Source: Candidatus Eiseniibacteriota bacterium
GTDB taxonomy: Bacteria; Eisenbacteria; RBG-16-71-46
Direction: 5' to 3'
Length of the DNA stretch: 64,000 nucleotides
Assembly (NCBI GenBank): GCA_031364845.1
Contig: JANLWX010000028.1
Span: 5,346-69,345, forward strand
Positions 1 through 64,000 of the stretch are shown one piece after another. A program made the translations under genes and the position numbers. Under the pieces are notes generated by a model that searched no databases, was not told the DNA's origin, and saw nothing but the letters and a program-made list of their open reading frames with translations. The number at the start of each line of letters is the position of its first letter. Within the stretch, counting starts at the first letter, position 1.

Positions 1-93
1 CAACGGCAAGCCAGCCACTTTGAACGCCATTCGAAACCACATTCCCCATCACGGCCGATGAAGGACTCGCGCATCACATCAGGAGGAATGGAA

Positions 94-1995
94 ATGAAAC
101 CGATGAAGCTCACAGGGTGGTTCGCGTGCGCGTTGATCGCGCTCGCGCTGCCCTCATGGTCCCACGCTCAGGCGCCGCGTACCGACGCCATCTGGGCGCG
201 CACCACGACACAGACGATCACGCTCGATGGTGTGCTCGATGAATCTTCATGGGCCAACGCGGAAACCTGGATCGTGCGGTACGGCGTGAACAACGGTGAT
301 CCGGGCAGCGGTTGGAAGGAAGAGGCCGGCAAGATTCCCAAGGACAGCACGTTCGCGACGCTCAAATTCCTCGTGAACGGCAACAAGCTCTATCTGGGTG
401 CCGTGGTGCGCGACAGCTCGATCGGCGGCTCGGCGACCTTCAACCGCCACGACGGGCTGCTGATGGGGATCAAGGATCACCGCGATCCGTTCGCGACGAT
501 CTCGGGTCCGGTCGAGTACCTGTATTCGTGGTGGCACCCCGAAGATCCGAATCCGGAAGCGGTCGGGAAGATGCCGGGCTTCCGCGGCTACTGGAGTTCG
601 CAGAGCGACACGATTCCGCGCACGCCGGAGCAGATCGCGGCGTGGGATGCGGTGACGAAGGTACGTGGTGGCCAGACCAACTCCGATGCGACCAACGACT
701 CGAGCTATGTCGTGGAAATGATGTTCGACGTCGGCGTGATGGGCTACACGCCGACCGCCCCGAATGGCGACATCATCGAATGGAACATCTCGGTCTATGA
801 CAACGACTGGTTCTGGCCGCTGTCGGGCCCCCGCTTCGCCAACAATCGTTCATGGTGGCAGGGGCCGTGGGGCAATCGGATGGAGATGAACGAAGTGCGC
901 ATCCACACGCGGCCGAACGTCACGGTCAGTTCGGGTGCGGTGCCATTCATCGGACCTGAAGTGCGCATCCCGAACAAGAGCGCCCAGCCGACGCCGACGA
1001 TCGACGGTTTCCTCACCGAACCGGTCTGGTCGCAGGCGGTCACGAAGGCGTTCGATCTCCGCTACGGTGACTTCGCCGTGCGCAACACCTATCCCGGTGT
1101 CATGCGCTGGCGCGCCGGCTTCTTCCAGCCGCCGGTCAACGGCGGAACCGCCCCGGTGGTCGATCCGGGCGACGCGACGATCCGGTGGTTCTACAAGGGC
1201 GACTCGCTCTACATCGGCTTCGACGTTCGCGATCAGGTGGTGCAGAGTCCCCCGGCCTTCGATCGCTGGGACGGCTTCATCGTGACGATTCAGGACACCG
1301 CCAAGACCACCGACCGCAATCGCGAGTCGCGCCGGCTCGGGTTCCATGTCGGCCCTACCGGCCTCCCGGTCGCGACCGACTACCTGCCGTTCCTGCGCGA
1401 TACGGCGTTCGCGGCAAAACTCGGACTCAAACTCAAACCCGGGACGACGGTGGACACGCTGGGCGGAAGCCCCGATCAGGGCTACACGGCCGAGTTGATG
1501 GTCAATCTGCGCCGGCTCGGGTTCCCGGCCGGATTGGGGACCAAGCCACTCTACATCGGCATCAACATGCAGGACGGCGACTCGTTCACTCCCTTCACCG
1601 ACAGCTACGGCACGCGGACCTGGTGGGGGCGTGAGTACGAGCACGAATGCTGTCCCGCGAACGCGTATTTCGATCCGCTCTACGTGAACGACGTTGGAGA
1701 CGAGATCGGTGCCGAGGCGAAACTCATCGGCAACTTCCCGAATCCGTTCCGCACCACGACCATGCTGAGGTTCACGCTGGCGGCACCGGCGCGCGTCACG
1801 CTCGAGGTCTATGACCTCCAGGGTCGCCAGGTGGCGAAGCGTGCGCTCGGGCTCCATGCTCCCGGCGTGCGTCAGGCTTCGTTCACGCGATCGGGTCTCG
1901 GCACCGGCATCTACCTGTACCGTGTGAAGCTCACGGATCCGGTGAGTGGCGCTGCGCGGGGCACGATGGCGGGCAAGATGATGGTCTTACAGTAG
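94..1995 (+). CDS. Secreted protein with two CBM9/DOMON-like carbohydrate-binding repeats and a T9SS type-A C-terminal sorting domain
   Basis: ORF 58-1995; AGGAGG at ~80-85 places the likely start at ATG 94 (MKPMKLTGWFACALIALALPSWSHA signal peptide). Repeated 'DG.LDE..W' modules. C-terminus 'FPNPF..TT..F.L......V.L.VYDL.GR.V.....G...YLYRVKL' matches the Por_Secre_tail (TIGR04183) pattern. Confidence 0.75.
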   Translation: MKPMKLTGWFACALIALALPSWSHAQAPRTDAIWARTTTQTITLDGVLDESSWANAETWIVRYGVNNGDPGSGWKEEAGKIPKDSTFATLKFLVNGNKLYLGAVVRDSSIGGSATFNRHDGLLMGIKDHRDPFATISGPVEYLYSWWHPEDPNPEAVGKMPGFRGYWSSQSDTIPRTPEQIAAWDAVTKVRGGQTNSDATNDSSYVVEMMFDVGVMGYTPTAPNGDIIEWNISVYDNDWFWPLSGPRFANNRSWWQGPWGNRMEMNEVRIHTRPNVTVSSGAVPFIGPEVRIPNKSAQPTPTIDGFLTEPVWSQAVTKAFDLRYGDFAVRNTYPGVMRWRAGFFQPPVNGGTAPVVDPGDATIRWFYKGDSLYIGFDVRDQVVQSPPAFDRWDGFIVTIQDTAKTTDRNRESRRLGFHVGPTGLPVATDYLPFLRDTAFAAKLGLKLKPGTTVDTLGGSPDQGYTAELMVNLRRLGFPAGLGTKPLYIGINMQDGDSFTPFTDSYGTRTWWGREYEHECCPANAYFDPLYVNDVGDEIGAEAKLIGNFPNPFRTTTMLRFTLAAPARVTLEVYDLQGRQVAKRALGLHAPGVRQASFTRSGLGTGIYLYRVKLTDPVSGAARGTMAGKMMVLQ

Positions 1996-2072
1996 TCGAG
2001 TCGCGGCGGTGCGGGCCCGTGGGGTCCGCACCCGCCGCATCGACACATCCCACCAAGACCCATACGAGCGCG

Positions 2073-4808
2073 ATGGAACGCCGCACCCTCACGGCCGCGA
2101 CCTGTTTCTGGGGTTCGGTCCTGGCCCTGGCATTGGGTCTCGTCATTTCTGCCGCCCCCCGCGAAGCCGTCGCGGGCACGACCGGCAAGATCACAGGCGC
2201 GGTGGTCGACGGGAAGAAGGTTCCGCTCGTCGGCGTGAACATCGCCATTCCGACTGCGCGGCTCGGGGCGATGACGGACGCGGGCGGGCGCTACGCCATC
2301 TTCAATGTCCCGGCCGGGACGTATGATGTGAAGGTCGCGATGCTCGGCTACCGGGCCACGACCATCACCGGCGTCGTCGTGTCCGCCGACAACACCACCG
2401 TGCTCGACGCCACGCTGCTCGAGGCGCCCATCGCGATGGACGAGGTCGTGGTCAGTGCACGGCGCGCGGTCGTCGATCTCAAGCTCACGAGCAACCTTGC
2501 GACCGTGAGCCGCGAGGAGATCAGCGCGCTGCCGGTGCAGGAGCTGCAGGACATCGTGAACCTCCAGGCGGGAGTGGTGTCCCAGGGCGGGGATCTGCAC
2601 TTTCGCGGCGGACGCGGAGGCGAGGTCCAGTATCAGGTCGACGGCGTCTCCGTGAACAACGCATTCGACAACAAGACGAGTCTGCGGCTCGACCGTTCGC
2701 TGCTCGAAGAGGTCCAGGTGATCAGCGGCACGTTCGATGCCGAGTATGGTCAGGCCATGAGCGGCGTGGTGAACGCGGTGCTGCGGCGCGGGACCGACCA
2801 GTTTCGCTGGGACGCCGAAGCGCTCACCGGCGGATTCGTTTTCGCGGGCGGCGACCGGCGCCAGGCCGAGTTCGACTTCCATCCGGCCGGGCTCCAGAAC
2901 TACCAGGTCAGCGTGAGCGGCCCGCTGGTGGCCAACACGACGTTCCTAATGAATGCGCGGCGCTACCGGTTCGAGGACTACTTCGATGCCACCCGCCGCT
3001 TTCTGCCGTGGCACACGGCGAGCGACGAGCCCGCGGACAAGGTCCTCGCTCCGGACGGAGATGGCCGCCGCGGAAGCCTCGGCTATTCGCGCGAATGGTC
3101 GGGATTGGCCAAGATCACGAACCGCTCGATCAAGAACCTCGAGTTGAACTATCAGGCCGTGATCAACTTCGTGGACAGCCGTCGCGCCGACTTCGCCTAC
3201 CGGCTCAATCCGGATGGATTGCCACGCCAGCGCACCACGTCGATCGCACATGGGCTCGACTGGACCCACACACTGTCCCGGTCCCGGTACTACAACCTGA
3301 GTTTTCGCCACAACTACTTCGACTATAGGGACATGGTCTACGACGACGCGCTCGACCCGCGTTATGATGCCGCCGGCCCTCCGGATCGCGTGCCGGGCTA
3401 CGAGAACGACGCAATCGTCCAGGGAGTCGATCTCGCGCGATTCAAGCAGAACACCGACGCGGTCCTGGTGAAGACGTCGTACGTCGACCAGGTGAGCGAC
3501 GACCAGCAGGTCAAGCTGGGTGCCGAGTTCCAGTGGCCGCGCGTGCGCTTCGGGGCCGACGGCGTGCTCTCCGAAGTGAGCGGCAACGACAGCACGGGAA
3601 CGTTTCTGCAGCGGAAGTTCTACGAGCCGCCGGACTTCCCCGGAATCCAGCTCTACGTTCCCTACATCGCGTCGGGGTACGTGCAGGACGATCTGGAGTG
3701 GAACGATCTGCGCTTGCGCGCCGGCGTGCGCTTCGACTACTTCAACGCGCGCGCCGGAGTGCCGAGTGATCTTGCGAACCCGGCGAACTCGATCTCGGGC
3801 GCACCGCAATCGGACTGGATCGCGACCACGCGCAAGCACTCGATCTCGCCTCGCGTCGGAGTGTCGTACCCCGTGACGAAGGACGCTGCGCTGTTCTTCG
3901 CGTATGGCCACTTTTCTCAGATGCCCGCGATCGGGGAGATCTTCCGCAACTCGGACTACCGCGTGCTCAACGACCTGCAGGCCGGTGATCCTGACTATCG
4001 CGTGATGGGCAATCCCGACATCAAGCCCGAACGCACCGTGCACTATCAGTTCGGCTACAAGCAGGCCGTCACCGACTGGCTCGGCGTCGACGTGAGCACG
4101 TTCTACAAGGACATCCGCGATCTGCTCGGCGTGGAATTCATCTCGACCTACAACGGCGCCGAGTACGCGCGGCTCACGAATGTGGACTTCGGCACGGTTG
4201 CGGGTTTCACCGTCGCCATCGACCAGCGCCGCCGCGGAATTCTGAGCAGCTCGCTCGACTACACATGGCAGCTCGCCCAGGGCAACGCGAGCAACCCGCG
4301 CGAGACGGCGACGCGCGCGGAAGCGGGCGAGGACCCGCGTCCGCGGCAGATCCCGTTCAACTGGGACCAGCGCCATACCGTGAACGCGACGGTCACCGCA
4401 TCGCGCGACAACGACTGGGTCATGAACGCGGTGGTGCGTGCCGCGAGCGGCCAGCCGTACACGCCGACCAGCGAAGTCGGATTCGGATTCGGTCTCGAGG
4501 CGAATTCCGGACGCCGCTCCGCTGCGGTCGCCGTCGACCTTGCGGCCGAGAAGATCTTCCGTTTGCGGGGCGCGGCGGCTGCGGGCTCCTCCGGTTCGGC
4601 AGCTTCGCAAGGACCGAAGATCCGCGCATTCACGCGCGTGTACAACCTGTTCGACGTCCGTTTCTTCAATGGCTACGTGTTCGACACTACCGGCAGCCCG
4701 TACTATGCGCGCGATCCGGCACGCGACGCGGCTCAGCTCGCGAATCCGCTGCGCTTCTACGCGCCACGCCGCATCGAGGTCGGGGTCAGCATGCAGGTGG
4801 GAGGATGA
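2073..4808 (+). CDS. TonB-dependent receptor-like outer-membrane protein (N-terminal carboxypeptidase-regulatory-like domain, plug, beta-barrel)
   Basis: ORF 2019-4808; internal Met MERRTLTAATCFWGSVLALALGLVISA gives a signal peptide. 'GKITGAVVDGKKVPLVGVNIAI..GRYAIFNVPAGTYDVKVAMLGYR' is CarbopepD_reg-like, followed by a plug-like region ('ISALPVQELQDIVNLQAGV') and a long barrel. There is no canonical C-terminal aromatic residue, hence the moderate confidence. Confidence 0.7.
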   Translation: MERRTLTAATCFWGSVLALALGLVISAAPREAVAGTTGKITGAVVDGKKVPLVGVNIAIPTARLGAMTDAGGRYAIFNVPAGTYDVKVAMLGYRATTITGVVVSADNTTVLDATLLEAPIAMDEVVVSARRAVVDLKLTSNLATVSREEISALPVQELQDIVNLQAGVVSQGGDLHFRGGRGGEVQYQVDGVSVNNAFDNKTSLRLDRSLLEEVQVISGTFDAEYGQAMSGVVNAVLRRGTDQFRWDAEALTGGFVFAGGDRRQAEFDFHPAGLQNYQVSVSGPLVANTTFLMNARRYRFEDYFDATRRFLPWHTASDEPADKVLAPDGDGRRGSLGYSREWSGLAKITNRSIKNLELNYQAVINFVDSRRADFAYRLNPDGLPRQRTTSIAHGLDWTHTLSRSRYYNLSFRHNYFDYRDMVYDDALDPRYDAAGPPDRVPGYENDAIVQGVDLARFKQNTDAVLVKTSYVDQVSDDQQVKLGAEFQWPRVRFGADGVLSEVSGNDSTGTFLQRKFYEPPDFPGIQLYVPYIASGYVQDDLEWNDLRLRAGVRFDYFNARAGVPSDLANPANSISGAPQSDWIATTRKHSISPRVGVSYPVTKDAALFFAYGHFSQMPAIGEIFRNSDYRVLNDLQAGDPDYRVMGNPDIKPERTVHYQFGYKQAVTDWLGVDVSTFYKDIRDLLGVEFISTYNGAEYARLTNVDFGTVAGFTVAIDQRRRGILSSSLDYTWQLAQGNASNPRETATRAEAGEDPRPRQIPFNWDQRHTVNATVTASRDNDWVMNAVVRAASGQPYTPTSEVGFGFGLEANSGRRSAAVAVDLAAEKIFRLRGAAAAGSSGSAASQGPKIRAFTRVYNLFDVRFFNGYVFDTTGSPYYARDPARDAAQLANPLRFYAPRRIEVGVSMQVGG

Positions 4809-4810
4809 CG

Positions 4811-7800
4811 ATGCCGTGGAGCACACGCTGCGCCGTGCGCGCGGGGGCGTTCGTGATCGCAGCCTGCTGGGCGGCCCTTTCGCCGGCCACGACAGCGTTC
4901 GCGGCCTCGCCGCCGCCGGCCGAGCGCGGGCGCATCGACGCCGAGCGCTCCGGGATTCACGATGCCAACAACCTGCGCACGCTGTTCTGGAACTTCGGCA
5001 TGGTTGGCGACTATCCGCGCGACCCGGGGAATGTCGATCTGTCGGTGTTCCACTCGGGCGAAGCCCCGAAGGGCAGCGGCATGAACTACTCGGACGGCAT
5101 CACCCCGTTCGTGCTCGCCAAGGTGCGCCAGCCGGGCGGGGCGGACGCGTACATCATGGAGACCGGCTATCGCGAGCGGCAGATCGAAAGCCCCTACACC
5201 AACAACATCATGCGCTTCGAGCCACGGCCGGGATACTTCCAGGCCAGTCCCGACACCAACAAGGGCCGGTCCCCCGCGATCAGCAACGATCCACGGACGT
5301 GGCCGCACTCGTGGCCGGATCGTGTCACCGATCCCGACGATCCGGGGTGGCGCGGCTCCTGGAACGGATACTTCGGCAAGCGTCCGGCGGCGGATCAGGA
5401 GTCGTTCACGGTGATGGACGACAATTTCTACGACGTATGGGAGTCCGCGCCCGACAGCACCGACCCGACGCGTCACGGGCTCGGCCTCAAGGTCGAGGTG
5501 CGCGGATTCCAATGGTCGAACCCGCAGGCCGGCAACGTGATCTTCTGGCACTACGACATCACGAACGAAGGCACGACGACCTACGACGACAACGTGATCT
5601 TCGGTCTCTACATGGACTCGGGCGTCGGCGGTCCCGCGCTGTCGTGCGACGGCGTGTTCGAGTCGGACGACGACAACGCGTTCTTCGACAAGTCGCTCGG
5701 CCTGGACCTCGTCTACACGTGGGACACCTACGGTCATGGCGTCGACCTGGCGAGCCGCTGCAGCGAGACGGGGTACATGGGCTATGCCTACCTCGAGACC
5801 CCGGGCAATCAATTCGACGGGCTGGACAATGATCTCGACGGGGTCGTCGACGAGAAGCGCGACGGCGGCCCCGGTCTGCGCATCGAGGGCCGCGACGCGA
5901 TCCGCGCTTATGTCGAGGCGAATTACGATACGGCGCGCTTCGAGGCGTTCTATGGCTCGCTCGAGACCCGGCCTGCGTATCGCGCGGGCGTGTGGTTCAC
6001 CGGGGACGAGGACATGGACTGGTTCGCGGATCTGTTCGACGTGGGAGCCGACGGCGTGCGCGAGACCGGTGATGCCGGCGAGGGCGACGGCATCCCGACC
6101 GATGGAGAAACGAACTTCGATCGCACCGACCTCAACGAATCCGACCAGATCGGCCTCACCGGGTTCAAGATGAACCGCATCAAGGCGGGTCCCGAAAATC
6201 CCGATCCGCGTGTGGATGGCATCCTGTTCTTCACCAACAGTCAGGATTGGCCGCGGCGGCTCTACGAACACTTCACGAACCCGAATCCGCCCGCGCGCTT
6301 CGACTCCGCGGTCGCCGCGAACTACAACATCGGATTCCTGTTCGCCTCGGGCCCGTTCCGGCTCGAAGCCGGCCGGCGCGAGCGATTCAGCCTGGCACTC
6401 GCCTACGGCAGCGATCTCTCCGAGCTGCGCGAGACGGTGCACACGGTTCAGCAGATCTACAACGCGAACTATCAGTTCGCCGTCCCCCCGACACAGCCGA
6501 CACTCACCGCCGAGGCGGGCGACGGCTACGTGCGGTTGTCGTGGGACGACATCGCCGAGCGCTCGATCGATCCCGTTTCGTTCCTTCAGGACTTCGAAGG
6601 CTACCGGATCTATCGATCGACCGACCCCGAATTCCGCGATCCGCGCGTGCTCACCAGCGGGCGCGGCAATCCGCTGCCGTCGAACGGCAAGCCGATCGTC
6701 CAGTTCGACCTGCGGGACGGCACGCGCGGTTATTCGCGCAAGACGGTGGACGGCGTGTCCTACTTCCTCGGCAACGAGACCGGCATCACCCACACGTGGA
6801 CCGACACCACCGTGACAAACGGGCAGGCGTACTACTACGCGGTCACGGCCTACGACTACGGCTCCGCGGCCGAGGTGCCCGACTCGGTGGCCTACTATCC
6901 CTCGGAGAACGCGATCTCGGTGTCGATCACCCCGCGTGGCGGCCTGATCCTGCCGAAGAACGTCGTGGCGGTCCGTCCGAATCCTCGCGTCAGCGGTTTC
7001 GTCCGGGCCGCCGCCGACAGCGCGACCCAGGTCGCGGGCCGCGGGACGGGAGACGTGCGGGTCGAGGTCGTGAATTCGAATCTCGTGCCTCAGGATCATC
7101 TGTTCAAGATCACGTTCGCCGTGCCCGATTCCGACAGCATTCGCGCGACGTCTTATGCCCTGACCGACAGCAGCACGCACGAGACGTTCTTTCGCAATGG
7201 CCTGGATCTCGACGGGCGCGGCATCGGCCCGGCGGCGACCGGGTTGCTGCCGATCGTGATCAATCCCCTGATGACGACCGTGGATGTCGCCCGTACCGGC
7301 TTCGCAACGGGCAGTCCGACCAATACGCGACTCAAGGCCGCCTATCAGCCGGCGCAATCGCCGAATCTGCGCCGGCCCGGCTATCCCGACGACATTTCGA
7401 TCACGTTCGACAATGTCGTGCGCGACACGGGAATCGCAGTGTTCCCGGTGCCGGCGCGCAACGCGAAGTTCGTGGTCGTCGCGCATGCGCCCGAAGGCGA
7501 CCTGCGGCTCGATTTCCGTTTTCGCGACTCGGACCTCGATGGCACGCTGAGCCGTCCCGACGAGTTCATCGACATCCTCACGTTCGTCAACACCACGGCC
7601 CGCGATTCGCAGATCACCTGGCGCGTGCAACTCGACACGCTCGGTCAGGGCGCGCGCGGACCGATCGTGCCGCCGCGACTCGGCGACCGTTTCGACCTCG
7701 CGCTCTCGCGTCCGCTCAGCGGCGACGATGCGTTCGTGTTCTCGACCACCGCCCAGCGCATCGACCCCGATCGCGCGCAGGCCGACTGGAATCAGAAGCC

Positions 7801-8101
7801 GTACGTGATTCCCAATCCCTACGTGGGTGCCGCGGCGTTCGAGCCGCAGCGCTTCGCGATCTCCGGGCGCGGTGAACGCCGCATGGAGTTCCGCGCGATT
7901 CCGCAGGGTGGCGTGATCCGCATCTACACCGTGCGCGGCGATCTCGTGCAGACGTTGCGGCAGAACGGTTCGCTCGAGGGCTTCGTCGCGTGGAACCTGC
8001 GCACGAAAGACAATATCGACGTGGCTCCGGGTCTCTACGTCTTCCACGTCGACGCGCCGGGATTCGGCGAACACGTCGGCAAGTTCGCGATCATCCGATG
8101 A
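4811..8101 (+). CDS. Large secreted protein with Asp-rich Ca-binding (TSP3-like) repeats and a T9SS type-B-like C-terminal domain
   Basis: Long ORF 4265-8101. GGAGG at 4799-4803 then ATG 4811 (MPWSTRCAVRAGAFVIAACWAALS signal); ATG 4805 also possible. It overlaps the upstream stop. Contains 'DNDLDGVVDE', 'FTGDEDMDWFADLFDVGADGVRETGDAGEGDGIPTDGETNFDRTD'. C-terminus '..IYTVRGDLV..L....AWN......V..GLYVFHV....GKFAIIR' resembles the type-B CTD (TIGR04131). Confidence 0.75.
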   Translation: MPWSTRCAVRAGAFVIAACWAALSPATTAFAASPPPAERGRIDAERSGIHDANNLRTLFWNFGMVGDYPRDPGNVDLSVFHSGEAPKGSGMNYSDGITPFVLAKVRQPGGADAYIMETGYRERQIESPYTNNIMRFEPRPGYFQASPDTNKGRSPAISNDPRTWPHSWPDRVTDPDDPGWRGSWNGYFGKRPAADQESFTVMDDNFYDVWESAPDSTDPTRHGLGLKVEVRGFQWSNPQAGNVIFWHYDITNEGTTTYDDNVIFGLYMDSGVGGPALSCDGVFESDDDNAFFDKSLGLDLVYTWDTYGHGVDLASRCSETGYMGYAYLETPGNQFDGLDNDLDGVVDEKRDGGPGLRIEGRDAIRAYVEANYDTARFEAFYGSLETRPAYRAGVWFTGDEDMDWFADLFDVGADGVRETGDAGEGDGIPTDGETNFDRTDLNESDQIGLTGFKMNRIKAGPENPDPRVDGILFFTNSQDWPRRLYEHFTNPNPPARFDSAVAANYNIGFLFASGPFRLEAGRRERFSLALAYGSDLSELRETVHTVQQIYNANYQFAVPPTQPTLTAEAGDGYVRLSWDDIAERSIDPVSFLQDFEGYRIYRSTDPEFRDPRVLTSGRGNPLPSNGKPIVQFDLRDGTRGYSRKTVDGVSYFLGNETGITHTWTDTTVTNGQAYYYAVTAYDYGSAAEVPDSVAYYPSENAISVSITPRGGLILPKNVVAVRPNPRVSGFVRAAADSATQVAGRGTGDVRVEVVNSNLVPQDHLFKITFAVPDSDSIRATSYALTDSSTHETFFRNGLDLDGRGIGPAATGLLPIVINPLMTTVDVARTGFATGSPTNTRLKAAYQPAQSPNLRRPGYPDDISITFDNVVRDTGIAVFPVPARNAKFVVVAHAPEGDLRLDFRFRDSDLDGTLSRPDEFIDILTFVNTTARDSQITWRVQLDTLGQGARGPIVPPRLGDRFDLALSRPLSGDDAFVFSTTAQRIDPDRAQADWNQKPYVIPNPYVGAAAFEPQRFAISGRGERRMEFRAIPQGGVIRIYTVRGDLVQTLRQNGSLEGFVAWNLRTKDNIDVAPGLYVFHVDAPGFGEHVGKFAIIR

Positions 8102-9129
8102 GCACTCTTCGCAGAGTTCACGCGCGGATCGTCGTTGCACTGTGCGTGAGCGCCGCGCTCGCGACCGCCGTGCCCGCTGCGGCGCAGAGCAAGACCGGGA
8201 CGACCATCGGGGCGTTCCTGCTGATCGAGCCGAGTGCCCGCAGCGCCGGCATGGGCAACACCGGTGTGACGCTCGAAGGACTCGATGCCGCGTACTTCAA
8301 TCCCGCGGCGATCGGACATGCCGAGGGGCGCGCGCTTGCGTTCGGGCACAGCGAATGGTTCGCGGGGATCAAGCACGAGCACGTCGCGGGCGCGCTGCCG
8401 ATCGGCCGGTTCGGCAACGTCTACGCCGCGGTCACGTCGCTCAACTCAGGGGACATCGACGTGCGGACCGTCACGCAGCCGCAGGGAACCGGCGAGCGTT
8501 ACCATGTCTCCGACATCGCGATCGGCCTCGGCTACGGACGCCAGATCACCGACCGTTTCTCGGCCGGGCTCCAGGTGACCTACGTTCAGGAGACGATCTG
8601 GAACACCACGCTCTCGACCGGAACCATGAGCTTCGGCACGCTCTACCAGATCTCGGACAACGGCCTGCGGCTCGGGGCGAGCCTGTTGAACTTCGGTACC
8701 ATGGGCAAATTCTCGGGGCGCGACCTGCGGGTGACCTACGATGGCGACCCGGACCGATTCGGTGACAATGGCCAGCTTCCCGCCGAAATCTTCACCGACG
8801 CCTTCTCCGTGCCGGTGCTGTTCCGGGTCGGAGTCGGGCTTCCGGTGCGGCTCAATCCCGTGACACAGTTGAACCTCGCGCTCGATGCGCTCCATCCCAA
8901 CGACAACACCGAGAGCGTGAGCGCGGGCGCCGAGCTGGCGTATCGCAAGCGGTTCGCGCTGCGGGCGGGATACCAGAAGGCGGGAGAACAGGACTCGGAA
9001 GTCGGATTCACCGCGGGCGGCGGCGTGGGCGGGGCGTACGATGTGTACGTCTACACGCTCGACTACGCATGGGCCGCGCACGGCAGGCTCGGCAGCACCC
9101 ACCGGATCGCGGTGGGATTGACGTTCTGA
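8098..9129 (+). CDS. PorV/PorQ-family outer-membrane beta-barrel protein (T9SS-associated), translationally coupled to the upstream type-B CTD protein
   Basis: ATG 8098 overlaps the upstream stop (ATGA). Signal peptide MSTLRRVHARIVVALCVSAALATAVPAAAQ. Post-signal motif 'GAFLLIEPSARSAGMGNTGVTLEGLDAAYFNPAAIG' fits the ARxxGMGGA...NPA signature of PorV/PorQ-like proteins. The family assignment is from memory of the motif. Confidence 0.65.
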   Translation: MSTLRRVHARIVVALCVSAALATAVPAAAQSKTGTTIGAFLLIEPSARSAGMGNTGVTLEGLDAAYFNPAAIGHAEGRALAFGHSEWFAGIKHEHVAGALPIGRFGNVYAAVTSLNSGDIDVRTVTQPQGTGERYHVSDIAIGLGYGRQITDRFSAGLQVTYVQETIWNTTLSTGTMSFGTLYQISDNGLRLGASLLNFGTMGKFSGRDLRVTYDGDPDRFGDNGQLPAEIFTDAFSVPVLFRVGVGLPVRLNPVTQLNLALDALHPNDNTESVSAGAELAYRKRFALRAGYQKAGEQDSEVGFTAGGGVGGAYDVYVYTLDYAWAAHGRLGSTHRIAVGLTF

Positions 9130-9204
9130 AATGATCTCATCGCGCTTCGCTTACCGGCCGGACGGCCGGGAGACCGCCGGGGCCACATCACTGAAGAGGC
9201 ACCT

Positions 9205-10788
9205 ATGAAACGGCACATACTGTTCCTGAGCGCGCTGCTGATGCTCGGGGCATCGAGCGCGAACGCGATCACCACCGAAGCGCTGTTGGACTCGGTCCAG
9301 CACGCCTCGTTCCGGTACTGCTGGTATCAAGCCAATCCCGCCAATGGTCTGGTCCGCGACCGCAGCCAGTCGGGCTCCCCGGCGAGCACCGCGGCGGTCG
9401 GCTTCGCCCTTTCTGCGATCACGGTTGGAATCGATCACGAGTGGATCACGCGTGAGCAGGGACGCGACCGGGTGAGGACCACGCTCGAGACGCTGTGGAG
9501 CAAGCCGCAAGGCACCGGCGTGAGCGGATTCATCGGGTACAAGGGTCTGTTCTATCACTGGCTCGACATGAACACCGCGCTGAGGATGTGGAACTCGGAA
9601 GTATCCACGATCGACACCGGGCTCCTGTTCGCGGGCATCCTGCAGGCGCGTGAATACTTCACGGGCACCGACACGACGGAGACCCGGATCCGCGCGCTCG
9701 CCGATTCGATCACCTATCGAGCGGACTGGAAGTTCATGCAGAACTCGGGTTCTCCGCTCAAGCATGGGTGGACTCCGGAATCGGGATTCATCGTCTACAA
9801 CTGGACGGGCTACAACGAAGCCATGGTCATGTACGTCATTGCCATGGGATCGCCGACTCATCCGCCCACCAACGGCAGTCCCTGGACGAGTTGGACCAGC
9901 ACCTACTCGTGGCAGACCCACTACGGCCAGTCGTACGTGAACTTCCCGCCGCTGTTCGGCCACCAGTATTCGCACTGCTGGATCGACTTCCGCTACATCA
10001 ACGACGCGTACATGACGAATCGCGGCATCACGTACTTCGAGAACTCGCGCCGCGCCACGCTCGCCCAGCGTTCGTACGCGATCGCGAACCCGAACTTCAA
10101 GATCGGCTACAGCGACAGCCTGTGGGGGCTGACCGCGAGCGACGGCCCCGGCAACTCCTACAACGCGCGCGGCGCGCCGCCCGCGCAGAACGACGATGGA
10201 ACCATCACGCCGACGGCACCGCTGAGTTCGATACCCTTCGCGCCCGAAGCCACGATCCCGGTGATGCACAAGCTGTGGAACACCTATAAGACGCAGTTGT
10301 GGGGGCCTTACGGTTTCCGCGACGCGATGAGTCTCCAGGCGAACCCCGACTGGTTCGACCCCGACTATCTCGGCATCGATCAGGGGCCGATCGTGCTCAT
10401 GATCGAGAACTACCGCAACGGCTCGGTGTGGAATCGCTTCATGCTCAACCCGCAGGTGAAGGCGGGTCTTGCGGCGGCGGGATTCACGCGCACGGTGACC
10501 GGCGTCGAGCAGCCGCTGTTCGACGGCGCGGTCGAGTTGCTCGCGAACGAACCCAATCCGTTCCACGACGCGACCACGCTGCGATTCCGTCTCGGCCGTG
10601 AGAGTCACGTGCGCCTGACGGTGTTCGATGTGGGCGGGCGCGAGGTCGCGCGGGTCGCCGATCGCGTGTTCCCGGCGGGACTCCATCGGGTTCCGCTCGA
10701 AGGCGCGCGCCTGGGCAGCGGCATCTATTACACACGTCTCGAAGGTCAGGGCCGGACCGATGTCCGGAGAATCGTGTTGCTCCACTAG
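9205..10788 (+). CDS. GH144-like (DUF3131/glycoamylase-like) endo-beta-1,2-glucanase candidate with a T9SS type-A CTD
   Basis: Signal MKRHILFLSALLMLGASSANA. 'FRYCWYQANPANGLVRD', 'GFIGYKGLFYHWLDMNT', 'FGHQYSHCWIDFRYINDAYMT', 'FENSRRATLAQRSYAI' and 'YLGIDQGPIVLMIENYRNG' are typical of the GH144/DUF3131 family. C-terminus 'EPNPFHDATTLRF.L......L.VFDVGGREV...........G......G.YYTRL' is CTD-like. Confidence 0.8.
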   Translation: MKRHILFLSALLMLGASSANAITTEALLDSVQHASFRYCWYQANPANGLVRDRSQSGSPASTAAVGFALSAITVGIDHEWITREQGRDRVRTTLETLWSKPQGTGVSGFIGYKGLFYHWLDMNTALRMWNSEVSTIDTGLLFAGILQAREYFTGTDTTETRIRALADSITYRADWKFMQNSGSPLKHGWTPESGFIVYNWTGYNEAMVMYVIAMGSPTHPPTNGSPWTSWTSTYSWQTHYGQSYVNFPPLFGHQYSHCWIDFRYINDAYMTNRGITYFENSRRATLAQRSYAIANPNFKIGYSDSLWGLTASDGPGNSYNARGAPPAQNDDGTITPTAPLSSIPFAPEATIPVMHKLWNTYKTQLWGPYGFRDAMSLQANPDWFDPDYLGIDQGPIVLMIENYRNGSVWNRFMLNPQVKAGLAAAGFTRTVTGVEQPLFDGAVELLANEPNPFHDATTLRFRLGRESHVRLTVFDVGGREVARVADRVFPAGLHRVPLEGARLGSGIYYTRLEGQGRTDVRRIVLLH

Positions 10789-10841
10789 TGTCCGCGGGCC
10801 GCGGCGCGCGAGAACGTTCGAAGAGAGGACAAGGCCGACGC

Positions 10842-13800
10842 ATGCCAAAGATCGAGGCGGCGACCACGCTGCCTCGCGAGGACAACACGACCTCGCGGGG
10901 CAGTCTCGTCGTTTCGCCCGGTGCGATCCTCTCCAACGGGCGGCTCTCGGTTGCGATCACCGGACGCGGCACCGGTTTCACTTCTCACGGCGGGTCCCTG
11001 CTCACGCGCTGGGCCGGCGATCCGGTCGAGGACCGCGACGGCAGCTTCGTCTATCTGCGTGACCTCGACTCGCGTGAGGTGTGGACTGCGGGTACCGAGC
11101 CGCTAGCCGGTGTTCCCGACGCCTACGAATCCACGTGGCGCCCCGGCGTGTTCACGATCGAGCGGCGCGACCACGGCATCGAGACGAAGCTCGAAGTCGC
11201 CGTGATGCCGGACGCCGATGCCGAGGTGCGGCGCGTCACGTTGCGCAATCGCTCGCGTCGCGCGCGGCGCATCGAGATCACGAGCTTCGCGCCGGTCGTG
11301 ATTCACGACGCCGCGGCTGACGCCTCGCATCCGGCGTTCTCACGGTTGTTCGTCCAGACCGAATTCGACTCCTCAACGCGCGCGCTGGTCGTGTCCCGGC
11401 GGCCGCGGCATCCGGACGAGCAGCATCCGTGGCTGGTACACGTGATGACCGGCGCGGGCCGGCTCGAGCACGAAACCGACCGCGACCGCTTCATCGGCCG
11501 CGGCGGCACCACGGCAGCACCGCGCGCGCTTTCGTCGCGCGGGCGGCTTTCGGGAACCACCGGCAACGTGCTCGACCCGATCGTGAGCCTGCGGCGGGTC
11601 GTGAAGCTCGAGCCCGGCGGGATCGCGCACGTGTTCTTTGGGCTGGGTGCGGCGTTCGATCGCGAAGCCGCGCTGGAACTGGCGCGCGTGGTGCAGCGCG
11701 ACGCGGATGCGGCGTTCGACCTCGCGGAGCACGCGGAGGTTGCCCGGCTGGCACTCGCGGGCGTGACGCCCGCACTCGAAGAACGCCGGCAGGCGCTCGC
11801 GGTCGCGACGTTGTACGGGCGGTTCGTGGAATCCGTTGCCGGTAGGGTGGCGGCGGGCACGAAGCCCGTGTCCATCACCGATCAACTCCATGCGGCCGGG
11901 ACCGCGACCCCGTCGCCGAGCGTGAATCGCGTCCGCATCGCCGCGCACGCCACCGCGCACCACAACGGCGTCGCGCGGCTCCCCGCGCAGCGCTCCTCAC
12001 GCGCGACCTCGCGGCGGCGCACCGCGACGCCCGAGCCGCTCCAGTTCTGGAACGGCTACGGCGGGTTTTCGGCCGAAGGCACCGAGTATGTCATCCGACT
12101 CGCCCACCATAAGGAGCTTGGTCTCTCGCTGCCGCCGGCACCGTGGGTCAACGTGCTCGCGAACGAGAGCTTCGGTGCGCTCGTGAGCGAGACCGGCGCG
12201 GGATGCACGTGGAGCCGCAACAGCCGGGAGCATCGCCTGACGACGTGGTCCAACGACCCGCTGCTCGATCCGCACGGCGAGGCGCTCTACCTGCGCGACG
12301 AAGCGAGCGGCGAGTCGTGGTCGCCGCTGCCCGGTCCGCGACCCGCGGCCGCCGATTACGAAATGCGCCACGGTTTCGGCGTGAGCCGCTGCACCCATTC
12401 GAGCCACGGGCTCGAACAGGTGACCGAGATCTTCGTGCCTGCGCGCGAGCCGGTGAAGATCGTGCGCCTGCGGATCACGAATGCATCGGCGGCCCCGAGG
12501 CGCCTCGCGGTGTTCTCGTATCAACGGCTGGTGCTGGGATCGGACACCCGCGATCACGCGCGCACGGTGGAAGTCGAGCAGGACCGTGACTCAGGAATTC
12601 TGCTCGCGCGCAATCCCGCGTCGGGACCCTACGCCGGGGGCATCGCGTTCTCCACGGTCGTCGCATCCGGCGGCGTTTCTGCTTCGCACGTCACGCGCAA
12701 TCGCGAGGCGTTCCTCGGAGTGAACGGCAATCCGTCCGACCCCAGAGCGCTCCACGGTGGCACGCTTCGCGATGTTCCGGCCGGCGGCGATCCGTGTTTC
12801 GCGCGGCAGATCGTGATCGAGATCGCGCCGTCGGCGGTGTTCGAATGCGCGTTCCTGCTCGGCGAGACGATGGATCTGTCGAGCGTGCGCGAACTCGTCG
12901 AGCGCCTGGGCACCGGGGGTGCGATCGAAGCCGCGCTGCTCGCAACCCGCGAAGTGTGGGCCGAGCGCGTCTCGGCGGTCGCGATCCGCACGCCGCGCCC
13001 GGCGATCGATCTGATGGTGAACGGCTGGCTCGCCTACCAGACGCTCGCGTGCCGGCTGTGGGGGCGCACCGCGTTCTACCAGTCGGGCGGAGCGCTCGGG
13101 TTCCGCGACCAGCTCCAGGACGCGGCGTCGCTGCTCATGTGGTCGCCCGGTATTTTGCGCGAGCAGATCCTGACGCACGCCAGCCACCAGTTCGTGGAAG
13201 GCGACGTGCTCCACTGGTGGCACCCGCCCGATGCGCGCGGGATTCGCACGCGCTTCGCCGACGATTTGCTGTGGCTGCCGTGGCTCACCGCCGGATATGT
13301 CACGGCCACCGGCGATGCGGCGGTATTGGACGAGCAGACGCGCTATGTCACTGCCCGCGCACTCGAGGACGGCGAGGACGAAGCATTTCTCGTCCCCGAG
13401 GATTCCGGTGAGAGCGGTGATGTCTACGAGCACTGCTGCCGGGCGATCGACCGATCGCTCGCGACCGGTATCCACGGCCTGCCGCTGTTCGGCACCGGTG
13501 ACTGGAACGACGGCATGAATCGCGTGGGCCGCGAAGGCCGCGGCGAAAGCGTGTGGATGGGCTTCTTCCTCTACACCGTGCTTGGCGAGTTCCTCGCGCT
13601 GTGCGAACGGCGCGCCGACCGCGCGCGGATCGAGCGCTATGTCGCGCATCGTGAACATCTGAAGACCGCGCTCAACGATGCCGGATGGGACGGCGGCTGG
13701 TACCGGCGCGGCTACTACGACGACGGCACCGCGCTCGGCACGAAGGACGGCGACGAGTGCCGCATCGACGCGCTGGCTCAGGCGTGGGCGGTGTTGTCGG

Positions 13801-14483
13801 GCGCGGCACCGAAGGCGCGCGCCCGGCGCGCGATCGACGCGGTGGAGCAACGCCTCGTGAGCGAGCGCCAGCAGTTGATCAAGCTGCTCGATCCGCCGTT
13901 CGAGCACACGCCGCACGATCCCGGCTACATCAAGGGTTACGTGCCCGGCGTGCGCGAGAACGGCGGGCAGTACACGCATGCCGCGCTGTGGGTGGTGCGG
14001 GCGGTCGCCGAACTCGGACGTAACGATCGCGCGGCAGCCCTGCTCGAGATGCTGAGTCCGGTCCGTCACACGCGCACGCGCGCGCAGGCGGATCAGTATC
14101 GTGTGGAGCCGTACGTGATCGCCGCCGACGTGTACGGCGCGGCACCTCACGTCGGACGGGGAGGCTGGACGTGGTACACGGGATCGGCGGGATGGATGCT
14201 GCGGGTCACGCTGGAGTCGGTGCTCGGCGTGAGGCTCGAACAGGGAAGGACGCTCACGATCGCGCCGTGCGTTCCCGATCAGTGGCCGGGCTTCGACGTG
14301 CGCTGGACGGTGCCGGGCGAGTCGACGGTCTACGAGATCGTGGTGCGGAATCCGAAGCGCCGCGCGCGGCGGGTGGTGACGGCCAAGGTGGACGGACAGC
14401 GCGCGGCAGTCGTCCGCGGCGTGGCACGGATTGCGATCGAACACGATCAACGCGCCCATCGCATCGACGTGGTGCTGGGTTGA
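10842..14483 (+). CDS. GH94 glycoside phosphorylase (1,2-beta-oligoglucan phosphorylase / cellobiose-phosphorylase superfamily)
   Basis: ORF 10788-14483, ATG at 10842 (MPKIEAATT). Catalytic-domain motifs 'GWLAYQTLACRLWGRTAFYQSGGALGFRDQLQDAASL', 'GDVLHWWHPPDARGIRTRFADDLLWLPW' and 'GTGDWNDGMNRVGREGRGESVWMGFF' are GH94-like. Confidence 0.8.
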   Translation: MPKIEAATTLPREDNTTSRGSLVVSPGAILSNGRLSVAITGRGTGFTSHGGSLLTRWAGDPVEDRDGSFVYLRDLDSREVWTAGTEPLAGVPDAYESTWRPGVFTIERRDHGIETKLEVAVMPDADAEVRRVTLRNRSRRARRIEITSFAPVVIHDAAADASHPAFSRLFVQTEFDSSTRALVVSRRPRHPDEQHPWLVHVMTGAGRLEHETDRDRFIGRGGTTAAPRALSSRGRLSGTTGNVLDPIVSLRRVVKLEPGGIAHVFFGLGAAFDREAALELARVVQRDADAAFDLAEHAEVARLALAGVTPALEERRQALAVATLYGRFVESVAGRVAAGTKPVSITDQLHAAGTATPSPSVNRVRIAAHATAHHNGVARLPAQRSSRATSRRRTATPEPLQFWNGYGGFSAEGTEYVIRLAHHKELGLSLPPAPWVNVLANESFGALVSETGAGCTWSRNSREHRLTTWSNDPLLDPHGEALYLRDEASGESWSPLPGPRPAAADYEMRHGFGVSRCTHSSHGLEQVTEIFVPAREPVKIVRLRITNASAAPRRLAVFSYQRLVLGSDTRDHARTVEVEQDRDSGILLARNPASGPYAGGIAFSTVVASGGVSASHVTRNREAFLGVNGNPSDPRALHGGTLRDVPAGGDPCFARQIVIEIAPSAVFECAFLLGETMDLSSVRELVERLGTGGAIEAALLATREVWAERVSAVAIRTPRPAIDLMVNGWLAYQTLACRLWGRTAFYQSGGALGFRDQLQDAASLLMWSPGILREQILTHASHQFVEGDVLHWWHPPDARGIRTRFADDLLWLPWLTAGYVTATGDAAVLDEQTRYVTARALEDGEDEAFLVPEDSGESGDVYEHCCRAIDRSLATGIHGLPLFGTGDWNDGMNRVGREGRGESVWMGFFLYTVLGEFLALCERRADRARIERYVAHREHLKTALNDAGWDGGWYRRGYYDDGTALGTKDGDECRIDALAQAWAVLSGAAPKARARRAIDAVEQRLVSERQQLIKLLDPPFEHTPHDPGYIKGYVPGVRENGGQYTHAALWVVRAVAELGRNDRAAALLEMLSPVRHTRTRAQADQYRVEPYVIAADVYGAAPHVGRGGWTWYTGSAGWMLRVTLESVLGVRLEQGRTLTIAPCVPDQWPGFDVRWTVPGESTVYEIVVRNPKRRARRVVTAKVDGQRAAVVRGVARIAIEHDQRAHRIDVVLG

Positions 14484-15934
14484 GATCGATCGTCACGCGG
14501 CCGGCGTGGGTACTGCTCGCGCTGTTCGCGATCGCGACGGCGTCGTGCTCGTCGACCGCAACGCGAGCCGTCGCAACCGCGACCGCACCGCGCCACTCGG
14601 CGCGCGAAACCGCGTTCCTCGACACGCTCGAACACCGCACGTTCCGGTTCTTCTGGGAGCAGAGCGACTCGGTGACCGGCATGGCGCCCGATCGCTGGCC
14701 GACGCGCTCGTTCGTGAGCGTGGGTGCGGTCGGCTTCGCGCTCACCGCGTACCCGATCGGTGCCGAGCGCGGCTGGGTGCCGCGTGCGGCGGCGGTCGAA
14801 CGCACGGCGCGCACGTTGCGCTGGTTCTGGGCCGCGCGCCAGGACACCGCCGCCCAGGGTGCGACCGGCTATCGCGGGTTCTACTACCACTTCCTGCACC
14901 CGACCACCGGCACACGCTTCGAGACGGTCGAACTGTCGACCATGGACACGGCACTGCTGCTCGCGGGGGCGCTGTTCTGCCAGTCGTATTTCGATCGCCC
15001 CGGGCCCGCCGAAGCCGAAGTGCGCGCGCTCGCCGATTCGATCTACCGCCGCGTCGACTGGCGCTGGGCGCAGGTGCGTCCGCCCACGATCGCGCTCGGA
15101 TGGAATCCCGAAGGCGGACACCTGCCGTACGACTGGCGCGGCTACAACGAGACGATGCTGCTGCACATCCTCGCACTCGGATCGCCGACGCACCCGGTCG
15201 GGCCCGACACGTGGCGCTCATACACCAGCGCCTATCGTTTCGGCACCTACCAGGGACAGGAGCATCTCGGTTTCGCGCCGCTGTTCGGACATCAGTACTC
15301 GCACGTGTGGATCGACTTCCGCGGCATCCGCGACAGCGTGATGCGGGCGCACGATCTCGACTACTTCGAGAACTCGCGGCGCGCCACACTCGCGCAGCGC
15401 GCGTACGCGATCGAAAATCCTTCGGGCTGGGCCGGTTATGGCGCGAATCTGTGGGGGCTCACCGCGTGCGATGGTCCGGTCGAGAAGGCGATGACGATCG
15501 ACGGGCGCGCGCGGCAGTTCCACACCTACTGGGCGCGCGGCGCGTCGTTCACCGAGGTGAACGACGACGGAACGCTGTCGCCGACCGCGGCGGGCGGATC
15601 GATTCCGTTCGCGCCCGAGATCGCGATCCCCGCGCTGATGACGATGCGCGAGCGCTTCGGCGCCCACGTGTTCGGCGAGTACGGATTCGTCGACGCGTTC
15701 AACCCCACGCTGCGCGAGGCGATCCCCGTGCAGCACGGCCGCGTCGTGCCGGATGTGGGCTGGTTCGACACCGATTACCTCGGCATCGATCAGGGACCGA
15801 TCCTCGCGATGGCCGAGAATCATCGCACGCAGCTGGTGTGGCGCACACTGCGGAAGAATCCGCACATCGTGCGCGGCCTGCGCGCGGCGGGCTTCACCGG
15901 CGGCTGGCTCGACGGAGCGCCGGTCGCGCGATGA
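14480..15934 (+). CDS. GH144-like (DUF3131) lipoprotein, second paralog
   Basis: Frame of ORF 14171-15934. The only sensible start is TTG 14480 (overlaps the GH94 stop as TTGA), giving MRSIVTRPAWVLLALFAIATASC (lipobox TASC). Shares the 'FGHQYSHVWIDFRGIRD', 'FENSRRATLAQRAYAI' and 'YLGIDQGPILAMAENHR' blocks with 9205-10788. Confidence 0.75.
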   Translation: MRSIVTRPAWVLLALFAIATASCSSTATRAVATATAPRHSARETAFLDTLEHRTFRFFWEQSDSVTGMAPDRWPTRSFVSVGAVGFALTAYPIGAERGWVPRAAAVERTARTLRWFWAARQDTAAQGATGYRGFYYHFLHPTTGTRFETVELSTMDTALLLAGALFCQSYFDRPGPAEAEVRALADSIYRRVDWRWAQVRPPTIALGWNPEGGHLPYDWRGYNETMLLHILALGSPTHPVGPDTWRSYTSAYRFGTYQGQEHLGFAPLFGHQYSHVWIDFRGIRDSVMRAHDLDYFENSRRATLAQRAYAIENPSGWAGYGANLWGLTACDGPVEKAMTIDGRARQFHTYWARGASFTEVNDDGTLSPTAAGGSIPFAPEIAIPALMTMRERFGAHVFGEYGFVDAFNPTLREAIPVQHGRVVPDVGWFDTDYLGIDQGPILAMAENHRTQLVWRTLRKNPHIVRGLRAAGFTGGWLDGAPVAR

Positions 15935-17223
15935 ACTCGCGCCTCAGGGATCTGTGCCTCGCCGCACTGCTCGCCCTCTCCGCCGCCGGCTGCAGCACGG
16001 CGCGCAGCGGCGAGCCGGTCACGCTCCGGTTCTGGGCGATGGGCCGCGAGGGTGAGGTCGTCGAGGAGCTGGTGCGCGACTTCGAGCGCGAGCAGCCCGG
16101 CATTCGCGTCGAGGTGCAGCAAATTCCGTGGGGTGCCGCGCATGAAAAGCTGCTCACATCCCATGTCGGCAACTCCACACCCGACGCGGGGCAGCTCGGC
16201 AACACGTGGATCTCCGAGTTCGTCGCGCTGCGGGCGATCGAGCCGCTCGCCGAATGGGTGCGCGGTTCGGCGGCGGTTCCCGAGAGCGCCTACTTCGCGG
16301 GCATCTGGGACACCAACGTCATCGACGGCACCGCGTACGGGATTCCGTGGTACGTGGACACGCGTCTGCTGTTCTATCGCAAGGACCTGCTCGCGCGCGC
16401 CGGCTACGCCTCGATGCCCGAGACGTGGGACGAGTGGCGCCGCGCGATGGAGGCCGTGAAGAAGCTCGGCGTCGGCCCTTACGCGATCTTCCTGCCGACC
16501 AACGAATACACGCCGTGGATCATCTTCGGCCTCCAGACCGGATCGGCGCTGCTCGCCGAGGACGGCACCCGCGGCGCGTTCTCGTCACCCGAGTACCGCC
16601 GCGCGATGGCGTTCACCATGGACCTGTTCGATCGCGGGCTCGCACCCAAGGTGCCCGGCGCTTCGATCGCCAATCTCTATCAGGAGTTCGAGCGCGGCAC
16701 GTTCGCCATGTACATCTCGGGGCCGTGGCAGCTCGGCGAATTCGCACGCCGCCTGCCGCCGGAAATGCAGTCGGCGTGGGACGTCGCACCGTTGCCCGGC
16801 CCCGATGGGCCCGGCGCCTCGGTCGCCGGCGGATCGAGCCTCGTGATGTTCCGCGGCTCCAGGCACAAGGCCGAAGCGTGGAAGCTGATCGAGTTCCTCT
16901 CGCGCCCCGAGCAGCAGGTGCGTTTCTTCCGGCTCACCGGCGACCTGCCGGCGCGTGTCGAAGCGTGGCGCGACACGGCACTCACCAACGACCGCCGCCT
17001 CGGCGCGTTCGAACGGCAACTGCGCCACGCAGTGTCGACGCCCAAGGTGCCGGAGTGGGAGCAGATCTCGGTCAAGCTCCAGGACCGCGTGGAATCGGTG
17101 GTGCTCGGCGGCACGCTTCCAGACTCGGCACTCGCCGCGCTCGACCGCGACGTCGACCGCATGCTCGAGAAGCGCCGCTGGCTCATGTCGCGGCGCCACG
17201 CCGCCGCCGCGGGGACGCGATGA
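15931..17223 (+). CDS. ABC transporter extracellular sugar-binding lipoprotein (family 1 SBP)
   Basis: ATG 15931 overlaps the upstream stop (ATGA). MNSRLRDLCLAALLALSAAGC lipobox. 'LRFWAMGREGEVVEELVRDFEREQPGIRVEVQQIPWGAAHEKLL' and 'GIPWYVDTRLLFYRKDLL' are typical of oligosaccharide SBPs. Confidence 0.85.
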   Translation: MNSRLRDLCLAALLALSAAGCSTARSGEPVTLRFWAMGREGEVVEELVRDFEREQPGIRVEVQQIPWGAAHEKLLTSHVGNSTPDAGQLGNTWISEFVALRAIEPLAEWVRGSAAVPESAYFAGIWDTNVIDGTAYGIPWYVDTRLLFYRKDLLARAGYASMPETWDEWRRAMEAVKKLGVGPYAIFLPTNEYTPWIIFGLQTGSALLAEDGTRGAFSSPEYRRAMAFTMDLFDRGLAPKVPGASIANLYQEFERGTFAMYISGPWQLGEFARRLPPEMQSAWDVAPLPGPDGPGASVAGGSSLVMFRGSRHKAEAWKLIEFLSRPEQQVRFFRLTGDLPARVEAWRDTALTNDRRLGAFERQLRHAVSTPKVPEWEQISVKLQDRVESVVLGGTLPDSALAALDRDVDRMLEKRRWLMSRRHAAAAGTR

Positions 17224-18119
17224 GTTCCGCCCAGCTCCCCAGCCGCACCCAGTCGCGCGCCGCGTGGTGGTTCCTTGCCCCCGCACTCGGGCTGATCACG
17301 GTGTTCTTCGCGGTGCCGGTCGTGATCGGCCTGTTCCTGAGCCTCACCGACTTCGATCTCTATGCGATCGGCGATCTGTCGAGCGTGCGCTTCCTCGGGC
17401 TCGGCAACTACGGGCAGGTGCTCGCGAATCCGCTGTTCTGGAAGGCGCTCGGCAACACGTTCTTCTACGTGATCGTCGGCGGACCGCTGTCGGTGGTCGC
17501 CTCGCTCGTGGCGGCGCTGCTCGTGAGCTCGCGCCTCGCGCGCTTCCAGGGCTTCTTCCGCTCGGTGTTCTTCGTGCCGGTCGTCACCACGCTGGTCGCG
17601 GTGTCGATCGTGTGGCGCTACCTCTACCATCCGCAGTACGGCCTGATCGACGGACTGCTGCGCGCGATCGGCATCGCGCCGATCGACTGGCTCGGCGATC
17701 CGCACTACGCGATGCCCGCGATCATCGTGCTCGCGGTGTGGAAGAACTTCGGCTACAACATGCTGATCTTCGTCGCCGGCCTGCAGAGCATCCCGGACGA
17801 TCTCTACGAAGCCGCTCGCCTCGACGGCGCCGGCGCGTGGCAGCAGTTCCGCCACATCACGGTGCCGGGACTCGGGCCCACGTTCCTGTTCGTCGGCGTG
17901 ATGACGATGCTCGGCCACTTCCAGTTGTTCTCCGAACCCTACGTGATGACGCAGGGTGGCCCGCTCAAGAGCACGCTGAGCGTGGTGCTGCTCATGTACG
18001 AGGAAGGGTTCCGCTGGTGGCGCATGGGTCTCGCCGCCGCGATCGCGTTCGTGCTGTTCGTGATCATGCTGATCGGAACCATGATCCAGATGCGCCTGCA
18101 GCGTTCGAGGGCCGCATGA
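17220..18119 (+). CDS. ABC sugar transporter permease (MalF/UgpA-like)
   Basis: ATGA overlap at 17220. Six TM segments and an EAA loop 'IPDDLYEAARLDGAGAWQQFRHITVP'. Confidence 0.9.
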   Translation: MSSAQLPSRTQSRAAWWFLAPALGLITVFFAVPVVIGLFLSLTDFDLYAIGDLSSVRFLGLGNYGQVLANPLFWKALGNTFFYVIVGGPLSVVASLVAALLVSSRLARFQGFFRSVFFVPVVTTLVAVSIVWRYLYHPQYGLIDGLLRAIGIAPIDWLGDPHYAMPAIIVLAVWKNFGYNMLIFVAGLQSIPDDLYEAARLDGAGAWQQFRHITVPGLGPTFLFVGVMTMLGHFQLFSEPYVMTQGGPLKSTLSVVLLMYEEGFRWWRMGLAAAIAFVLFVIMLIGTMIQMRLQRSRAA

Positions 18120-18937
18120 AGCGCGCGATGCCGTCCCTGTTCGTCCACGTCGCGCTGGTGATCGGCGCGCTGCTCACGATGACGCCGCTGCTGTGGATGG
18201 TGTCGGCGTCGTTCATGCCGCCGGGCGAGGCGAACACGTTTCCGCCGCGGCTGTTCCCGAGCGTCGCGACCCCCGAGCACTACGTCGCGCTGTTCACGCG
18301 GCTCAACTTGGCGCGCACGCTGATGAACAGCATGATCGTCGCGATCGGCGCGACCGCGATCTCGGTGCTCGTCAACGGGCTCGCGGGCTATGCGTTCGCC
18401 AAGCTGCATTTCGGCGCCCGCGACCGGCTGTTCCGGATCCTGCTCGCGGCACTCGTGATCCCCGGGCAGGTCGGCATGCTGCCTCTGTTCCTGATGCTCC
18501 AGAAGATGGGGCTCGTGAACACGCTGTGGGGCGTGATGATTCCCGGCCTCGCGAGCATCTTCGGAATCTTCATGGTGCGCCAGTACGCGACCAGCATCCC
18601 CGACGAGCTGCTCGACGCGGCGCGCGTCGACGGCGCGAGCGAGTTCCGGATCTACTGGACGATCGTGATGCCGCTGCTGCGCCCGATCCTCGTGACCCTG
18701 GCCGCGTTCACGTTCCTCTCGATGTGGAACGACTTCATGTGGCCGCTGATCATCCTGAGCGACGAGCGCAAGTACACGCTGCCGGTGGCGCTCGCGAATC
18801 TCGTGGGCGAACACGTGCAGGACACCGAGCTCATGATGGCGGGCTCGATGCTGACGGTGCTGCCGGTGCTGATCGTGTTCCTGGTGCTCCAGCGCTGGTA
18901 TCTGCGCGGCGTGATGATGGGGGCGGTCAAGGGATGA
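18116..18937 (+). CDS. ABC sugar transporter permease (MalG/UgpE-like)
   Basis: ATGA overlap at 18116. 'IPDELLDAARVDGASEFRIYWTIVMPLLRP' EAA motif. Confidence 0.9.
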   Translation: MKRAMPSLFVHVALVIGALLTMTPLLWMVSASFMPPGEANTFPPRLFPSVATPEHYVALFTRLNLARTLMNSMIVAIGATAISVLVNGLAGYAFAKLHFGARDRLFRILLAALVIPGQVGMLPLFLMLQKMGLVNTLWGVMIPGLASIFGIFMVRQYATSIPDELLDAARVDGASEFRIYWTIVMPLLRPILVTLAAFTFLSMWNDFMWPLIILSDERKYTLPVALANLVGEHVQDTELMMAGSMLTVLPVLIVFLVLQRWYLRGVMMGAVKG

Positions 18938-21900
18938 ACGCTTGGACTGCGGCCGGCACCGCCGGCCTGTGCAATCGACGCAGGCCGGGGCCGGGCGTCA
19001 GCGCGTCGTTCTTGGCGTTCGTGCTCGTGTCCGTGATCGGAGTTGCAGCCCACGCAGCGCCTCCGGCGCCGCGTGTACATCTGGATGCGTTCGATGACGT
19101 CTCCGCGTGGAGTGCGGTGCCCGCGAGCGGCGTTCAACTGCGGATCGGCTCCGACGCCGGAACCCACGGCCGCGCGATGCGGCTCGATTTCGATTTCGGC
19201 GGGGGCGGCGGCTACGCGGTCGCGCGCCGCGCGATCGCGATCGATCTACCCGCGAACTACCGCTTCCGTTTCGCGGTGCGCGGCGACTGCAAGCCCAACG
19301 ACCTCGAGTTCAAGCTGATCGACGCGAGCGGCGACAACGTGTGGTGGAACAACCGCCGCAACTTCGTGTTCCCGGCCCAGTGGGAAACGCTCACCACGCG
19401 CAAACGCCAGATCGGCTTCGCGTGGGGGCCGAGCAACGCCGAGCTGCGCCACGTCGCGGCGATCGAGATCGCGATCACCGCCGGCAGCGGAGGCAAGGGT
19501 ACGGTGTGGCTCGACGAGTTCACGCTGGAGCCGCTTCCCGTGGCGAGTGCCACTCCGCCGGCGGTTGCGGCCCGCGCATCGTCATCGCGTCCGCGCTCGC
19601 CGGCCGCCGCGGCGGTGGATCGCGACTCCGCGAGCGTGTGGGCGAGCGATGCCGGCGACAGCCGCCCGTGGCTTGCGCTCGATCTGGGAGGAGAGCGCGA
19701 ATTCGGCGGGCTTGTGATCGACTGGGCCGACGGGCGCCATGCGACGGACTACGACGTGGAGGTTTCGGGCGACGGCACCGCATGGCGGCCGCTTCGCGCG
19801 GTGCGCGGCGCCAACGGCGGGCGCGATCACCTGTACCTGCCCGAGTCCGAAGCGCGCGCCCTCCGCGTGCGCGCGACGCGCGCCGTCGCCGCGCGTGGCA
19901 TCGCGATCCGGTCGATCACGGTCGAGCCCCTCGAGTGGTCGGCATCGCTCGGACACTTCTACGAGACGCTGGCCGCGGAAGCGCCGCACGGCAGCTATCC
20001 GCGCGGGCTGTTGCAGGAGCAATCCTATTGGGCGGTGCTCGGCACGGATCGCGGTGAAGTCGAGGAGGCGATGCTGGGCGAAGACGGCATGCTCGAGACG
20101 GGCAAAGCGCAGTACTCGATCGAGCCGTTCCTGCGCGTCAACGATTCGCTCGTGACGTGGGCCGACGTCCAAGCCAGCCACCGCCTCGCGGAAGGCGATC
20201 TGCCGATTCCGACCGTGACGTGGCGTCGCGGCGAGACGGAGTTGTCGGTGACGGCGTTCGCGTTCGACCCGCTGGACGAAACTCCGGCGGCGCTCGCGGG
20301 CCTTGCGCGCAACGGTCTCGGCGTGCTCGCGCGCTACCGCGTGACCCATCAGGGCCAGCGTCCCGCGCGTATCACGCTCTATCTCGCGCTGCGCCCGTTC
20401 CAGGTGAATCCGCTGTCCCAGTTCCTCAACACCGCGGGCGGTGTCGCCACGATCCGAACGCTCGCGCGCGAAGGTGCGGTGGTGCGCGTGAATGGCGATC
20501 GCGGGATCGTCTCCCTCACGCCGCCCGCGCGCTTCGGGGCGGCGGCGTTCGATCACGGCGACATCGTCGAGTTCCTGCGCCGGGGCGGCGTGCCCGCGCG
20601 CGACAGCGTGTCCGATCCCTTTGAGCACGCGTCGGGCGCGCTCGAATACGTGTTCGACATTCCCGCCGGCGGCACGCGCGAAGTGGACGTGTTCATTCCG
20701 TTGCGCGGACGGCCTTCGGCGCCCGCGGTCGTGCCCACGCCCGCGATGGTCGCGCAGGCCGAGGCGGCGAGCGTGAAGCGCTGGGCCGCTCATCGCCGCG
20801 GAATCACGATCGAGGTTCCGCAGGCGGGGGCCGAGGAGATCCGCGCGATGCGCGCGCAACTCGGATGGATCCTGATCAACCGCGACGGTGCGGCGATCCA
20901 GCCGGGATCGCGCTCGTACGAGCGCTCGTGGATCCGCGACGGCTCGCTCACCTCGACCGCACTGCTGCGGCTCGGCCATCCCGAGGTCGTGCGCGAGTTC
21001 ATCACCTGGTTCGCGGGGCATCTCTATCCCGACGGCAAGGTGCCGTGCTGCGTCGATGCGCGCGGCGCCGATCCCGTGCCCGAGCACGACAGCCACGGCG
21101 AGTTCATCTACCTCGTCGCCGAGTACTACCGCTACACCGGCGATCGCGCGCTGATCGAGCAGCAGTGGCCGGCGATCGCGCGCGCGGTCGCGCACATGGA
21201 TTCGCTGCGCCAGACGCGGCGCACCGCGGAATGGCGGGTACCCGCGAAGCGCGAGTTCTTCGGCCTGCTGCCGCCTTCGATCAGCCACGAAGGCTACTCG
21301 GCGAAACCGATGCACTCCTACTGGGACGATTTCTTCGCCCTGCGCGGATTCAAGGACGCGGCGTGGCTGGCGGGAGTGCTCGGACGCCGGTCGCAGCAGA
21401 TCGCGTTCACCGCGATGCGCGATCAGTTCCAGCGCGAACTCGGTGCCTCGATCAAGGCGGCAATGGCGCGCCATCGCATCGACTACATCCCGGGCTGTGC
21501 CGACCTTGGCGACTTCGACGCGACCTCGACCACGATCGCGCTCGCGCCGGCATCCGCCGAAGCGGCGCTGCCGCCGGGGGCACTGGCGCGCACGTTCGAG
21601 AAGTACTGGGAATTCTTCCGCGAGCGGCGCGTGAGCACGACATGGGACGCGTACACACCTTACGAAACGCGCGTCATCGGCAGCATGGTGCGGCTAGGCT
21701 GGCGCGAGCGCGCCGATTCGCTGGCGACCTGGTTCCTGCGTGACCGGCGTCCGCTCGGTTGGCAGCAGTGGGCCGAAGTGGTCGATCGCGAACCGCGCCA
21801 CGTGCGCTTCATCGGCGACATGCCGCATACGTGGGTCGGCTCCGACTTCGTGCGTTCGGTGCTCGACCGCTTTGCCTATGAGCGTGAAGGCGACAGCACG

Positions 21901-22191
21901 CTCGTGATCGGCGCCGGCATTCCGCTCGCATGGACGAAGGACTCCGGCGTGAACGTGAAGGGCCTTCCGACGCCGCACGGGCCGCTGGGTTTCACGATGC
22001 GCGCGCACGGGGACTCGATGGTGGTGACGATCGATGCCGGCGTGCGGGTTCCGCGCGGTGGAATTCTGCTGCGCCCGCCTGCGGCGGGTGCGCCCATGAG
22101 TGCGAGCGTGAACGGCGCCGCGGTGCGTCCGAGCCCTGCAGGGCTCTTGATCCGCAAGCTCCCCGCGCGCGTGGTCATTCGCAGCCGCTGA
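18934..22191 (+). CDS. Large secreted enzyme: two F5/8-type-C (discoidin)-like carbohydrate-binding domains plus a C-terminal (alpha/alpha)6 six-hairpin glycosidase-like domain
   Basis: ATGA overlap at 18934. Signal 'SASFLAFVLVSVIGVAAHA'. Discoidin-like blocks '...GTVWLDEFTLEPL' and 'WLALDLGGEREFGGLVIDWADGRHATDYDVEVSGDGTAWRPL'. The C-terminal half ('SRSYERSWIRDGSLTSTALLRLGHPEVVREFITWFAGHLYPDGKVPCCVD', 'GEFIYLVAEYYRYTGD') resembles GH15/GH63/debranching-type toroid folds. No family could be assigned by eye. Confidence 0.7.
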   Translation: MNAWTAAGTAGLCNRRRPGPGVSASFLAFVLVSVIGVAAHAAPPAPRVHLDAFDDVSAWSAVPASGVQLRIGSDAGTHGRAMRLDFDFGGGGGYAVARRAIAIDLPANYRFRFAVRGDCKPNDLEFKLIDASGDNVWWNNRRNFVFPAQWETLTTRKRQIGFAWGPSNAELRHVAAIEIAITAGSGGKGTVWLDEFTLEPLPVASATPPAVAARASSSRPRSPAAAAVDRDSASVWASDAGDSRPWLALDLGGEREFGGLVIDWADGRHATDYDVEVSGDGTAWRPLRAVRGANGGRDHLYLPESEARALRVRATRAVAARGIAIRSITVEPLEWSASLGHFYETLAAEAPHGSYPRGLLQEQSYWAVLGTDRGEVEEAMLGEDGMLETGKAQYSIEPFLRVNDSLVTWADVQASHRLAEGDLPIPTVTWRRGETELSVTAFAFDPLDETPAALAGLARNGLGVLARYRVTHQGQRPARITLYLALRPFQVNPLSQFLNTAGGVATIRTLAREGAVVRVNGDRGIVSLTPPARFGAAAFDHGDIVEFLRRGGVPARDSVSDPFEHASGALEYVFDIPAGGTREVDVFIPLRGRPSAPAVVPTPAMVAQAEAASVKRWAAHRRGITIEVPQAGAEEIRAMRAQLGWILINRDGAAIQPGSRSYERSWIRDGSLTSTALLRLGHPEVVREFITWFAGHLYPDGKVPCCVDARGADPVPEHDSHGEFIYLVAEYYRYTGDRALIEQQWPAIARAVAHMDSLRQTRRTAEWRVPAKREFFGLLPPSISHEGYSAKPMHSYWDDFFALRGFKDAAWLAGVLGRRSQQIAFTAMRDQFQRELGASIKAAMARHRIDYIPGCADLGDFDATSTTIALAPASAEAALPPGALARTFEKYWEFFRERRVSTTWDAYTPYETRVIGSMVRLGWRERADSLATWFLRDRRPLGWQQWAEVVDREPRHVRFIGDMPHTWVGSDFVRSVLDRFAYEREGDSTLVIGAGIPLAWTKDSGVNVKGLPTPHGPLGFTMRAHGDSMVVTIDAGVRVPRGGILLRPPAAGAPMSASVNGAAVRPSPAGLLIRKLPARVVIRSR

Positions 22192-22195
22192 GTTT

Positions 22196-23590
22196 CTAAC
22201 TGCCGAAAACGGCCCCGGAACCATCCGCCAGCACCGCGCCGTTCGTTCGGATCACCTCGCGGTAATATTCGGCACTCGCCTTCATCGTCCGCGCCTGCGT
22301 CGCCGGATCCACGTGCAGGAGTCCGAAGGTGATGGCGTAGCCGCTCGCCCATTCGAAATTGTCGAGCAGCGACCACGCGAAATAGCCACGCACATCGACG
22401 CCGCGGCGGATCGCCTCGAGTGTCGCGAGCAGGTGTTCGCGGTAATACGACACGCGCTGCGCGTCATCGATGCGGCCGTCTGCCGTCGGCGAGGGATCGT
22501 CGAACGCGCCACCGTTCTCGGTGATGTAGAGCGGGATGTCGCCGTAGCGCTCCTTCACCCAGCACAGCGCGCGCGTGAGGCTCTCGGCGTGCACTTCCCA
22601 GCCGGTCTGCATGTGGCCGGGACCTTCCGTTCTCACCTTGGCCGCGCGCATCGGCCACGTGGCGTCGTCGTGCTTCATGATGCTGCGCGTGTAGTAGTTG
22701 ATCCCGAGGAAGTCGATCGGCTGTCGGATCAAGGCGAAGTCTTCGGCCGGGAACTCGACCCACGCATCGCCGTAGATTTCACGCATGCCGTCGGGCGCGC
22801 GGCCGAGCATCGGGGGATCGAGATACTGCTGGTTCATGTACACATCGGCGCGGGTCGTCGCGGCGAGGTCTTCGGCGCTCTCCGAGGCTGCATCCTTCGG
22901 CTCGAGGTTCACGACCAGGCCGATCTTCTGTTTGCCGATGCCGCGGTAGCGCTGGACCGCGGCACCATGTGCGCGCATCAGGTGGTGCGCGGCGATCGGC
23001 GCTTCGTAGAGGTTGCGATGGCCGGGCGCGTTCACGCCGTAGAGATATCCGCCGTCGACCACCACCCACGGCTCGTTGAGTGTCGCCCACATCGGCACGC
23101 GGTCGCCGAGCGCGCGGAAGCAGACCTCGGCGTAGTCGGCGAACCAGTGCGCGATGTCGGGGTTGAGCCACCCGCCGCGATCGTCGAGTGCCACCGGCAG
23201 GTCCCAATGGAACAGCGTCACGCACGGTTCGATGCCGCGCGTGAGCAACTGGTCGACGAGTCGCGAATAGAAGTCGATGCCCTTGGCGTTCACGCGCCCA
23301 AGTCCTTCGGGAAGGATGCGCGCCCACGCGAGGCTGAAGCGGTAGGAATCGAGTCCGAGCCGCGCCATCCATTCGACGTCCTCGGCGAAGCGGCGGTAGT
23401 GATCGCACGCGAGGTCACCGGTGTCGCCGCCTTTGACGCGCCCGGGTGTGTGCGAGAAGCGGTGCCAGATGTTCATTCCCGCACCGTCGGCGAGCGGTGA
23501 GCCTTCGATCTGGTAGGCGGAGGTCGCAGCGCCCCACAGGAACTTCTCGGGGAATGATGTCGCGCCTCCGGCGGTCGGATTCATCGTCAT
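22196..23590 (-). CDS. GH1 beta-glucosidase
   Basis: ORF 22196-23896 on the minus strand; the R-rich N-terminal extension was rejected. Start at MTMNPTAGGATSFPEKFLWGAATSAYQIEG (GH1 N-terminal signature). 'TLNEPW' acid/base and 'YITENG' nucleophile motifs are present. Confidence 0.9.
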   Translation of the reverse strand: MTMNPTAGGATSFPEKFLWGAATSAYQIEGSPLADGAGMNIWHRFSHTPGRVKGGDTGDLACDHYRRFAEDVEWMARLGLDSYRFSLAWARILPEGLGRVNAKGIDFYSRLVDQLLTRGIEPCVTLFHWDLPVALDDRGGWLNPDIAHWFADYAEVCFRALGDRVPMWATLNEPWVVVDGGYLYGVNAPGHRNLYEAPIAAHHLMRAHGAAVQRYRGIGKQKIGLVVNLEPKDAASESAEDLAATTRADVYMNQQYLDPPMLGRAPDGMREIYGDAWVEFPAEDFALIRQPIDFLGINYYTRSIMKHDDATWPMRAAKVRTEGPGHMQTGWEVHAESLTRALCWVKERYGDIPLYITENGGAFDDPSPTADGRIDDAQRVSYYREHLLATLEAIRRGVDVRGYFAWSLLDNFEWASGYAITFGLLHVDPATQARTMKASAEYYREVIRTNGAVLADGSGAVFGS

Positions 23591-23675
23591 GGTCACGAAC
23601 TTTCGGTGGTGGAACGATAAGGGTGGCGTCCCGCGCGAACGGGAGGGACGCCGCGCATGCGAAGGCCGCCCGCGG

Positions 23676-25364
23676 TCACGGAGTGCCGCCGCCCGGCGTC
23701 GGCGGCAGCGCCATCGCCTGGGCCCGCAGCGCGCGGGCTTCGAAGAAATCGGGGTCGAGCGCGATCGCGCGGTCGACGAGCGTGATCGCGCGTGATGGAT
23801 CGCCGAGCTTGAGCGCGGCGCGGGCAGCGTTCTTGTAGAGGTAGGCCTCGCCCGGAAACGCGCGGATGCCGCGTTCGAGCACCTGCAGCGCTTCACTGGC
23901 CTGGCCGTTGTCGATCAGAGCGACGCCGAGGTTGTTGTAGACATTCGCCTGCGAGGAGTCGAGCGAGATCGACGTCCGCAGACTCGTGACTGCGGCCGGA
24001 TAGACGCGCTGCGAAAGCTGCACCGAAGCCAGATTGTAGTAGGCGCTCGCCGTGAGCTTCGGGTCTTTCGGGTTGTGCCGGATCACTGCGCGATAGAGCG
24101 ACTCCGCGGAGGGGTAGAGACTGTCCGCTTCGTAGAGCCGCCCGAGCCCGGTCAGAGCGCCCGCCTGCGTGGGGTCGAGCACCAGCGCCTGCTGGAACAG
24201 TGCGCGCGCTGCCGCGAGATCGCCCTGTTCCTGCCTCTGAACCGCCTGACTCTGGATCGCGACCGCCTCGGTCTGCTTGCGCGCGGTCTCCGCGCGACGC
24301 TTGGAGGCCGCCGGGCCGTTGAAGATCACGAACATCGAGGCGCCGATCGCGACGGCCGGGCCCGCGAAAAAGAGCCAGCGCTTCGAGCGTGAATCACGCG
24401 AGGCGGCGGTTGCAGTCGGCGTGGCAGACGGCATCGCGGCGGTACGCATAGCGGAGGTTCCCGCCGCGGGTATCACCGCCGTGCGCACTGCCGACGTCGC
24501 GGCGACACTCGCGCCCGCGACACCCGGCTCGAACGCCATGCCGCTTGCGCTCGGGGGTGCGACGCCGGTCATCGCGCTCAACTCGCGCGCTGCGGTCGCG
24601 GCGTCCATGCGCTGCGCGGGATCCTTGGCCAACAGCGCTGCCACGATCGTCTCGACCGCTTCGGGGACGTCGCCGCGCGTTTCCGAAAGCGGCGACGGAT
24701 CTTCGTTCGCGATCGCGAACATCACCGCCATCGCGTTGTCGCCGGGATAGGCACGGCGCCCCGCGAGCATTTCGTAGAGCACGAGCCCGAGCGCGAACAC
24801 GTCGCCTTCGGGGCCGCTCTGACCGCGGATCGCTTCGGGCGCCATGTAGGCCGGCGTGCCGAGGCTGGTGCCGGTCACCGTGAGCTTCGACGCCATGGTC
24901 GCGCGCGCGAGACCGAAGTCCATGATCTTGATCGTGCCGTGCTCGTCGAACATCAAGTTCTCGGGCTTGATGTCGCGATGGCTGGTGCCGCGGCGATGTG
25001 CGTAGCCCAGTGCCGCCGCGACGTCGCGCGCGATCGCGAGCGCGTCGGCAACGGGCAGCGCGCCGTGGTCGATGCGGTCGCGCAGGCTCGAGCCGGTCAG
25101 CAGCTCCATCGCGATGAACGGACGGTCGGCTTCCTGCTCGAACGCGTAGACGGTCGCGATGTGGGGGTGGTTGAGCTCGGCAGCCGACAGCGCCTCGCGC
25201 TCGAAGCGGGTGAGTGCGTCCGCGTCCATGGCGAGTTCGGGAGACAGGAACTTGAGCGCGACGCGGCGGCGCAGCTTGAGGTCCAAGGCTTCGTAGACCT
25301 CACCCATGCCGCCGCGGCCGATCCGGCGCACGATCTCGAAGTGTGAGACTCGGGTGGGCTCCAT
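23676..25364 (-). CDS. Ser/Thr protein kinase with a low-complexity linker, one TM segment and C-terminal TPR repeats
   Basis: Start at MEPTRVSHFEIVRRIGRGGMGEVYEA (glycine loop), 'ALK', 'HRDIKPENLM', 'DFG', 'APE'. TM 'WLFFAGPAVAIGASMFVIFNG'. TPR-like C-terminal end. Confidence 0.85.
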   Translation of the reverse strand: MEPTRVSHFEIVRRIGRGGMGEVYEALDLKLRRRVALKFLSPELAMDADALTRFEREALSAAELNHPHIATVYAFEQEADRPFIAMELLTGSSLRDRIDHGALPVADALAIARDVAAALGYAHRRGTSHRDIKPENLMFDEHGTIKIMDFGLARATMASKLTVTGTSLGTPAYMAPEAIRGQSGPEGDVFALGLVLYEMLAGRRAYPGDNAMAVMFAIANEDPSPLSETRGDVPEAVETIVAALLAKDPAQRMDAATAARELSAMTGVAPPSASGMAFEPGVAGASVAATSAVRTAVIPAAGTSAMRTAAMPSATPTATAASRDSRSKRWLFFAGPAVAIGASMFVIFNGPAASKRRAETARKQTEAVAIQSQAVQRQEQGDLAAARALFQQALVLDPTQAGALTGLGRLYEADSLYPSAESLYRAVIRHNPKDPKLTASAYYNLASVQLSQRVYPAAVTSLRTSISLDSSQANVYNNLGVALIDNGQASEALQVLERGIRAFPGEAYLYKNAARAALKLGDPSRAITLVDRAIALDPDFFEARALRAQAMALPPTPGGGTP

Positions 25365-25516
25365 GAGCGCGCGAAGGTAGCATGCCGCGCACATGCCGCG
25401 CCCGGCCGCGAAGCGGGCGGGTGCAAGGGGAGGCGAGGTGCGTGGGGATTCCCAACGAGGGCCGCGAAGCGGCCGAGTGCACGCGACCGGGCGCGTGAAT
25501 ACTCAAACACCCAGGC

Positions 25517-25546
25517 GCGCGGCGAAAACCCGCCGCGCTTTTATTT
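25517..25546 (+). terminator. Intrinsic-terminator-like hairpin plus T-tract (plus orientation) at the 3' end of minus-strand gene 25541-26497; possibly bidirectional
   Basis: 'gcgcggcg aaaacc cgccgcgc tttta ttt': 8-bp GC stem, 6-nt loop, then TTTTATTT, a rare T-run in this genome. The minus-strand reading has the A-run before the hairpin. Confidence 0.4.
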
Positions 25547-26497
25547 AATCTCCCTCGCCCGCTCCCGCTCCACCTTCGCCCGCTCGGGCAGGCCGATGGT
25601 CTGATACACATTCGCCAGCGCGTCGTGCGGTCCCGGCGACTGCGGTGCGAGCCGCACGAGTTCTTCGAAGGAGCGCGCCGCGTCCGCGTAGAGTCCGCGG
25701 CCCACGAGGTACGAGCCCGCGAGATAACGCCCCGCCTCGCTGTCGTTGCCTGCTGCCTTCTGGATGTCGCCGAGATGGTCACGCACCTGCTCCGCTTCGC
25801 CATCGCTCAGGACGTGGAACGTCGACTGCTCGCGCGCACCCTCGCCCGAGATCGGCCCGGTGTCGGACATCGCGATCACTTCCCACATGTAGTCGGTGCC
25901 GGCCGCGAGCGAATCGGCATCGCCGGGATAGACGAGCGTCGTGTCGGAGACTTCGCGGGACCACACGGTGCCCGCTTCGCTGGTGACCGTCACCTGATAG
26001 CGGCTCGCGCCGCCGATCGAGCTCCATGCGAATCCCGGCCGGCTCGAAAGCACGGCGCTCACACGCGGCTCGATGAGCAGCGACGGGCGCGCTGTGCCGC
26101 GCATGGGCGACAGCGCAACCAGCCCTGCCTGCTTCTTCTCGCTGGTGATGAACTTGGAAACGCGGCTGAAGACTTCGTTCGAAACGCCCGAGCCCGGACC
26201 GATCCGTTTCGCATCGGTCGCCGAGAGTTTGCCGCCCACCGTCATGCTGCTGCCGGCGCTCAGCTCGACGATGTTGCCGTCGCTGAAGAACAGGCTCGCG
26301 GTTCCGCCCGAACCCACGATCACCTTGTCGCCGCGCTCGAGCGGCCGGCCGAGTGACGCCTTTGCCGCTGCACCCTTGGCGACGGCCACGGTGACCGCGC
26401 CCTTCATGGCGACGATGAATGCGACCGGCTCGGCCATGGCGACCGAGGCGGACATGACGGCGGCGGCAACGATGCAGGAGAGGAGGGTGCGGCGCAC
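25541..26497 (-). CDS. Hypothetical secreted protein with a TPR-like C-terminal end
   Basis: ORF 25541-26614. The internal GTG at 26497 is preceded by AAGGAG at ~8 nt and yields the signal peptide VRRTLLSCIVAAAVMSASVAMA. No recognisable family. Confidence 0.55.
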   Translation of the reverse strand: MRRTLLSCIVAAAVMSASVAMAEPVAFIVAMKGAVTVAVAKGAAAKASLGRPLERGDKVIVGSGGTASLFFSDGNIVELSAGSSMTVGGKLSATDAKRIGPGSGVSNEVFSRVSKFITSEKKQAGLVALSPMRGTARPSLLIEPRVSAVLSSRPGFAWSSIGGASRYQVTVTSEAGTVWSREVSDTTLVYPGDADSLAAGTDYMWEVIAMSDTGPISGEGAREQSTFHVLSDGEAEQVRDHLGDIQKAAGNDSEAGRYLAGSYLVGRGLYADAARSFEELVRLAPQSPGPHDALANVYQTIGLPERAKVERERAREIK

Positions 26498-26544
26498 AGG
26501 AAGGTCTCCTTGGGTCACGGCGAAAGATCGGGGCGCACCATTGA

Positions 26545-27381
<837 letters not shown>

Positions 27382-27395
27382 CCCGCACGCCCCGG

Positions 27396-28268
27396 ATTCT
27401 CCTCGCGCTCGCCGCCGTCTATTTCATCTGGGGCTCCACCTACCTCGCGATCCGCTTCGCGCTCGAGTCGCTGCCGCCGCTTTTGATGGCGAGCTCCCGT
27501 TTCACGATCGCCGGCGGCCTCATGCTCGCCGTGCTGATCGCGCGAGGCGTCGAACGTCCGACCCGCGAGCAACTGCGCTCGGCCATGATCGTCGGCGCGA
27601 TGCTGCTGTTCGTCGGCAACGGCTTCGTGTGCTGGTCCCAGCAGCGCGTGCCGTCGGGGATCGCGGCCCTCGTGATTTCCTGTGTTCCGATCTTCATGGC
27701 GGTGATGGACGCCGTGCGACCCGGCGGGCGGCGCCCCGCGCCGTGGGCCCTGCTCGGCATCGCCACCGGATTTGCGGGCCTCGTGCTGCTGATCGGCCCC
27801 GCGCAGGGCATGAGCGCCGTCGACCGCGTGGGTGCGGCGGGCCTGATGATCGGCTCGCTGTCGTGGAGCGCGGGATCGCTGTTCGCGCGCTCGGCGCCGC
27901 TGCCCGCGAATCCGCTGCTCGGGATCGCGATCCAGATGCTGACCGCCGGTGTGCTCTTGATGGTCGCCGGGCTCGCGTTCGGCGAAGGCGCGCGTTTCCA
28001 CATCGATGCCATCACGCCGCGCGCGATCGTGTCCGTGCTCTACCTCGCCGTGTTCGGCTCGATCGTCGCGTTCTCGTGCTACGTGTGGCTGCTCAAGCAC
28101 ACGACCGTGTCGGTCGCATCGACCTACGCGTTCGTGAACCCGATCGTCGCGTTGCTGCTGGGATGGGCGTTCGCCGGCGAGACGCTGGGAGCGCGCACGG
28201 TGGTCGCCGCGGCGGTCGTGATTGCGGGGGTGGCGATGATATGCATCAACCGTCCGAAGGACGGTTGA
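27396..28268 (+). CDS. EamA/DMT-family transporter (10-TM drug/metabolite exporter). Start uncertain: the conserved TM1 is encoded upstream of the first ATG/GTG/TTG
   Basis: The ORF track starts at TTG 27483, but the same frame reads through from directly after the pyrR stop as 'TRTPRILLALAAVYFIWGSTYLAIRFALESLPPLL', the canonical EamA TM1 and motif. There is no ATG/GTG/TTG in that stretch. I placed the start at ATT 27396 as a placeholder. Confidence 0.65.
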   Translation: MLLALAAVYFIWGSTYLAIRFALESLPPLLMASSRFTIAGGLMLAVLIARGVERPTREQLRSAMIVGAMLLFVGNGFVCWSQQRVPSGIAALVISCVPIFMAVMDAVRPGGRRPAPWALLGIATGFAGLVLLIGPAQGMSAVDRVGAAGLMIGSLSWSAGSLFARSAPLPANPLLGIAIQMLTAGVLLMVAGLAFGEGARFHIDAITPRAIVSVLYLAVFGSIVAFSCYVWLLKHTTVSVASTYAFVNPIVALLLGWAFAGETLGARTVVAAAVVIAGVAMICINRPKDG

Positions 28269-28308
28269 AGTAAAGCCAAGACTGCCAACTGTCCTCACGG
28301 ACAGTTGG

Positions 28309-29217
28309 CTATTTATGATAATGCGCATCCTTCTCACCGGCGTTGATCGCCACCGTGAGCAAATTCGTCTTCGGTGGAATCGGGCAATTGTAGTGGTCCG
28401 ACACGGCGCACGCGGGATTGTAGGCGTTGTTGAAGTCGAGCACCCAGCGTCCGTCGGGCAGTGCTTCGGGATCGACGTAGCGACCGACGTCGTAGGTCGT
28501 CTTGCCGGTGGTCGCGTCGCGGAAGAACACGCTCAAGCTCTTCTCGTCGACGCCGGGCTCGAGCAGCCGATTGGCTTCGAGTCGGCAGGGCTTCCCGTTC
28601 ACCTTGAAGTCGAACCAGCCGACCCGCACCGCGCGACGTTCGTTGCCACGCGTGGACTGGATGATCACGGTGTCGGCGGCGGGATTGGGTGTGAGCGCCA
28701 GCTCGTAGCGATACTTGAAGTCGACCGGGAACCACTCGAGCCCTTTGTAGCGGGCGAAGCCCGGGCTCTTCGGGTCGAACACGATGATCGCCGGGAAGCG
28801 CTGATGCGAGAGCCGCAGGGTGAAGCGGCCGACTCCGATCTGGCTCGGCGGCAGTGTGGCTTCCGTGCGCACTTCGTCCTTCACCTTGAAGGTTGCGCCG
28901 GGCTCCGCCGCGACGACGTGGAACGAGTCGCCTTCCACGATCACGCGCAGATGGTGGTTCGAGATCTCGGGATCGTCGATGCGCATGTCGTTGTGCTCGT
29001 CGCGGCCGACGGCCAGCATCGAGCGGTTGCCGAAATCGCGGCGCTGAACGGTCGCCAGATAGGACGTCGGCTTGGCCTTGAGAAACTCGAGAGTCTCCTC
29101 GCGGTCCTTGAGCGCTGCGGCCCGCAAGCTGTCGACCTGGGCAGGCGCGAGTTTGACCGGGGCCGCGGGGACGACACTGGTGGCAGCAACGACGGCGAGG
29201 GCGAGAAGGCTGATCAT
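28309..29217 (-). CDS. DUF1684-domain protein
   Basis: In frame with the 774-aa ORF 28309-30633, but only the last 302 aa look real. Start at MISLLALAVVAATSVVPAAPV. C-terminal 'YDVGRYVDPE...DFNNAYNPACAVSDHYNCPIPPKTNLL' is the DUF1684 signature. Confidence 0.8.
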   Translation of the reverse strand: MISLLALAVVAATSVVPAAPVKLAPAQVDSLRAAALKDREETLEFLKAKPTSYLATVQRRDFGNRSMLAVGRDEHNDMRIDDPEISNHHLRVIVEGDSFHVVAAEPGATFKVKDEVRTEATLPPSQIGVGRFTLRLSHQRFPAIIVFDPKSPGFARYKGLEWFPVDFKYRYELALTPNPAADTVIIQSTRGNERRAVRVGWFDFKVNGKPCRLEANRLLEPGVDEKSLSVFFRDATTGKTTYDVGRYVDPEALPDGRWVLDFNNAYNPACAVSDHYNCPIPPKTNLLTVAINAGEKDAHYHK

Positions 29218-29496
29218 GGGGCGCTTTCGTGGGTTGGGTGCGATGTTTCCGGGAGCTTTCGGGCGCGCGGCCGCGCCAATTATTTGCCGGGAGATGATAC
29301 CGCGCATCTTGCGGGTTGCGAACCCGCCCCCGAGTCCGGTAGCTTCCGCGTCGTCGGGTTGCAGAAGTTCCTTTAACGTGGCTCCGAGAGGCCGCAAAGG
29401 GGGAGTCTGATGAACGCTTCCGTCCTGTTGAATGCCCCGCCGTCCCCAAGCATCGAGGATGCGGGGATTTTTCATGCTCCGGCCGCGCCCCGTGTC

Positions 29497-30459
29497 ATGT
29501 CTTCGCATTTTCTGGGACTCGAGGGCATGCGGCGCGAGTCGATCGTCGAGCTGCTGGACGAAGCGGTGCGTTACCAGACGATGTTGAAGGCGGGCCGCGT
29601 CTCGGCGGAGCTGCGCGGGATGGCGGTGTGCCTCGCGTTCTTCGAGGACTCGACGCGCACGCGCGTGTCGTTCGATCTGGCGGCCCAGCGGCTCGGGGCG
29701 ATGCCGGTCACGCTGTTCCCTTCGGGCTCCTCGATGTCCAAGGGCGAGACGCTGCTCGACACGCTGACGACGGTGGTTTCGATGAACGTCGATCTCGTGG
29801 TCGTGCGCCACCAGTCGCCGGGAGCGCCGGCGTATCTCTCGCGCCATCTCGATGCGGGCGTGATCAACGCCGGCGATGGCGGGCACGAGCATCCGACGCA
29901 GGGGCTGCTCGATCTGCTCACCCTGCGCGAGGCGTGGCGCGGGCGATTCGAGAGCCGCCGCATCGCGATCATCGGCGACATCGCGCACTCGCGAGTGGCG
30001 CGCTCGGCGATCCATGGCCTGAAGGCGATGGGCGCGTCGGTGACCGTGGCCGGCCCTCGCACGCTGATGCCGGCCGGCATCGAAGCACTCGGGTGCACGG
30101 TCGCCGACACGGTCGAGGACGCGATGCGCGGCGCGGACGGCGTGATGGCGCTGCGCATCCAGCGCGAGCGCTGTACCCAGAGCCTGATTCCCTCGGCGGG
30201 CGAATACATGCGCCGGTTCGGCGTGACGGCGGCGCGGGTCGCACTGATGAAGCCGGAAGCCGTCGTGATGCACCCGGGCCCGTTCAATCGCGAGGTCGAG
30301 ATCGCCTCCGACGTGGTGGATGGGGCGCGCTCGGTGATCTGGCGCCAGGTCGAGAACGGCGCCGCGGTGCGGTGCGCGGTGCTGGCGCGCTGCGCGCGGG
30401 CGCGGCGTCCGGAGCGGACCGGGCTGACGTTCGATGTCGGGGAGGAGATCGCGACGTGA
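29497..30459 (+). CDS. pyrB: Aspartate carbamoyltransferase catalytic subunit
   Basis: 'STRTR', 'HPTQ' and 'HPGP' motifs. The N-terminus MSSHFLGLEGMRRESIVELL aligns with known PyrB N-termini, so ATG 29497 was preferred over the upstream Met at 29410. Confidence 0.9.
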   Translation: MSSHFLGLEGMRRESIVELLDEAVRYQTMLKAGRVSAELRGMAVCLAFFEDSTRTRVSFDLAAQRLGAMPVTLFPSGSSMSKGETLLDTLTTVVSMNVDLVVVRHQSPGAPAYLSRHLDAGVINAGDGGHEHPTQGLLDLLTLREAWRGRFESRRIAIIGDIAHSRVARSAIHGLKAMGASVTVAGPRTLMPAGIEALGCTVADTVEDAMRGADGVMALRIQRERCTQSLIPSAGEYMRRFGVTAARVALMKPEAVVMHPGPFNREVEIASDVVDGARSVIWRQVENGAAVRCAVLARCARARRPERTGLTFDVGEEIAT

Positions 30460-31802
30460 ACGCGATTCACATTCGCGACGCGCGCCACTGGCAGACCGGA
30501 GCGCCGTTGGAGCTGATCTGCGCGGGTAGTGTGATCGTCGCCGCCGGCGATGACGCCGCGGCATGGCTCGCCTCGGGCGCCGCGGCTGCGTTCGAGATCG
30601 ACACGCTCGATGCGGCGGGCGCCGTGCTCGCACCGGGGCTCGTCGATGTCCACGTGCATCTGCGCGAGCCTGGTCAGTCGGCGAAGGAGACGATCGCCAC
30701 CGGCACGCGCGCCGCGGCGGCGGGCGGATTCACCAGCATCATGTGCATGCCCAACACGAACCCGGTCGTCGATACGCCGGCCCAGGTGGAATGGGTGCTC
30801 CAGCGTGCGAAGGCCGCGGGCCACTGCCGCGTGCTCCCGATCGCGGCGGTCACCGTGGGCCAAAACGGTGAGCAGCTCACCGAGTTCCTTGCGCTGCGCG
30901 ACGCGGGTGCCGTGGCACTGAGCGACGACGGGCGTCCGGTGATGAGCGCGGCCGTGATGCGCCACGCGCTCGAGTACGCGACCCACGCCGGGCTCGCGAT
31001 CATCTGCCACGAAGAGGACCTCACGCTGCGCGGGGCGGGTCAGATGAACGAAGGCGCGGTCGCCACGCGGCTCGGTTACGCCGGCATTCCGAATGCGGCC
31101 GAGAGCGTGATGGTGCGGCGCGACTGCGATCTCGCGGCGCTGACCGGCGGACGCGCGCACTTCGCGCACCTCTCGTGCGCCGAGTCGCTCGATGGACTGC
31201 GCGACGGCAAGCGCCGCGGGCTCGGGGTGTCGGGCGAAACGTGTCCACACTACTGGACGCTCACGGACGATGCGGTGCCGGAGTTCGGCACGCAGGCCAA
31301 GATGAATCCGCCGCTGCGCACCGAGCGTGATCGCTGTGCGGTGATCGAGGCGATCGTCGACGGGACGCTCGACTGTTTCGCCACCGATCACGCGCCGCAC
31401 ACGGCACTCGAGAAGGACCAGCCGTTCGATGCGGCGCCGAACGGGATCGTCGGGCTCGAAACCGCACTCGCGCTCACGCTCACGCATCTCGTGCGGCCGG
31501 GCCACATCACGCTCACCCGCGCGCTCGAACTGTGGACCGATGCACCGCGGCGCCTGTTCGCGCTGCCGCCGGTCGAGTTGGCCGCGGGATTCCCGGCGGA
31601 TCTGGTGCTGATCGACCCGGACGAAGCGTGGGAGGTCGACCCGGAAGCCTTCGAATCGAAGGGCCGCAGCACGCCGTTCGCGGGCGCGCGAGTGACCGGG
31701 CGGGTGCAGGTGACGATCTGCGAGGGCCGGATCACGCATGCGCGGCCGCAGGCGCGGGCGGGCGGTCTGCGAACGACGATATCCGCGGGGGCGGCGGGCT
31801 GA
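30456..31802 (+). CDS. pyrC: Dihydroorotase
   Basis: GTG 30456 overlaps the pyrB stop (GTGA), with GGGGAGGAG upstream. 'VDVHVHLREPG' metal-binding HxH, 'FATDHAPH'. Confidence 0.9.
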   Translation: MNAIHIRDARHWQTGAPLELICAGSVIVAAGDDAAAWLASGAAAAFEIDTLDAAGAVLAPGLVDVHVHLREPGQSAKETIATGTRAAAAGGFTSIMCMPNTNPVVDTPAQVEWVLQRAKAAGHCRVLPIAAVTVGQNGEQLTEFLALRDAGAVALSDDGRPVMSAAVMRHALEYATHAGLAIICHEEDLTLRGAGQMNEGAVATRLGYAGIPNAAESVMVRRDCDLAALTGGRAHFAHLSCAESLDGLRDGKRRGLGVSGETCPHYWTLTDDAVPEFGTQAKMNPPLRTERDRCAVIEAIVDGTLDCFATDHAPHTALEKDQPFDAAPNGIVGLETALALTLTHLVRPGHITLTRALELWTDAPRRLFALPPVELAAGFPADLVLIDPDEAWEVDPEAFESKGRSTPFAGARVTGRVQVTICEGRITHARPQARAGGLRTTISAGAAG

Positions 31803-32082
31803 GTTTCGCGGTCGCGGCGCCTGCAAATCCTGCCGCGCAAAGATGATGGGGGCCGCCCGGGAACGACGATCTCGCCCGAGATTCGTAGGCGCCGGGAGCC
31901 GGGTGCTACCATGGCCACGCGGGCAGGCGAACAAAACGGGCCGGCCGGGGTATCAGATGTGGCGCTCCGGGCTAAGGCCCGGTGCCGGGCTCGCACACGA
32001 GGTTCAACGCCGCGATGACTTCGAGAAACTCCGGACGCGGCTGCACGTCCTGAACCTGACGGATCACAGGAGAAACCACCCG

Positions 32083-33957
32083 GTGCTGAACCTTCCGCTC
32101 CGGCGCGTGCGCGCGCTGCTGGCGTTCGCGCTGCTCGCCGCCACGGCGTCGTCGTGCGTGTACTACAACACCTTCTATCTGGCGCGGCGCTACTACGACC
32201 GCGGCACCGGCGGCGAGCCCTACACCGTCGACAAGGCGGGCGGCGGACAGGTCCAGGAGTTCGGCCGCTCGATCGAATATTCGAAGAAGGTGCTGTCGCA
32301 GTATCCCAAGTCCAAGTGGGTCGACGACGCCTATCTCCTGTGGGCGCGCTCGCTGCTCGGACAGGACGATCCGCTCCAGACCGTCAAGATGCTCGAAGCC
32401 TTCGACGGCCGCTTTCCGAAGAGTTCGCTGTCCGACGAAGCGCGTTTCTATCTGGGTGTCGCATATCGCCAGGCGCGCAAGTACCGGATCAGCGTGCGCA
32501 CGTTCGACGAGTTCCTCGAGAAGGCGCCCAAGCACGATCTCGCGCCGTACGCGTATCTCGAACGCGCCCGCGCGCTCGTGACGCTCAAGGAACCGGTCGA
32601 AGCCGCGGCCTCGGCGAGCCAGGTGCTCGAGCGATTTCCGAAGAGCAAGCTCGTCGATCGCGCGCGGATCGCGCGCGCCGACGCGCTGTTCGACGCGCAG
32701 CAGTTTCAGGCGGCGCGGCTCGACTATCAGGAACTGGGACGCCGCTCGCTGACCGACGAGGACCGGCTGCGCTATCTGTTGCGCGAGGTCGACTGTCTCG
32801 AAGCCGCACAGCAGTACGACACGGGGCTCGCGCTGCTCAAGGACGCCCTCTCGCACGAGCGCGAGCCGCTTCCGCCCGACACCACCGGCGGCAAGCCGGC
32901 GATCGTCCAGGCCACGCCAGGGTACGACCGTCATGGGCGGCTGCTGACGCGCATGGGCACCGTGCACCTGCGCCAGGGCAATCTCGACGAAGCGCTGTCC
33001 GCGTATCAGCGCGTGGTGCGCAACTATCCACGTGATCCGGTCGCGGCCGAGGCGCAGTACCGCACCGGCTACGCCTACGAGACGCTCGGTGACGACTTCG
33101 AGCGCGCGCGGCAGGAGTATCAGCGAGTGAAGGATCAGAGCGGGCAGGTCGGCTTCGGGCTGCAGGCAATCGACCGCCTGCGCACCCTCGATCGCATCGC
33201 CCAGTTCCGCAGCGCGGGCGGCGACTCCGCCGACCGGCGGGTCGAAGCGGCGTTCCTCACCGCAGAGCAGTATCTGTTCTCGGTCGAGAAGCCCGAGCGC
33301 GCGCTCGAGGAATACAAGAAGATCGCCGAGGAGAACGCGGGCACGCCCGCGGCGGCGAAGGCTCTGAATGCGCAGGCGTGGGTGCTGAGCCGCAAGCTCA
33401 ATCGCGCGGCAGAGGCGGATTCGCTGTTCTGGAACGTGGTGCACAACTTCCCGGCGACCGAAGCGCAACTCGCCGCGCGCGACTATCTCGAGATGTCGGG
33501 CAAATCGGTGCCCTCCGATCTCATCAAGCTGCCGGAGCCGCAGTACGCCGCGATGGACACCGCGATCATGTTGACGCAGCCACCCGACAGTTTGCCGGCG
33601 CTCGGCAAGCAGGTCGATTTCGGGCCCGTCGATTCGCTCGGCCTCAGGCCGTCGCCCGAGCCGATTCCGATGCCGCGCGAGTCGCGGCGGCCCTACGTGC
33701 CGGCCGATTCCGGTCCCGGATTCGCGGGCGACACGCCGGGACACGTCGCACCCGGTTCGACGGTGCGCGCACCCGAGCCGCCGCGCACCGGAGCGCGCAA
33801 GACGACTCCGCCGCCCGGTTCGCCCGCCGATTCGTTGCGGCGTGCGGCGTCGGCGGACTCCGTGCTGCGCAAGGCGGCATCTCCGGACTCCGTCTTGCGT
33901 GTCGCGCCCGTGCCCGTTCATCCGGTTCCCAGCGACTCGACGAGCGGAGACGAATGA
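32083..33957 (+). CDS. TPR-repeat outer-membrane lipoprotein (YbgF/BamD-like repeats) embedded in the pyr operon
   Basis: In frame with ORF 31738-33957. GTG 32083 is preceded by AGGAG at 10 nt and gives MLNLPLRRVRALLAFALLAATASSC (lipobox SSC). Multiple TPR-like helices. Pro/Ser-rich C-terminal tail. Confidence 0.7.
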   Translation: MLNLPLRRVRALLAFALLAATASSCVYYNTFYLARRYYDRGTGGEPYTVDKAGGGQVQEFGRSIEYSKKVLSQYPKSKWVDDAYLLWARSLLGQDDPLQTVKMLEAFDGRFPKSSLSDEARFYLGVAYRQARKYRISVRTFDEFLEKAPKHDLAPYAYLERARALVTLKEPVEAAASASQVLERFPKSKLVDRARIARADALFDAQQFQAARLDYQELGRRSLTDEDRLRYLLREVDCLEAAQQYDTGLALLKDALSHEREPLPPDTTGGKPAIVQATPGYDRHGRLLTRMGTVHLRQGNLDEALSAYQRVVRNYPRDPVAAEAQYRTGYAYETLGDDFERARQEYQRVKDQSGQVGFGLQAIDRLRTLDRIAQFRSAGGDSADRRVEAAFLTAEQYLFSVEKPERALEEYKKIAEENAGTPAAAKALNAQAWVLSRKLNRAAEADSLFWNVVHNFPATEAQLAARDYLEMSGKSVPSDLIKLPEPQYAAMDTAIMLTQPPDSLPALGKQVDFGPVDSLGLRPSPEPIPMPRESRRPYVPADSGPGFAGDTPGHVAPGSTVRAPEPPRTGARKTTPPPGSPADSLRRAASADSVLRKAASPDSVLRVAPVPVHPVPSDSTSGDE

Positions 33958-34856
33958 TGGCGACGGCCGCACTCGCGACTTCGTGGCGTCAGGCGACGGC
34001 CAGCGTTGCCGGTCAGGTGGAATACGGCGACGGGCACTGGTGGCTGGACCTCGATGTGCCCGCGCCATTCGAGCAGCCGGTGCCCGGGCAGTTCGTCCAA
34101 CTCCTGCTCGACGGAACCGAGACGGGATCGCTGCTGCCGCGCCCGATGAGTGTCGCCGGTGCCGCACCGATCGACGACGGATGGCGTGTGAGTTTCCTGT
34201 ACGCGCCGGTCGGGCAGGGCACGCGATCGCTCGCGCGACTGCGGGCGGGTGACCGCGTTGAAGCTCTGGGACCGTTGGGGCACGGGTTTCCGCTGGAGGC
34301 CCCGGGCACACCCGTGTTGATCGCGGGCGGACGTGGCGTGGCGCCGATGTTGTTCGCGGCGGATGTGCTGGCGCGTCAATCCGCCGCGGGGCCTCATCCG
34401 CGGCGGAGTCAGTTCGTGTTCGGAGCCCGGAGTGCGCAACAGCTCGTGGGCCTGGACGATGCGCGCGAGCGGCTGCAGCGCGCCGGTGGCGCGCTGTATA
34501 CGTGCACGGACGATGGGAGTCATGGGATGCATGGCAATGTATTGCAACTTCTCGCGAGAGAAGTTGCAGGCTTCGCCTCTCCGGTGGTGATCCACGCCTG
34601 CGGTCCGCACGGCATGCTGCGCGCGATCGCCGAGTGGGCGATCGCGCATGATGTACGCGCGCATCTGGCGATGGAGTCGGTCATGGCATGCGGCACCGGT
34701 GTGTGCCGCGGCTGCCCGCTGCCGCGCAGTGCGTCGGGTCGAAAAGCATGGACCAGTGCGATGCCGTCCCTGTTCGGCAACGCCGAGCACGCGATGTGCT
34801 GCACTGAAGGCCCGGTGTTCGAGGCGCGCGAACTCGACTGGGAGCACGTCGTTTGA
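33954..34856 (+). CDS. pyrK: Dihydroorotate dehydrogenase electron-transfer subunit (FAD/NAD-binding, 2Fe-2S)
   Basis: ATGA overlap with the upstream gene. 'LIAGGRGVAPM', C-terminal cluster 'CGTGVCRGC'. Confidence 0.85.
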   Translation: MMATAALATSWRQATASVAGQVEYGDGHWWLDLDVPAPFEQPVPGQFVQLLLDGTETGSLLPRPMSVAGAAPIDDGWRVSFLYAPVGQGTRSLARLRAGDRVEALGPLGHGFPLEAPGTPVLIAGGRGVAPMLFAADVLARQSAAGPHPRRSQFVFGARSAQQLVGLDDARERLQRAGGALYTCTDDGSHGMHGNVLQLLAREVAGFASPVVIHACGPHGMLRAIAEWAIAHDVRAHLAMESVMACGTGVCRGCPLPRSASGRKAWTSAMPSLFGNAEHAMCCTEGPVFEARELDWEHVV

Positions 34857-35944
34857 TGAACGCGATCGACGTGTCGATCGCGATTGGCGAGCTTCGGCTC
34901 GCCAATCCCATAATGGTGGCCTCCGGCACGTTCGGCTACGGCGACGAATACGCGCATGTCGTCGATCCGCGCACGCTCGGTGCTGTCGTGACCAAGACCG
35001 TGACGCTCAAACCGCGCGCGGGGAATCCGCCGACCCGGATCGCTGAGACCGCGGCGGGAATGCTGAATTCGATCGGACTCGAAAACGTCGGGCTGCAGAA
35101 GTTCCGCGCCGAGAAAGTGCCGAAGCTCGCGGGGCTCGGTGCGACGATCATCGCTTCGATCGGCGGGGATACGGCGTCGCACCTGGAGCGGTTGCTGTCC
35201 GCGCTCGCCGATGAATCGGCGATCGCAGGATTTGAAGTGAACTTCTCGTGCCCCAACGTTGCCAAAGGCGGAGCGCGTTACTGGACCGTGCCGCGGCGAC
35301 TCACGACCACGATGCGCCGCCTGCGCGCGATCACGAATAAGCCGCTGATCGCGAAGCTCTCGCCCGACGTGACCGCGATCTCGGAACTGGCGCGCGCATG
35401 CGAAGCCGGCGGTGCCGATGCACTGACCGCGACGAACACGTTCGTCGGCATGGCCGTTGATCTCTCGACCGGACGCTCCAAGTTGAACCGCGCGACCGGC
35501 GGGCTGTCGGGGCCCGCGGTGAAACCGTTGGCGCTCGCGCGCTGTTATGAGTGCGTGCAGGCCGTGCGGATTCCCGTGATCGGGTCCGGTGGGATCGTCA
35601 CCGGGCGCGATGTGCTCGAATTTCTGGCGGTCGGCGCCGCCGCGGTGCAGGTCGGGACGGCGTCGTTCCTGCGTCCGCGGGCTTCGGTCGATATCCTGGC
35701 CGAAATGCGAAGCATCTTGGCCGCCGCGGGGGCCGAGTCGATCGAAGCATGGCGTGAGCAGTTGATCGCGCGCGGCGCCGGACTGGCGCACGGGCTCGGA
35801 CCGTCGTTGGTTCAGCGGGCGGGGACGGCGGTGCGATCGGAATCGCGCGCCGATTCAAGTAACGGCGCGCACGCCACGAGTGGTGGTGAGCCCCGCGAGA
35901 TAGCGACGAGCGGCGCAAAGGCGGGAGAGTCCGAGCGCGGGTAG
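34856..35944 (+). CDS. pyrD: Dihydroorotate dehydrogenase catalytic subunit (class 1B)
   Basis: 'NPIMVASGTFGYGDEY', 'GLENVG', 'NFSCPN', 'GSGGIVTGRDVLEFLAVGA'. Start overlaps the pyrK stop. Low-complexity C-terminal tail. Confidence 0.9.
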   Translation: MNAIDVSIAIGELRLANPIMVASGTFGYGDEYAHVVDPRTLGAVVTKTVTLKPRAGNPPTRIAETAAGMLNSIGLENVGLQKFRAEKVPKLAGLGATIIASIGGDTASHLERLLSALADESAIAGFEVNFSCPNVAKGGARYWTVPRRLTTTMRRLRAITNKPLIAKLSPDVTAISELARACEAGGADALTATNTFVGMAVDLSTGRSKLNRATGGLSGPAVKPLALARCYECVQAVRIPVIGSGGIVTGRDVLEFLAVGAAAVQVGTASFLRPRASVDILAEMRSILAAAGAESIEAWREQLIARGAGLAHGLGPSLVQRAGTAVRSESRADSSNGAHATSGGEPREIATSGAKAGESERG

Positions 35945-36210
35945 CGCGACGGTCCGCGCGGCCAGTCGCCGCGTTGGGCCGCCGGACCGTGTCGCCCGCG
36001 ACCCCCCACAGGACGCAATTTAGTTGTTGACGGCTTCGCGAGCGCATCTTCGACAAACCCACCACGGCCTCCCATTCCGCGTCGCAATGCCCGGAGTTCC
36101 CGCGTTCGCGCGCTCAAGTCTTTCGATCGCGAAAAGTTCTCGCGACGCGTGCCGTGATGCAGCCTGCGTCGATCTCCGAGCGTCGAAAACCTGCAATGTA
36201 GAATCAACGC

Positions 36211-37452
36211 GTGTTCATCGCCCCCGCGACCGGATGCTTTGTCGTCACGCGCGGAGGGATCATGAGCAGGTACTTGCTTTGCCATCGGACCCATCAGGTT
36301 GTGCTTCAAGGTCTCGCGACGCTCGTCGCTCGAGGCTGCACGCACACGGCGGACCTCGTCGCCCACATTGGTGAAGTCGACAGCCGCAGGCTCTTCCTGC
36401 CGGCGGCACATCCTTCGATGTTCTCCTACTGTGTGAACGTGCTGCACTTCTCGGAGCAGGCGGCGTACAAGCGCATTCGTGTCGCGCGCATGGCGCGCAG
36501 GTTTCCCGCAATCTTCGACGCGCTCGCTGAGGGCCGCGTGCATCTGAGCGGCTTGTTCCTGCTCAAGGCATACATGTCCCGCCGCAACGCGGCGGAGCTT
36601 CTCGCGGCGGTGACGCACAAGAGTTGTCGTGAGATCGAGAAGGTTCTGGCGGAGCGATATCCGAAGGAGGACGTGGCGACGAGAGTGCGGGCTTTGCCGA
36701 ATTCGCGGGTGGTCGCGGCGGCACCTGTTGCCGGTCCGGATGCGGCCATCGTCGCGGAAACTCAAGAGCAACTGTCCGCGCGGACAGTCGCATCTTCGGT
36801 CCGCAGGACCGAAGAATGGGTGTCGCCTGGGGCTGACGCGAGTGCTGTTAAGGAGCCCGTCGCTGGGCTCGGACTGCTGACAGGCGAAGATTCTTCCGTC
36901 CTTCGGACCGAAGGGCGAAAGCCCGCGAAAGTCCAACCTCTCGCCCCGAAGCGCTACGCGCTTCAGTTGACGATGAGCCAGGAGCTGCACGACAAGCTGC
37001 GCCATGCGCAGGCGTTGCTCTCGCACACGTCGCCCTCAGGCGACGTGGCAGCCGTGCTCGAGCGCGCACTCGATCTGCTGATCACGAAGCTCGAGAAGAC
37101 GAAGTATGCAGCGACCGAGAACCCGCGCGCCATCAAAGCGAGCACCAGCGGAAAACCGCGACAGATCCCTGCCCACGTCAGAAGGGCCGTCCGCAAGCGC
37201 GACGGAGATCAGTGCACGTTCGTGAGCGACGACGGCCAGCGCTGTCCCGAGCGGCACTTTCTCGAATTCGATCACGTCAAACCCGTCTGCCGCGGTGGCG
37301 AAACCACGGCGGATGGCTTGCGCCTGAGATGCCGCGCGCACAATCATTACGAAGCGGAGAGATTACTTGGCGTTCTCTTCATGCAGCGCAAGCTGCATGA
37401 AGCACGGAGTCCACATCCGGTTCAAGAGCACGCAAGAGGAGTTCTTCCATGA
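36211..37452 (+). CDS. HNH endonuclease-domain protein (C-terminal HNH; N-terminal DUF222-like region), compositionally atypical
   Basis: C-terminal 'RRAVRKRDGDQCTFVSDDGQRCPERHFLEFDHVKPVCRGGETTADGLRLRCRAHNHYEAE' is a classic HNH. Start is GTG 36211 or ATG 36262 (GGAGGG upstream). GC and GC3 are visibly lower than the neighbours. The stop overlaps the pyrF start (ATGA). Confidence 0.75.
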   Translation: MFIAPATGCFVVTRGGIMSRYLLCHRTHQVVLQGLATLVARGCTHTADLVAHIGEVDSRRLFLPAAHPSMFSYCVNVLHFSEQAAYKRIRVARMARRFPAIFDALAEGRVHLSGLFLLKAYMSRRNAAELLAAVTHKSCREIEKVLAERYPKEDVATRVRALPNSRVVAAAPVAGPDAAIVAETQEQLSARTVASSVRRTEEWVSPGADASAVKEPVAGLGLLTGEDSSVLRTEGRKPAKVQPLAPKRYALQLTMSQELHDKLRHAQALLSHTSPSGDVAAVLERALDLLITKLEKTKYAATENPRAIKASTSGKPRQIPAHVRRAVRKRDGDQCTFVSDDGQRCPERHFLEFDHVKPVCRGGETTADGLRLRCRAHNHYEAERLLGVLFMQRKLHEARSPHPVQEHARGVLP

Positions 37453-38210
37453 ATAACCAAGAACCCTCCGCGCCTATCGGCGCGGGGCATGAAATTGCGA
37501 TCGCGTTCGACGTCGAAACGCTCGACCAGGCGCTCGCGCTCGATGAGCAACTCGGCGAGGGGCCGGAGTACGCGAAGGTCGGCCTGCAGCTGTTCACTTC
37601 AGCGGGCCCCGATGCGGTGCTCGCGCTGGTCGCGCGTCGTCGCCGTGTGTTCCTCGATCTCAAGCTGCACGACATCCCGAATACCGTGAGCGGAGCCGCT
37701 GCGGCCGCGGCACGGCTCGGTGTGCATCTGCTCACCGTTCACGCGGCGGGCGGGGAGGACATGATGCGCGCCGCGGTCGACGGTGTCGCGCGCGCCGGTG
37801 GTGAGACGCGCGTGGTCGCGGTCACGCTGCTGACGAGTCTCGATCCCGCGGCGATGCCGCCGGGATTCCCACGGCCCTTCGTGCTCGCGGAAGTGCAGGC
37901 CGAGATGCTCGCGGCGACCGAGCGCGCGGGGGCGCACGGAATCGTGTGCTCGGCGGCCGATCTTCCGGCGTTGCGCGAGCGGCATCCGGCGCCGTTCTAC
38001 TCCGTGACACCGGGCATCCGCCCCGCGGGCGGCGGTGTGCAGGATCAGAAGCGCGTCGCGACCATCACCGATGCGATCTCAGCAGGCGCCAGCCTGCTGG
38101 TGCTCGGCCGCGCGATCACTGCGGCGACCGATCCGCGCGCGGCGCTTGAAGAGGCGCGGAGTGAACGGGATCGGGCGTTGTCGGGAGTGCGTTCTTCGCA
38201 GCACGCGTAG
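37449..38210 (+). CDS. pyrF: Orotidine 5'-phosphate decarboxylase
   Basis: 'VFLDLKLHDIPNTV', 'LLTVHA', 'LLVLGRAI'. Confidence 0.9.
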   Translation: MNNQEPSAPIGAGHEIAIAFDVETLDQALALDEQLGEGPEYAKVGLQLFTSAGPDAVLALVARRRRVFLDLKLHDIPNTVSGAAAAAARLGVHLLTVHAAGGEDMMRAAVDGVARAGGETRVVAVTLLTSLDPAAMPPGFPRPFVLAEVQAEMLAATERAGAHGIVCSAADLPALRERHPAPFYSVTPGIRPAGGGVQDQKRVATITDAISAGASLLVLGRAITAATDPRAALEEARSERDRALSGVRSSQHA

Positions 38211-38229
38211 TTCGAACGGAGTTCGAACT
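38209..38229 (+). terminator. Hairpin overlapping the pyrF stop codon
   Basis: 'agttcgaac gga gttcgaact': 9-bp stem built from two copies of the palindrome GTTCGAAC. No U-tract. Confidence 0.25.
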
Positions 38230-38423
38230 GACGTCCGCCCATGGGCCCGGGTCGTTTCGAATGATGCCGCGTGACCACGATGCCGCGTGTCATTGGGGAA
38301 TCCCGCCCGGCCCCGCTCCCCGGTCGCGTCGCTTCGCGACGCGACTGGACCGGTCCTTGCGCTGTCCCTCCCCGAACACTCACGCAGTTCGTGTCTCAGG
38401 ACGGGAGCGAAAGCGAGAAACGC

Positions 38424-39740
38424 ATGCGCAGGCTACTCATAGCCGCTTTGGTCGTCAGCAGTGCAATTCCCACGGTCGATGCAATCGGCCAGACATCGAG
38501 CGCAAGACGCATGGCCATGGGCGGTGCTTCGCTCGGGGGCGATGCGGCCAATGTTGCCTACCGGGCGGTGCCGAAGGCGAAGGGGCGGTCGTCGGGTTTC
38601 ACACTCCCGATCGGTATCGCGGCGGTGGCCGCGAATCCGCCGTCGTTCGATCCGGATGATCCGGAGTTCAACATCTTCGAGATCGCAAACCTGGTTCAGA
38701 ATCCACCGTGGAATCTGCAGCTGGGATCGGTCGAGGCGCCTTCGAACGATGTCGTGATCGACATCGGCCGCGATCATCTCGCGGTCGACCTCGGTGACAT
38801 CCGCTCGTATCTGCCGGGCACCGGCGCGCGCATCTCGGCGATGCAGTCGTCGCCGGGACTGTCGCTCGGGTTCGGTCCGTGGTTCGCGGGGGTTGCGGTC
38901 GTCGCTCAGTACGAGAACAACCTGCACCTGAACGAGCCGCTGCGGCTGGCGCTCGAGGACGCGGCGCCGTTCCTGCCGCAGACCGAGTACGCGGTGATCG
39001 ACAGTGGGCAGGGCCAGGCGGTCGCAGAGATCCAGACCGGTGCCGCGATCCCGCTGATGGTCAATGGGAAGAATCCGCGCGAGAAGGGCGGCATGGGTCT
39101 GTACGGCGGTGTGCGCGTTTCGCTGCTGCGCGGGCTTGCCTACGGTGACATGCGCAACGTCGCGGCGTTCGCGACGGCGGACACGTTGTTCGGCAGCACG
39201 CCGGTGGTGCTCGACTACACGGGCGACTTCCGCGATGCAGGTCCTGCGGGCGGTGGCTGGGGACAGGCGTTCGACGTCGGCGCGGTGCTGGTGGCGGGCG
39301 GATTCGAAATGGGCGTCGGCGTGAATCACATTGGCGCCAAGGTCCAGTGGAACGGGCGCGAGCAGCGCACGGTGCGCGACAGCGTGACCGGTGAATACAA
39401 CGCGCAGGTGGTGAACGACGATGTGTCGTTCTCGACCTCGCTGCCGATCGTTCTGACCGCGAACGTCACGCGCCCGATCGCGGGCGTGCTGCTCGCCGCG
39501 GACGTGACGCATTCGGATGGCGTGACCCAGGGACATGTCGGCCTCGAGCGCTGGATCGGTCCGATCGCGCTGCGTGCCGGTGGACGCATCGACGAATCGA
39601 AGGCGCTCCAGGGCGCGGCCGGACTCGGCACGCGTCTGGGCCCTGTCGGTCTCGATGCCGCCGTCGCGAGCCATGGCCAGAGCTTCGGAGCCGCCGAACG
39701 CGGACTCGAGCTGGCTGTCGGACTTTCCTTCTACCACTGA
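38424..39740 (+). CDS. Outer-membrane beta-barrel protein, PorV/PorQ-like (second copy)
   Basis: Start MRRLLIAALVVSSAIPTVDA (signal). Post-signal 'SSARRMAMGGASLGGDAANVAYRA' shares the ARxxxMGGA motif with 8098-9129. Gly/Ala-rich alternating pattern typical of a barrel. Confidence 0.55.
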   Translation: MRRLLIAALVVSSAIPTVDAIGQTSSARRMAMGGASLGGDAANVAYRAVPKAKGRSSGFTLPIGIAAVAANPPSFDPDDPEFNIFEIANLVQNPPWNLQLGSVEAPSNDVVIDIGRDHLAVDLGDIRSYLPGTGARISAMQSSPGLSLGFGPWFAGVAVVAQYENNLHLNEPLRLALEDAAPFLPQTEYAVIDSGQGQAVAEIQTGAAIPLMVNGKNPREKGGMGLYGGVRVSLLRGLAYGDMRNVAAFATADTLFGSTPVVLDYTGDFRDAGPAGGGWGQAFDVGAVLVAGGFEMGVGVNHIGAKVQWNGREQRTVRDSVTGEYNAQVVNDDVSFSTSLPIVLTANVTRPIAGVLLAADVTHSDGVTQGHVGLERWIGPIALRAGGRIDESKALQGAAGLGTRLGPVGLDAAVASHGQSFGAAERGLELAVGLSFYH

Positions 39741-39753
39741 CCGGAGGCCGCAC

Positions 39754-40359
39754 ATGCGACTCATGAATGGCTATGTGAAAATGCGAGCCGCGCGCCCGGC
39801 TTCGATGTTGATTGCCGCCGTGGTGGCTCTGATGGCGCTGCCCGCATGCGGGCAGCGCAACGTGGTGCTCAACGTCGACGTGCTGAGCTACATGGACGCC
39901 ACCGAAACCGAATTCAATTTCGGTCCGGTGCCCGCACTTCCCGGTGGATTCACGACCGGCGAGCAGTCGGTGGTTCCGGAAGCCGACATCAATCTGGTCG
40001 GCAACTTCGCGGACATCGCCGACATCCACACGGTGAACCTCCGCATCGCGATCGCCTCCGAGAGCTACTCGGGTGACGGCGCGGACACCCTGCGCTTCTA
40101 CCTGAGCGAGCCCGGCACCGATCCCCGCACCACACCCGTCGTGATGACGGTGCCGCTCACGCTCACCGCTTCGGTCGCGGACACCACGGTGACCGAGATC
40201 ACCGGGGACGAGCGAGTGCTGGGGCTGTTCTCGAGCCAGGCGATGAAGCTCGCGATCACGACCTCGCTGCGGGGGCCGAGCAACGGCGACGCGCTCTCGG
40301 GGCGGGTGACGATCACCGGGATCGATGCGACGGTGATTGCGGGACGGAAAGCGCTATAA
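39754..40359 (+). CDS. Hypothetical lipoprotein
   Basis: GGAGG 6 nt upstream of ATG 39754. 'AAVVALMALPACG' lipobox. No recognisable family. Confidence 0.6.
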   Translation: MRLMNGYVKMRAARPASMLIAAVVALMALPACGQRNVVLNVDVLSYMDATETEFNFGPVPALPGGFTTGEQSVVPEADINLVGNFADIADIHTVNLRIAIASESYSGDGADTLRFYLSEPGTDPRTTPVVMTVPLTLTASVADTTVTEITGDERVLGLFSSQAMKLAITTSLRGPSNGDALSGRVTITGIDATVIAGRKAL

Positions 40360-40363
40360 CACT

Positions 40364-40386
40364 GCGGGTGCGTAGCACCCGCAGTA
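40364..40386 (+). terminator. 10-bp stem hairpin immediately after the lipoprotein gene stop
   Basis: 'ctgcgggtgc gta gcacccgcag', 4 nt after the stop at 40359. No U-tract. Confidence 0.3.
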
Positions 40387-40475
40387 CGGGGGCAAGCCTG
40401 TCGGGGGAAGATTTCCCCTCGCCGGGCCTGCCCGCTTCTTGACATCTATACCCTCCCGGCCCTACCCCTCGTGGA

Positions 40476-41072
40476 ATGAACCCCGAGCCGCGGCGTAAAG
40501 AACCTGTGGAGCCGGGCGACGAGACCGCACTCGTGGTCGCGGCGCAGGGTGGCGATGAGAGCGCGTTCGCGGAGATCGTGCGGCGCTATCAGCGTTCGGT
40601 GTACCGGGTTGCCTATGGCCTCACGCGCAGTCCGAGCGATGCGGACGACCTCGCGCAGGAGACGTTCGTGAGGGCGTGGCAGGCGTTCGGGCGCTTCCGG
40701 GCGGGCGAACCGCTGCATCCGTGGCTGAGCCGGATCTGCGTGAACCTCGCGTACTCGCTGTTTCGCCATCGCAAGCGACGGCCGGAGACTTCGATCGAGC
40801 CGCTCGTCGAGGCGGGCCAGCAATGGGCGGCAGTCGACGATCCCGAAGCCGAGGCGGCCGAACGCGAGAGTTCGTCGCAGCTCGAGGCGGCGCTCGCGGA
40901 GTTGTCGAGCGAGCATCAGGCGGTGCTCGTGTTGAGGGCGGTGGAAGATTTGTCGTATGACCAGATCGCGCAGACGCTCGGCGTGCCGATCGGAACCGTG
41001 ATGTCACGCCTGTCGCGCGCACGCGCCGAACTCAAGGCACGCCTCAAGGCGCGCACCGGGGAGAACGAATGA
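40476..41072 (+). CDS. ECF (group IV) sigma-70 factor
   Basis: Region 2 'SAFAEIVRRYQRSVYRVAYGLTRSPSDADDLAQETFVRAW'; region 4 'LSYDQIAQTLGVPIGTVMSRLSRAR'. Confidence 0.9.
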   Translation: MNPEPRRKEPVEPGDETALVVAAQGGDESAFAEIVRRYQRSVYRVAYGLTRSPSDADDLAQETFVRAWQAFGRFRAGEPLHPWLSRICVNLAYSLFRHRKRRPETSIEPLVEAGQQWAAVDDPEAEAAERESSSQLEAALAELSSEHQAVLVLRAVEDLSYDQIAQTLGVPIGTVMSRLSRARAELKARLKARTGENE

Positions 41073-42637
41073 AGCACCTCGACGAATCCGAACTCAGCGC
41101 GCTGCTGGACCGCGCGCTCGAGGATCGTGAACGGATGGAAGCCGACCGCCACCTCGCGCAGTGCGCGGAGTGCCGCGAGGCGTTCGCCGTGCTCGAGGCG
41201 CAGGACCGAGAGATCGCCACGCTATTGAAGCACGATCCGGGCGAGGCGTATTTCGCGACGTTCGCGAACCGCGTTCACGAACGCATCCGCGGTGAGGGCG
41301 TGGCGATCGATGATGTGTCCGAGTTGCCCGACAACGTGGTTCCCGTGGCGGCGCGCCGCGCGATCCCGCCTGCGCCCGAATCCCTGCTCGAGCGGCTCGG
41401 CCGCTGGTTCAGCGGACCCCGCCTCGCTTGGGCGGGGGCGGCGGTCGCCATGATCGTGGGTGCCGGTGTGGTGTTCCTCGTCGGCGACGAGAAGCCGGTG
41501 CGCACCATCGAAGACCGCACGATCGCCGCGCGCGCGCGACAGGTCGCGGAGCCCGCGCCGACCACGGCCGCCCCGTCGGCGCCCGAGGCGGCACGTGAGC
41601 TTGCCCCGCCACCTTCGACGGGCGCCCGTGAGAACGCGGCCTCCGACATGCGAGCTCTGGATACGCCGCCGATGGCGGGACTTCAGGCGCAGAAGTCTGA
41701 AGTCGCCGAAGAAGAACATTCTGCCGCGACCGATGAAGCGGCGTCATCGTCCGTCGCGAAAGCTTCCGCACCGCCTTCGGCGGCGCGGGTGATGGGACGC
41801 TCGCGCGAGGTGCGCCGCGAACAGGGCGAAGACGTTCCGGTTCAGGATGCGCGCGCGGCGGCGCCGGTCGCGCCGCCCACCGCCGGCAATCGCGCGGATG
41901 CTCAAGCATCGAAGATCCAGCGCATCAAGGAGCAGGCGCGCGCGATCGCGGGCGGAGCGCTCGAGTCGAAGAAGAAGCCGGGGGAAGTGACGTCGTTCGC
42001 CGCGCCGCCCGGCAGCACCGCGCTGGGACTGGAGCAGCCGGGTGCCGTGCGCGTGTGTGGAACCGTGCGCGATGCGAGCGGGCGCGCGATCTCGGGCGCT
42101 CGCGTCGCGGTCGCGGATCTCGGCACCAGCACGAACACGGGTGCGACCGGAAGCTTCTGCCTCGCGGTGCCTCCTGGAGAGCACACGGTGAGCGTGATGG
42201 CGGTCGGCTTCCGCGAAGTGCGCCGCTCGTTCCGCGTGGGCGCGGAAGCGGGCAATCAGGACTTCACGCTGACCGCGGTGTCGGTGCTGGGCGAAGCGGG
42301 CGGCGAAGCGGACGCCCCGTGGCCTCCGGCCGCCCGCGAGATCGCCGCTGCCGCCGAGCGCGCGAGCCGCGAAGCCGCGCGCCTGAACACCGCAGAAGCC
42401 CACGACCAGGCGGCCGCGCGCTGGCAGCAGGTCACGGAGTCGGTGAAGGTCGGCGCACCCGCGATTTCCGCGCGCCGTCATCTCGCCGATGCGCGCTATC
42501 GCGCGTGGCAACTCGATCCGTCCGCATCGCGCGAAGCGTCAGCGATGTCGGCGATCTCGTCCTACCTCGCCGCGGGCCCCGGCAGCGCCGAGCGCGAACG
42601 CGCGCAACGCCGCCTCGAAGAACTCCAGCGCCGCTAG
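41069..42637 (+). CDS. Anti-sigma factor (zf-HC2 'HLAQCAEC' N-terminus, one TM) with an extracytoplasmic carboxypeptidase-regulatory-like domain
   Basis: ATGA overlap with the sigma gene. 'HLAQCAECREAF', TM 'LAWAGAAVAMIVGAGVVFLV', 'VRVCGTVRDASGRAISGARVAVADLGTSTNTGATGSFCLAVPPGEHTVSVMAVGFREVRRSF'. Confidence 0.8.
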   Translation: MKHLDESELSALLDRALEDRERMEADRHLAQCAECREAFAVLEAQDREIATLLKHDPGEAYFATFANRVHERIRGEGVAIDDVSELPDNVVPVAARRAIPPAPESLLERLGRWFSGPRLAWAGAAVAMIVGAGVVFLVGDEKPVRTIEDRTIAARARQVAEPAPTTAAPSAPEAARELAPPPSTGARENAASDMRALDTPPMAGLQAQKSEVAEEEHSAATDEAASSSVAKASAPPSAARVMGRSREVRREQGEDVPVQDARAAAPVAPPTAGNRADAQASKIQRIKEQARAIAGGALESKKKPGEVTSFAAPPGSTALGLEQPGAVRVCGTVRDASGRAISGARVAVADLGTSTNTGATGSFCLAVPPGEHTVSVMAVGFREVRRSFRVGAEAGNQDFTLTAVSVLGEAGGEADAPWPPAAREIAAAAERASREAARLNTAEAHDQAAARWQQVTESVKVGAPAISARRHLADARYRAWQLDPSASREASAMSAISSYLAAGPGSAERERAQRRLEELQRR

Positions 42638-42752
42638 GCCAACTCCGAGCGGTTTCACGATTTCGCTTGTCAGGCACGGTGCCGATCGGCCACCTTCGGC
42701 GGGCTTCCCACTCCCCGAACAGGCCGTCAGTCCCTAGCGAGGGTCAGGATCC

Positions 42753-44732
42753 GTGGCCACCGAGATCGTTACGCCCCCCGAGTTGAAGCAAACCCCCGAA
42801 GAGATCGAGCGTCACTGGTTCGAGAACGTCTACGCCGGTGACCGCATGCCGCAGCTCACCCCGCGCGCCCTGATCATGGGGATGATGCTGGGTGCCGTGA
42901 TGTCGCTGTCGAACGTGTACGTCGGTCTCAAGGCGGGATGGGGGCTCGGGGTGGCGATCACCTCCAGCATCCTCGCGTTCGCGGCGTTCTCGACCATGCA
43001 CAAGCTGTTTCCCAAGCAATTTCCCGAGTTCAGCATCCTCGAGAACAACGCGATGGCGTCGTGCGCTTCGGCTGCCGGTTACATGACCGGTGCCGGGCTC
43101 GTGAACGCGATCCCCGCGCTGATGATGCTGCAGCCCGACGCGGTTCCCAGCATGTGGGTGCTGATGGTGTGGATCGGCGTGATCTCGTGGCTCGGGGTGT
43201 TCCTCGCGGTGCCCGCCAAGCGCCAGATGATCAACATCGAGCAGCTCAAGTTCCCCTCGGGGATCGCCGCAGCGACCACGCTGCGCACACTTCACAATGA
43301 AGGCGGGGGAGCGGCGGCCCGCCAGGCTCGCTCGCTCGGGTTCTCGGTCTTGTTCGGCGCGATCATCACGTGGTGCCGCGACGCTGAGTTCTCATGGTTG
43401 AATATCGTGAGGTGGGGCGAGAGTGGTTTCGGGTTCACGAAATTCGCAGCCCCCGCAACCTGGCCGTCGTGGCTCACGGCGGTCGTGTCGTGGATCCGGT
43501 ATCCCCATGTTCCCGCGACGTGGCTTCCGGGAGATTGGCTTCCGGGATGGTGGCACATCGGCAAGTACCGCATGCGCCAGGATCTCACCCTCGCCTTCGA
43601 AGGCTCGCTGCTGTTCGTGGCCGCGGGTGCGATCATGGGAATGCGCCAAGCGTGGAGCCTGTTGCTCGGCACCGTGATCAACTTCGGCATTCTCGCCCCG
43701 ATGATGATGGACGCTGGAGTGATTCCTGATGCCGGCGGCAGCGCGCTGCGGCGCATCTCGAGCTGGAGCCTGTGGATCGGCGTTCCGATGATGGTGACCT
43801 CGGGCCTGCTGCTGTTCATCGTGCAGTGGAAGACCGTGGCGCGCGCGTTCAGCACCATCACGAAGATCTTCGTGAAGCGCCACCCCGCCGGGGCCGAAGA
43901 TCCAATGGACCGGATCGAAGTGCCGGGCTCGTGGTTCATCGGCGGTATGGTCGTGCTCGGAACGGCGACCGTGATTCTCGGGGAGCTGTTCTTCCACATC
44001 CACTGGTGGATGGGCATCATCGCGGTGCTGATGACGTTCCTGCTGGTGGTGGTCGCGGGGCGCGCGACCGGCGAGACCGACATCACGCCGACCGGTCCGC
44101 TCAGCAAGATCACGCAACTCACTTTCGGAGCACTCGCCCCCGGCAACATCACCACGAATCTCATGACCGCGAACATCACGGCCGGCGCGTGCAGCCACGC
44201 CGGCGATCTGTTGACCGATCTCAAGAGCGGCTATCTGCTCGGCGCCAAGCCGCGCCAGCAATTCGTCGCCCAGTTCTTCGGCGTGCTGATCGGCACGATT
44301 GTCGTGGTGCCCGTGTTCTTCGTCCTGATCCCGAACGCTTCGGTCCTCGGCACCGACCAGTGGCCCGCACCGGCCGCCCAGGTGTGGCGCGGAGTGGCCG
44401 AGTTGCTCGCGAAAGGCGTGGGGGCGCTCCATCCGACCGCGCGCGTCGGGCTTTTGATCGGCGCGCTCGCCGGCATCGTGCTCGCGCTGCTCGAGCTGCG
44501 ATTCCCGAAGCAGAAGAAGTGGATCCCGTCGCCGACCGGGCTCGGGCTCGCGTTCACGATCACCGCCTACTACTCGATCTCGATGTTCATCGGCGCGCTG
44601 CTCGCGGCGGCGATCATGCGGATGAACAAGAAGGCCGGCGAGGAGTACATCGTGCCGGTGGCTTCGGGGATCATTGCCGGCGAGAGCCTGATGGGTGTTG
44701 CGATCGCGCTGCTCTTCATCCTGGTGCCCTAA
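42753..44732 (+). CDS. OPT-family oligopeptide transporter
   Basis: GTG 42753 is the first start after an in-frame TAG; ATG 42846 is an alternative. About 16 TM segments; 'LTPRALIMGMMLGAVMSLSNVYVGLKAGWG' is an OPT signature. Confidence 0.85.
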   Translation: MATEIVTPPELKQTPEEIERHWFENVYAGDRMPQLTPRALIMGMMLGAVMSLSNVYVGLKAGWGLGVAITSSILAFAAFSTMHKLFPKQFPEFSILENNAMASCASAAGYMTGAGLVNAIPALMMLQPDAVPSMWVLMVWIGVISWLGVFLAVPAKRQMINIEQLKFPSGIAAATTLRTLHNEGGGAAARQARSLGFSVLFGAIITWCRDAEFSWLNIVRWGESGFGFTKFAAPATWPSWLTAVVSWIRYPHVPATWLPGDWLPGWWHIGKYRMRQDLTLAFEGSLLFVAAGAIMGMRQAWSLLLGTVINFGILAPMMMDAGVIPDAGGSALRRISSWSLWIGVPMMVTSGLLLFIVQWKTVARAFSTITKIFVKRHPAGAEDPMDRIEVPGSWFIGGMVVLGTATVILGELFFHIHWWMGIIAVLMTFLLVVVAGRATGETDITPTGPLSKITQLTFGALAPGNITTNLMTANITAGACSHAGDLLTDLKSGYLLGAKPRQQFVAQFFGVLIGTIVVVPVFFVLIPNASVLGTDQWPAPAAQVWRGVAELLAKGVGALHPTARVGLLIGALAGIVLALLELRFPKQKKWIPSPTGLGLAFTITAYYSISMFIGALLAAAIMRMNKKAGEEYIVPVASGIIAGESLMGVAIALLFILVP

Positions 44733-44813
44733 CCGCGGCGCCCGCGAAGCGGGCGTCGCAGGCCTTCCTGCGATCATGGCGAAGGCGTTTCCCTCCAACT
44801 CCGACCCCCCAAC

Positions 44814-44849
44814 GCAACGCGCCGGGCGAAAATCCGCCCGGCGCGTTGC
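44814..44849 (+). terminator. Perfect 15-bp GC-rich hairpin ~80 nt downstream of the OPT transporter stop (U-tract-less terminator or REP-like element)
   Basis: 'gcaacgcgccgggcg aaaatc cgcccggcgcgttgc': the arms are exact reverse complements. Confidence 0.35.
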
Positions 44850-44944
44850 ATGTCAACTCCATGCCCGAACGGGCCGATGACTCCGGATATCCCCCATAGG
44901 CGGGGATACCGAGTTTCGAGCCCGTTTTCGCATGGAGGTGTCGG

Positions 44945-46246
44945 TTGAGAACGCACGCCCAGCCCCCCGTTGTTCGCCCGTCACGCTCCGCCATGGTCGC
45001 GCTGTGCGTGCTCGCGTGCATCACGGCGGCGGTGCCCGCGTTCGCGGCGAAGAAGAAGAGCGCCGCGGCTGATCCGACGCCCGGGAACATCTCCATGGCC
45101 TCGGTGCCGTCGCGCGGTGACGACGGGGCGCTCCCCGATCTCGATCCCGCGGAGCAGGCGCTATGGCAGCGGCTGTGTTTCCGCGTCGAGGACGCCTTCG
45201 ACAGCACCCGCGGCGGATTCGTGAGCAAGAACGGCATCCTCGACGAGAGCGCAATCGACGTCGCGTTCCTGCTCGGACCGCGCGATCGCCAGGATCGCTG
45301 GAACGGCTACGGCGTGTACACGACCCAGTGGATGCTCGGCCTCGAAGACAGCATCGGCGGCGGGTTCTTCATGCGCCATGAAGTCGTCGCGGGCGGCGGG
45401 CAGTTCGAGCGGCCGACGCTGATCAACGCGCGGCGTCTCGAGAACCTGATCGATGCGTGGGAGCGCACCAACGACACGCGCTACTGGGTGTCGGCGGTGC
45501 GGCTGCTCGAATTCGCCGAGCGCAACGTCGTCGATGGGCGCGGTGGATTCACCTCCGATCCGGTCGGGGACCAGGATCTGGTGCCGCAGGTGAACGGTGT
45601 CGCGATCCGCGCGTGGCTCAAGTGGTGGGCCGCCGGGCGCGATCCCAAGCGCCGCGACTTCGCGCTGCGCAGCATCGACCGCTTGTGGCAGAGCGCGTGG
45701 AGCGACAGCGCCGGATTTCTGCGCGCGAATTCGTTCGGCGAGCCGATCGCATGGCCGCAGCTGAGCGATCAGACCGAGATGGGCCGCGCGCTGGTCATGA
45801 GCGCACAGCTCGCCGGACGCCGTGGCGATCTCGAGCGCGCGAAGAAGGTCGCCGACCTGATGCTCGCGAACTTCGCCGACGATCGCGGCACGTTCCGCTC
45901 GGAAGCCATGGGCCGCCCGGGCAGGCTGCGGCGCGCTCCGGGCCGCGTGCCGCGCGAGAACGCGCGCGCGGCCCTGTTCCTGTGCGAGTTGGCGCACGTC
46001 GCGCGCGCTCCGAAATACTTCGAAGCCGCGCGGTGCGTGTGGCGCGCCTATGCCAAGGATCTCGAGAAGACCAAGCTCGAAGCCGCCGACTGGGTGCTCG
46101 CGATGGACGCGGCGATCTCGCCCGTGTTCCCCAGGCGCCCCTCCGAGACCGCGAAGCCCGCGGACAAGGCCAAGTCGCCGCGCACCAACGGCAAGACGCG
46201 CATGCGTTCTCCGGAGACGAAGATCGGAGCGAGCGGGCAGCGCTGA
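44945..46246 (+). CDS. Hypothetical secreted protein ((alpha/alpha)6 / N-acylglucosamine-epimerase-like). Its 3' end lies inside the left direct repeat of the downstream island
   Basis: TTG 44945 with GGAGG 6 nt upstream; signal '..MVALCVLACITAAVPAFA'. 433 aa, no family assigned. Confidence 0.6.
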   Translation: MRTHAQPPVVRPSRSAMVALCVLACITAAVPAFAAKKKSAAADPTPGNISMASVPSRGDDGALPDLDPAEQALWQRLCFRVEDAFDSTRGGFVSKNGILDESAIDVAFLLGPRDRQDRWNGYGVYTTQWMLGLEDSIGGGFFMRHEVVAGGGQFERPTLINARRLENLIDAWERTNDTRYWVSAVRLLEFAERNVVDGRGGFTSDPVGDQDLVPQVNGVAIRAWLKWWAAGRDPKRRDFALRSIDRLWQSAWSDSAGFLRANSFGEPIAWPQLSDQTEMGRALVMSAQLAGRRGDLERAKKVADLMLANFADDRGTFRSEAMGRPGRLRRAPGRVPRENARAALFLCELAHVARAPKYFEAARCVWRAYAKDLEKTKLEAADWVLAMDAAISPVFPRRPSETAKPADKAKSPRTNGKTRMRSPETKIGASGQR

Positions 46247-46283
46247 ACTTCGCGCCATCGGCGCGAACTCTTGTGCGATCGAA
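46193..46283. repeat. Left copy of a ~90-bp imperfect direct repeat (3' end of gene 44945-46246 plus ~35 bp downstream)
   Basis: 'aagacgcgcatgcgttctccggagacgaagatcggagcgagcgggcagcgctgaacttcgcgccatcggcgcgaactcttgtgcgatcg' is ~80% identical to 51102-51192, including a 30-bp core 'cagcgctgaacttc[g/t]cgccatcggcgcgaa'. Confidence 0.65.
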
Positions 46284-46465
46284 GACCCGAGGGAGCGCGG
46301 ATATTTGATCAGTCCGCGCTCCGAGGTGTCCCTGACTGCGAGCCCGGGCTCTATATGTGCTCAGCCGCCAACATGCCTTCAATGGCTCCCACCTCCGCAA
46401 CACCATGCTCCCACCGAAGTGAAGATAGAACTTCACGCCCCTCGTGTTTTCTGATTGCAAATAAA

Positions 46466-46477
46466 GGGGGGGGGGGG
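46466..46477. repeat. Homopolymeric G12 tract (candidate slipped-strand phase-variation site)
   Basis: 'ataaaGGGGGGGGGGGGcgtaacg', ~50 bp upstream of GTG 46529 at the 5' edge of the island gene array. Confidence 0.85.
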
Positions 46478-46528
46478 CGTAACGTGGTGCGCGGCTAGTG
46501 TGAAACACACACTGCCCTACCATCTGGT

Positions 46529-46843
46529 TTGGTGGAGGAGCCCTCCGTGGAACGCGAGGTCGCAACGTCCAGCGAGCACAGACACGTCACGTTCTCATTG
46601 GAATCAGCGCTCGAAGCTGCCCAGCCGGGTGCTACCATCGACATCCCTGCGGGCGAGTACTACGCGAAACCTGGCGGGTGGCTCATTACGAAGAGCATCA
46701 CGCTCCTCGGGCAGGCGACAGCGGGCGGCGCACTTGGAGTGACGGTTCTAACTAAAGGCGCGCCTGCGTTTGTGATCGCCCCGGGAACTACTGACGTGAT
46801 CGTCATGAGCGTCTCATTTGCGGACTGCTCGCCGCCGGCCTGA
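46529..46843 (+). pseudogene. Right-handed beta-helix (pectate-lyase-fold) N-terminal fragment, 104 codons; likely a gene remnant or small domain protein
   Basis: 'ALEAAQPGATIDIPAGEYYAKPGGWLITKSITLLGQ' carries the same 'PG.TI.IP.G.Y....L.I.....I.G' module found twice in 47878-50439, but the ORF stops after 104 aa. Confidence 0.3.
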
Positions 46844-46936
46844 GCTGCTTCTACCTGCGATCGCATCAAGGCAGTGGGCGCCGGTCGCGTGTTCTATGAC
46901 TTGCAATCAAATCGATCCATCCAAGCGAGGTGCATC

Positions 46937-47839
46937 ATGCTCCGCACGCTTCTTTCGAGTCTCGTTCTGTATGCCACTCTGGTCGGAGCCCCCGCGTCGG
47001 CGCTTACGATCAACGTCGACGGCCTCGGTCCCGAAGGCGGCTATGGTGCGGCGCGCCGCGTGCCCCAGACATGCAACACTTCGGCGGGCAACAACCCCTC
47101 AGGTGGCGACAACCGTCACGCGATGGGGTCCGAGCTGAACGTCAGCGCTGCGGCCATCCTCAACGCGACGGTGTATGCGATGTATACGGGAAACCTCCAG
47201 AGCAACTTCACCAACCTCGAAGTATTCATCGACTGCATCGCCGGCGGCCAGAACACGTTGCGGGGCGACAACGCCATGGTTCCGCTCAATGGATTGAACC
47301 GCATGGCAGGTTTGACGTTCGATGCGGACTTTGAACCGGACTACTACATCACCATGAACTGCGGGGACTCGGCGGGAACTTACAGGTTCTCCGGACACTT
47401 CGTTACCCTGCCGACCTCAGGCGGAGGTGTCAGCACATACCTAGGGTCTACAGATGCAGCAATCACCGGGAGCGGTAATTCGCTCGGCATTCAGTTCGCG
47501 ATTCAGAATGGCAATGCTTCGGGCGTAGTTGCTGGATGCAGTCCGGCAGTCCTCTTGAACAATACTAGTCCGACTGGCGTCGAGATCGGCGTGCCACTTT
47601 CCGCAATCGGCAATCCCGGCGGATGCATCAAGGTGTGCGCGTTTATCAACCGACCCGCGCACGACTTCATCTTCAATCAGTTTATGGAGCCGCTTCCCGC
47701 GGGATCATGTGATCTCGGCGATCCCTCCACCGTATCCCTCGCGTCGATCGCGGGAGACCAGTTCTATGTGGCCTGCGAGGAACCGCCCACGCCCGCCGTG
47801 CGCGCCACTTGGGGCAAGGTAAAGGTGCTGTACAGGTAG
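46937..47839 (+). CDS. Hypothetical secreted protein (island cargo)
   Basis: Start MLRTLLSSLVLYATLVGAPASA (signal) with GAGG upstream. Gly/Asn/Ser-rich, several Cys, no family assigned. Lower GC. Confidence 0.6.
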   Translation: MLRTLLSSLVLYATLVGAPASALTINVDGLGPEGGYGAARRVPQTCNTSAGNNPSGGDNRHAMGSELNVSAAAILNATVYAMYTGNLQSNFTNLEVFIDCIAGGQNTLRGDNAMVPLNGLNRMAGLTFDADFEPDYYITMNCGDSAGTYRFSGHFVTLPTSGGGVSTYLGSTDAAITGSGNSLGIQFAIQNGNASGVVAGCSPAVLLNNTSPTGVEIGVPLSAIGNPGGCIKVCAFINRPAHDFIFNQFMEPLPAGSCDLGDPSTVSLASIAGDQFYVACEEPPTPAVRATWGKVKVLYR

Positions 47840-47877
47840 CCTCAGAGGTCAGGTCTTGTGGATCGAGGGGGATTTTC

Positions 47878-50439
47878 ATGGCCGTGAATCTGACGTGGAA
47901 GGATGTCTCGCAGTCGCCGTACAGCGGCTCGATCGAGAAGGCGATCAATGGCCAGGCGAGTCCATTCATCGCCCCCGTGCAGCCTGGTGACACGATCTAT
48001 GTCCCCGGCGGGAACTACAACATCGCGAACCCACTGCTCATCAACCAACCCAACGTCAGGATTGTTGGCGATGGCATGGACAAGACCAACATCATTTGCC
48101 CGTCCGGGTCATCGATTGCGGTATTCGATGTCACGGAGTCGTTCGCGACCCTTGAGGGATTCACGATCACGCAGGCCGATGCCGTCACCTCGGGGACCGG
48201 GGTGGGTGTGAGGATCGGTTCCAGCGCCACGTACATCCAGCAGACTACCCTCAGGCACATCAAGATCAAGTTCATGCCAAGCTACGCGCTATTCATTCCT
48301 GGCGGGTCCGAAGGGTTCTCGAACCAGCCCGTGAATGAGACCGTGATCGAGAACGCCATCTTGCACAACTCCCAGTCGGACGCCATCGTGTTCATCGGAA
48401 AAGGCAGTACGCTCGCCAATTTCAGAAACTGCAACATCAGCGCATACCACGTTCCCGGGGTATTGGCGGTCCAGATCATGAATGCGTCGCACATCACTTT
48501 CGATTCGTGTGAGGGCAATCCGGCGCCTGACAAGTATTGGCTGGACTTTGAGGTAGATCCGAACGACGCCGCCCCCACATCTGGCGGAGAGGCGCTTTCC
48601 ATCATTAACTGCGACTTGGAAGTTAATCGTGAAGAACCCGGAGCTGTGCGGCATTCCAGCTATTTCATTCACGCGAAGCGCGTGTCACATGTCTTGATTC
48701 AGAGCACGCTACTGTATTGGGCGCAGAAGGGTGTCTGGCTGGAAGAATGTAACAACGCCATTGTCCAGGCCAATGTGTTCATCGACATACGCGCGAATGG
48801 TAATACGGGCGCAAATCCTGCGGCATCGTCCTTGACGCTCACAGCATGCAAGGACACAGCGATCATCGGTTCGTGTTGGCAGAACACGGACTATAACACT
48901 GACTGGATTCCGGATGGCACGGTCACGGGCGAGAGACTCCCGTTGCCTTTCGAAGAGCTGAGCGGCACGACGGGGACGACGGTTTTGGAGCAGGGTGTCG
49001 CGCTACTCCCGACCTATGGTGCCGTGGCGTCCAGTTTGCCCAACAACGTAAAGACGGGGCTGCTGCACCCTGGCATGCTGGCTTACGATCTTAAGCGTCG
49101 CCTGCAATCGTGGGACGGCGCGAAGTGGGTGAGGGCGGTCACGGGCTACGAGCTCTTCATCGCGACCGACTACGCGGACATCCAGCTCGCCGTCGATGCG
49201 GCCAGCGCCGCGGCTACGGGCGGGGTTGTCTATGTCCCGGGGGCGACTTACAACGAGTCCTCGACGCCGAAGTACAGCGGCAATCTGATCGTGAACGCAC
49301 CGGGCAAGACGATTCGAATCATCGGCGACGGAGCGGGGAGCACAATTCTGCAGGCACCGTCGACAGGCCCCAACAACGACAAACCGATGCTGAGTCTTCG
49401 GTCCGATGACATCGCGATTGAAGGCATGACGTTCGATGGCTTCAATCAGGTCAGCACCGCCGCGGGCATCGTCATCGGTAACGCAGGTCAGGCAGTGTTC
49501 CGTCCACGTATGACCGACGTGACCGTAAGGAACAGTGCGGGATGGTCGATCTATGCACTCGGTTCGGAGGCCGCGGCGAGCTCCCACTACGGCCTGTTCG
49601 AACGCGTGCGCTGCACGGGCAATCGGAGCGCTGCCACCGGAGGCGTGTGGCTGGCGGTCGGGTGCTCGACCCACGTGTTCCGGGACTGCGTCGTGGAACA
49701 GTTCAAGGGCTACGGGGTGTTCATGGACCAAGTTGACGGTGCCGCACTGCTCGAGTGCCGGATCTTCGATGCCAGCGATGACACGCAGCCCTACTTGGGA
49801 CTGAACAACTCCCTGAACATCATCGTCACCGCGCTCAAGTGCCGAAACCAGGCACCTCCGACGCAAACGCAGAATGAGCGCTTCATCAAACTCACCGGCG
49901 AGAATCGCAGCATCAGCATCATTGCGCCGAAGCTCTATCGGGACCAGACCTCGAACCCGAACGGAAGCGATGTCAATAGCGGTGGGGGGATCGCTCGCTC
50001 CGTCATGATCCTGAGTCCTGAGATGAGGGTGCAAGGAGCCGCGACGGGAACAGACCACATCAAGATCGGGAGTTCATCGGAGTGCTTCATCATCGGCGGC
50101 GTGGTCTCGGCCTCCGGGGCCGCTACCCCATTTCCGGTCATGGAGATCGAGAGCCCGGCATCCCGCTTTGCGGTCGCGGGTCGGGCAACGATCGACTTCG
50201 GCAATGGGGCGCAGTCGGCGACCGTGAGCGTGTCCGATCTCCGCGTTGCCACGAACTCTCGAATCATGGCCGCGATGGCCTATGCCCCAACGCTGAATCG
50301 CGACCTGGACGAATTGGAGATGGACCACTTTGAAGTGCACGCGGGCAATGTCACCAACGGCGTGGGATTTGAGATCGTGGCCGACTGTCTGACAGGCTAT
50401 GGGCACGGCACTTACTTCGTCGATTACATCAGGAGCTGA
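47878..50439 (+). CDS. Tandem right-handed beta-helix protein (pectin-lyase-fold / tailspike- or polysaccharide-depolymerase-like), 853 aa, no signal peptide
   Basis: GAGGGGG then ATG 47878. Two paralogous halves: 'IAPVQPGDTIYVPGGNYNIANPLLINQPNVRIVGDGMDKTNIICPSGSS' and 'AAATGGVVYVPGATYNESSTPKYSGNLIVNAPGKTIRIIGDGAGSTILQAPS'. Repeated 'N..I..N.F.D' turns. Confidence 0.7.
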   Translation: MAVNLTWKDVSQSPYSGSIEKAINGQASPFIAPVQPGDTIYVPGGNYNIANPLLINQPNVRIVGDGMDKTNIICPSGSSIAVFDVTESFATLEGFTITQADAVTSGTGVGVRIGSSATYIQQTTLRHIKIKFMPSYALFIPGGSEGFSNQPVNETVIENAILHNSQSDAIVFIGKGSTLANFRNCNISAYHVPGVLAVQIMNASHITFDSCEGNPAPDKYWLDFEVDPNDAAPTSGGEALSIINCDLEVNREEPGAVRHSSYFIHAKRVSHVLIQSTLLYWAQKGVWLEECNNAIVQANVFIDIRANGNTGANPAASSLTLTACKDTAIIGSCWQNTDYNTDWIPDGTVTGERLPLPFEELSGTTGTTVLEQGVALLPTYGAVASSLPNNVKTGLLHPGMLAYDLKRRLQSWDGAKWVRAVTGYELFIATDYADIQLAVDAASAAATGGVVYVPGATYNESSTPKYSGNLIVNAPGKTIRIIGDGAGSTILQAPSTGPNNDKPMLSLRSDDIAIEGMTFDGFNQVSTAAGIVIGNAGQAVFRPRMTDVTVRNSAGWSIYALGSEAAASSHYGLFERVRCTGNRSAATGGVWLAVGCSTHVFRDCVVEQFKGYGVFMDQVDGAALLECRIFDASDDTQPYLGLNNSLNIIVTALKCRNQAPPTQTQNERFIKLTGENRSISIIAPKLYRDQTSNPNGSDVNSGGGIARSVMILSPEMRVQGAATGTDHIKIGSSSECFIIGGVVSASGAATPFPVMEIESPASRFAVAGRATIDFGNGAQSATVSVSDLRVATNSRIMAAMAYAPTLNRDLDELEMDHFEVHAGNVTNGVGFEIVADCLTGYGHGTYFVDYIRS

Positions 50440-50440
50440 C

Positions 50441-51070
50441 ATGGCGATCATCAAGTCCGGAGCGACTACCGACCAACTCACGGTTGACCCTACCAGCAAG
50501 GCGGCCCGCGTCACGCTGTATGACCCAGCGGGACGGTCACTGGCGGCGGAATCCAAGGCAACCTACTTCGCCGCCGGCACGTTCACGCCGCCGGCGACCC
50601 CTACGGATATGGTGACGATCTTCGGTAGCGCAACGCGGACGGTGCGTGTTGTGGCGTTCATCATCACCACCACGAACACCGCAGCCGGATCTCAACAGTT
50701 TTCATTAATCAAGCGCACGACTGCGAATTCTGGCGGCACGCTTGTCGCGGCGACTGCCGTGACCGCGGATGTTGCCGATAGCGCTGCGACAGCCACCGTG
50801 GGTCACTACACTGCCAACCCCTCCGGGCTGGGCGCTGCGGCTGGAACCATCAATATCAGGCGCGCCGCCTCGCCTGCAGCGGTGCCGGCGAGTTTCGCGG
50901 GCGTCGTGCGGGATGCGGGTGTGGACATGCTTGACGTTGGAGCCAATACGTCGCTCAACAAGATCGCAGTGTTGAACGGCACGGGACAGGGATTGTGCCT
51001 CAACTTCGGAGGCGCGGCATTAGTTGCAGGGCAGACGCATGCGTACCAAGTCGTTTGGACTGAGGAATAG
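50441..51070 (+). CDS. Hypothetical protein (Ala/Thr-rich), coupled to the beta-helix gene
   Basis: AGGAG 5 nt upstream of ATG 50441, 2 nt after the upstream stop. 210 aa, no family assigned. Confidence 0.5.
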   Translation: MAIIKSGATTDQLTVDPTSKAARVTLYDPAGRSLAAESKATYFAAGTFTPPATPTDMVTIFGSATRTVRVVAFIITTTNTAAGSQQFSLIKRTTANSGGTLVAATAVTADVADSAATATVGHYTANPSGLGAAAGTINIRRAASPAAVPASFAGVVRDAGVDMLDVGANTSLNKIAVLNGTGQGLCLNFGGAALVAGQTHAYQVVWTEE

Positions 51071-51101
51071 AGCAGACGATTGCTTGTCCGGACCAAAACA
51101 C

Positions 51102-51192
51102 AAGGCGCGCATGAGCGCCCCGGAGACGAGATCGGAGCCAGAGGCCAGCGCTGAACTTCTCGCCATCGGCGCGAAGCGGTGTGCGACGCGCG
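51102..51192. repeat. Right copy of the ~90-bp direct repeat (degenerate duplicate of the gene 44945-46246 3' end)
   Basis: 'aaggcgcgcatgagcgccccggagacgagatcggagccagaggccagcgctgaacttctcgccatcggcgcgaagcggtgtgcgacgcg'. It would translate as ..SAPETRSEPEASAELLAIGAKR, against ..RSPETKIGASGQR* at the left copy. Confidence 0.65.
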
Positions 51193-51358
51193 AGCGCAGG
51201 GAAACGGCCACACGGACCCTCACCCTGCGCTCCTTGCATGCGGCGGACCGGCTATCGTCAACGACCCCGCGCCCGCCCCGCCCGTTGACCGCGCCCCGCC
51301 AAAACTCCTACCGTAGCGCTTCGTGTTCCACCCCACGCGTCCCTTCGAGGAATTCCCC

Positions 51359-52312
51359 ATGCGCCGAGTTCTCGTGACCGGAGTCACCGGTTTTGCCGGC
51401 AGCCATCTGGTCGATTACATGCTCACGCGCGGCGACTGCGAGATCTATGGGACGCAGCGGTGGCGCAGCCGCACGGAGAACATCGAACACGTGCGCGACA
51501 AGATCTCGCTGATCGAGTGCGACCTGCGCGATGCCTCGTCCACGCGCGACATGCTCGAAAAGGTGCGGCCGGATTTCATCTTTCACCTGGCGGCGCAGTC
51601 GTTCGTGCCGACGTCGTGGAATGCGCCGAGCGAATCGCTGACCACCAACGTGATCGGTCAGGTGAACATCTTCGAGGCGGTGCGCCGCATCGGCCTGCCG
51701 TGCCGCATCCAGCTTGCGTGCTCGAGCGAAGAATACGGGATGGTGTTTCCGGACGAGACGCCGATCAAGGAAACCAATCCCCTGCGGCCTTTGTCGCCGT
51801 ACGCGGTCAGCAAGGTCGCGCAGGACATGCTCGGCTACCAGTACTGGATGTCGTGGAAGCTCGACAGCGTGCGCACGCGCGGCTTCAATCATGAAGGCCC
51901 GCGGCGCGGGCCGGTGTTCGTGGCGTCGGACTTCGCGAAGCAGATCGCCGACATCGAGAAGGGCCTGCGCCCGCCGGTGGTCCACGTCGGCAATCTCGAT
52001 GCGCTGCGCGACTTCACCGATGTGCGTGACATGGTGCGCGGCTACTGGCTGGCGCTCGAGAAGTGCGAGCCGGGCGAGGTCTACAACATCTGCAGCGGCA
52101 AGGCGTGGAAGATCGGCGACATGCTCGAGCATTTGCTGGGGTTGTCGAAGGTGAAGATCGAAGTACGCCAGGATCCCGCGCGCCTGCGCCCGAGCGACGT
52201 GCCGATTCTGCTCGGCGACTACTCCAAGTTCGCGAAAGCGACGGGCTGGGCGCCGACGATTCCGTTCGAGCAGACGCTCGCCGACATGCTGGAGTACTGG
52301 CGGAATCGATAG
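51359..52312 (+). CDS. NAD-dependent epimerase/dehydratase, GDP-6-deoxy-D-mannose reductase (Rmd)-like
   Basis: 'VLVTGVTGFAGSHLVDYML', 'FHLAAQSFVPTSW', 'SSEEYG', 'SPYAVSKVA' (YxxxK). Confidence 0.8.
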   Translation: MRRVLVTGVTGFAGSHLVDYMLTRGDCEIYGTQRWRSRTENIEHVRDKISLIECDLRDASSTRDMLEKVRPDFIFHLAAQSFVPTSWNAPSESLTTNVIGQVNIFEAVRRIGLPCRIQLACSSEEYGMVFPDETPIKETNPLRPLSPYAVSKVAQDMLGYQYWMSWKLDSVRTRGFNHEGPRRGPVFVASDFAKQIADIEKGLRPPVVHVGNLDALRDFTDVRDMVRGYWLALEKCEPGEVYNICSGKAWKIGDMLEHLLGLSKVKIEVRQDPARLRPSDVPILLGDYSKFAKATGWAPTIPFEQTLADMLEYWRNR

Positions 52313-52313
52313 G

Positions 52314-53276
52314 ATGAGCATGTTCGAACTCCGGGGCGCCGCGGTCCTCGTCACCGGTGCCGGCGGCTTCGCCGGTCCTCATGCGGTGCGCGCGCTCGCC
52401 GAGCGTGGCGCGCGGATCTTCGGCACCGGCGGGCCCGAGCCGCGCGGGGTTTCGCTCGCGGGCTGGTTCGACTCCGATCTGCGCGATCCCGAAAGCCTGA
52501 TGACTGCGGTCGCCTCCGCGAAACCGGACGCTGTGCTGCATCTCGCCGGGCAGAGCAGTGCCGCGCGCTCGTTCGAACATCCGACCGAGACGTTTCACGT
52601 CAACGCACTCGGAAGCTGGTTTGTGCTCGAAGCGTTGCGCGTCCATGCGCCGCGCGCACGGGTACTGATGGTGACGAGCGGCGAGATCTACGGTCCGCAC
52701 GCCGAGGGCACGCGGATCGCCGAAGACGGCGCGGTCCGCCCGGTGAGTCCTTACGGATTGTCGAAGGCGGCTGCCGACGCGTTCGGAGCGATCGCGGCGG
52801 AGCGCGGGCAGGACGTCGTGCGCGCGCGATCGTTCGGTCACACAGGGCCAGGTCAGGAAGCGCGCTTCGTGATCCCCTCGATGGCGAGTCAGATCGCCGA
52901 GATCGAAACCGGATCACGCGCCCCGCGGCTTGCGGTCGGGAATCTCGAAGTCACGCGCGACATCTCGGACGTCCGCGACGTGGCGCGCGCGTACGTCGCG
53001 TTGATCGAGCGTGGGATCGCGGGGAAGGCCTACAATGTGTGCACGGGCGTCGGCGTGCGGCTGACCGACGTGGTGGCGCGGCTTGCGGCCCTCGCGCGGA
53101 TCCCGGTCATGGTCGAGGTCGATCCGGCGCGCCTGCGGCCCGCCGACGTGCCGTACCTGGTCGGCGACCCTTCGGCGATCGCCCTCGACACGGGGTGGGC
53201 CTGCGAAATCCCTCTCGAACAGACGCTCGCCGATGTGCTGGCGGAGTCGCGTTCGCGCGCGGCTCCCAGCGCCTGA
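52314..53276 (+). CDS. NAD-dependent epimerase/dehydratase (Rmd/GDP-4-keto-6-deoxyhexose reductase-like paralog)
   Basis: 'VLVTGAGGFAGPHAV', 'LHLAGQSSAARSF', 'SGEIYG', 'SPYGLSKAA'. Begins 2 nt after the upstream stop. Confidence 0.8.
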   Translation: MSMFELRGAAVLVTGAGGFAGPHAVRALAERGARIFGTGGPEPRGVSLAGWFDSDLRDPESLMTAVASAKPDAVLHLAGQSSAARSFEHPTETFHVNALGSWFVLEALRVHAPRARVLMVTSGEIYGPHAEGTRIAEDGAVRPVSPYGLSKAAADAFGAIAAERGQDVVRARSFGHTGPGQEARFVIPSMASQIAEIETGSRAPRLAVGNLEVTRDISDVRDVARAYVALIERGIAGKAYNVCTGVGVRLTDVVARLAALARIPVMVEVDPARLRPADVPYLVGDPSAIALDTGWACEIPLEQTLADVLAESRSRAAPSA

Positions 53277-53396
53277 ACGGGTACCGGCGCCCACCGCGGC
53301 GCGAGCCGGTGCGATTGCCGTTCGGCCTCCCGAAGTCACAATGGGCCGGGGCGAATTTCCCACTCGTGCCCGGCAACGGATCGGTCGATCACCCCC

Positions 53397-54911
53397 TTGG
53401 GCTGGGCTCGGCTCAGGGGATTGACCGCCTCACGGTCAAGCCTCTACTCTGACTCGCCCGTTTTCCCGCATCAAACTCGATCCACCTCGCGCGGCTGGCG
53501 TCTCGCCCCGCGTCCGCGAAAGGGCACTCTTCTGTACTCGATCACTGTAGTAGGGACCGGCTACGTCGGCCTCGTGACCGGCGCTTGCCTCGCCGATTTC
53601 GGCAATCATGTGATCTGTGTCGACGCCGATGCCGCCAAGATCGAACGCCTCCGCAACCTCGAACTTCCGTTCTTCGAGCCCGGGCTGCCCGAGCTGGTCG
53701 AGCGCAATGTCGTGGAAGGACGTCTCAGCTTCAGCAGCGACCTGAAGAGCGCGCTCAAGGGATCCAAGGTCGTCTTCATCACCGTCGGCACGCCGCCGCG
53801 GGCCGATGGGTCGGCGGACACCAGCGCGATCTACGCGGTCGCGAAGACCGTGGCTCAGAACCTCGACGGCTACAAGCTCGTGGTGCAGAAGAGCACCGCT
53901 CCCGTAGGAACCGCGCGCAGCCTGTACGGCTGGATGCGCAAGTACGCCAAGCGCGGCGCCGAGTTCGATGTCGCTTCGAATCCGGAATTCCTGCGCGAAG
54001 GCTCGGCGATCGAGACGTTCATGCGTCCCGACCGCGTCGTGATCGGCGCCGAATCGAAGAAGGCCGAAGAAGTCCTGCGCAAGATCCACGATCCGCTGTT
54101 CCTGATCGAGACGCCGATGGTGGTGACCACGCTCGAGACGGCGGAGCTGATCAAGTACTCGTCCAACTGCTTCCTCGCGACCAAGATCTCGTTCATCAAC
54201 GAGATCGCGAACCTGTGCGAAGCACTCGGCGCCGACGTGCAGATGGTGGCGAAGGGTCTCGGCATGGACCGCCGCATCGGCTCCAAGTTCCTGCACGCGG
54301 GCCCCGGCTACGGCGGCTCATGCTTCCCGAAGGACACGCACGCGCTGTCGGCGTTCGCGCGCGATGCGGGCGTGAAGTCGGGCATCGTGGATGCCGTGAT
54401 CCAGGCGAACGAGCACCAGATGAAGCTCATGGTCGACAAGATCTGCGCTTCGATCGGTGCACCGCGCGGCAAGACGGTCGGAGTGCTGGGGCTCGCGTTC
54501 AAGCCCAACACCGACGACCTGCGCGAAGCGCCGGCACTCGAGATCATCGCGGGCTTGAAGCGCCGCGGGGTCAAGGTGCGCGCGTTCGATCCGGTTTCGA
54601 TGCCGGGCGCAAAGAAGCTTCCGGGCATGCGCGGCGTGGAATTCGCCGAAGATGCCTATCAGTGCGCGAAGGGCGCGAGCGCCGTTGCCATCATCACCGA
54701 GTGGAACGAGTTCCGGAACATGGATCTCTCGCGTCTCAAGCGCGTGATGAAGAAGCCGGTGCTGTGCGATCTGCGCAATCTCTACGATCCCAAGGAAGTC
54801 GAAGCGGCGGGCTGGACCCATGTCGGTGTCGGCCGCGGGCGCGCGGATGCGAAGAAGACCCGCGCCAGGCGCCGTCCTGCCGTGCGTCGCGCCGCGCGCA
54901 AGGCGTCCTGA
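53397..54911 (+). CDS. ugd: UDP-glucose 6-dehydrogenase (N-terminal boundary uncertain)
   Basis: 'ITVVGTGYVGLVTGACLADFG' Rossmann, 'GGSCFPKD' catalytic Cys, 'GLAFKPNTDDLREAP'. The first in-frame ATG (53397) lies 45 codons upstream of the usual Ugd start and there is no ATG/GTG near ITVVG. Basic C-terminal tail. Confidence 0.8.
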   Translation: MGWARLRGLTASRSSLYSDSPVFPHQTRSTSRGWRLAPRPRKGTLLYSITVVGTGYVGLVTGACLADFGNHVICVDADAAKIERLRNLELPFFEPGLPELVERNVVEGRLSFSSDLKSALKGSKVVFITVGTPPRADGSADTSAIYAVAKTVAQNLDGYKLVVQKSTAPVGTARSLYGWMRKYAKRGAEFDVASNPEFLREGSAIETFMRPDRVVIGAESKKAEEVLRKIHDPLFLIETPMVVTTLETAELIKYSSNCFLATKISFINEIANLCEALGADVQMVAKGLGMDRRIGSKFLHAGPGYGGSCFPKDTHALSAFARDAGVKSGIVDAVIQANEHQMKLMVDKICASIGAPRGKTVGVLGLAFKPNTDDLREAPALEIIAGLKRRGVKVRAFDPVSMPGAKKLPGMRGVEFAEDAYQCAKGASAVAIITEWNEFRNMDLSRLKRVMKKPVLCDLRNLYDPKEVEAAGWTHVGVGRGRADAKKTRARRRPAVRRAARKAS

Positions 54912-55366
54912 TGATCGAGGGCGTTCGCATCAAGCGGCTCAAGGTGATCCCCGATGAACGGGGATTGCTCATGGAAATGCTGCGCGACGACGACGACATC
55001 TACCAGCGGTTCGGGCAGGTGTACCTGTCGGTCGTGAACCCCGGCGTGGTCAAGGGCTGGCACTTTCACAAGCGCCAGACCGATCACTTCGTGTTCGTAA
55101 AGGGCATGGCGAAGGTCGTGCTCGTGGACACGCGTGATTCGAGCCCGACCAAGGGCGAGGTCAACGAGTACTTCATGGGCGAGCACAATCCCATCCTGCT
55201 CGTGATCCCGCCGTTCGTGCTCCACGGGATGAAGGGCATCGGAACCGAGCCCGCGTATCTCGTCAACACGCCGACCGAGCACTACAACTACGACGAGCCC
55301 GACGAGTTCCGCGTTCCGGCCCATGATCCGAGCGTTCCGTACGACTGGAGCCGGAAAGATGGCTGA
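54911..55366 (+). CDS. RmlC-like cupin (dTDP-4-dehydrorhamnose 3,5-epimerase family)
   Basis: TGATG overlap with ugd. 'VKGWHFHKRQTDHFVFVKGMAKVVLVDTRDSSPTKGEV' matches the RmlC-type His/Lys active-site pattern. 151 aa. Confidence 0.7.
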   Translation: MIEGVRIKRLKVIPDERGLLMEMLRDDDDIYQRFGQVYLSVVNPGVVKGWHFHKRQTDHFVFVKGMAKVVLVDTRDSSPTKGEVNEYFMGEHNPILLVIPPFVLHGMKGIGTEPAYLVNTPTEHYNYDEPDEFRVPAHDPSVPYDWSRKDG

Positions 55367-56411
55367 GCCGGCGTCGCTCGACGGCAGCCGTGTGCTCGTG
55401 ACCGGTGGGGCGGGGTTCATCGGCTCGAACTTCGTCCACCAGTTCCTCAAGCAGCAGCCCAAGAGCCACATCGTGGTGCTCGACGCGCTGACCTATGCCG
55501 GCCGACGCGAGAACCTCGACGGCATCCCGGAGCGGTCGCTGACGTTCGTCCATGGCGACATCCGCGATCCAAAGGCGGTCGCTCAGGCGATGGCCGGCTG
55601 CGACTACGTGCTCAACTTCGCCGCAGAGTCGCATGTCGACCGCTCGATCGAGACTCCGGGCGACTTCATACAGACCGACGTCTACGGCGTGTTCGTACTG
55701 GCCGAGGAGGCGCGCCGCCAAAAGATAAGCCGTTTCGTCCAGGTCTCGACCGACGAGGTGTACGGCGAAGTGCTCGAAGGGCATTCGACCGAGGACTGGG
55801 CGCTCCATCCGCGCAGCCCCTACGCCGCGAGCAAGGCGGGTGGCGACCGGCTGGCATTCGCCTACTGGGCGACGTACGGATTGCCGGTGGTCGTGACGCG
55901 CTGCTCCAACAACTACGGCCCGCGCCAGTATCCGGAAAAGCTGGTGCCGCTGTTCATCACCAACGCGATCGACGACGAGCCGCTTCCCGTGTATGGTAAC
56001 GGGCTGAATACTCGCGATTGGCTCCATGTGGATGACCATTGCGCGGCGATCGCCACGTTGCTGAAGCACCCGGGCATCGAGGGCGAGACGTTCAACATCG
56101 GCGCTCAGCATGAGTTGGACGTGCTCACGATCACCGGAACCATCCTCGAACTGCTCGGCAAACCTCCCACGCTGATTCGCTACGTCGAAGACCGGCCCGG
56201 TCATGACCGGCGTTATGCGGTCGACTCCTCGAAGCTGACCCGCGCCACGGGTTGGAAGCCGGCGATCGACTTTGCCTCCGGCATCCGGCAGACCGTGGAG
56301 TGGTTCCAGCGCAATGAAGCGTGGTGGCGGCCGATCAAAGAAGGCGACTTCCGCCAGTACTACGAGCGGATGTACGGCCAGCGCAAGGTGCTCAAAGAGG
56401 TGAAGGCATGA
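55359..56411 (+). CDS. rfbB: dTDP-glucose 4,6-dehydratase
   Basis: 'VLVTGGAGFIGSNFV', 'DIRD', 'SPYAASKAGGD', 'TRCSNNYGPRQYPEKLVPLFI', 'VYGNGLNTRDWLHVDDHCAAI'. Confidence 0.9.
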   Translation: MAEPASLDGSRVLVTGGAGFIGSNFVHQFLKQQPKSHIVVLDALTYAGRRENLDGIPERSLTFVHGDIRDPKAVAQAMAGCDYVLNFAAESHVDRSIETPGDFIQTDVYGVFVLAEEARRQKISRFVQVSTDEVYGEVLEGHSTEDWALHPRSPYAASKAGGDRLAFAYWATYGLPVVVTRCSNNYGPRQYPEKLVPLFITNAIDDEPLPVYGNGLNTRDWLHVDDHCAAIATLLKHPGIEGETFNIGAQHELDVLTITGTILELLGKPPTLIRYVEDRPGHDRRYAVDSSKLTRATGWKPAIDFASGIRQTVEWFQRNEAWWRPIKEGDFRQYYERMYGQRKVLKEVKA

Positions 56412-58036
56412 CATTCCGGTGGTACGGGTTGTTGGTGGTCGCGTTGCTGACTCTGGGATTCGTCCCCGCAGTGCAGGCGCAGGAAGAAGAAGTGCCGGTC
56501 GAGACTATGAAAGCCCCCACTTCCGACACCCCGTCCTCCAAGGAATCCGACGCCGCTCGCACGCGTGATCAGCTGAGGCGAGCGGTCGCATCGAACCCGC
56601 AGCTCGAATTGCCGGGTGCCGTCGATCCCGAACAGTACCGGGTCGGACCGGGAGATATCCTCCAGGTGAGCGTGTGGGGTGGGCTTTCGCGCAACATGAC
56701 GATCGAGGTCGGCCCCGAAGGCACCGTCCAGCTGCCGACCGCGGGCACGATGAAGATCGACGGCATGCTGCTGAAGCAGGTCCGTTCCGAGATCATCGCC
56801 CGCCTGCGTTCCGAGTTTCGTGGTCTGAGCATCGATGTGCGGCTGCTGCGTCCGCGCCGCTTCGTCGCCTATGTCACGGGACAGGTCGAAGCGCCCGGCT
56901 CGGTTCCGGCGAGTGGCGCGAGCCGCGTCGCGGACATCGTTCTGCTGACCGAACCGCTCAAGAATGCATCGCTGCGAAACATCGAGGTGATCCACCGCGA
57001 CGGAACCCGCGAAGTCGCCGACCTCGAGTTGTTCCTGCGTACGGCGAGTCAGAGTCTCAATCCATGGGTGCGTGATGGCGATGTGCTCAACGTAGGGTCG
57101 GCTTCCAAATGGGTGCACGTCCAGGGCGCGGTTTCGCGGCCGGGCCGCTACGAACTCGGACCGAACGACAGCCTTCGCACGCTGCTCCAGCTCGGTGGCG
57201 GCACCGTGCCCGCCGCGGACCTGTCCCGTGCTCTGCTGGTTCGGTGGCTCGACAGCGTGAGATCCGAATCGACATGGGTCAACGTGGAGGAAGTGCGTGC
57301 CGGATCGTTCAACCCACGGCTGAGCAATGGCGACCGTTTCTACGTCTACTTCATCCCGCAGTACGAGGTACTGAACGAAGCCACCGTGTTGGGTGAAGTG
57401 ATGCGCCCAGGCATTTATCCGATTCAGGAAGGCCGCGACCGGATCACCGACGTCGTTCGCGCCGCGGGCGGCTTCCTGCCCGGCGCCGACCTTGCTTCGA
57501 TCCGCGTGCGCCGCGAGAATCGGCGCGTGCAGGAGGACTCCGAGCTCGAGCGGCTGCTGCGGTTGTCGCGCCGCGATCTGACCAACTCCGAGTACGAAGT
57601 GCTCCAGACCAAGCTCGCCGGCCGACGAACCGAATACCGTATCGACTGGGCGCGCGTTCAGAGAGAGCCGGACCTCGATCTGCTGCTGCTCGGCGGCGAC
57701 ATCATTCAGGTCGACCGGGTGATCAACTCGATTCGCGTCGACGGCCAGGTCCGCCGCCCGGGCATTCTGGCGTACCGGCCCGGTCTCGGTCTCGAGGACT
57801 ACGTGAAAGCGTCCGGGGGCTTCTCCGAACGGGCGTGGCGGAACAAGATCCGCGTGACCCGCTCGGTGACGGGCCAGACGTTCCTCGCCAAGGACGTGTC
57901 GCAACTCGATCCGGGCGATCTCATATGGGTTCCCGAGAAGGCCGACGTGACGTTCTGGGATCAGACCCGCACCGTGCTCACCGCCGCCGCCCAGGTGGCG
58001 ACTGTGATCCTGGCCTTCAACTCGGTGAACCGTTGA
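56408..58036 (+). CDS. Polysaccharide export protein (Wza-like; PES/SLBB domains)
   Basis: ATGA overlap. Signal MTFRWYGLLVVALLTLGFVPAVQAQ. 'YRVGPGDILQVSVWG' polysaccharide-export motif and several 'GDII.V' SLBB repeats. Confidence 0.8.
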   Translation: MTFRWYGLLVVALLTLGFVPAVQAQEEEVPVETMKAPTSDTPSSKESDAARTRDQLRRAVASNPQLELPGAVDPEQYRVGPGDILQVSVWGGLSRNMTIEVGPEGTVQLPTAGTMKIDGMLLKQVRSEIIARLRSEFRGLSIDVRLLRPRRFVAYVTGQVEAPGSVPASGASRVADIVLLTEPLKNASLRNIEVIHRDGTREVADLELFLRTASQSLNPWVRDGDVLNVGSASKWVHVQGAVSRPGRYELGPNDSLRTLLQLGGGTVPAADLSRALLVRWLDSVRSESTWVNVEEVRAGSFNPRLSNGDRFYVYFIPQYEVLNEATVLGEVMRPGIYPIQEGRDRITDVVRAAGGFLPGADLASIRVRRENRRVQEDSELERLLRLSRRDLTNSEYEVLQTKLAGRRTEYRIDWARVQREPDLDLLLLGGDIIQVDRVINSIRVDGQVRRPGILAYRPGLGLEDYVKASGGFSERAWRNKIRVTRSVTGQTFLAKDVSQLDPGDLIWVPEKADVTFWDQTRTVLTAAAQVATVILAFNSVNR

Positions 58037-59118
58037 TGACATCCGCCCCCGAAACACCCCGCCGCGAGTTCGATATTGCTGAGTTCGTCGGCCGGCTGTG
58101 GGCCGAGCGTGTGCGCATGATCGCCGCCATGCTGATCGCAGGCCTGGTCACGCTCGCGATCGCGTTCATGCTTCCGAAGTGGTATCGCGCGACCGCCGTC
58201 ATCCTGCCGCCCGATGACGCGGATCTGTTCTCCAATCTGAGCATGGCGACCAAGGCGCTCACCAAGTTCCCGGCGTTCGGCGCGCTCGGCGATTACTTCA
58301 CGCCCGCGGACATCTTCAAGGCGACGCTCAAGAGCCGGTCCCTTCAGGAAGCCGTCGTCGACAAGTACAACCTGCAAAAGGTGTACAAGCTCAAGAGTCG
58401 CGAGAAGACGCTCAAGGAACTCAAGCGCAACTACGAGATCAAGCTGTCCCCGGACGGAACCATCTCGGTGGCGGTCGACGACCGCGATCCCAAGCGCGCC
58501 GCGGAAATGGCGAATTACTTCCTGACGACGCTCGATCATTTCAACATCGAAACGCGCAACACGCGGGCCCGGCGCACGCGCCAGTTTCTCGAGCAGCGCG
58601 TCCACGAGACCGACTCGCTGCTGCGCCTGAGCGAGGTCTCACTCCGGAAGTATCAGGAAGTGCGCCACACGGTGGTCCCGACTACCGCTTCCGCCGCGGA
58701 CGTTCAGGCAGCAGCGGAGATCATGGGCCGCAAGATCGCGCTCGAAGTCCAGATCAACGTGCTGCGCACCTATCTGCGCGAGGACAACGACGAGATCCGC
58801 CAGGCCCGTACCGAACTCGAAGCGTTGAAAAGCCGCATCGGAACAATGCCGGCCGTGATGGGCGATGTGACGCGTCTAGTGCGCGACCAGAAGATCCAGG
58901 AGCAGGTGTTCGTCCTGCTCACGGCGGAGCTGGAGCAGGCTCGCATTCGCGAACTGATGGACACCCCGACGGTCCAGATTCTGGACCCCGCAATTCCGCC
59001 GGAGCGTCATGAACGTCCGAAGCGCGCGACGCTGGCCATCATCGCCTCGCTTCTCACGTTCGTCGGGTGCGTCGTGTATTTCGCCGTCCAGGGTCCGCGC
59101 CGCCTGCCCACCGAGTAG
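58036..59118 (+). CDS. Polysaccharide co-polymerase / chain-length determinant (Wzz/GumC-like, no kinase domain)
   Basis: TGATG overlap. N-terminal TM 'MIAAMLIAGLVTLAIAFML', long coiled-coil periplasmic region, C-terminal TM 'LAIIASLLTFVGCVVYFAV'. Confidence 0.7.
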   Translation: MTSAPETPRREFDIAEFVGRLWAERVRMIAAMLIAGLVTLAIAFMLPKWYRATAVILPPDDADLFSNLSMATKALTKFPAFGALGDYFTPADIFKATLKSRSLQEAVVDKYNLQKVYKLKSREKTLKELKRNYEIKLSPDGTISVAVDDRDPKRAAEMANYFLTTLDHFNIETRNTRARRTRQFLEQRVHETDSLLRLSEVSLRKYQEVRHTVVPTTASAADVQAAAEIMGRKIALEVQINVLRTYLREDNDEIRQARTELEALKSRIGTMPAVMGDVTRLVRDQKIQEQVFVLLTAELEQARIRELMDTPTVQILDPAIPPERHERPKRATLAIIASLLTFVGCVVYFAVQGPRRLPTE

Positions 59119-59273
59119 GGGCTTCGCGATGCGGGATCCGATTGCGAACGTGTTCAGCTACACCCGAGCGCCTTCCCGAGCACGACGCAGCGAGGCGCAC
59201 GGCGCTTCGGCGCTCGGCGCTTCCCCGCGTAAGAAGGCGTGCGCAAGCTCCCGGGCGCGATGAGGTGCTTGAT

Positions 59274-60614
59274 CTAGCCGGACCCGGCGGCGGCGCGCGA
59301 ACGCGCCTCGGCGCGTCCGAGATATACACCCATGATCCAGTAGAACAGCGCGCTGTACTGAAGGCCCGTGAACGTCGGCTCGAACATGAGATTGAGCATC
59401 GCGATCCCGAACGTGAGCTGCATCGCGCGGCCCTCGAGCTGGCTGACCGGATTTCGTTCGATCTTGGTGATCCGCATCCACAGCATCACGAGGAACGTGA
59501 TCCACAGGATGAGCCCCATCGCCCCCAGTTCACTGGTGAGGACGAGCCAGTAATTGTGCGGATCCTCCTCGTACAGCCGGTCGAGATACCCGAAGCCTTG
59601 ATTGAGCCCCATGCCGAGCGGCCAGTGATCGGTGATTCGCACCCAGGCGACCTTCCAGTACCAGAGACGCACGACGACGCTCAACATGTCCTCGGTGCTC
59701 GTGAAGCGGTCCAGCAACAGCTTGGCACCAGGCCCGGTGAGCAGCAGCGAAATCATGGTCAGAGCCGAAAGCGTCGCCATCCACGGTTTGATCCGCGACC
59801 GGAAGATCGCGAACAGCGAAACGGCGAGCACCAGCAGCGCTCCGCCGCGCGAGGCCGCGATCGTCACGACGCTCGCCGTGAAGGGAATCGAAGCCCATCC
59901 CACGAGGCGGTAGAGCTTGCGGCGCCCCGACATCGCCATGTGGATCCCGGTCGGCAGCATCAGGGAGAGCAGTGCCGCGATATAGTTCGCAGCGCCCCAG
60001 CCGAGGTCGGTGGAACTGCGGCGCAGTTTGTGGGAGGCGATCATTTCGATGCCGCCCTGGCTCATGGCGCGGGCGATGATTGCGATGGACAGGGCACACG
60101 CACCGGCCGGCACGCCCAGGAGCAGCAGGTCTGAATTGACGAAACGGGTCATGCGCCACGCGGTCCACAGCGCGAGGCCGCACATCGCGATCTTGCGCAC
60201 GCCGAACATCCACCACCATGTGTCCCGGCACCAGAAGAACGTGAACGCCGCCCATGCCACGAGCAGCCAGAACACGACTTCGAGCGCGTCGAGGCGTGAC
60301 AGCCACCGCGCGCGGGTCCGCCATCCGATCACGATCAACGTGACTGCGCACACGAAGATCAGGACCTCGTAGGCGAACACCTTGGCGAATTGAGGCAGGA
60401 TCACCAACACCGGCATCATTGCGATCATGATTCCCGGCCAGCGCCAGAACAGTACCCCGAGCGTCATGAGCAGCAGCGTCACGAGTGTGGCCACCTTCAC
60501 CACGCCAGGTGCTGCCAGCAGCAGGACGACGAGCCCGACCGCGACCGCCGGGATGGCCCAGAACGGCGGCATCGATCTGCTCCCGGCCGGGTGACCGCCC
60601 ATCGTCATGCTCAC
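59274..60614 (-). CDS. O-antigen ligase / Wzy-family polymerase (polytopic membrane protein)
   Basis: About 11 TM segments with a large periplasmic loop 'IAASRGGALLVLAVSLFAIF' (Wzy_C-like). The alternative start MPPFWAIPAV at 60572 cannot be excluded. Confidence 0.75.
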   Translation of the reverse strand: MSMTMGGHPAGSRSMPPFWAIPAVAVGLVVLLLAAPGVVKVATLVTLLLMTLGVLFWRWPGIMIAMMPVLVILPQFAKVFAYEVLIFVCAVTLIVIGWRTRARWLSRLDALEVVFWLLVAWAAFTFFWCRDTWWWMFGVRKIAMCGLALWTAWRMTRFVNSDLLLLGVPAGACALSIAIIARAMSQGGIEMIASHKLRRSSTDLGWGAANYIAALLSLMLPTGIHMAMSGRRKLYRLVGWASIPFTASVVTIAASRGGALLVLAVSLFAIFRSRIKPWMATLSALTMISLLLTGPGAKLLLDRFTSTEDMLSVVVRLWYWKVAWVRITDHWPLGMGLNQGFGYLDRLYEEDPHNYWLVLTSELGAMGLILWITFLVMLWMRITKIERNPVSQLEGRAMQLTFGIAMLNLMFEPTFTGLQYSALFYWIMGVYLGRAEARSRAAAGSG

Positions 60615-60645
60615 GGCGCGAGTCCTGTCTGACCACGGTTGCCGC

Positions 60646-61674
60646 TCATCGGATGTGCTCGAGTGCGGCGAGGCCGAAGGGCGCCGGCAGCGGTCGCACC
60701 GGAACCGGACTCGTGAGGCGTCCGGTGCGGCGCAGCGCCGAGCGGCGGCGCAGGCTGTGCATCAGGCCGCGCAGGGCTGGCGCGAACACATGGTGATGCT
60801 CGCGAAACAACGCCATGCACGCGCTCGCGACTTCGTGGCGCCCGCCGCGCCGCAGCTTCGCCCAGTTGCCGAGCAGGTAGCCGCCGACGTGCGCCCGCGT
60901 GTAGCGCGTGAGGCCGCGCTGTTCGAGCACCCCGGCATGGGTCATGAAGTGGTCGGTGTATTCGCGGATGTGGCGCAGGTCACGCGTGATCTTCTCGTTC
61001 TCCTGCTCGGCATGCATCAGCACTTCGCATCCCATCACATCGAGGATCGCGAGAGAGGAGCTGCGCAGCATGTCGAGATACAGTTTCACGTCGGCGCCGA
61101 ACCCGAGCGACTCGTCCATTCCATGGGACGCGCGCGCGATCGCGGTGCGCAGCAGCATGCCCGAGGGATAGTTGAACGGGTTCGTGTAGAAGGTCGACAA
61201 CGCCCACAGCGCCGCCGCGATCGCGTCCCCGCGGGCGTAGATGCCGGCCGGCAGGTTGCTGCCGAGCGGGAACGTGGTCCCGCGCCTCTCATCGATCGCG
61301 CGGCCGCGCGAAGAGACGATCCCTAAGTCCGGATCCTGATCGAGCAGCCGGCGCGCGGGGGCGATGAAGCCGTCGAGCAACACGTCGTCCGAGCACAGCG
61401 TCATGACGTAGCGCCCGCGCGCAAGCATGATGCAACGGTTGAAATTGCCGAACAGGCCGAGATTGCGCTCGTTGCGCACGAGGCGGAGCCGCGGGTCGTG
61501 GTAGGAGTTCAGCACCTCCCACGTGCGGTCGGTCGAGGCATTGTCGACGACCAGAATTTCGAGATCGGACCCGGGCTGGCGCAGTGCCGATTCGAGCGCC
61601 TTCCGAACCAGCACCTCCCGGTTGAACACCGGGATGCCGATCGTGATCGCCGGTTCGATGGCCCGTGTCTCCAT
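60646..61674 (-). CDS. Family-2 glycosyltransferase
   Basis: Real part of ORF 60646-62481. Start METRAIEPAITIGIPVFNREVLVRKALESAL. 'LEILVVDNASTD' and 'CSDDVLL' (DxD). Confidence 0.85.
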   Translation of the reverse strand: METRAIEPAITIGIPVFNREVLVRKALESALRQPGSDLEILVVDNASTDRTWEVLNSYHDPRLRLVRNERNLGLFGNFNRCIMLARGRYVMTLCSDDVLLDGFIAPARRLLDQDPDLGIVSSRGRAIDERRGTTFPLGSNLPAGIYARGDAIAAALWALSTFYTNPFNYPSGMLLRTAIARASHGMDESLGFGADVKLYLDMLRSSSLAILDVMGCEVLMHAEQENEKITRDLRHIREYTDHFMTHAGVLEQRGLTRYTRAHVGGYLLGNWAKLRRGGRHEVASACMALFREHHHVFAPALRGLMHSLRRRSALRRTGRLTSPVPVRPLPAPFGLAALEHIR

Positions 61675-61706
61675 GGTGGCCGAGTTCGTCTCGCGAGCTT
61701 CTTCGA

Positions 61707-62624
61707 TCACGCGACGACGGTGCGCCGGCGCGATTCGATCGTGTCCGCGAGCCCCGATCGGAGGTCGTAGTGCGGCGACCAGCCGGTGCCCTGGACCAGT
61801 TTGCGCGTGTTGGCGCAGATGAACGGCGGATCGGTCGGATTGTCGGGGCGCGCACCGAACTTCAGGAGTGATTCCCGATCGAGCAGCCCGGCGATGGTGG
61901 TGACGATCTCGCGCACCGTGACGGGCTGGCCGGAGCCGATGTTGACGATGCCGGTCAGTTCGCTGGTCGCGGCCGCTGCGATCGCCGAACCGACGTCGGC
62001 GACATGCAGGAAGTCTCGCACCTGCATGCCGCGCGTGAGCCCCGCCTCTTCGCCGCGCAGCAGCGTGTCGATCACGTACGGCACGAGCCGGCGCGCATCC
62101 TCGTGGGGACCGTACTGGTAGAATGGCCGCACCCAGCAGAACGAGACGCCGCGCGCGCGGGCGATCTGCTCGCACATCAGACGCGCGGAGGACTTGGCGG
62201 CTGCGTAGAGGCTCGCCGGCTTGTTCGGCGTGGTCTCCGACAGCCAGCCGAAGTCGAAGTCGTATTCGAAGCACGTGCCGACGTAGACCACGCGCTTCAC
62301 CCCGGCATCGGCGAGGGCATGCGTCAGGGCCGCGGTGCCGATCACGCACGAGAGGTTCTCGACCGCTTCGAGATACTTGCCCGGCACCGCGTACCACGCC
62401 GAGTGGACCACCATTTCCACACCCGAGCACAGCGCTTCGAGTTGCGAGGCGGACGCGGCGAACACATCGCAGGTCACCCACTCGATGCGGCCATCGACAT
62501 CCGCGAGGCGCTCGCGATTCGCGCCCGCGCGTTCCGAGGCGCGCACGACGTGACCCTGCGCGAGCAGCGCGCGCACGATCTGGGAGCCGATGAATCCGGT
62601 CGCGCCGGTGACGAGCACCTTCAT
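61707..62624 (-). CDS. NAD-dependent epimerase/dehydratase
   Basis: Start MKVLVTGATGFIGSQIVRALL (internal Met of ORF 61707-62681). 'SLYAAAKSS' YxxxK. Confidence 0.8.
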   Translation of the reverse strand: MKVLVTGATGFIGSQIVRALLAQGHVVRASERAGANRERLADVDGRIEWVTCDVFAASASQLEALCSGVEMVVHSAWYAVPGKYLEAVENLSCVIGTAALTHALADAGVKRVVYVGTCFEYDFDFGWLSETTPNKPASLYAAAKSSARLMCEQIARARGVSFCWVRPFYQYGPHEDARRLVPYVIDTLLRGEEAGLTRGMQVRDFLHVADVGSAIAAAATSELTGIVNIGSGQPVTVREIVTTIAGLLDRESLLKFGARPDNPTDPPFICANTRKLVQGTGWSPHYDLRSGLADTIESRRRTVVA

Positions 62625-62661
62625 GAGCGCCCCCCGATCGCGGGCTCGGAGCCGTTTGCGA

Positions 62662-63192
62662 TCATGGCTGGAAGTCCGCATGGACGAGATCCTTCGGCGA
62701 CAGGATCGGGTCCGCGATCGGCCACGTGATGTTGAAAGCCGGATCGTTCCAGCGCACGCCGCGCTCGGCGTTCGGCGTGTAGAACTCGGTCACCAGGTAC
62801 AGCACCTCGCTGTCGTCCGTGAGCGCCTGATATCCGTGCGCGAAGCCTTCGGGGACATAGAAGGTCTTGCGGTTGGCCGCGCTCAGCTCGATGCCGAACC
62901 ACTTCAGATAGGTCGGCGAATCCTTGCGGATGTCGACGATCACGTCGTAGATCGCGCCGGTGATGCAGCGCACCATTTTGACCTCGGCGTGCGGCGGCAC
63001 CTGATAGTGCATCCCGCGCAACGTGCCCTTCTTGAAGTTGTAGGACGTGTTCGCCTGGGTGATGACGTTCTTGAGCCCGTGCTGCGCGAGTTCGTTCTGA
63101 CAGAACGCGCGCGCGAAGAAGCCCCGCTCGTCGTTGCGCGGCTCGAGTTCGATCACGAACGCGCCGCGGAGCGGTGTCTCGGTGAAGATCAT
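62662..63192 (-). CDS. rfbC: dTDP-4-dehydrorhamnose 3,5-epimerase
   Basis: 'RGFFARAF', 'LRGMHYQVPPHAEVKMVRCITGAIYDVIVDIRKDSPTY', 'FYVPEGFAHGY'. Confidence 0.9.
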   Translation of the reverse strand: MIFTETPLRGAFVIELEPRNDERGFFARAFCQNELAQHGLKNVITQANTSYNFKKGTLRGMHYQVPPHAEVKMVRCITGAIYDVIVDIRKDSPTYLKWFGIELSAANRKTFYVPEGFAHGYQALTDDSEVLYLVTEFYTPNAERGVRWNDPAFNITWPIADPILSPKDLVHADFQP

Positions 63193-63232
63193 CGGGACTC
63201 CTCGTCGTGGGGGGTGCGCGGGTGCCGGCGGG

Positions 63233-64000
63233 CTACCGCATCCAGATCAGTTCGTCGGTGACCTTGCGCTCCTGGATCAGGTGCAGCAGCTGCTTCAGGC
63301 GCGTGAACTCGCGTCCGTCGAAGCGGGCATAGTCGAGTTCGAAACGCTTGAATGCCTCGTAGAGCTCGACGATGCCCTGGTCGACCGACCACTGCGGCTC
63401 GAACTCGGGCAGTCGCTCGCGCACCTTGGCGAAGCTCACATTGTAGTTGCGCGCGTCGGCCGACACGCCCTCGGCGAATGTCACCGTGCTGCCCGGAACC
63501 ACGCGCGCGACCGACTCGGCGATGTTGCGCACCTGCCAGTTGTCCTGCTCGCGGCCGATGTTGAAGGCTTCGCAATGGACCCGCTCGCGCGGCACCGACA
63601 GCGCGGCGATCACGGCCCGGCTCATGTCCTGGATGTGGACCAGCGGGCGCCACGCGCGGCCGTCGCTCATGAGGGTGACCTTGCCGGTGGTGACCGCCCA
63701 TGCGACCAGGTTGTTGACGACCAGATCGACGCGCAGACGCGGCGAGTAGCCGTAGGCGGTGCCGTTGCGCAGGAACGTGGGAGAGAAGCGGTCGTCGGCC
63801 AGCGCGGCGAGCGCCTGCTCGGTCTGAACCTTGGAGCGCGCGTAGGCCGTGAGCGGGTTCATCGGCGATTGCTCGTCGAGCTGTCCGCCTTCGCTCGATC
63901 CGTAGATGCTGCACGACGAGGCGAATACGAAGCGCTGGATCCCGGCTTCCTTCGCGAGCGTGGCCAGATGGATCGACGCTTTGAGATTGATGTCGTCGGT
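63233..64000 (-). CDS. NAD-dependent epimerase/dehydratase, 5'-partial (start lies beyond the window end)
   Basis: ORF 63233-63862 opens at 'AYARSK', the catalytic YxxxK of an extended SDR that normally sits ~150 residues in. The frame stays open to the window end. Confidence 0.7.
   Translation of the reverse strand, partial: TDDINLKASIHLATLAKEAGIQRFVFASSCSIYGSSEGGQLDEQSPMNPLTAYARSKVQTEQALAALADDRFSPTFLRNGTAYGYSPRLRVDLVVNNLVAWAVTTGKVTLMSDGRAWRPLVHIQDMSRAVIAALSVPRERVHCEAFNIGREQDNWQVRNIAESVARVVPGSTVTFAEGVSADARNYNVSFAKVRERLPEFEPQWSVDQGIVELYEAFKRFELDYARFDGREFTRLKQLLHLIQERKVTDELIWMR

Follow-up and report, generated by a model that had tools for sequence, protein, structure and literature searches.

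Genes that encode a DUF222 domain together with an HNH nuclease domain, including the 13E12 repeats (REP13E12) of Actinobacteria such as M. tuberculosis, rank with the most frequent unexplained repeats of bacterial genomes. In their products, a helical domain at the N-terminus precedes an HNH domain at the C-terminus. The 13E12 repeat is a unit of about 1.4 kb that is present in several copies per genome and has rearrangement breakpoints inside the gene. 13E12-type genes, which are SOS-induced in M. tuberculosis, were recently linked to large inversions in this species as the inversion breakpoints (PMC13157036). We analysed a 64,000-nucleotide stretch of a Candidatus Eiseniibacteriota genome (the window) that encodes a protein of similar domain order between pyrD and pyrF, two genes of pyrimidine biosynthesis. 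This protein belongs to a non-actinobacterial family, a putative sister of the DUF222 genes, that comprises over 10,000 clusters (50% identity). It is probable (roughly 0.6) that the gene is part of a dispersed autonomous unit that inserted at the pyrD-pyrF junction, and that a 22-bp palindrome carried by the unit is a putative site of the unit's own nuclease.

The original prediction had described the N-terminal region as DUF222-like and compared the gene to the REP13E12 elements. The likeness is present as a remote one; membership in the Pfam family is not. Neither the window protein nor its N-terminal 166 aa has a match to Pfam DUF222 (PF02720), even at E ≤ 10, and faint matches were identified in three of 115 relatives (best E 1.4e-3, compared with 2.7e-12 for a Rhodococcus control). 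Alignment of the family profile to one DUF222-HNH protein with hhalign gave a probability of 84.6% (E 6.8e-6) over 117 collinear columns. These comparisons support only a distant relationship of the N-terminal domain to DUF222. The DUF222 model covers about 300 residues, of which only about 120 align in the window family. Unlike the DUF222/13E12 genes, the members of this family have hosts other than Actinobacteria, and about a quarter of them (30/115) add a RuvA_C-like C-terminal domain. As in the 13E12 repeats, there are multi-copy units of similar size (1,387-1,398 bp) and mosaic copies, with a breakpoint inside the gene, of the kind expected of a recombination substrate, although an assembly chimera is possible in the latter case.

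Free-standing HNH homing genes of phages and introns are likewise stand-alone and patchily distributed, with their own expression signals and with empty alleles. Their targets are typically about 22 bp long, as is the window palindrome, and I-CreI-type homodimers read 22-bp pseudo-palindromes. Homing genes have one cognate locus, with an intact site in empty alleles, and split this site upon insertion. In contrast, the window family occupies many unrelated loci without a fixed target, is chromosomal and multi-copy, was not found in phages, and has its presumed site intact inside and beside the gene. REP/RAYT systems and the ends of IS200/IS605 elements also have short palindromes that flank a gene, solo copies between convergent genes and lineage-specific arm sequences, as in the window family. 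However, RAYT proteins are HUH/Y1 transposases, whereas this family consists of HNH nucleases encoded by a multi-copy gene with the main palindrome inside the ORF; no HUH or Y1 domain was identified in the window protein or its relatives. REPs number in the hundreds, and the solo palindrome of the window unit is one site in 64 kb. IscB/OMEGA systems resemble the window unit in the long conserved non-coding stretch upstream of the ORF, and there is weak likeness to IscB (NCBIfam NF040563) in the HNH segment alone (18 bits in the window protein; E 1e-3 to 2e-8 in relatives). The family lacks RuvC, its scores of 18-34 bits compare with a cut-off of 175, and its leader is not unusually structured. 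A search of the window locus against Rfam yielded neither a HEARO or omega RNA nor any other family.

The 413-codon ORF predicted from a GTG codon (36211-37452, forward strand) is intact and ends, as proposed, in an HNH motif (EFDHVKPV...RCRAHNHYEAE). Its start requires revision. The real start is almost certainly the ATG at 36262, since it is preceded by GGAGGG (36253-36258), the 396 aa product is identical over its full length to database protein P0001 (100% identity, 100% coverage), and all homologues have the common N-terminus M-x-x-Y-x-L-x-H. The reading frame of the stretch from GTG to ATG is not kept in relatives. The features of the locus are listed in Table 1.

Table 1. Features of the HNH unit, its flanking genes and related palindromes (positions in the window).
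Feature	Position	Strand	Basis	Details
Solo tandem palindrome pair	28246-28309	.	cognate arms	between convergent EamA and DUF1684 genes
Solo palindrome 1	28246-28268			TCAACCGTCC GAA GGACGGTTGA
Solo palindrome 2	28284-28309			GCCAACTGTCC TCAC GGACAGTTGGC; also intrinsic-terminator pattern
pyrD, left flank	34853-35944	+	Pfam, NCBIfam	dihydroorotate dehydrogenase 1B catalytic subunit
Degenerate left-edge palindrome	35947-35968	.	cognate of linker palindrome	CGACGGTCC GCGC GGCCAGTCG
Conserved non-coding leader	36017-36261	+	DNA similarity among relatives	TTGACG box at 36027-36032, after AATTT
Possible Shine-Dalgarno-sequestering stem	36221-36258	+	sequence reading	CCCCCGCG (36221-36228) / CGCGGAGGG (36250-36258)
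HNH nuclease gene	36262-37452	+	ORF, homologues, AF2 model, fold matches	396 aa
All-helical N-domain	36262-36675	+	AF2 model	aa 1-138
Disordered linker	36676-36921	+	AF2 model	aa 139-220
In-frame linker palindrome	36769-36790	.	family-wide feature	CAACTGTCC GCGC GGACAGTCG; encodes QLSARTV
Second, tandem hairpin	36793-36815	.	sequence	TCTTCGGTCC GCA GGACCGAAGA; encodes SSVRRTEE
C-terminal domain with Zn site and HNH	36922-37416	+		aa 221-385; D337/H338 at 37270-37275, N361 at 37342-37344
Hairpin at C-domain start	36946-36966	.	sequence	GAAGCGC TAC GCGCTTC (KRYALQ); lineage-specific
11-bp-stem hairpin at HNH domain end	37377-37402	.	sequence	CTTCATGCAGC GCAA GCTGCATGAAG (FMQRKLHEA); lineage-specific
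ATGA overlap, HNH stop and pyrF start	37449-37452	+		pyrF Shine-Dalgarno GAGGAG at 37436-37441
pyrF, right flank	37449-38210	+	Pfam, NCBIfam	OMP decarboxylase
Right-edge hairpin	37468-37485	.		CCGCGCC TATC GGCGCGG; inside new PyrF N-terminal codons

An AF2 model of the protein has a mean pLDDT of 80 (about 97 in the N-domain and below 50 at residues 161-219). The residues of the catalytic motif, D337-H338 and N361, are invariant among the 115 relatives. Also nearly invariant are C318, C328, C357 and H360, which would form a paired Cys/His zinc site of the HNH/beta-beta-alpha-Me type and are candidates for a structural role. By motif and fold the protein is an HNH/beta-beta-alpha-Me nuclease (PF01844 clan), and nuclease activity is predicted. 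The window copy falls below the threshold of the Pfam HNH model PF01844 (E 0.012-0.05), which is matched by 29 of the 115 relatives (best E 1.8e-7). PHROG HNH families match the window protein at E 1.8e-5, and a Foldseek search with the modelled C-domain retrieved solely HNH domains (McrA, Gme HNH and Cas9 HNH). The N-domain had no Foldseek match, and a profile search of PDB sequences, with the whole family or with the N-domain alone, returned nothing.

Similarity among relatives extends well upstream of the ORF. At the DNA level it begins at 36017 for loci L013 and L014, and at 36137 (blastn) for L015 and L016, which are in another genomic context. A TTGAC box is aligned in all of the compared leaders (L013-L016), and the similarity among the paralogues L003, L004 and L008 begins precisely at TTGACA. 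Thus, the leader belongs to the repeated unit and is not an operon spacer. Loci L006 and L007 are similar over 1,398 bp, from 6 bp before the left palindrome to exactly the degenerate right palindrome, and L003 and L004 over 1,387 bp. The ORF represents a single resident copy of an autonomous unit about 1.4-1.5 kb long, in which an edge palindrome is followed by a leader of some 250-300 bp containing the TTGAC box and then by the gene for the two-domain protein. The unit showed no terminal inverted repeats or target-site duplications and no recombinase, and no instance of its movement was observed.

The TTGAC box is treated here as a conserved motif only, as no promoter was called in a scan for the sigma-70 consensus. 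A structured leader RNA was considered and dropped, the fold being not unusually stable (z = +1.48), and nothing in Rfam came near the gathering score over 35800-37700. The segments CCCCCGCG and CGCGGAGGG pair in both the MFE and the centroid folds, and the stretch is conserved in L013-L016; the predicted stem may sequester the Shine-Dalgarno sequence.

About 100 relatives were identified in unrelated contexts, several per genome, and pyr genes were found near none of the other relatives' loci. Among the hosts are Eisenbacteria, Myxococcota and Acidobacteriota, together with further bacteria from soil and sediment. One Eisenbacteria MAG has three copies and one Myxococcota MAG has two. A search for paralogues, which the original prediction had called for, also recovered P0003, a 74% paralogue of P0001 that we read as encoded on the same contig, the contigs of the two proteins being equal in length (123,651 bp). 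More than 525 relatives were present in one metagenome scan, and the N-domain profile matches 15,698 clusters at 50% identity (E ≤ 1e-3; 10,336 at E ≤ 1e-10). No family member was found in plasmid, phage or viral contig collections. The family is very large, uncharacterised, chromosomal and multi-copy. The expectation of a free-standing, patchy gene that behaves like a selfish element is borne out by the several copies per genome and by the empty sites in relatives.

The copies appear to be mosaic, with sequence exchanged between paralogues. Within the first 100 aa, P0001 and P0003 share 95-100% identity, which falls to 70-80% in the remainder. Loci L013 and L014 differ at two positions over 3.3 kb, up to position 3532 of L013, beyond which they diverge; the C-terminal end of L014 is 100% identical to that of P0003. 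This apparent recombinant could, however, have arisen in metagenome assembly, as a chimera joined across the identical N-terminal half. Decaying copies were also identified: P0003 has a 37-aa deletion and P0005 lacks the Zn site.

The identities of pyrK, pyrD and pyrF are confirmed by Pfam and NCBIfam. As described from the sequence alone, the ORF is preceded by about 265 bp of non-coding DNA (266 bp from the pyrD stop at 35944 to the GTG, 317 bp to the ATG), and its TGA does overlap the pyrF ATG. In three related genomes (empty sites L099, L101 and L102/L103) the HNH gene is absent, and pyrD and pyrF overlap by 4-8 bp with nothing between them. The synteny common to these sites is carB-TPR-pyrK-pyrD-pyrF-ECF sigma, and their PyrF proteins are 87% (L099) and 77% (L101, L102/L103) identical to that of the window. 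Thus pyrD and pyrF were ancestrally contiguous, the gene was inserted into the operon as suggested, and it is not a constant member of related pyr operons. Homology to L099 stops at 35846, in the variable C-terminal tail of PyrD, and restarts at 37497; empty and occupied junctions are too diverged for the insertion to be defined at the level of single bases.

Closer relatives, L013 and L014, hold the HNH gene at the same junction, and the L013 pyrF product is 93.9% identical to that of the window at the protein level. For the same-site copies, dS is 0.62-0.82 for the HNH gene and 0.43-0.66 for the flanks, and dN/dS is 0.25-0.26 in both folded domains compared with 0.10-0.15 in the flanks. The linker evolves very fast (dN 0.93). 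Synonymous divergence like that of the flanks, together with dN/dS near 0.25, indicates that the gene was inserted once at this junction and then inherited vertically and kept functional. The insertion is older than the split between the window genome and L013, contrary to what a foreign composition, read as a sign of recent arrival, would suggest. The label of a homing-type endonuclease is likewise not supported, since the other relatives are at unrelated sites, none of them near pyr genes, and descent accounts for the copies at the shared site.

The original prediction had taken the stop-start overlap as a sign that downstream coupling was preserved. In L013 a spacer of 120 bp separates the HNH stop (4054) from the pyrF ATG (4174). 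Thus, the overlap in the window is secondary and arose from a deletion of about 150 bp at the right edge; pyrF moreover has its own Shine-Dalgarno sequence. Empty-site PyrF proteins lack the 14-16 N-terminal residues found in window PyrF, and the start region of pyrF (14-16 codons and the Shine-Dalgarno sequence) was supplied by inserted DNA. The pyr locus offers a clear natural case of a selfish gene splitting a junction in an essential operon, which deletions then re-compacted; pyrF gained a new start region in the process.

The HNH gene has a GC content of 0.628 and a GC3 of 0.722, compared with GC3 values of 0.764, 0.804 and 0.794 for pyrK, pyrD and pyrF. Its GC3 is the second lowest among 35 long ORFs in the window (mean about 0.82). 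This shortfall relative to the neighbours is real but modest. A similar deficit occurs at 27 of 29 loci of the family (mean -0.066), and family genes otherwise follow host GC. The lower GC3 reported earlier was found, but it is a family trait and does not mark the gene as a compositionally foreign newcomer.

A family-wide feature of these genes is a perfect palindrome of 22 bases in the disordered linker, of the pattern CAACTnnCC-N4-GGnnAGTTG. We identified 99 such palindromes in 75 of 88 intact ORFs, where 4.1 ± 1.8 were expected from synonymous codon resampling with the peptide kept (200 trials; at most 9 palindromes in total). At least one palindrome is present at 81 of 97 loci. The density of palindromes of any type is 3.7 per kb in the linker and 0.42 per kb elsewhere, with a sole peak at aa 160-200, and 116 of 134 lie in one fixed reading frame. 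Across phyla, the palindromes agree in outer arms (CAACT/AGTTG), position and frame. Each relative has between 0 and 3 palindromes, and tandem palindromes are common. Changes at the inner bases are compensated: pairing holds in 94.3% of cells (68.7% in shuffles), and double-sided changes number 115 compared with 27 in shuffles, a value reached in none of 500. The paralogues L003 and L004 differ by such a compensated pair. There is no excess of G.U among 27 single mismatches (4 GT/TG, 7 AC/CA).

The palindrome is absent from one bona fide DUF222-HNH gene (Rhodococcus), and we found no description of an in-frame palindrome in the literature on DUF222, REP13E12 or HNH genes with palindromes. The window palindrome contains CTGT-N8-ACAG, which resembles a LexA box. 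This explanation was rejected, as the inner bases are not constant, either among the paralogues of a genome or among phyla. We infer that the 22-bp palindrome is a putative DNA site of the unit's own nuclease. As a candidate cis-site that is kept against codon preference, shows compensated changes and recurs at unit edges, it makes the function of DUF222/13E12-type proteins directly approachable by binding and cleavage assays.

The left-edge palindrome lies 3 bp beyond the pyrD stop, some 311 bp before the ATG of the HNH gene. It is identical to the internal palindrome at 19 of 22 positions, including the loop, where the chance expectation is 0.00 (100 shuffles). Left-edge palindromes are present at -293 to -372 in L006/7, L013-16, L088 and L094, and cognate-type edge palindromes occur at only about 10 of 97 loci. 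The right-edge hairpin of the window differs in sequence from the linker palindrome; its stem is also found in L013, with a different loop. The solo cognate site is 8 kb from the linker palindrome and resembles an ordinary bidirectional terminator.

One copy of the unit entered the overlapping pyrD/pyrF junction of a recent ancestor, and the right-edge deletion in the window genome later moved the HNH stop onto the pyrF start. The palindrome may be read by a nuclease homodimer through its two identical half-sites; alternatively, a structure-specific enzyme may act on an extruded hairpin or cruciform. Cleavage or nicking at the palindrome would initiate recombination of one copy with another or with a solo site. 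In this way the unit would be spread and kept homogeneous, its N and C halves would be reshuffled and rearrangements would arise, as has been described for the 13E12 repeats of mycobacteria (PMC13157036). Specificity would reside in the inner bases of the palindrome, which would co-evolve with the protein of each lineage. A cleavage site inside the gene for the nuclease itself is paradoxical unless cleavage is conditional.

Several other explanations address the same observations. It is doubtful, yet conceivable, that these are copies of a previously unrecognised mobile or recombining unit whose HNH nuclease recognises the palindrome of about 22 bp both at the unit edges and in its own ORF. 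The unit would then be copied to solo palindromes, paralogues would be homogenised and N- and C-domain cassettes swapped, with the inner bases serving as a lineage-specific "address" that co-evolves with the protein. If true, this logic might explain the behaviour of the long-enigmatic 13E12/DUF222-HNH repeats. A domesticated cellular nuclease, for example one for damage-induced, junction- or structure-specific repair, would be immobile and occasionally duplicated, and its location in the pyr operon would be incidental. Purifying selection (omega 0.25), vertical inheritance at the pyr site, the RuvA_C-like domain in some relatives, the SOS induction of 13E12 genes in M. tuberculosis (PMC13157036) and the lack of transposase-like ends and of plasmid, phage or viral-contig members are consistent with such a role. 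We consider it unlikely, given the patchy distribution with empty sites in close relatives, the several diverged copies in unrelated contexts, the sharp edges and own leader of the repeated unit, evolution that is far faster than that of the flanks, and the decaying copies P0003 and P0005. It is somewhat unlikely that the palindrome acts at the level of RNA or transcription, as an mRNA hairpin that attenuates before a toxic HNH is made, with edge hairpins that insulate or terminate. Solo palindrome 2 fits an intrinsic terminator between convergent genes, edges at about -300 and about +1150 would suit insulators or terminators, the likely Shine-Dalgarno-sequestering stem suggests tight control of expression, and this lineage has many coding-region hairpins. 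However, the stems are perfect Watson-Crick pairings in which G.U is not tolerated, there is no U-tract after the internal or upstream copies, and an RNA role does not require identical arms at all sites of a genome or clade.

The remaining possibilities are less probable still. The palindromes could be independent parasitic mini-elements or by-products of template switching that accumulate in a permissive disordered linker. The variable and tandem occurrence of palindromes, the fast-changing linker and an abundance of perfect hairpins in the lineage (28, compared with 7.4 expected) are compatible with this origin, but arms, position and frame that are alike across phyla, and the rarity of palindromes outside the unit (few of them of the CAACT type), make it very unlikely. 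The existence of both empty and occupied alleles of the pyrD/pyrF junction, and of a free-standing HNH gene, might suggest a classical site-specific homing endonuclease gene that targets this junction. This is extremely improbable: descent explains the occupied loci, the remaining relatives occupy unrelated sites, copies with less than 60% identity reside at many different loci, and no similar gene was recovered from phages or introns. The empty junction lacks the cognate palindrome, and homing into such a site there was therefore rejected. Some relatives are named "McrA" in JGI, the best PDB fold match is EcoKMcrA (E 0.13), and the gene is fast-evolving and mosaic, all of which might suggest a type IV (McrA-type) nuclease for restriction or anti-phage defence. 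The likeness is confined to the HNH core, the N-domain is DUF222-like and unrelated to the DNA-binding domain of McrA, and no defence-island neighbours were seen. P0001 and P0013 match no PADLOC defence model, and P0100 has one marginal match to REase_II (E 0.0075). A restriction function thus has very little probability. We retain as the preferred reading a dispersed unit, inserted at the pyrD-pyrF junction, with the palindrome as a putative site of its own nuclease.

Perfect hairpins are also present in ordinary genes of the lineage, including pyrK and pyrD, and some hairpins therefore need no link to the nuclease. Within the HNH gene, the second, tandem hairpin has a GTCC...GGAC core in common with the linker palindrome. 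The hairpin at the end of the HNH domain is shared with L013 and is absent from L014, L015 and L017. At the hairpin near the start of the C-domain, L013 and L014 differ by a compensated pair, and it is exactly there that the divergence between these two loci starts.

The open reading frame at 36211-37452 (+) is real. As originally predicted, the gene lies between pyrD and pyrF and encodes an intact HNH motif, in which D337, H338 and N361 are invariant across 115 relatives and C318/C328/C357/H360 nearly so. The start in use is almost certainly ATG 36262: GGAGGG occurs at 36253-36258, database protein P0001 has exactly the sequence of the 396-aa product, this start residue is common to all homologues, and relatives conserve the DNA of the upstream GTG-ATG stretch but not its frame. 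The Pfam HNH score for the protein is sub-threshold. PHROG HNH families match it (E 1.8e-5), and these, the Pfam matches of relatives and Foldseek on the confident AF2 model concur that the C-terminal domain is an HNH domain. An antisense ORF of 404 codons (35812-37026, minus strand) lies opposite the leader and the gene's N-half. The codon-position GC pattern favours the plus-strand frame, so this ORF is taken as spurious, of the kind common in GC-rich DNA.

The AF2 model (mean pLDDT 80) has three parts, and structural neighbours were found for the C-domain only, every one an HNH protein. The window protein has no Pfam DUF222 match, and the match is faint in the 3/115 relatives that have one. 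The family profile is collinear with a bona fide DUF222-HNH protein from Rhodococcus (hhalign probability 84.6%, E 6.8e-6). On these profile comparisons the family is placed beside DUF222/13E12 as a probable remote sister rather than within it, and the DUF222-like N-domain first proposed survives as a remote likeness without Pfam membership. Also encoded, in 30 of the 115 relatives (P0013 and P0100 among them) but not in the window's sub-lineage, is an added RuvA_C-like C-terminal domain, of the RuvB-binding domain III type, which sits after an Ala/Lys/Glu-rich spacer.

Features of the window and parts of the HNH protein
Feature	Position	Details	Source
PyrR-like phosphoribosyltransferase gene	26839-27381		
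EamA transporter gene	27483-28268		
Solo palindrome site	28286-28307		22-mer search
DUF1684/FHA gene	28309-29220	minus strand, convergent	
pyrB	29410-30459		
TPR/YfiO-like lipoprotein gene	31738-33957	between carB and pyrK, relatives too	
pyrK/pyrD hairpins	34476-34496, 34543-34568, 34621-34647, 34861-34882, 34882-34907		
pyrK	ends 34856	left flank	Pfam + NCBIfam
pyrD	34853-35944	left flank	Pfam + NCBIfam
Degenerate palindrome, left edge	35947-35968	3 bases past pyrD stop, 311 bp before ATG	22-mer search
Linker palindrome	36769-36790		22-mer search
pyrF	37449-38210	right flank	Pfam + NCBIfam
Small hairpin	37468-37485	within inserted DNA at pyrF start	
Hairpin, 15-bp perfect stem	44814-44849	intergenic, longest in window	
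N-domain	aa 10-135	seven helices, pLDDT ~97	AF2
Linker	aa 140-220	disordered	AF2
C-domain	aa 222-385		AF2

The HNH gene is an insertion into the pyrD-pyrF junction, and not a recent one. PyrF was used as the search query and the contigs of its closest relatives, which are named Eisenbacteria or Eiseniibacteriota, were then read. As anticipated for an insertion, the spacing differs in related genomes. At one empty site (L099, PyrF 87% identical) the order is pyrK-pyrD-pyrF and the last two genes overlap by 8 bp; at two others (L101 and L102/L103, PyrF 77% identical) the overlap is 4 bp and the synteny is that of the window (carB-TPR-pyrK-pyrD-pyrF-ECF sigma). Homology between the window and L099 breaks within the variable PyrD tail (35846) and restarts at 37497; thus, ~1.65 kb stands in place of 141 bp. 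Two occupied sites were found, L013 (PyrF 94% identical), with the order pyrK-pyrD-HNH-pyrF, and L014, with pyrK-pyrD-HNH and then different genes. Between the window and L013, dS of the HNH gene (0.62-0.82) is similar to that of the flanks (0.43-0.66), so the two copies are orthologues of a single insertion. Values of dN/dS are 0.25-0.26 in both folded domains vs 0.10-0.15 in the pyr genes, which shows that selection still acts on the HNH protein; in the linker, dN reaches 0.93, close to saturation. The idea first proposed, classical homing into the pyrD-pyrF junction, is considered refuted: the same-site copies are one inherited insertion, and none of the family's other loci is near pyr genes.

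GC3 of the gene (0.722) is lower than in pyrK (0.764), pyrD (0.804), pyrF (0.794) and the window as a whole (~0.82), as had been noticed, and is second lowest among 35 window ORFs. The original prediction called this composition foreign, which would mean recent arrival. The deficit is instead a family trait, present at 27/29 family loci (mean -0.066, host GC being otherwise tracked), and dS is like that of the flanks. The A/T-ending codons picked out earlier (CAA, CTT, GTT) belong in part to palindrome arms.

The ATGA overlap of the HNH stop and pyrF start is present at 37449-37452, but it is secondary and does not reflect preserved coupling. In L013, 120 bp separate the HNH stop from the pyrF ATG; the window lacks ~150 bp that L013 has there, and its HNH ORF therefore extends to a TGA overlapping the pyrF ATG. 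A GAGGAG of its own precedes pyrF at 37436-37441. The gene's initial 14-16 codons (MNNQEPSAPIGAGHE) are missing from empty-site PyrF (MSEF|AIAFDV) and are part of the inserted DNA.

The family is large. The scored candidates of a word-indexed search included 936 relatives, each either unnamed or labelled 'McrA', and the N-domain profile matched 15,698 clusters (50% identity) at E<=1e-3 and 10,336 at E<=1e-10. Genome matches include Candidatus Eisenbacteria, Myxococcota, Acidobacteriota, Limnocylindria and others, with 2-3 copies per MAG. No family member was found in PLSDB plasmids, GenBank phages or IMG/VR (bare HNH-motif matches only), PADLOC models gave no family match, and Rfam found no RNA for the unit. 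Paralogue pairs inside one MAG delimit the repeated unit: 1,398 bp are common to L006/L007 and 1,387 bp to L003/L004, including 220-300 bp 5' of the ATG. This leader is common to copies in different contexts and has a conserved TTGAC box (window 36027-36032). Outside the window lies P0003, a 74% paralogue of P0001; each is on a contig of 123,651 bp, and the two are read as being on one contig. Signs of decay occur in P0003, which lacks 37 residues at the N-domain end, and in P0005, which lacks the CTF...C zinc-site segment. At another syntenic pair (L033 and L059) the unit is far more diverged than both flanks: identity is 85-88% in the flanks, but the unit (~-278 to +1266) falls below the reporting threshold. 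Together the comparisons show the HNH gene to be an autonomous, multi-copy, recombining unit in the pyrD-pyrF junction, retained there and later trimmed at its right edge. The outline of an inserted, selfish-type, DUF222-like HNH gene thus holds, without homing, recency or the meaning given to the overlap.

The part of the finding worth following is a perfect inverted repeat in the linker-coding DNA, first flagged by a terminator scan. A repeat of this type occupies the corresponding position in every close relative, but its inner bases differ. With palindromes defined as perfect stems >=7 bp with a 4-nt loop, at least one occurs at +400 to +700 nt in 81/97 loci (3.7 per kb vs 0.42 per kb elsewhere), and the linker is the sole peak of the positional histogram. 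In the consensus, CAACTnGCC-CCGG-GGCnAGTTG, the outer arms are conserved and all four Watson-Crick pair types occur in the inner 3-4 bp. The frame is fixed in 116/134 (peptide QLxPGxV); since the third base of the Leu codon sets the sixth residue, the peptide follows the DNA, not the DNA the peptide. When synonymous codons were resampled with each peptide kept (200 trials), 4.1 +/- 1.8 palindromes were expected (maximum 9) vs 99 observed, in 75/88 ORFs. In a 58-row alignment, 94.3% of cells pair vs 68.7% shuffled, a figure that is circular for the inner 6 bp, for whose perfection the rows were picked; the three outer pairs, outside this selection, still pair in 43, 44 and 57 rows. Double-sided changes number 115 vs 27 shuffled (0/500 shuffles as high), and a single compensated pair distinguishes the palindromes of paralogues L003 and L004. 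No such palindrome is present in the one true DUF222-HNH gene read (Rhodococcus).

Cognate palindromes also occur at unit edges. Similarity between L006 and L007 starts 6 bp before CAACTGGAT-TCAC-ATCCAGTTG and stops exactly at a degenerate copy of it. Others lie ~300-370 bp 5' of the ATG in six further loci (L013-L016, L088, L094) and at the ORF end in L019 and L048. A 22-mer search of the window (<=3 mismatches) gave three sites vs 0.00 by chance. The solo site lies where the EamA and DUF1684 genes converge, and a compensated variant at 28246-28268 forms a pair with it. The CTGTCC arm is common to all copies in the clade (window, L013-16, P0002-4 peptides).

Several copies are mosaics. Identity between P0001 and P0003 is 95-100% in the first 100 residues, then 70-80%, and 37% at the tail. 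L013 and L014, metagenome contigs from different samples, have 2 differences in 3.3 kb and diverge abruptly from L013:3532, inside the HNH gene; L013 runs on to pyrF and L014 to an ACPS gene (minus strand). At the C-terminus, L014 and P0003 are 100% identical. The break means either that two copies truly rearranged here or that the assembly is chimeric. More generally, either copies recombine (gene conversion or rearrangement) or their N-halves are homogenised enough for assemblers to cross; both readings imply exchange between copies. Such exchange parallels the case of 13E12 genes, reported as inversion breakpoints in M. tuberculosis (PMC13157036).

We infer that the palindrome is the putative DNA site of the HNH nuclease itself. 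A homodimer on two half-sites, or a hairpin/cruciform-specific enzyme, would give perfect symmetry and compensated change, and also lineage-specific arms that are the same at every site in a genome. Cutting at the palindrome would initiate recombination of copies with one another and with solo sites. One main rival is that the palindrome acts at the level of RNA or transcription; a terminator pattern also fits the solo site, but single mismatches in the palindrome show no G.U bias, which argues for constraint at the DNA level. The other main rival is that the gene is a domesticated repair nuclease.

The lineage seems generally rich in perfect palindromes, coding DNA included: the window has 28 perfect hairpins with stems >=8 bp vs 7.35 expected from block shuffles. 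Perfect hairpins with 9-11-bp stems cluster inside the pyrK 3' end and pyrD 5' end; in L013/L014 the stems are kept and the loops change (GCGA/GAGC, GAGTG/CTTTG, TTCG/TGAC). One of these, TGCAACTTCTC-GCGA-GAGAAGTTGCA (QLLAREV), has CAACT/AGTTG outer arms as in the HNH-family palindrome. The longest hairpin is GCAACGCGCCGGGCG AAAATC CGCCCGGCGCGTTGC. The pyrimidine cluster is also broken up at 26839-30459. Two neighbouring ORFs at 46844-50439, one without a Pfam match and the other encoding a 908-aa beta-helix/pectate-lyase-like protein, have the lowest composition in the window (GC ~0.60, GC3 0.71-0.75) and may be another acquired segment.

Follow-up and report, generated by a model that had tools for sequence, protein, structure and literature searches.

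A 4.9-kb islet with phage-like genes inserted at the 3' end of a conserved gene beside a polysaccharide locus

We analyzed a stretch of 64,000 nucleotides (the window) from a Candidatus Eiseniibacteriota bacterium, contig JANLWX010000028.1, in which a 4.9-kb island lies between the 3' end of a conserved gene and a polysaccharide cluster. The island cargo consists of four ORFs, encoding proteins of 98, 300, 853 and 209 aa and all on the plus strand, which form a cassette of 4.6 kb (about 46450-51092). The island is bracketed by direct repeats that share a 30-nt core, denoted O; the native sequences next to the core are denoted B and B', and those on the island side P and P'. The features of the locus are as follows.

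44945..46246, plus strand: target gene, conserved, function not assigned; 433 aa from TTG at 44945, or 417 aa from 44993 in the public call
46187..46237, plus strand: B arm, the native final ~17 codons of the target gene, encoding ...GKTRMRSPETKIGASGQR* as in relatives with an empty site
46238..46267, plus strand: left core (O), CAGCGCTGAACTTCGCGCCATCGGCGCGAA, with the stop codon TGA (46244-46246) inside; identical to the right core at 29/30 positions
46268..46450, plus strand: P' spacer, island-specific and non-coding, from the core to the cassette promoter region
46455..46485, plus strand: promoter-like TTGCAA - 19 nt - TAACGT upstream of the cassette, with a G12 tract at 46466-46477; putative function
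46547..46843, plus strand: 98-aa ORF, like the N-terminal start of a beta-helix protein, first cassette gene
46937..47839, plus strand: 300-aa secreted protein of a bacterial family, 40 homologs
47878..50439, plus strand: 853-aa protein with Pfam Beta_helix and Pect-lyase_RHGA_epim
50441..51070, plus strand: jelly-roll protein of 209 aa from a large phage-associated family; last cassette gene
51093..51145, plus strand: P arm, of foreign origin, a frameshifted version of the final ~17 codons of the target gene
51146..51175, plus strand: right core (O), with one G-to-T change relative to the left core at 51160 that breaks the stem
51176..51282, plus strand: B', native intergenic DNA that directly followed the target gene's hairpin before insertion
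51285-51314, plus strand: conserved promoter-like TTGACC-18-TACCGT upstream of the rmd-like gene, in the right flank outside the island
51359-52312, plus strand: rmd/GDP-mannose-4,6-dehydratase-family gene (Pfam GDP_Man_Dehyd, 2e-81), which opens the polysaccharide cluster, in the flank outside the island

The target gene was found to have no match in Pfam or NCBIfam, and 14 orthologs of it fall in a 90%-identity cluster. The OPT transporter gene upstream of it is kept in synteny in ten related loci (L001-L004, L006-L010 and L030). Among named relatives, the closest is a MAG with the label Candidatus Rokuibacteriota; its flank gene encodes a protein of 70% identity. On the right, the rmd-like gene is followed by Poly_export, Wzz and Wzy_C genes. 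An earlier sequence-only reading of this DNA had placed the island immediately upstream of an exopolysaccharide cluster.

The composition of the island differs from that of its surroundings. In 500-nt windows, the GC content drops from 0.68-0.71 to a range of 0.54-0.62 over about 46250-50750, and the mean is 0.599 for the island against 0.664 for the whole window. The sequence-only reading had noted this fall between the repeats, correctly, but its figure of 55-58% fits the trough and not the island mean. The GC3 of the island genes is 0.70-0.76, while that of the flanking genes is 0.82-0.88. An independent Logan assembly (L005) was found to be 100% identical to the window over 44133-51613 and spans both junctions.

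We compared the locus with its relatives and found empty sites. In L002, L003, L006 and L030, the target ortholog is followed by 37-175 nt and then by the rmd promoter and gene. The homology of the window to L006 ends at 46256, and homology to L006, L030, L002 and L003 picks up again at 51276-51283. In L010, which belongs to the same sub-lineage (>=90% aa identity), the intact gene, the hairpin and B' run on without interruption and represent the unoccupied target; the hairpin after the stop codon has the same sequence plus one additional C in the loop. The search for an empty site that the sequence-only reading had proposed was thus positive in all five of these loci (L002, L003, L006, L030 and L010), and the island is a real insertion. 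The insertion site is the 3' end of the target gene, with its stop codon and hairpin.

The sequence that follows the target gene varies widely among the relatives. L006, L030 and L010 lack the island and have intergenic sequences unrelated to one another. In L007, L008 and L009, the target gene is followed by convergent formyltransferase, deacetylase and rve-domain genes, and in L001 and L004 by a gene for a secreted metallophosphoesterase. At least three other gene contents, all without repeats, were observed after the stop codon in relatives with >=90% identity, and the insertion site is also the hypervariable left edge of the polysaccharide locus. The identity is also mosaic: the rmd region of the window is 91.5% identical to L030 and 81.9% to L006, whereas for the target gene both identities are about 88%. 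The island was absent from all 14 examinable members of the 90% cluster apart from the window itself, and each island protein stands as a singleton at 90% identity in a set of 15 billion.

We then examined the direct repeat. An alignment of 46193-46283 with 51102-51192 has 74 identical columns out of 92 (80.4%) and one 1-nt gap, and the similarity probably starts slightly earlier, at about 46181/51088. The two cores, 46238-46267 and 51146-51175, differ at the single position given above. Positions 46249-46267 of the left core form a perfect 8-bp stem with a 3-nt loop, and this hairpin is present in the minimum-free-energy fold. The right copy of the repeat carries a 1-nt deletion and is frameshifted and non-coding. 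These results agree with the sequence-only reading, which had described a repeat of about 80% identity with a 30-bp near-perfect core, a left copy made up of the final 18 codons and stop of the upstream gene, and a degenerate, non-coding right copy.

Only two core sites were found within the 64-kb window at <=3 mismatches, while none would be expected by chance (0 in 100 shuffles). Within the window, this excludes a REP-like multicopy repeat, and no extra copies of the repeat were found in 12 related loci. A REP-like repeat, which the sequence-only reading had named as one of two findings that would speak against integration, was ruled out on these two counts. No exact match to the core was found in IMG/VR. 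At the insertion site, ARAGORN detected no tRNA or tmRNA gene and Rfam gave no match at the gathering threshold. An insertion sequence or transposon was also rejected, as there is no transposase and the flanking repeat, about 90 nt long, has an internal structure and an identity of 80%; terminal inverted repeats were likewise not reported.

The arms beside the two cores have different origins. The left junction reads B-O-P' and the right junction P-O-B'. The B arm is identical to the close relatives L006, L007, L010 and L030 at 47-48 of 51 nt. The P' spacer had no blastn match to any of the loci compared, including L027, L028 and the empty sites. The P arm matches the B arm at 39 of 51 columns, with the 1-nt deletion, and reads ..KARMSAPET(K)IGARGQR* once the frame is repaired. 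Its SAP and ARG residues are seen in the alleles L030, L002 and L003 and are absent from the resident gene; the SAP state is also present in the sister subclade (P0007, P0010, P0012, P0013 and P0015). The P arm matches the compared alleles at only 30-40 of 50 positions, with none above 40/50. B' is 85% identical over 68 nt to the sequence right after the hairpin in the unoccupied L010. We considered whether the right copy could be the displaced native gene end, and dropped this because the closer relatives show that the left copy is the native allele.

The identity is uneven between arm (39/51) and core (29/30): the probability of at most one mismatch in 30 positions at the arm rate is 0.003, and a Fisher test gave p = 0.025. 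To the right of the core, the two copies match at only 16 of 33 positions. Uniform decay of a once-identical duplication would not yield such a pattern. The B-O-P'/P-O-B' junctions are the signature of a Campbell-type single crossover. Direct repeats of the attL/attR type, one of them over the target gene, are thus present (46187-46283 and 51093-51192). The sequence-only reading had proposed site-specific integration into the 3' end of the gene; its attL/attR structure is borne out, but neither a recombinase nor an intact relative that shares this att site was found, and recombination by an integrase can be inferred only.

The genes of the cassette were characterized further. The 98-aa ORF matched the NCBIfam beta_helix_1/NosD models weakly (E 0.005-0.008, far below the cut-off). 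It has a 97-aa counterpart with 74% aa identity in L027, L028 and L029. The gene list of the sequence-only reading was right in content, but its "beta-helix fragment" is this conserved ORF of 97-98 aa and no random fragment. Some of the homologs of the 300-aa protein are named PEP-CTERM sorting-domain proteins of Phycisphaerales, and the L027 copy is 82% identical at the amino acid level. Neither the 300-aa nor the 853-aa protein has a close relative in IMG/VR, and no phage relatives were found for the 98-aa and 300-aa ORFs.

The 853-aa protein contains two right-handed beta-helix domains (about residues 1-400 and 427-760) and a C-terminal module of about 90 aa (about 760-853), which phmmer resolved as three separable modules. 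The ~90-aa module is always C-terminal, in proteins of 100-1077 aa, and is common to phage proteins. The 209-aa protein has at least 448 homologs, each of about 209 aa. Its family was found in 12 IMG/VR contigs and in phage contigs of about 38 kb with terminase (TerL) and portal genes. The C-terminal module of the 853-aa protein recurs in phage contigs, in the gene that lies upstream of the 209-aa homolog. The AlphaFold2 model of the 209-aa protein (pLDDT 84) matches uncharacterised tailed-phage proteins in fold (E 3e-13); against the PDB it gave generic jelly-roll matches, none significant, and tblastn against the INPHARED GenBank phages gave no match. PHROGs, applied to the island proteins and the neighbours of the phage homologs, recognised the terminase alone. 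A longer product of 223 aa from ATG 50399 was rejected for the last gene, as this exact protein is not on record and the gene call begins at 50441.

Homology and gene order indicate that the last two cassette genes are phage-derived, which the earlier gene descriptions had missed. The module from which they came looks like a tail-fibre or receptor-binding module, and the cassette is presumably functional. The 209-aa family, together with the C-terminal module of the 853-aa protein, provides the demonstrable phage ancestry that would mark a prophage remnant. No other phage modules or pseudogenes (head, lysis or regulation) were found in the island, which has only its four ORFs.

The cassette was also found in a second chromosomal context, to which the loci L027 and L028 belong, intact and with 79-85% nucleotide identity, between an MFS gene and an OMP-like gene. 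There, all four ORFs are likewise intact and differ from those of the window at many synonymous positions, and the junctions are tight, without P', P arm, core or repeats. It follows that the cassette can move, or persist, without this att-like site. The sequence-only reading had suggested a decayed element as one of two options; as applied to the cargo this does not stand, as the four ORFs are intact and conserved in the second context. At the position homologous to the putative promoter, L027 and L028 have TTGCAA, 19 nt including C14, and TAAACT. A strict promoter consensus scan, which considered spacers of 16-18 nt only, did not call the element of the window. Phase-variable promoters can have a homopolymer in the spacer between -35 and -10, as in Bordetella fim and Neisseria opc/porA. 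Background on homopolymeric tracts in such promoters is given in PMC1891110.

We searched for a recombinase that could account for the insertion. Searches of the four island proteins with Pfam, NCBIfam and PHROGs gave no integrase or transposase domain, and none was found in 20 large window ORFs outside 34-56 kb. Within 34-56 kb, the flanks share their gene order with L006, and the precomputed Pfam annotation of that locus contains no recombinase. The earlier statement that the window has no integrase is thus upheld for the island proteins, the 20 large ORFs and the L006-syntenic flanks. The island and the scanned parts of the window also yielded no excisionase or other mobility gene. The four plus-strand ORFs leave about 260 nt of the island unoccupied, and as they occupy nearly all of it there is no room for a recombinase pseudogene. 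Among 12 related loci, none was an intact element with the same P-O-P' or att site. The phage contigs bearing homologs had no integrase in the stretches examined, and in 20 kb of L016, a high-GC viral contig, only head genes were identified. A minus-strand fragment after the 210-aa gene in L025 was considered as an integrase and rejected, as it ends in ...LAVRVGF* and looks like an outer-membrane protein. The inverted repeat of the core, with its 3-nt spacer, resembles a terminator hairpin rather than a typical core site of a tyrosine recombinase.

On balance, we think it probable that 46268-51145 is a horizontally acquired islet that entered by one Campbell-type crossover within the ~30-nt core. 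A circular DNA would have recombined with the chromosome through a single reciprocal crossover inside this core, which runs from the last two codons of the 433-aa gene through its stop codon to its terminator-like hairpin. The incoming DNA would have borne a diverged copy of the final ~17 codons together with the core, forming an attP-like P-O-P'. Since the incoming DNA brought its own gene end, the host gene would have been kept intact (attL = B-O-P'), and the foreign pseudo-3'-end would have stayed on the far side (attR = P-O-B'). The agent was most likely a site-specific recombinase of a temperate phage or an integrative element. Its gene may have been lost by internal deletion, or the enzyme may have acted in trans. 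The presumed circle and enzyme would then have left behind a CIME-like, integrase-less element, and the best label for the locus is an integrase-less, CIME-like or prophage-derived islet.

Because the same site holds alternative contents without repeats in relatives, recombination without an integrase stays a live rival. In this account, which we consider possible but unlikely, the islet arose by recombination at the hypervariable edge of the polysaccharide locus, from a related strain that carried the cassette after its own ortholog. The strain-to-strain variation of the DNA after the target stop (at >=90% aa identity), the mosaic identity of the rmd region and the target gene, the occurrence of the SAP state of the right copy in the sister subclade, and the finding of no recombinase gene in the island or the scanned window ORFs are all consistent with it. 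Host recombination would then have fixed the cassette, by one of two routes. In the first, a circularised fragment would have undergone one RecA-mediated crossover within the 30-nt core; an identical block of about 30 nt is about the minimum length for RecA-dependent exchange. The other route would be homology-facilitated illegitimate recombination, with the right copy as a relic of the recipient's or donor's gene end. This takes two events, whereas a crossover in the core takes one. Such recombination is known from natural transformation (mentioned in PMC6382021). However, the other locus variants have no duplication of the gene end: blastn-short found none, except for a copy in L009 that abuts an N10 scaffold gap joining two strain variants and was rejected as an att-like duplication. 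In addition, the P arm is unlike the sampled alleles (<=40/50) yet the core and B' are of the resident type, which does not fit a relic of a single lineage. The post-stop core is also nearly identical in the two copies against 24% divergence in the coding arm, although intergenic DNA is otherwise the most variable here.

An old duplication of the gene end at the time of insertion, followed by decay, seems improbable to us. Whatever the mechanism of insertion, recombination and selection would have kept the functional left copy in step with the population while the right copy retained old allele states and decayed, and the island-free relatives would have lost the island by recombination between the repeats. 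Direct repeats do permit precise deletion, the SAP and ARG residues of the P arm look ancestral, being common to L002, L003 and L030, and the right copy has both a frameshift and a stem-breaking change. The mismatches are nevertheless unevenly spread (P = 0.003), and among the examinable members of the 90% cluster the island occurs in the window alone. An old, widespread insertion would also not be expected to leave island proteins that are singletons at 90%, and the GC3 of the island has not been ameliorated towards that of the host. An artefact, whether a REP-like intergenic element or a chimera in the MAG assembly, is very improbable. The window does come from a metagenome-type assembly, and L009 illustrates how assembly can make a duplicate gene end beside an N gap. 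A chimera was effectively ruled out, however, by the Logan contig that crosses both junctions at 100% identity, and an assembler would not be misled by repeat copies that share only 80% identity; the two copies in 64 kb, with none further in the 12 related loci, argue against a REP-like element.

The islet can be compared with several known systems. CIMEs, which keep attL and attR and have lost their integration genes, are a recognised class of element (PMC5704250). Like them, the islet has attL/attR-like repeats that include the 3' end of a protein gene, an intact target, and no integration or transfer genes that could be found. Examples are the CIMEs that the ICESt1/ICESt3 family has left in Streptococcus thermophilus, at the 3' end of fda. 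In contrast to these, the islet has no known ICE, IME or prophage partner that shares its att site, the cargo is phage-like and not ICE-like, and the host is an uncultured high-GC soil lineage. As in lambdoid or P22-like cryptic prophage remnants, the phage-type genes are attR-proximal and read towards attR, with the rest of the phage gone, and as in remnants of the tail-fibre end there is a modular beta-helix protein with a conserved partner gene. However, the islet has no other phage gene and includes a bacterial-type secreted protein. Its four intact ORFs, conserved in a context without att sites, look like a maintained operon and not debris, and in the examined phage contigs the 209-aa gene is not located beside an att site or integrase.

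Islands at the 3' ends of tRNA, tmRNA or protein genes share with the islet the B-O-P'/P-O-B' arrangement, a diverged gene end borne by the element, and empty sites in relatives, but here the integrase gene is missing and, at 4.9 kb, the islet is far smaller than is typical. Replacement of O-antigen or capsule regions likewise occurs at the boundary of a conserved flank and a polysaccharide locus, with strain-variable content, lower GC and mosaic identity. Unlike in such replacements, where the end of the flank gene is not normally duplicated, the islet is bracketed by a structured direct repeat. IMEX elements use the host XerCD at dif, as in the CTX phage, and carry no recombinase gene of their own. 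The islet similarly has no recombinase gene of its own, but its target is a gene end with a hairpin, and the core (8-bp arms, 3-nt spacer) is not dif-like by eye. We regard it as an integrase-less genomic islet that is well documented but fairly ordinary, and that belongs to a known kind.

The locus provides a clean natural case of integration into the 3' end of a protein gene in an uncultured high-GC soil lineage, in which the sequence is enough to read off the unoccupied target, the two hybrid junctions and the arm polarity. It also reveals that a phage-type pair of beta-helix and jelly-roll genes can persist as an intact, apparently selected cassette in two contexts, one of which adjoins a surface-polysaccharide locus. 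A further reading, which we hold to be rather improbable, is that the cassette is a domesticated phage receptor-binding or depolymerase module that is under selection, switched by the homopolymer promoter, and relocated without a recombinase of its own through the gene end and terminator hairpin; the recombination enzyme may then be host-encoded or trans-acting. If the promoter and an activity on polysaccharide were real, this would be a bacterium using phage receptor-binding hardware. If the module were indeed domesticated, the cassette could, from its place beside the exopolysaccharide cluster, remodel the surface polysaccharide of the bacterium itself, which might for instance let the cell evade phages that have this polysaccharide as their receptor.

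The sequence-only reading had described direct repeats of about 80% identity, with a near-perfect 30-bp core, at the two ends of the island, the ~4.8-kb low-GC insert, and pairwise alignment agreed with this description. The two copies (46193-46283 and 51102-51192) were found to be 80.4% identical, with 74 of 92 columns matching and one 1-nt gap. The 30-nt core, CAGCGCTGAACTTC[G/T]CGCCATCGGCGCGAA, is located at 46238-46267 and 51146-51175 and matches at 29 positions. As had been proposed, the left copy contains the final 18 codons and the TGA stop (46244-46246) of the 433-aa flank gene, and the right copy is non-coding: it carries a 1-nt deletion and is unable to encode that gene-end peptide. 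Immediately 3' of the stop codon, the core contains a hairpin with a perfect 8-bp stem and a 3-nt loop (46249-46267); a change at 51160 breaks the stem in the right copy. With up to three mismatches allowed, the core has no further copy in the 64-kb window, where chance alone would yield none.

We then compared the window with related metagenomic loci encoding orthologs of the flank gene and with contigs that carry genes from its 90%-identity cluster. The predicted empty site was present in four of these loci, where a short intergenic region separates the ortholog from a promoter-like TTGACC...TACCGT and the rmd-like gene that forms the right flank of the island.

Loci in which the flank-gene ortholog is followed by the rmd-like gene (nucleotide identity to the window).
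L002: flanks 80-88% identical; intergenic region about 155 nt
L003: intergenic region about 110 nt
L006 (GCA_031388165.1): flanks about 88% identical; 37 nt separating the homology blocks
L030: gene 88% and rmd region 91.5% identical; intergenic region about 175 nt

Between L006 and the window, homology ends at 46256 and restarts at 51279. These alignments show that the island is an insertion. The promoter-like element 5' of the rmd-like gene (TTGACC, 18 nt, TACCGT; 51285-51314) was kept in L006, L030, and L003 despite unrelated surrounding intergenic DNA.

The most informative locus for the anatomy of the junctions is L010. Its ortholog (at least 90% protein identity) is intact and ends in ...IGASGQR with a TGA stop. 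The stop is followed by ACTTCGCGCCCATCGGCGCGAA, which is the hairpin of the window with one extra C in the loop, and then by ...GCGAGCGCAGGGAAACGGC...CCCTGCGCTCCTTGC..., whose counterpart in the window lies exclusively right of the right copy (51176-51260; 85% over 68 nt). We denote the native chromosomal arms B and B', the island-borne arms P and P', and the shared core O. The B arm, left of the core in the left copy, is identical to L006, L007, L010, and L030 at 47-48 of 51 nt and encodes the peptide RMRSPETKIGASGQR followed by the stop, whereas for the P arm, left of the core in the right copy, agreement with each sampled allele is only 30-40 of 50 nt. Once its frame is repaired, the P arm would encode RMSAPET(K)IGARGQR and a stop. 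Its SAP state is shared with a sister subclade (P0007, P0010, P0012, P0013, and P0015; L030) and with the more distant L002 and L003, and its ARG state occurs in L002. For P' (right of the core in the left copy, 46268-46450), no homolog was found in any of the fetched loci. The B arm is thus the native allele, and B', right of the core in the right copy, is native too. Because the arms can be assigned from L010 and the other alleles, the repeat structure can be written B-O-P' ... P-O-B', which results when a single reciprocal crossover joins a circular P-O-P' to a chromosomal B-O-B'. In such an event, circular DNA carrying P-O-P' would meet the chromosomal site, and the exchange inside the core would leave B-O-P' on the left and P-O-B' on the right.

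The drop in GC content between the repeats was borne out, with values in 500-nt windows falling from 0.68-0.71 outside to 0.54-0.62 between the copies. Mean GC was 0.599 in the island versus 0.664 in the whole window, and GC3 was 0.70-0.76 in island genes and 0.82-0.88 in flanking genes.

Public gene calls on L005, an independent Logan assembly of the same region, give the island four ORFs.

Open reading frames of the island cassette.
98 aa: resembles the beginning of a beta-helix protein
300 aa: relatives bacterial only, some annotated PEP-CTERM
853 aa, 47878-50439: beta-helix 1 at about residues 1-400, beta-helix 2 at about 427-760, and a ~90-aa C-terminal module
209 aa, 50441-51070: belongs to a family with at least 448 members, each of ~209 aa

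The four genes were thus as first described, except that the supposed beta-helix fragment is a small ORF conserved elsewhere. Clustering of about 15 billion proteins at 90% identity leaves all four as singletons. The 209-aa family, which has no Pfam model, has members in 12 IMG/VR viral contigs and in ~38-kb phage contigs with a VapE-like primase, a large terminase subunit (phrog_2), and an SU10-type portal. An AlphaFold2 model of the 209-aa protein, with 58 homologs as input, is a jelly-roll beta-sandwich (pLDDT 84) that matched uncharacterised tailed-phage proteins in BFVD (E 3e-13) and gave no significant match in the PDB. The ~90-aa module of the 853-aa protein (50160-50439, residues ~760-853), also without a Pfam model, was found by phmmer in many proteins with lengths of 100-1077 aa, invariably at the C-terminus. 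In phage contigs, the module is joined to another N-terminal body and always lies in the gene immediately 5' of the 209-aa homolog; because of this pairing, we regard the 853-aa and 209-aa genes as a phage-derived pair. The pair resembles modular receptor-binding or tailspike proteins, which is its putative function. In some viral contigs, two or three paralogs of the 209-aa gene stand in tandem (L011 1041-2993, L013 1313-3257, L014 8675-10627), and L022 has only the N-terminal 32 residues in common with the 209-aa protein, at 75% identity. This suggests that the family combines a conserved N-terminal anchor with exchangeable bodies, like receptor-binding proteins.

The cassette was also found in a second context. 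In L027, L028, and L029, genes for 97-aa, 296-aa, and beta-helix proteins, with 79-81% nucleotide identity to window 46584-49200, lie directly 3' of the stop codon of an MFS-type transporter gene. L025 derives from the sample that also yielded L028. In it, the stretch encoding the C-terminal half of the beta-helix protein and a gene for a 210-aa protein (85% identity to 49077-51074) are followed after ~35 nt by a convergent gene that ends ...LAVRVGF and looks like one for an outer-membrane protein. The second-context cassette (L027 1-3159, L028 1-2816, L029, and L025 1-2290) has tight junctions, and the unit common to both contexts corresponds to ~46450-51092 of the window. The second site lacks P', the P arm, and the core. 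Since the ORFs are intact in both contexts and synonymous differences are many (in the 209-aa gene, 72 differing codons are synonymous versus 24 non-synonymous), the cargo appears to be maintained rather than decaying. The suggestion of a decayed element was therefore not upheld for this conserved, partly phage-derived four-gene cassette.

The first cassette ORF is preceded, at a distance of about 60 nt, by TTGCAA and TAACGT (46455-46485), whose 19-nt spacer includes a G12 tract (46466-46477). The second-site equivalent, in two independent assemblies, is a C14 tract between TTGCAA and TAAACT (L027 about 432-462; L028 about 158-188), so that the tract base is switched from G to C between contexts and its flanks are conserved. 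A strict consensus scan called no promoter at the G12 region. The Bordetella fim and Neisseria opc/porA promoters are phase-variable under homopolymer-length control. By analogy, the G12/C14 element resembles such promoters and is a candidate slipped-strand phase-variable promoter of the four-gene cassette (background on homopolymer-length phase-variable promoters: PMC1891110).

Consistent with the initial reading, no recombinase, transposase, or other mobility domain was found in the four island proteins (Pfam, NCBIfam, and PHROGs) or in the scanned window ORFs. The latter comprise 20 large ORFs elsewhere in the window, encoding glycoside hydrolases, a TonB-dependent receptor, a protein kinase, pyrimidine-biosynthesis enzymes, and the polysaccharide-export proteins Poly_export, Wzz, and Wzy_C. 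The four ORFs fill nearly the whole island, and the about 260 nt unoccupied leave no space for a recombinase pseudogene. Synteny with L006 covers the flanks at 34-56 kb, and the precomputed annotation of L006 includes no recombinase. Searches for tRNA and tmRNA genes and for Rfam families gave no match. In another part of the window, two paralogous PF10091 'putative glucoamylase' genes (9205-10788 and 14171-15934; nucleotide blocks 73-86% identical) flank a region (10788-14483) with a GH94 phosphorylase-family gene, and a TonB-dependent receptor gene lies 5' (2019-4808); the arrangement suggests a locus for beta-glucan utilisation.

The DNA 3' of the stop codon varies from strain to strain among orthologs of at least 90% identity. 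L006, L030, and L010 are empty at the site, yet their intergenic sequences are mutually unrelated. Convergent formyltransferase, polysaccharide-deacetylase, and rve-domain genes were found in L007 (8961-9055), L008 (6887-7090), and L009 (2666-5735), and the more distant L001 (2858-4320) and L004 (11121-12956) carry a secreted purple-acid-phosphatase-like gene with a FlgD_ig/T9SS-type tail. None of these alternative contents includes a duplicated gene end. A second gene-end copy in L009 (last 35 nt, after an N10 scaffold gap, 2622-2633) is most likely an assembly join of two strain variants. The rmd region (51276-53257) is 91.5% identical to L030 (2336-3132) versus 81.9% to L006 (11379-13370), with both loci at about 88% identity in the 5' flank gene. 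This mosaic indicates recombination inside the polysaccharide cluster. On these comparisons, the position 3' of the flank gene is a hypervariable locus edge.

Horizontal acquisition of the insert, by one crossover within the core, is well supported. An artefact or a common repeat is highly improbable: L005 is 100% identical to the window over both junctions, so the arrangement is no assembly accident, and a REP element was ruled out, as the window holds only two core copies. An ancient duplication followed by decay is unlikely, since identity is uneven along the repeat: the arm matches at 39/51, the core at 29/30, and the part beyond the core at 16/33. If the core had the mismatch rate of the arm, one mismatch or fewer in 30 would have a probability of 0.003, and Fisher's test gives p = 0.025; uniform decay of a once-identical duplication does not account for this pattern.

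The variable locus edge and the identity mosaic make host-mediated recombination a serious rival to an integrase. A RecA-mediated crossover, or homology-facilitated illegitimate recombination, in the hypervariable polysaccharide locus is the less likely of the two; the other variants of the locus have no duplicated gene end. We favour, with moderate confidence, a site-specific recombinase, later deleted or acting in trans, which would make the island a CIME-like (cis-mobilizable element, keeping attL and attR and lacking integration and transfer genes) or prophage-derived islet. Three features speak for this reading: the B-O-P'/P-O-B' arrangement, which preserves the gene; the P arm, which is foreign; and the cargo, which has phage ancestry. 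Of the originally proposed integration scar, the architecture is supported, through the repeat structure and the empty sites; the enzymology is not, no recombinase having been found in the island or the scanned window ORFs.

The island is likewise similar to the ends of cryptic prophages and differs from a self-sufficient island or prophage, of which an integrase is a defining part. It was judged not to be an IS or transposon. No cognate intact element sharing the att site was found, so strict CIME membership, which would require that a known ICE or IME gave rise to the island and mobilises it, cannot be claimed. The interest of the island lies in a movable phage-type cassette with a candidate homopolymer promoter, placed beside an exopolysaccharide locus.

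Follow-up and report, generated by a model that had tools for sequence, protein, structure and literature searches.

A Pure Homopolymeric G:C Tract between Promoter-like Hexamers as a Candidate Slipped-Strand Switch on an Acquired Gene Cassette of an Uncultivated Bacterium

Introduction

To our knowledge, nearly all established cases of phase variation driven by homopolymers come from pathogens adapted to a host, for example Neisseria, Haemophilus, Campylobacter, Bordetella, Treponema and Mycobacterium. The case most similar to the one described here is that of porA in N. meningitidis and tp0126 in T. pallidum, in which a poly-G run is placed between the -35 and -10 elements and its length sets both the spacing of these elements and transcription, with 17 nt as the optimal distance (PMC7864442). 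A second group is formed by the Bordetella fim promoters, which contain C-stretches of 10-18 nt (up to 22) whose length differs between related genomes; in B. parapertussis, interrupted versions (C6TC3 and C9TC8) have been described (PMC1891110), and these are presumably fixed. Finally, transcription of the T. pallidum tprE/G/J/L genes is modulated by a poly-G run that precedes the start site and has been retained in several paralogous promoters (PMC7864442).

The tract reported here was found in a 64 kb stretch of DNA, analysed in full and denoted as the window. It resembles those of porA and tp0126 in that a run of G makes up most of what would be the spacer between the -35 and -10 elements, upstream of an exported or surface protein gene, predicted as such in our case. 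However, measured length variation and reporter data are available for those two genes, whereas the tract in the window is a candidate recognised from its sequence. In addition, porA and tp0126 belong to host-adapted pathogens, whereas the window comes from an uncultivated, high-GC and apparently soil-dwelling lineage; here the spacer is 19-20 nt long, one relative uses C instead of G, and there is no sequence homology with either system. Regarding fim2, fim3 and fimX of Bordetella, the likeness lies in the high-GC genome and in a pure C/G run of similar length within a promoter (a putative one in our case), which in Bordetella precedes a gene for a surface structure. In contrast, the Bordetella promoters have a 'fim box' and depend on BvgA, while the flanks of the present tract bear, by inspection, no evident relation to them, and none of the genes that follow it is related to those of fimbrial subunits. 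Moreover, and unlike the B. parapertussis tracts, all those compared here are uninterrupted. The tprE/G/J/L promoters share with our locus the poly-G near the promoter and the keeping of the tract in several promoters, but in that system runs of 8 G or fewer are permissive and the position of the tract relative to the -35 and -10 elements is different, whereas the tracts considered here span 12-14 nt. The architecture is one already known from promoters of pathogens, and what is notable in this case is the setting, an uncultivated soil lineage, and the apparent travelling of the tract with a mobile cassette.

The G12 Tract

A first-pass annotation of the window had called attention to a run of 12 guanines, and its existence was confirmed: positions 46466-46477 correspond exactly to GGGGGGGGGGGG. 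In the whole 64 kb window, the next longest homopolymer measures 6 nt, and the number of G runs of at least 12 nt expected in a sequence of this kind is 0.09 when bases are taken as independent, falling to about 0.004 when the window is described by a first-order Markov model. When the window and about 103 kb of fetched loci were considered together (about 167 kb), no homopolymer of at least 8 nt was found besides the tracts dealt with in this work. The G12 run is, in consequence, highly non-random. It is also reproduced in a Logan assembly of run SRR20217195 (L001, 7481 nt), which is 100% identical to positions 44133-51613 of the window, G12 included, indicating that the tract is not the product of one assembler, with the proviso that both assemblies may derive from the same reads. 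The features of the locus are collected in Table 1.

Table 1. Features of the tract locus, of the gene array and of the promoter scan (window coordinates), and tract loci compared.
Feature	Position	Strand	Description
Left direct repeat	46192..46278	+	Authentic 3' terminus of the 433-aa gene with its stop codon (46244-46246), GC-rich hairpin
T-rich block, conserved, upstream of the -35-like hexamer	46443..46454	+	blastn with L006; manual comparison of three flanks
-35-like hexamer TTGCAA	46455..46460	+	Kept as TTGTAA in L006 and TTGCAA in L003
G12 homopolymer (C12 on minus strand)	46466..46477	+	12 of the 19 bases between two promoter-like hexamers
-10-like hexamer TAACGT (TAnnnT class)	46480..46485	+	TAACAT in L006, TAAACT in L003
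Shine-Dalgarno-like GGAGGA	46534..46539	+	7 nt before GTG 46547; GGAGG also precedes the L003 and L006 starts
First gene, 98-aa protein similar to an N-terminal beta-helix cap	46547..46843	+	Homologs of 97-105 aa
300-aa protein, signal-peptide-like N-terminus, predicted beta-rich fold	46937..47839	+	Gene call, structure prediction
853-aa protein, right-handed beta-helix/pectate-lyase-like domains	47878..50439	+	PF13229, PF12708; L001 gene call
209-aa protein, last gene of the array	50441..51070	+	No family match
Right direct repeat	51101..51186	+	83-86% identical to left repeat; frameshifted remnant of the 433-aa gene 3' end
Scan match TTGCGA, spacer 18, TAGCTT	29316	+	Without tract
Scan match TTGCAA, spacer 19, TAACGT	46455	+	G12 site
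Scan match TTGACC, spacer 18, TACCGT	51285	+	gmd; without tract
Scan match TTGACC, spacer 18, TACTCT	53421	+	Dehydrogenase; without tract
Window tract locus			Left block ttttctgaTTGCAAataaa; G12; right block cgTAACgt; ~69 nt from tract end to start codon
L006 tract locus			Left block ttttctccTTGTAAataaaat; G13; right block TAACat; 64 nt from tract end to start codon
L003 and L004 tract loci			Left block gtttgtgcTTGCAAaacag; C14; right block TAAACt; 59 nt from tract end to start codon

An Acquired Insert Carrying Four Genes

The tract had also been placed at the head of the gene array of a genomic island, and this stands, as a block of lower GC begins there, which the closest reference genome lacks at its syntenic locus. 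The array is composed of four genes, contained in an insert of about 4.9 kb with a GC content of 56-62%, versus about 67% in the surroundings. It is preceded by genes encoding an OPT-family transporter (42753-44732) and a 433-aa protein of no known family, the latter ending at 46246, and it is followed, from position 51323, by a set of sugar-nucleotide genes (GDP-mannose dehydratase-like, epimerase, UDP-glucose dehydrogenase-like and dTDP-sugar enzymes). The sole relative among species-representative genomes, a Candidatus Rokuibacteriota MAG (L002), displays the same order of the transporter, the 433-aa gene (70% identity) and the dehydratase/epimerase pair, with about 1.95 kb of unrelated DNA between the flanking genes, compared to about 5.1 kb in the window. 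The insert is bracketed by an imperfect direct repeat, a copy of the final ~18 codons of the 433-aa gene together with its stop codon and hairpin. Thus, the locus shows repeats copying the 3' end of the target gene, its base composition is deviant and L002 has no such block at the syntenic position, and on these grounds we consider that the island is real. No recombinase or integrase domain was found in the four array genes, and the insert may represent a decayed or a trans-mobilised element. Scans of the whole window for tRNAs and for Rfam families yielded nothing, which argues that the insert is not located at a tRNA gene and that the tract belongs to no known RNA.

Some details concerning the first gene of the array had to be corrected. 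Its start had been assigned to a GTG at 46529, about 50 bp from the tract; position 46529 is actually a TTG, and the likely start is the GTG at 46547, in view of the GGAGGA sequence that precedes it, the gene call in L001 and an N-terminus common to the homologs. With this start, the tract would end some 69-70 nt before the start codon, so that the distance becomes about 70 nt. The homologs of the encoded protein share 57-74% identity and a long invariant core, and the predicted 98-aa ORF is a real gene and not a fragment. The protein gives weak, sub-threshold matches to beta-helix and NosD families, and has the appearance of a beta-helix N-terminal cap that stands on its own. The alternative that this small ORF could be a truncated copy or a silent cassette of the large beta-helix gene was discarded, given that only a generic 13-residue motif is common to both. 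The family is tiny: five or six members (P0042-P0046) exist among 5.8 billion clustered proteins, all of them in the same type of cassette. A viral scan with the small-ORF profile gave no matches, and the only yield of the corresponding metagenome scan, L008, turned out to be a false relative.

The structural model of the 300-aa protein (pLDDT 86.5, pTM 0.85) predicts a beta-rich fold, which found no meaningful match when compared with the PDB (best E = 0.012, TM at most 0.28). Around 40 homologs of this protein were recovered, some with PEP-CTERM sorting domains, and most are encoded by stand-alone genes in other phyla. Searches of the four array proteins against Pfam, PHROGs, NCBIfam and PADLOC revealed no characterised family beyond the beta-helix domains. 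The earlier suggestion that the array genes are related to the cell surface or to polysaccharides can, therefore, be retained only in a loose sense: it agrees with the signal-peptide-like N-terminus, the PEP-CTERM homologs, the beta-helix domains and the neighbouring sugar-nucleotide genes, but none of the proteins falls into a characterised family that would substantiate it.

Homologous Tracts in Related Cassettes

The comparison with related strains proposed in the first-pass annotation was carried out on the fetched contigs that carry homologs of the 98-aa gene. In every one of these contigs that reaches far enough upstream, representing three lineages, a pure homopolymer occupies the same position: G12 in the window, G13 in L006 and C14 in L003 and L004. 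The length of the tract therefore varies between related genomes, which is the comparative evidence employed for the Bordetella tracts (PMC1891110). All the tracts are uninterrupted despite the 57-74% protein identity between lineages, and all fall among the uninterrupted G/C homopolymers of about 8 nt or more that are regarded as susceptible to slippage. Within both pairs of near-identical assemblies, the consensus lengths are equal (G12 in both the window and L001, and C14 in both L003 and L004, the latter two coming from two samples and differing by 3 mismatches in 2766 positions), although consensus lengths of two such pairs neither show nor exclude minority lengths.

As can be seen, the gene strand carries G in two lineages (the window and L006) and C in the third (L003/L004). 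That either base can be present on this strand speaks against an RNA motif tied to one strand, and also against a G-quadruplex of fixed strand and a sequence-specific protein site; judging from this comparison, the swap would favour selection for the homopolymer character itself. On the other hand, the distant homologs of the 300-aa protein, used as negative controls (L012-L023), are stand-alone genes, with neither the small ORF nor the tract.

The genes found upstream of the cassette are different in each lineage: the 433-aa gene in the window, the 3' end of an MFS-like gene in L003 and, in L006, divergently oriented genes for a methyltransferase and a glycosyltransferase. By blastn, positions 2441-2710 of L006 correspond to 46443-46714 of the window, so that homology begins 12 nt before the TTGCAA hexamer and the T-rich block located there marks the left edge of the shared module. 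As the flanking contexts differ and homology starts at 46443, the shared unit comprises the promoter-like block, the tract and the genes, and these elements apparently move together.

Promoter-like Hexamers and Their Spacing

The tract is flanked by two hexamers reminiscent of -35 and -10 elements, in the arrangement TTGCAA-N19-TAACGT in the window, TTGTAA-N20-TAACAT in L006 and TTGCAA-N19-TAAACT in L003/L004. While the tract is 12, 13 and 14 nt long, the spacer measures 19, 20 and 19 nt, respectively. The distance between hexamers is, thus, steadier than the length of the tract, suggesting that the spacing is constrained. The hexamers are only modestly similar to the consensus (4/6 and 3-4/6). 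A stricter promoter and terminator scan of positions 45800-47200 gave no matches, because it allowed only spacers of 16-18 nt.

A scan for TTGnnn (with at least 4 of 6 positions matching TTGACA) followed, after 15-21 nt, by TAnnnT produced 7 matches on both strands of the window, that is, about 0.008 per 150 nt, and exactly one match in each of the L006 and L003 tract loci. The four matches on the plus strand are all intergenic, 45-110 nt upstream of gene starts. Three of these have no tract and spacers of 18 nt, and a further sequence of this kind, TTGACC-N17-TACGGT, is found in L002 (position 4680) upstream of gmd. Since the tract-free spacers are 17-18 nt long, the predicted tract promoters exceed the local norm by 1-2 bases, a difference that one or two steps of slippage would bridge. 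The predicted hexamers flanking the tract can be grouped with those of the other likely promoters of the genome. The spacers of 19-20 nt in all three lineages could mean either that all of them are in the low state or that the promoter depends on an activator and operates at this distance.

Apart from the tract, a pattern of the form TTG(A/C)C(C/G/A)-N17-18-TAnnnT recurs upstream of genes (29316, 51285 and 53421 in the window, and 4680 in L002). This could provide a first promoter consensus for this uncultivated lineage, so that a small set of predicted promoters (TTGnCn-N18-TAnnnT) becomes defined for a phylum without known experimental promoter data.

A Proposed Switch and Its Alternatives

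It is an observed fact that the tract exists, that it is located between conserved hexamers and that it has remained pure and in place across diverged lineages. From this, we infer that the hexamers constitute a promoter, that the tract slips at a useful rate and that its length sets expression. In the model that we favour, G12 would account for most of the spacer in a sigma-70-type promoter (TTGCAA-N19-TAACGT), which would drive the four-gene array on the horizontally acquired insert of about 4.9 kb. A pure G:C run of 12-14 bp would be prone to slipped-strand mispairing, the gain or loss of a base in it would alter the spacing between the -35 and -10 elements and, as a result, transcription, and the tract would in this way act as a heritable and reversible switch, or as a rheostat, for the array. 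We estimate the probability of this reading at roughly 60%. It is preferred on the basis of the position of a pure tract between elements that appear sensitive to spacing, the G/C swap, the uninterrupted tracts and the unremarkable leader RNA, although the comparison includes three lineages only. Of the two mechanisms initially put forward for the tract, a change in promoter strength agrees with its location between conserved -35-like and -10-like hexamers and with its purity at 12-14 nt in three lineages, whereas a switch of reading frame is excluded, as an in-frame TAG (46496-46498) intervenes before the gene starts and the frame running through the tract is not conserved. The frameshift switch was rejected on the same basis when considered as a candidate in its own right: the tract lies outside the gene, and the ORF that includes it (46455-46742) shows no conservation.

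Several other explanations were considered. The run might be a static structural spacer, rigid and difficult to melt, as would be suitable for an activator-dependent promoter with a spacing of 19-20 nt, and thus be functional without any switching. The maintenance of the distance between hexamers at 19-20 nt in all three lineages and the agreement in tract length between near-identical assemblies are in keeping with this notion. However, a spacer of this type does not need to be a pure homopolymer, and the purity over 12-14 nt, together with the G/C swap, is better explained by selection on the repeat; furthermore, G:C runs of 12-14 nt slip appreciably in the organisms studied (PMC1891110, PMC7864442), so that variation would be hard to avoid, and we regard a static role as rather unlikely. 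A location of the tract at, or just after, the transcription start, with effects through reiterative transcription or the 5' leader, seems improbable. It could result from a sigma-54-like element (GG-N10-GC) ending in TTGCA, or else from a -10 element in the A-rich block, and it is true that TTGCA resembles the -12 element of sigma-54 promoters, that L003 has an in-register GG-N10-GC and that TAAAAT immediately precedes the tract in L006. Against it, the match to a -24 element is weak (TG in the window), the -12 element is GT in L006, the A-rich block has no -35 partner, and the conserved TAAC right after the tract is left without explanation. In addition, G-type and C-type leader RNAs would be wholly different from each other, and their folds are not significant: the stability of the predicted leaders is not above that of shuffled controls (z = -0.45, +2.23 and +0.79), and no structure is common to them. 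Readings of the left block as a sigma-54 or an ECF-type promoter, made by eye, were likewise discarded as weak, since they do not account for the conserved TAAC.

The two remaining explanations deny any regulatory role to the tract. It might be a neutral relic of cassette movement, such as the end or junction of a mobile module, and in this regard the shared module starts just 12-23 nt upstream of the tract, occurs in three different genomic contexts and, in the window, is part of an insert bracketed by a direct repeat. Yet a hypermutable run without function would be expected to shrink or to become interrupted at 57-74% protein identity, whereas none of the tracts is interrupted; the tract is flanked by conserved hexamers and internal to the module, away from its edge, and no matching repeat is seen at the right end of the insert, which makes this explanation very improbable. 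Long G runs are a known class of sequencing artefact, and the tract could derive from the poly-G calls of two-colour Illumina chemistry or from a chimeric join. The contigs L005 and L007, which start 25-30 nt downstream of the expected tract site, might be seen as a sign of it, but the tract is reproduced by a second assembler (L001), homologous tracts appear in assemblies of other samples, including a run of C on the gene strand, and the flanks on both sides are homologous across lineages, which is incompatible with a join. An artefact is, consequently, largely refuted and merits hardly any credence, even if the length of the tract could still be off by one.

The promoter-spacer switch would make this tract a clear candidate for homopolymer phase variation in an uncultivated soil phylum, carried by a mobile cassette, and it offers a concrete locus at which mixtures of tract lengths could be looked for in public read sets, such as SRR20217195 for the strain of the window and SRR23617218 for that of L003 and L005. 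A conserved tract that swaps G for C on such a cassette would suggest that the same strategy operates in environmental communities. A broader and tentative proposal, which we consider possible but on the doubtful side, is that a mobile four-gene cassette of free-living, uncultivated Rokuibacteriota-like soil bacteria carries its own hypermutable promoter, with the homopolymer being kept or rebuilt, as G or as C, wherever the cassette lands. If this were true, contingency-locus switching would be a portable and selected property outside host-associated pathogens, perhaps serving the evasion of phages that recognise surface glycan structures.

Additional Observations

About 4 kb upstream of the tract (40476-42637), the window contains a gene for an ECF-type sigma factor followed by one for a putative anti-sigma protein of 522 aa; no link between this pair and the predicted tract promoter was found. 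In L011, the small gene is truncated at its 5' end and fused behind the stop codon of another gene, and the promoter block and the tract are deleted. Difficulties in assembling the homopolymer may explain why the L005 and L007 contigs, which come from other assemblies, start 25-30 nt beyond the point where the tract would be; this does not agree with a simple length-variant bubble and has not been counted as evidence. Lastly, positions 1-50 of L004 diverge completely from positions 275-324 of L003, about 120 nt upstream of the tract, in contigs that are otherwise 99.9% identical, a point of divergence that represents either a rearrangement or a chimeric contig end.
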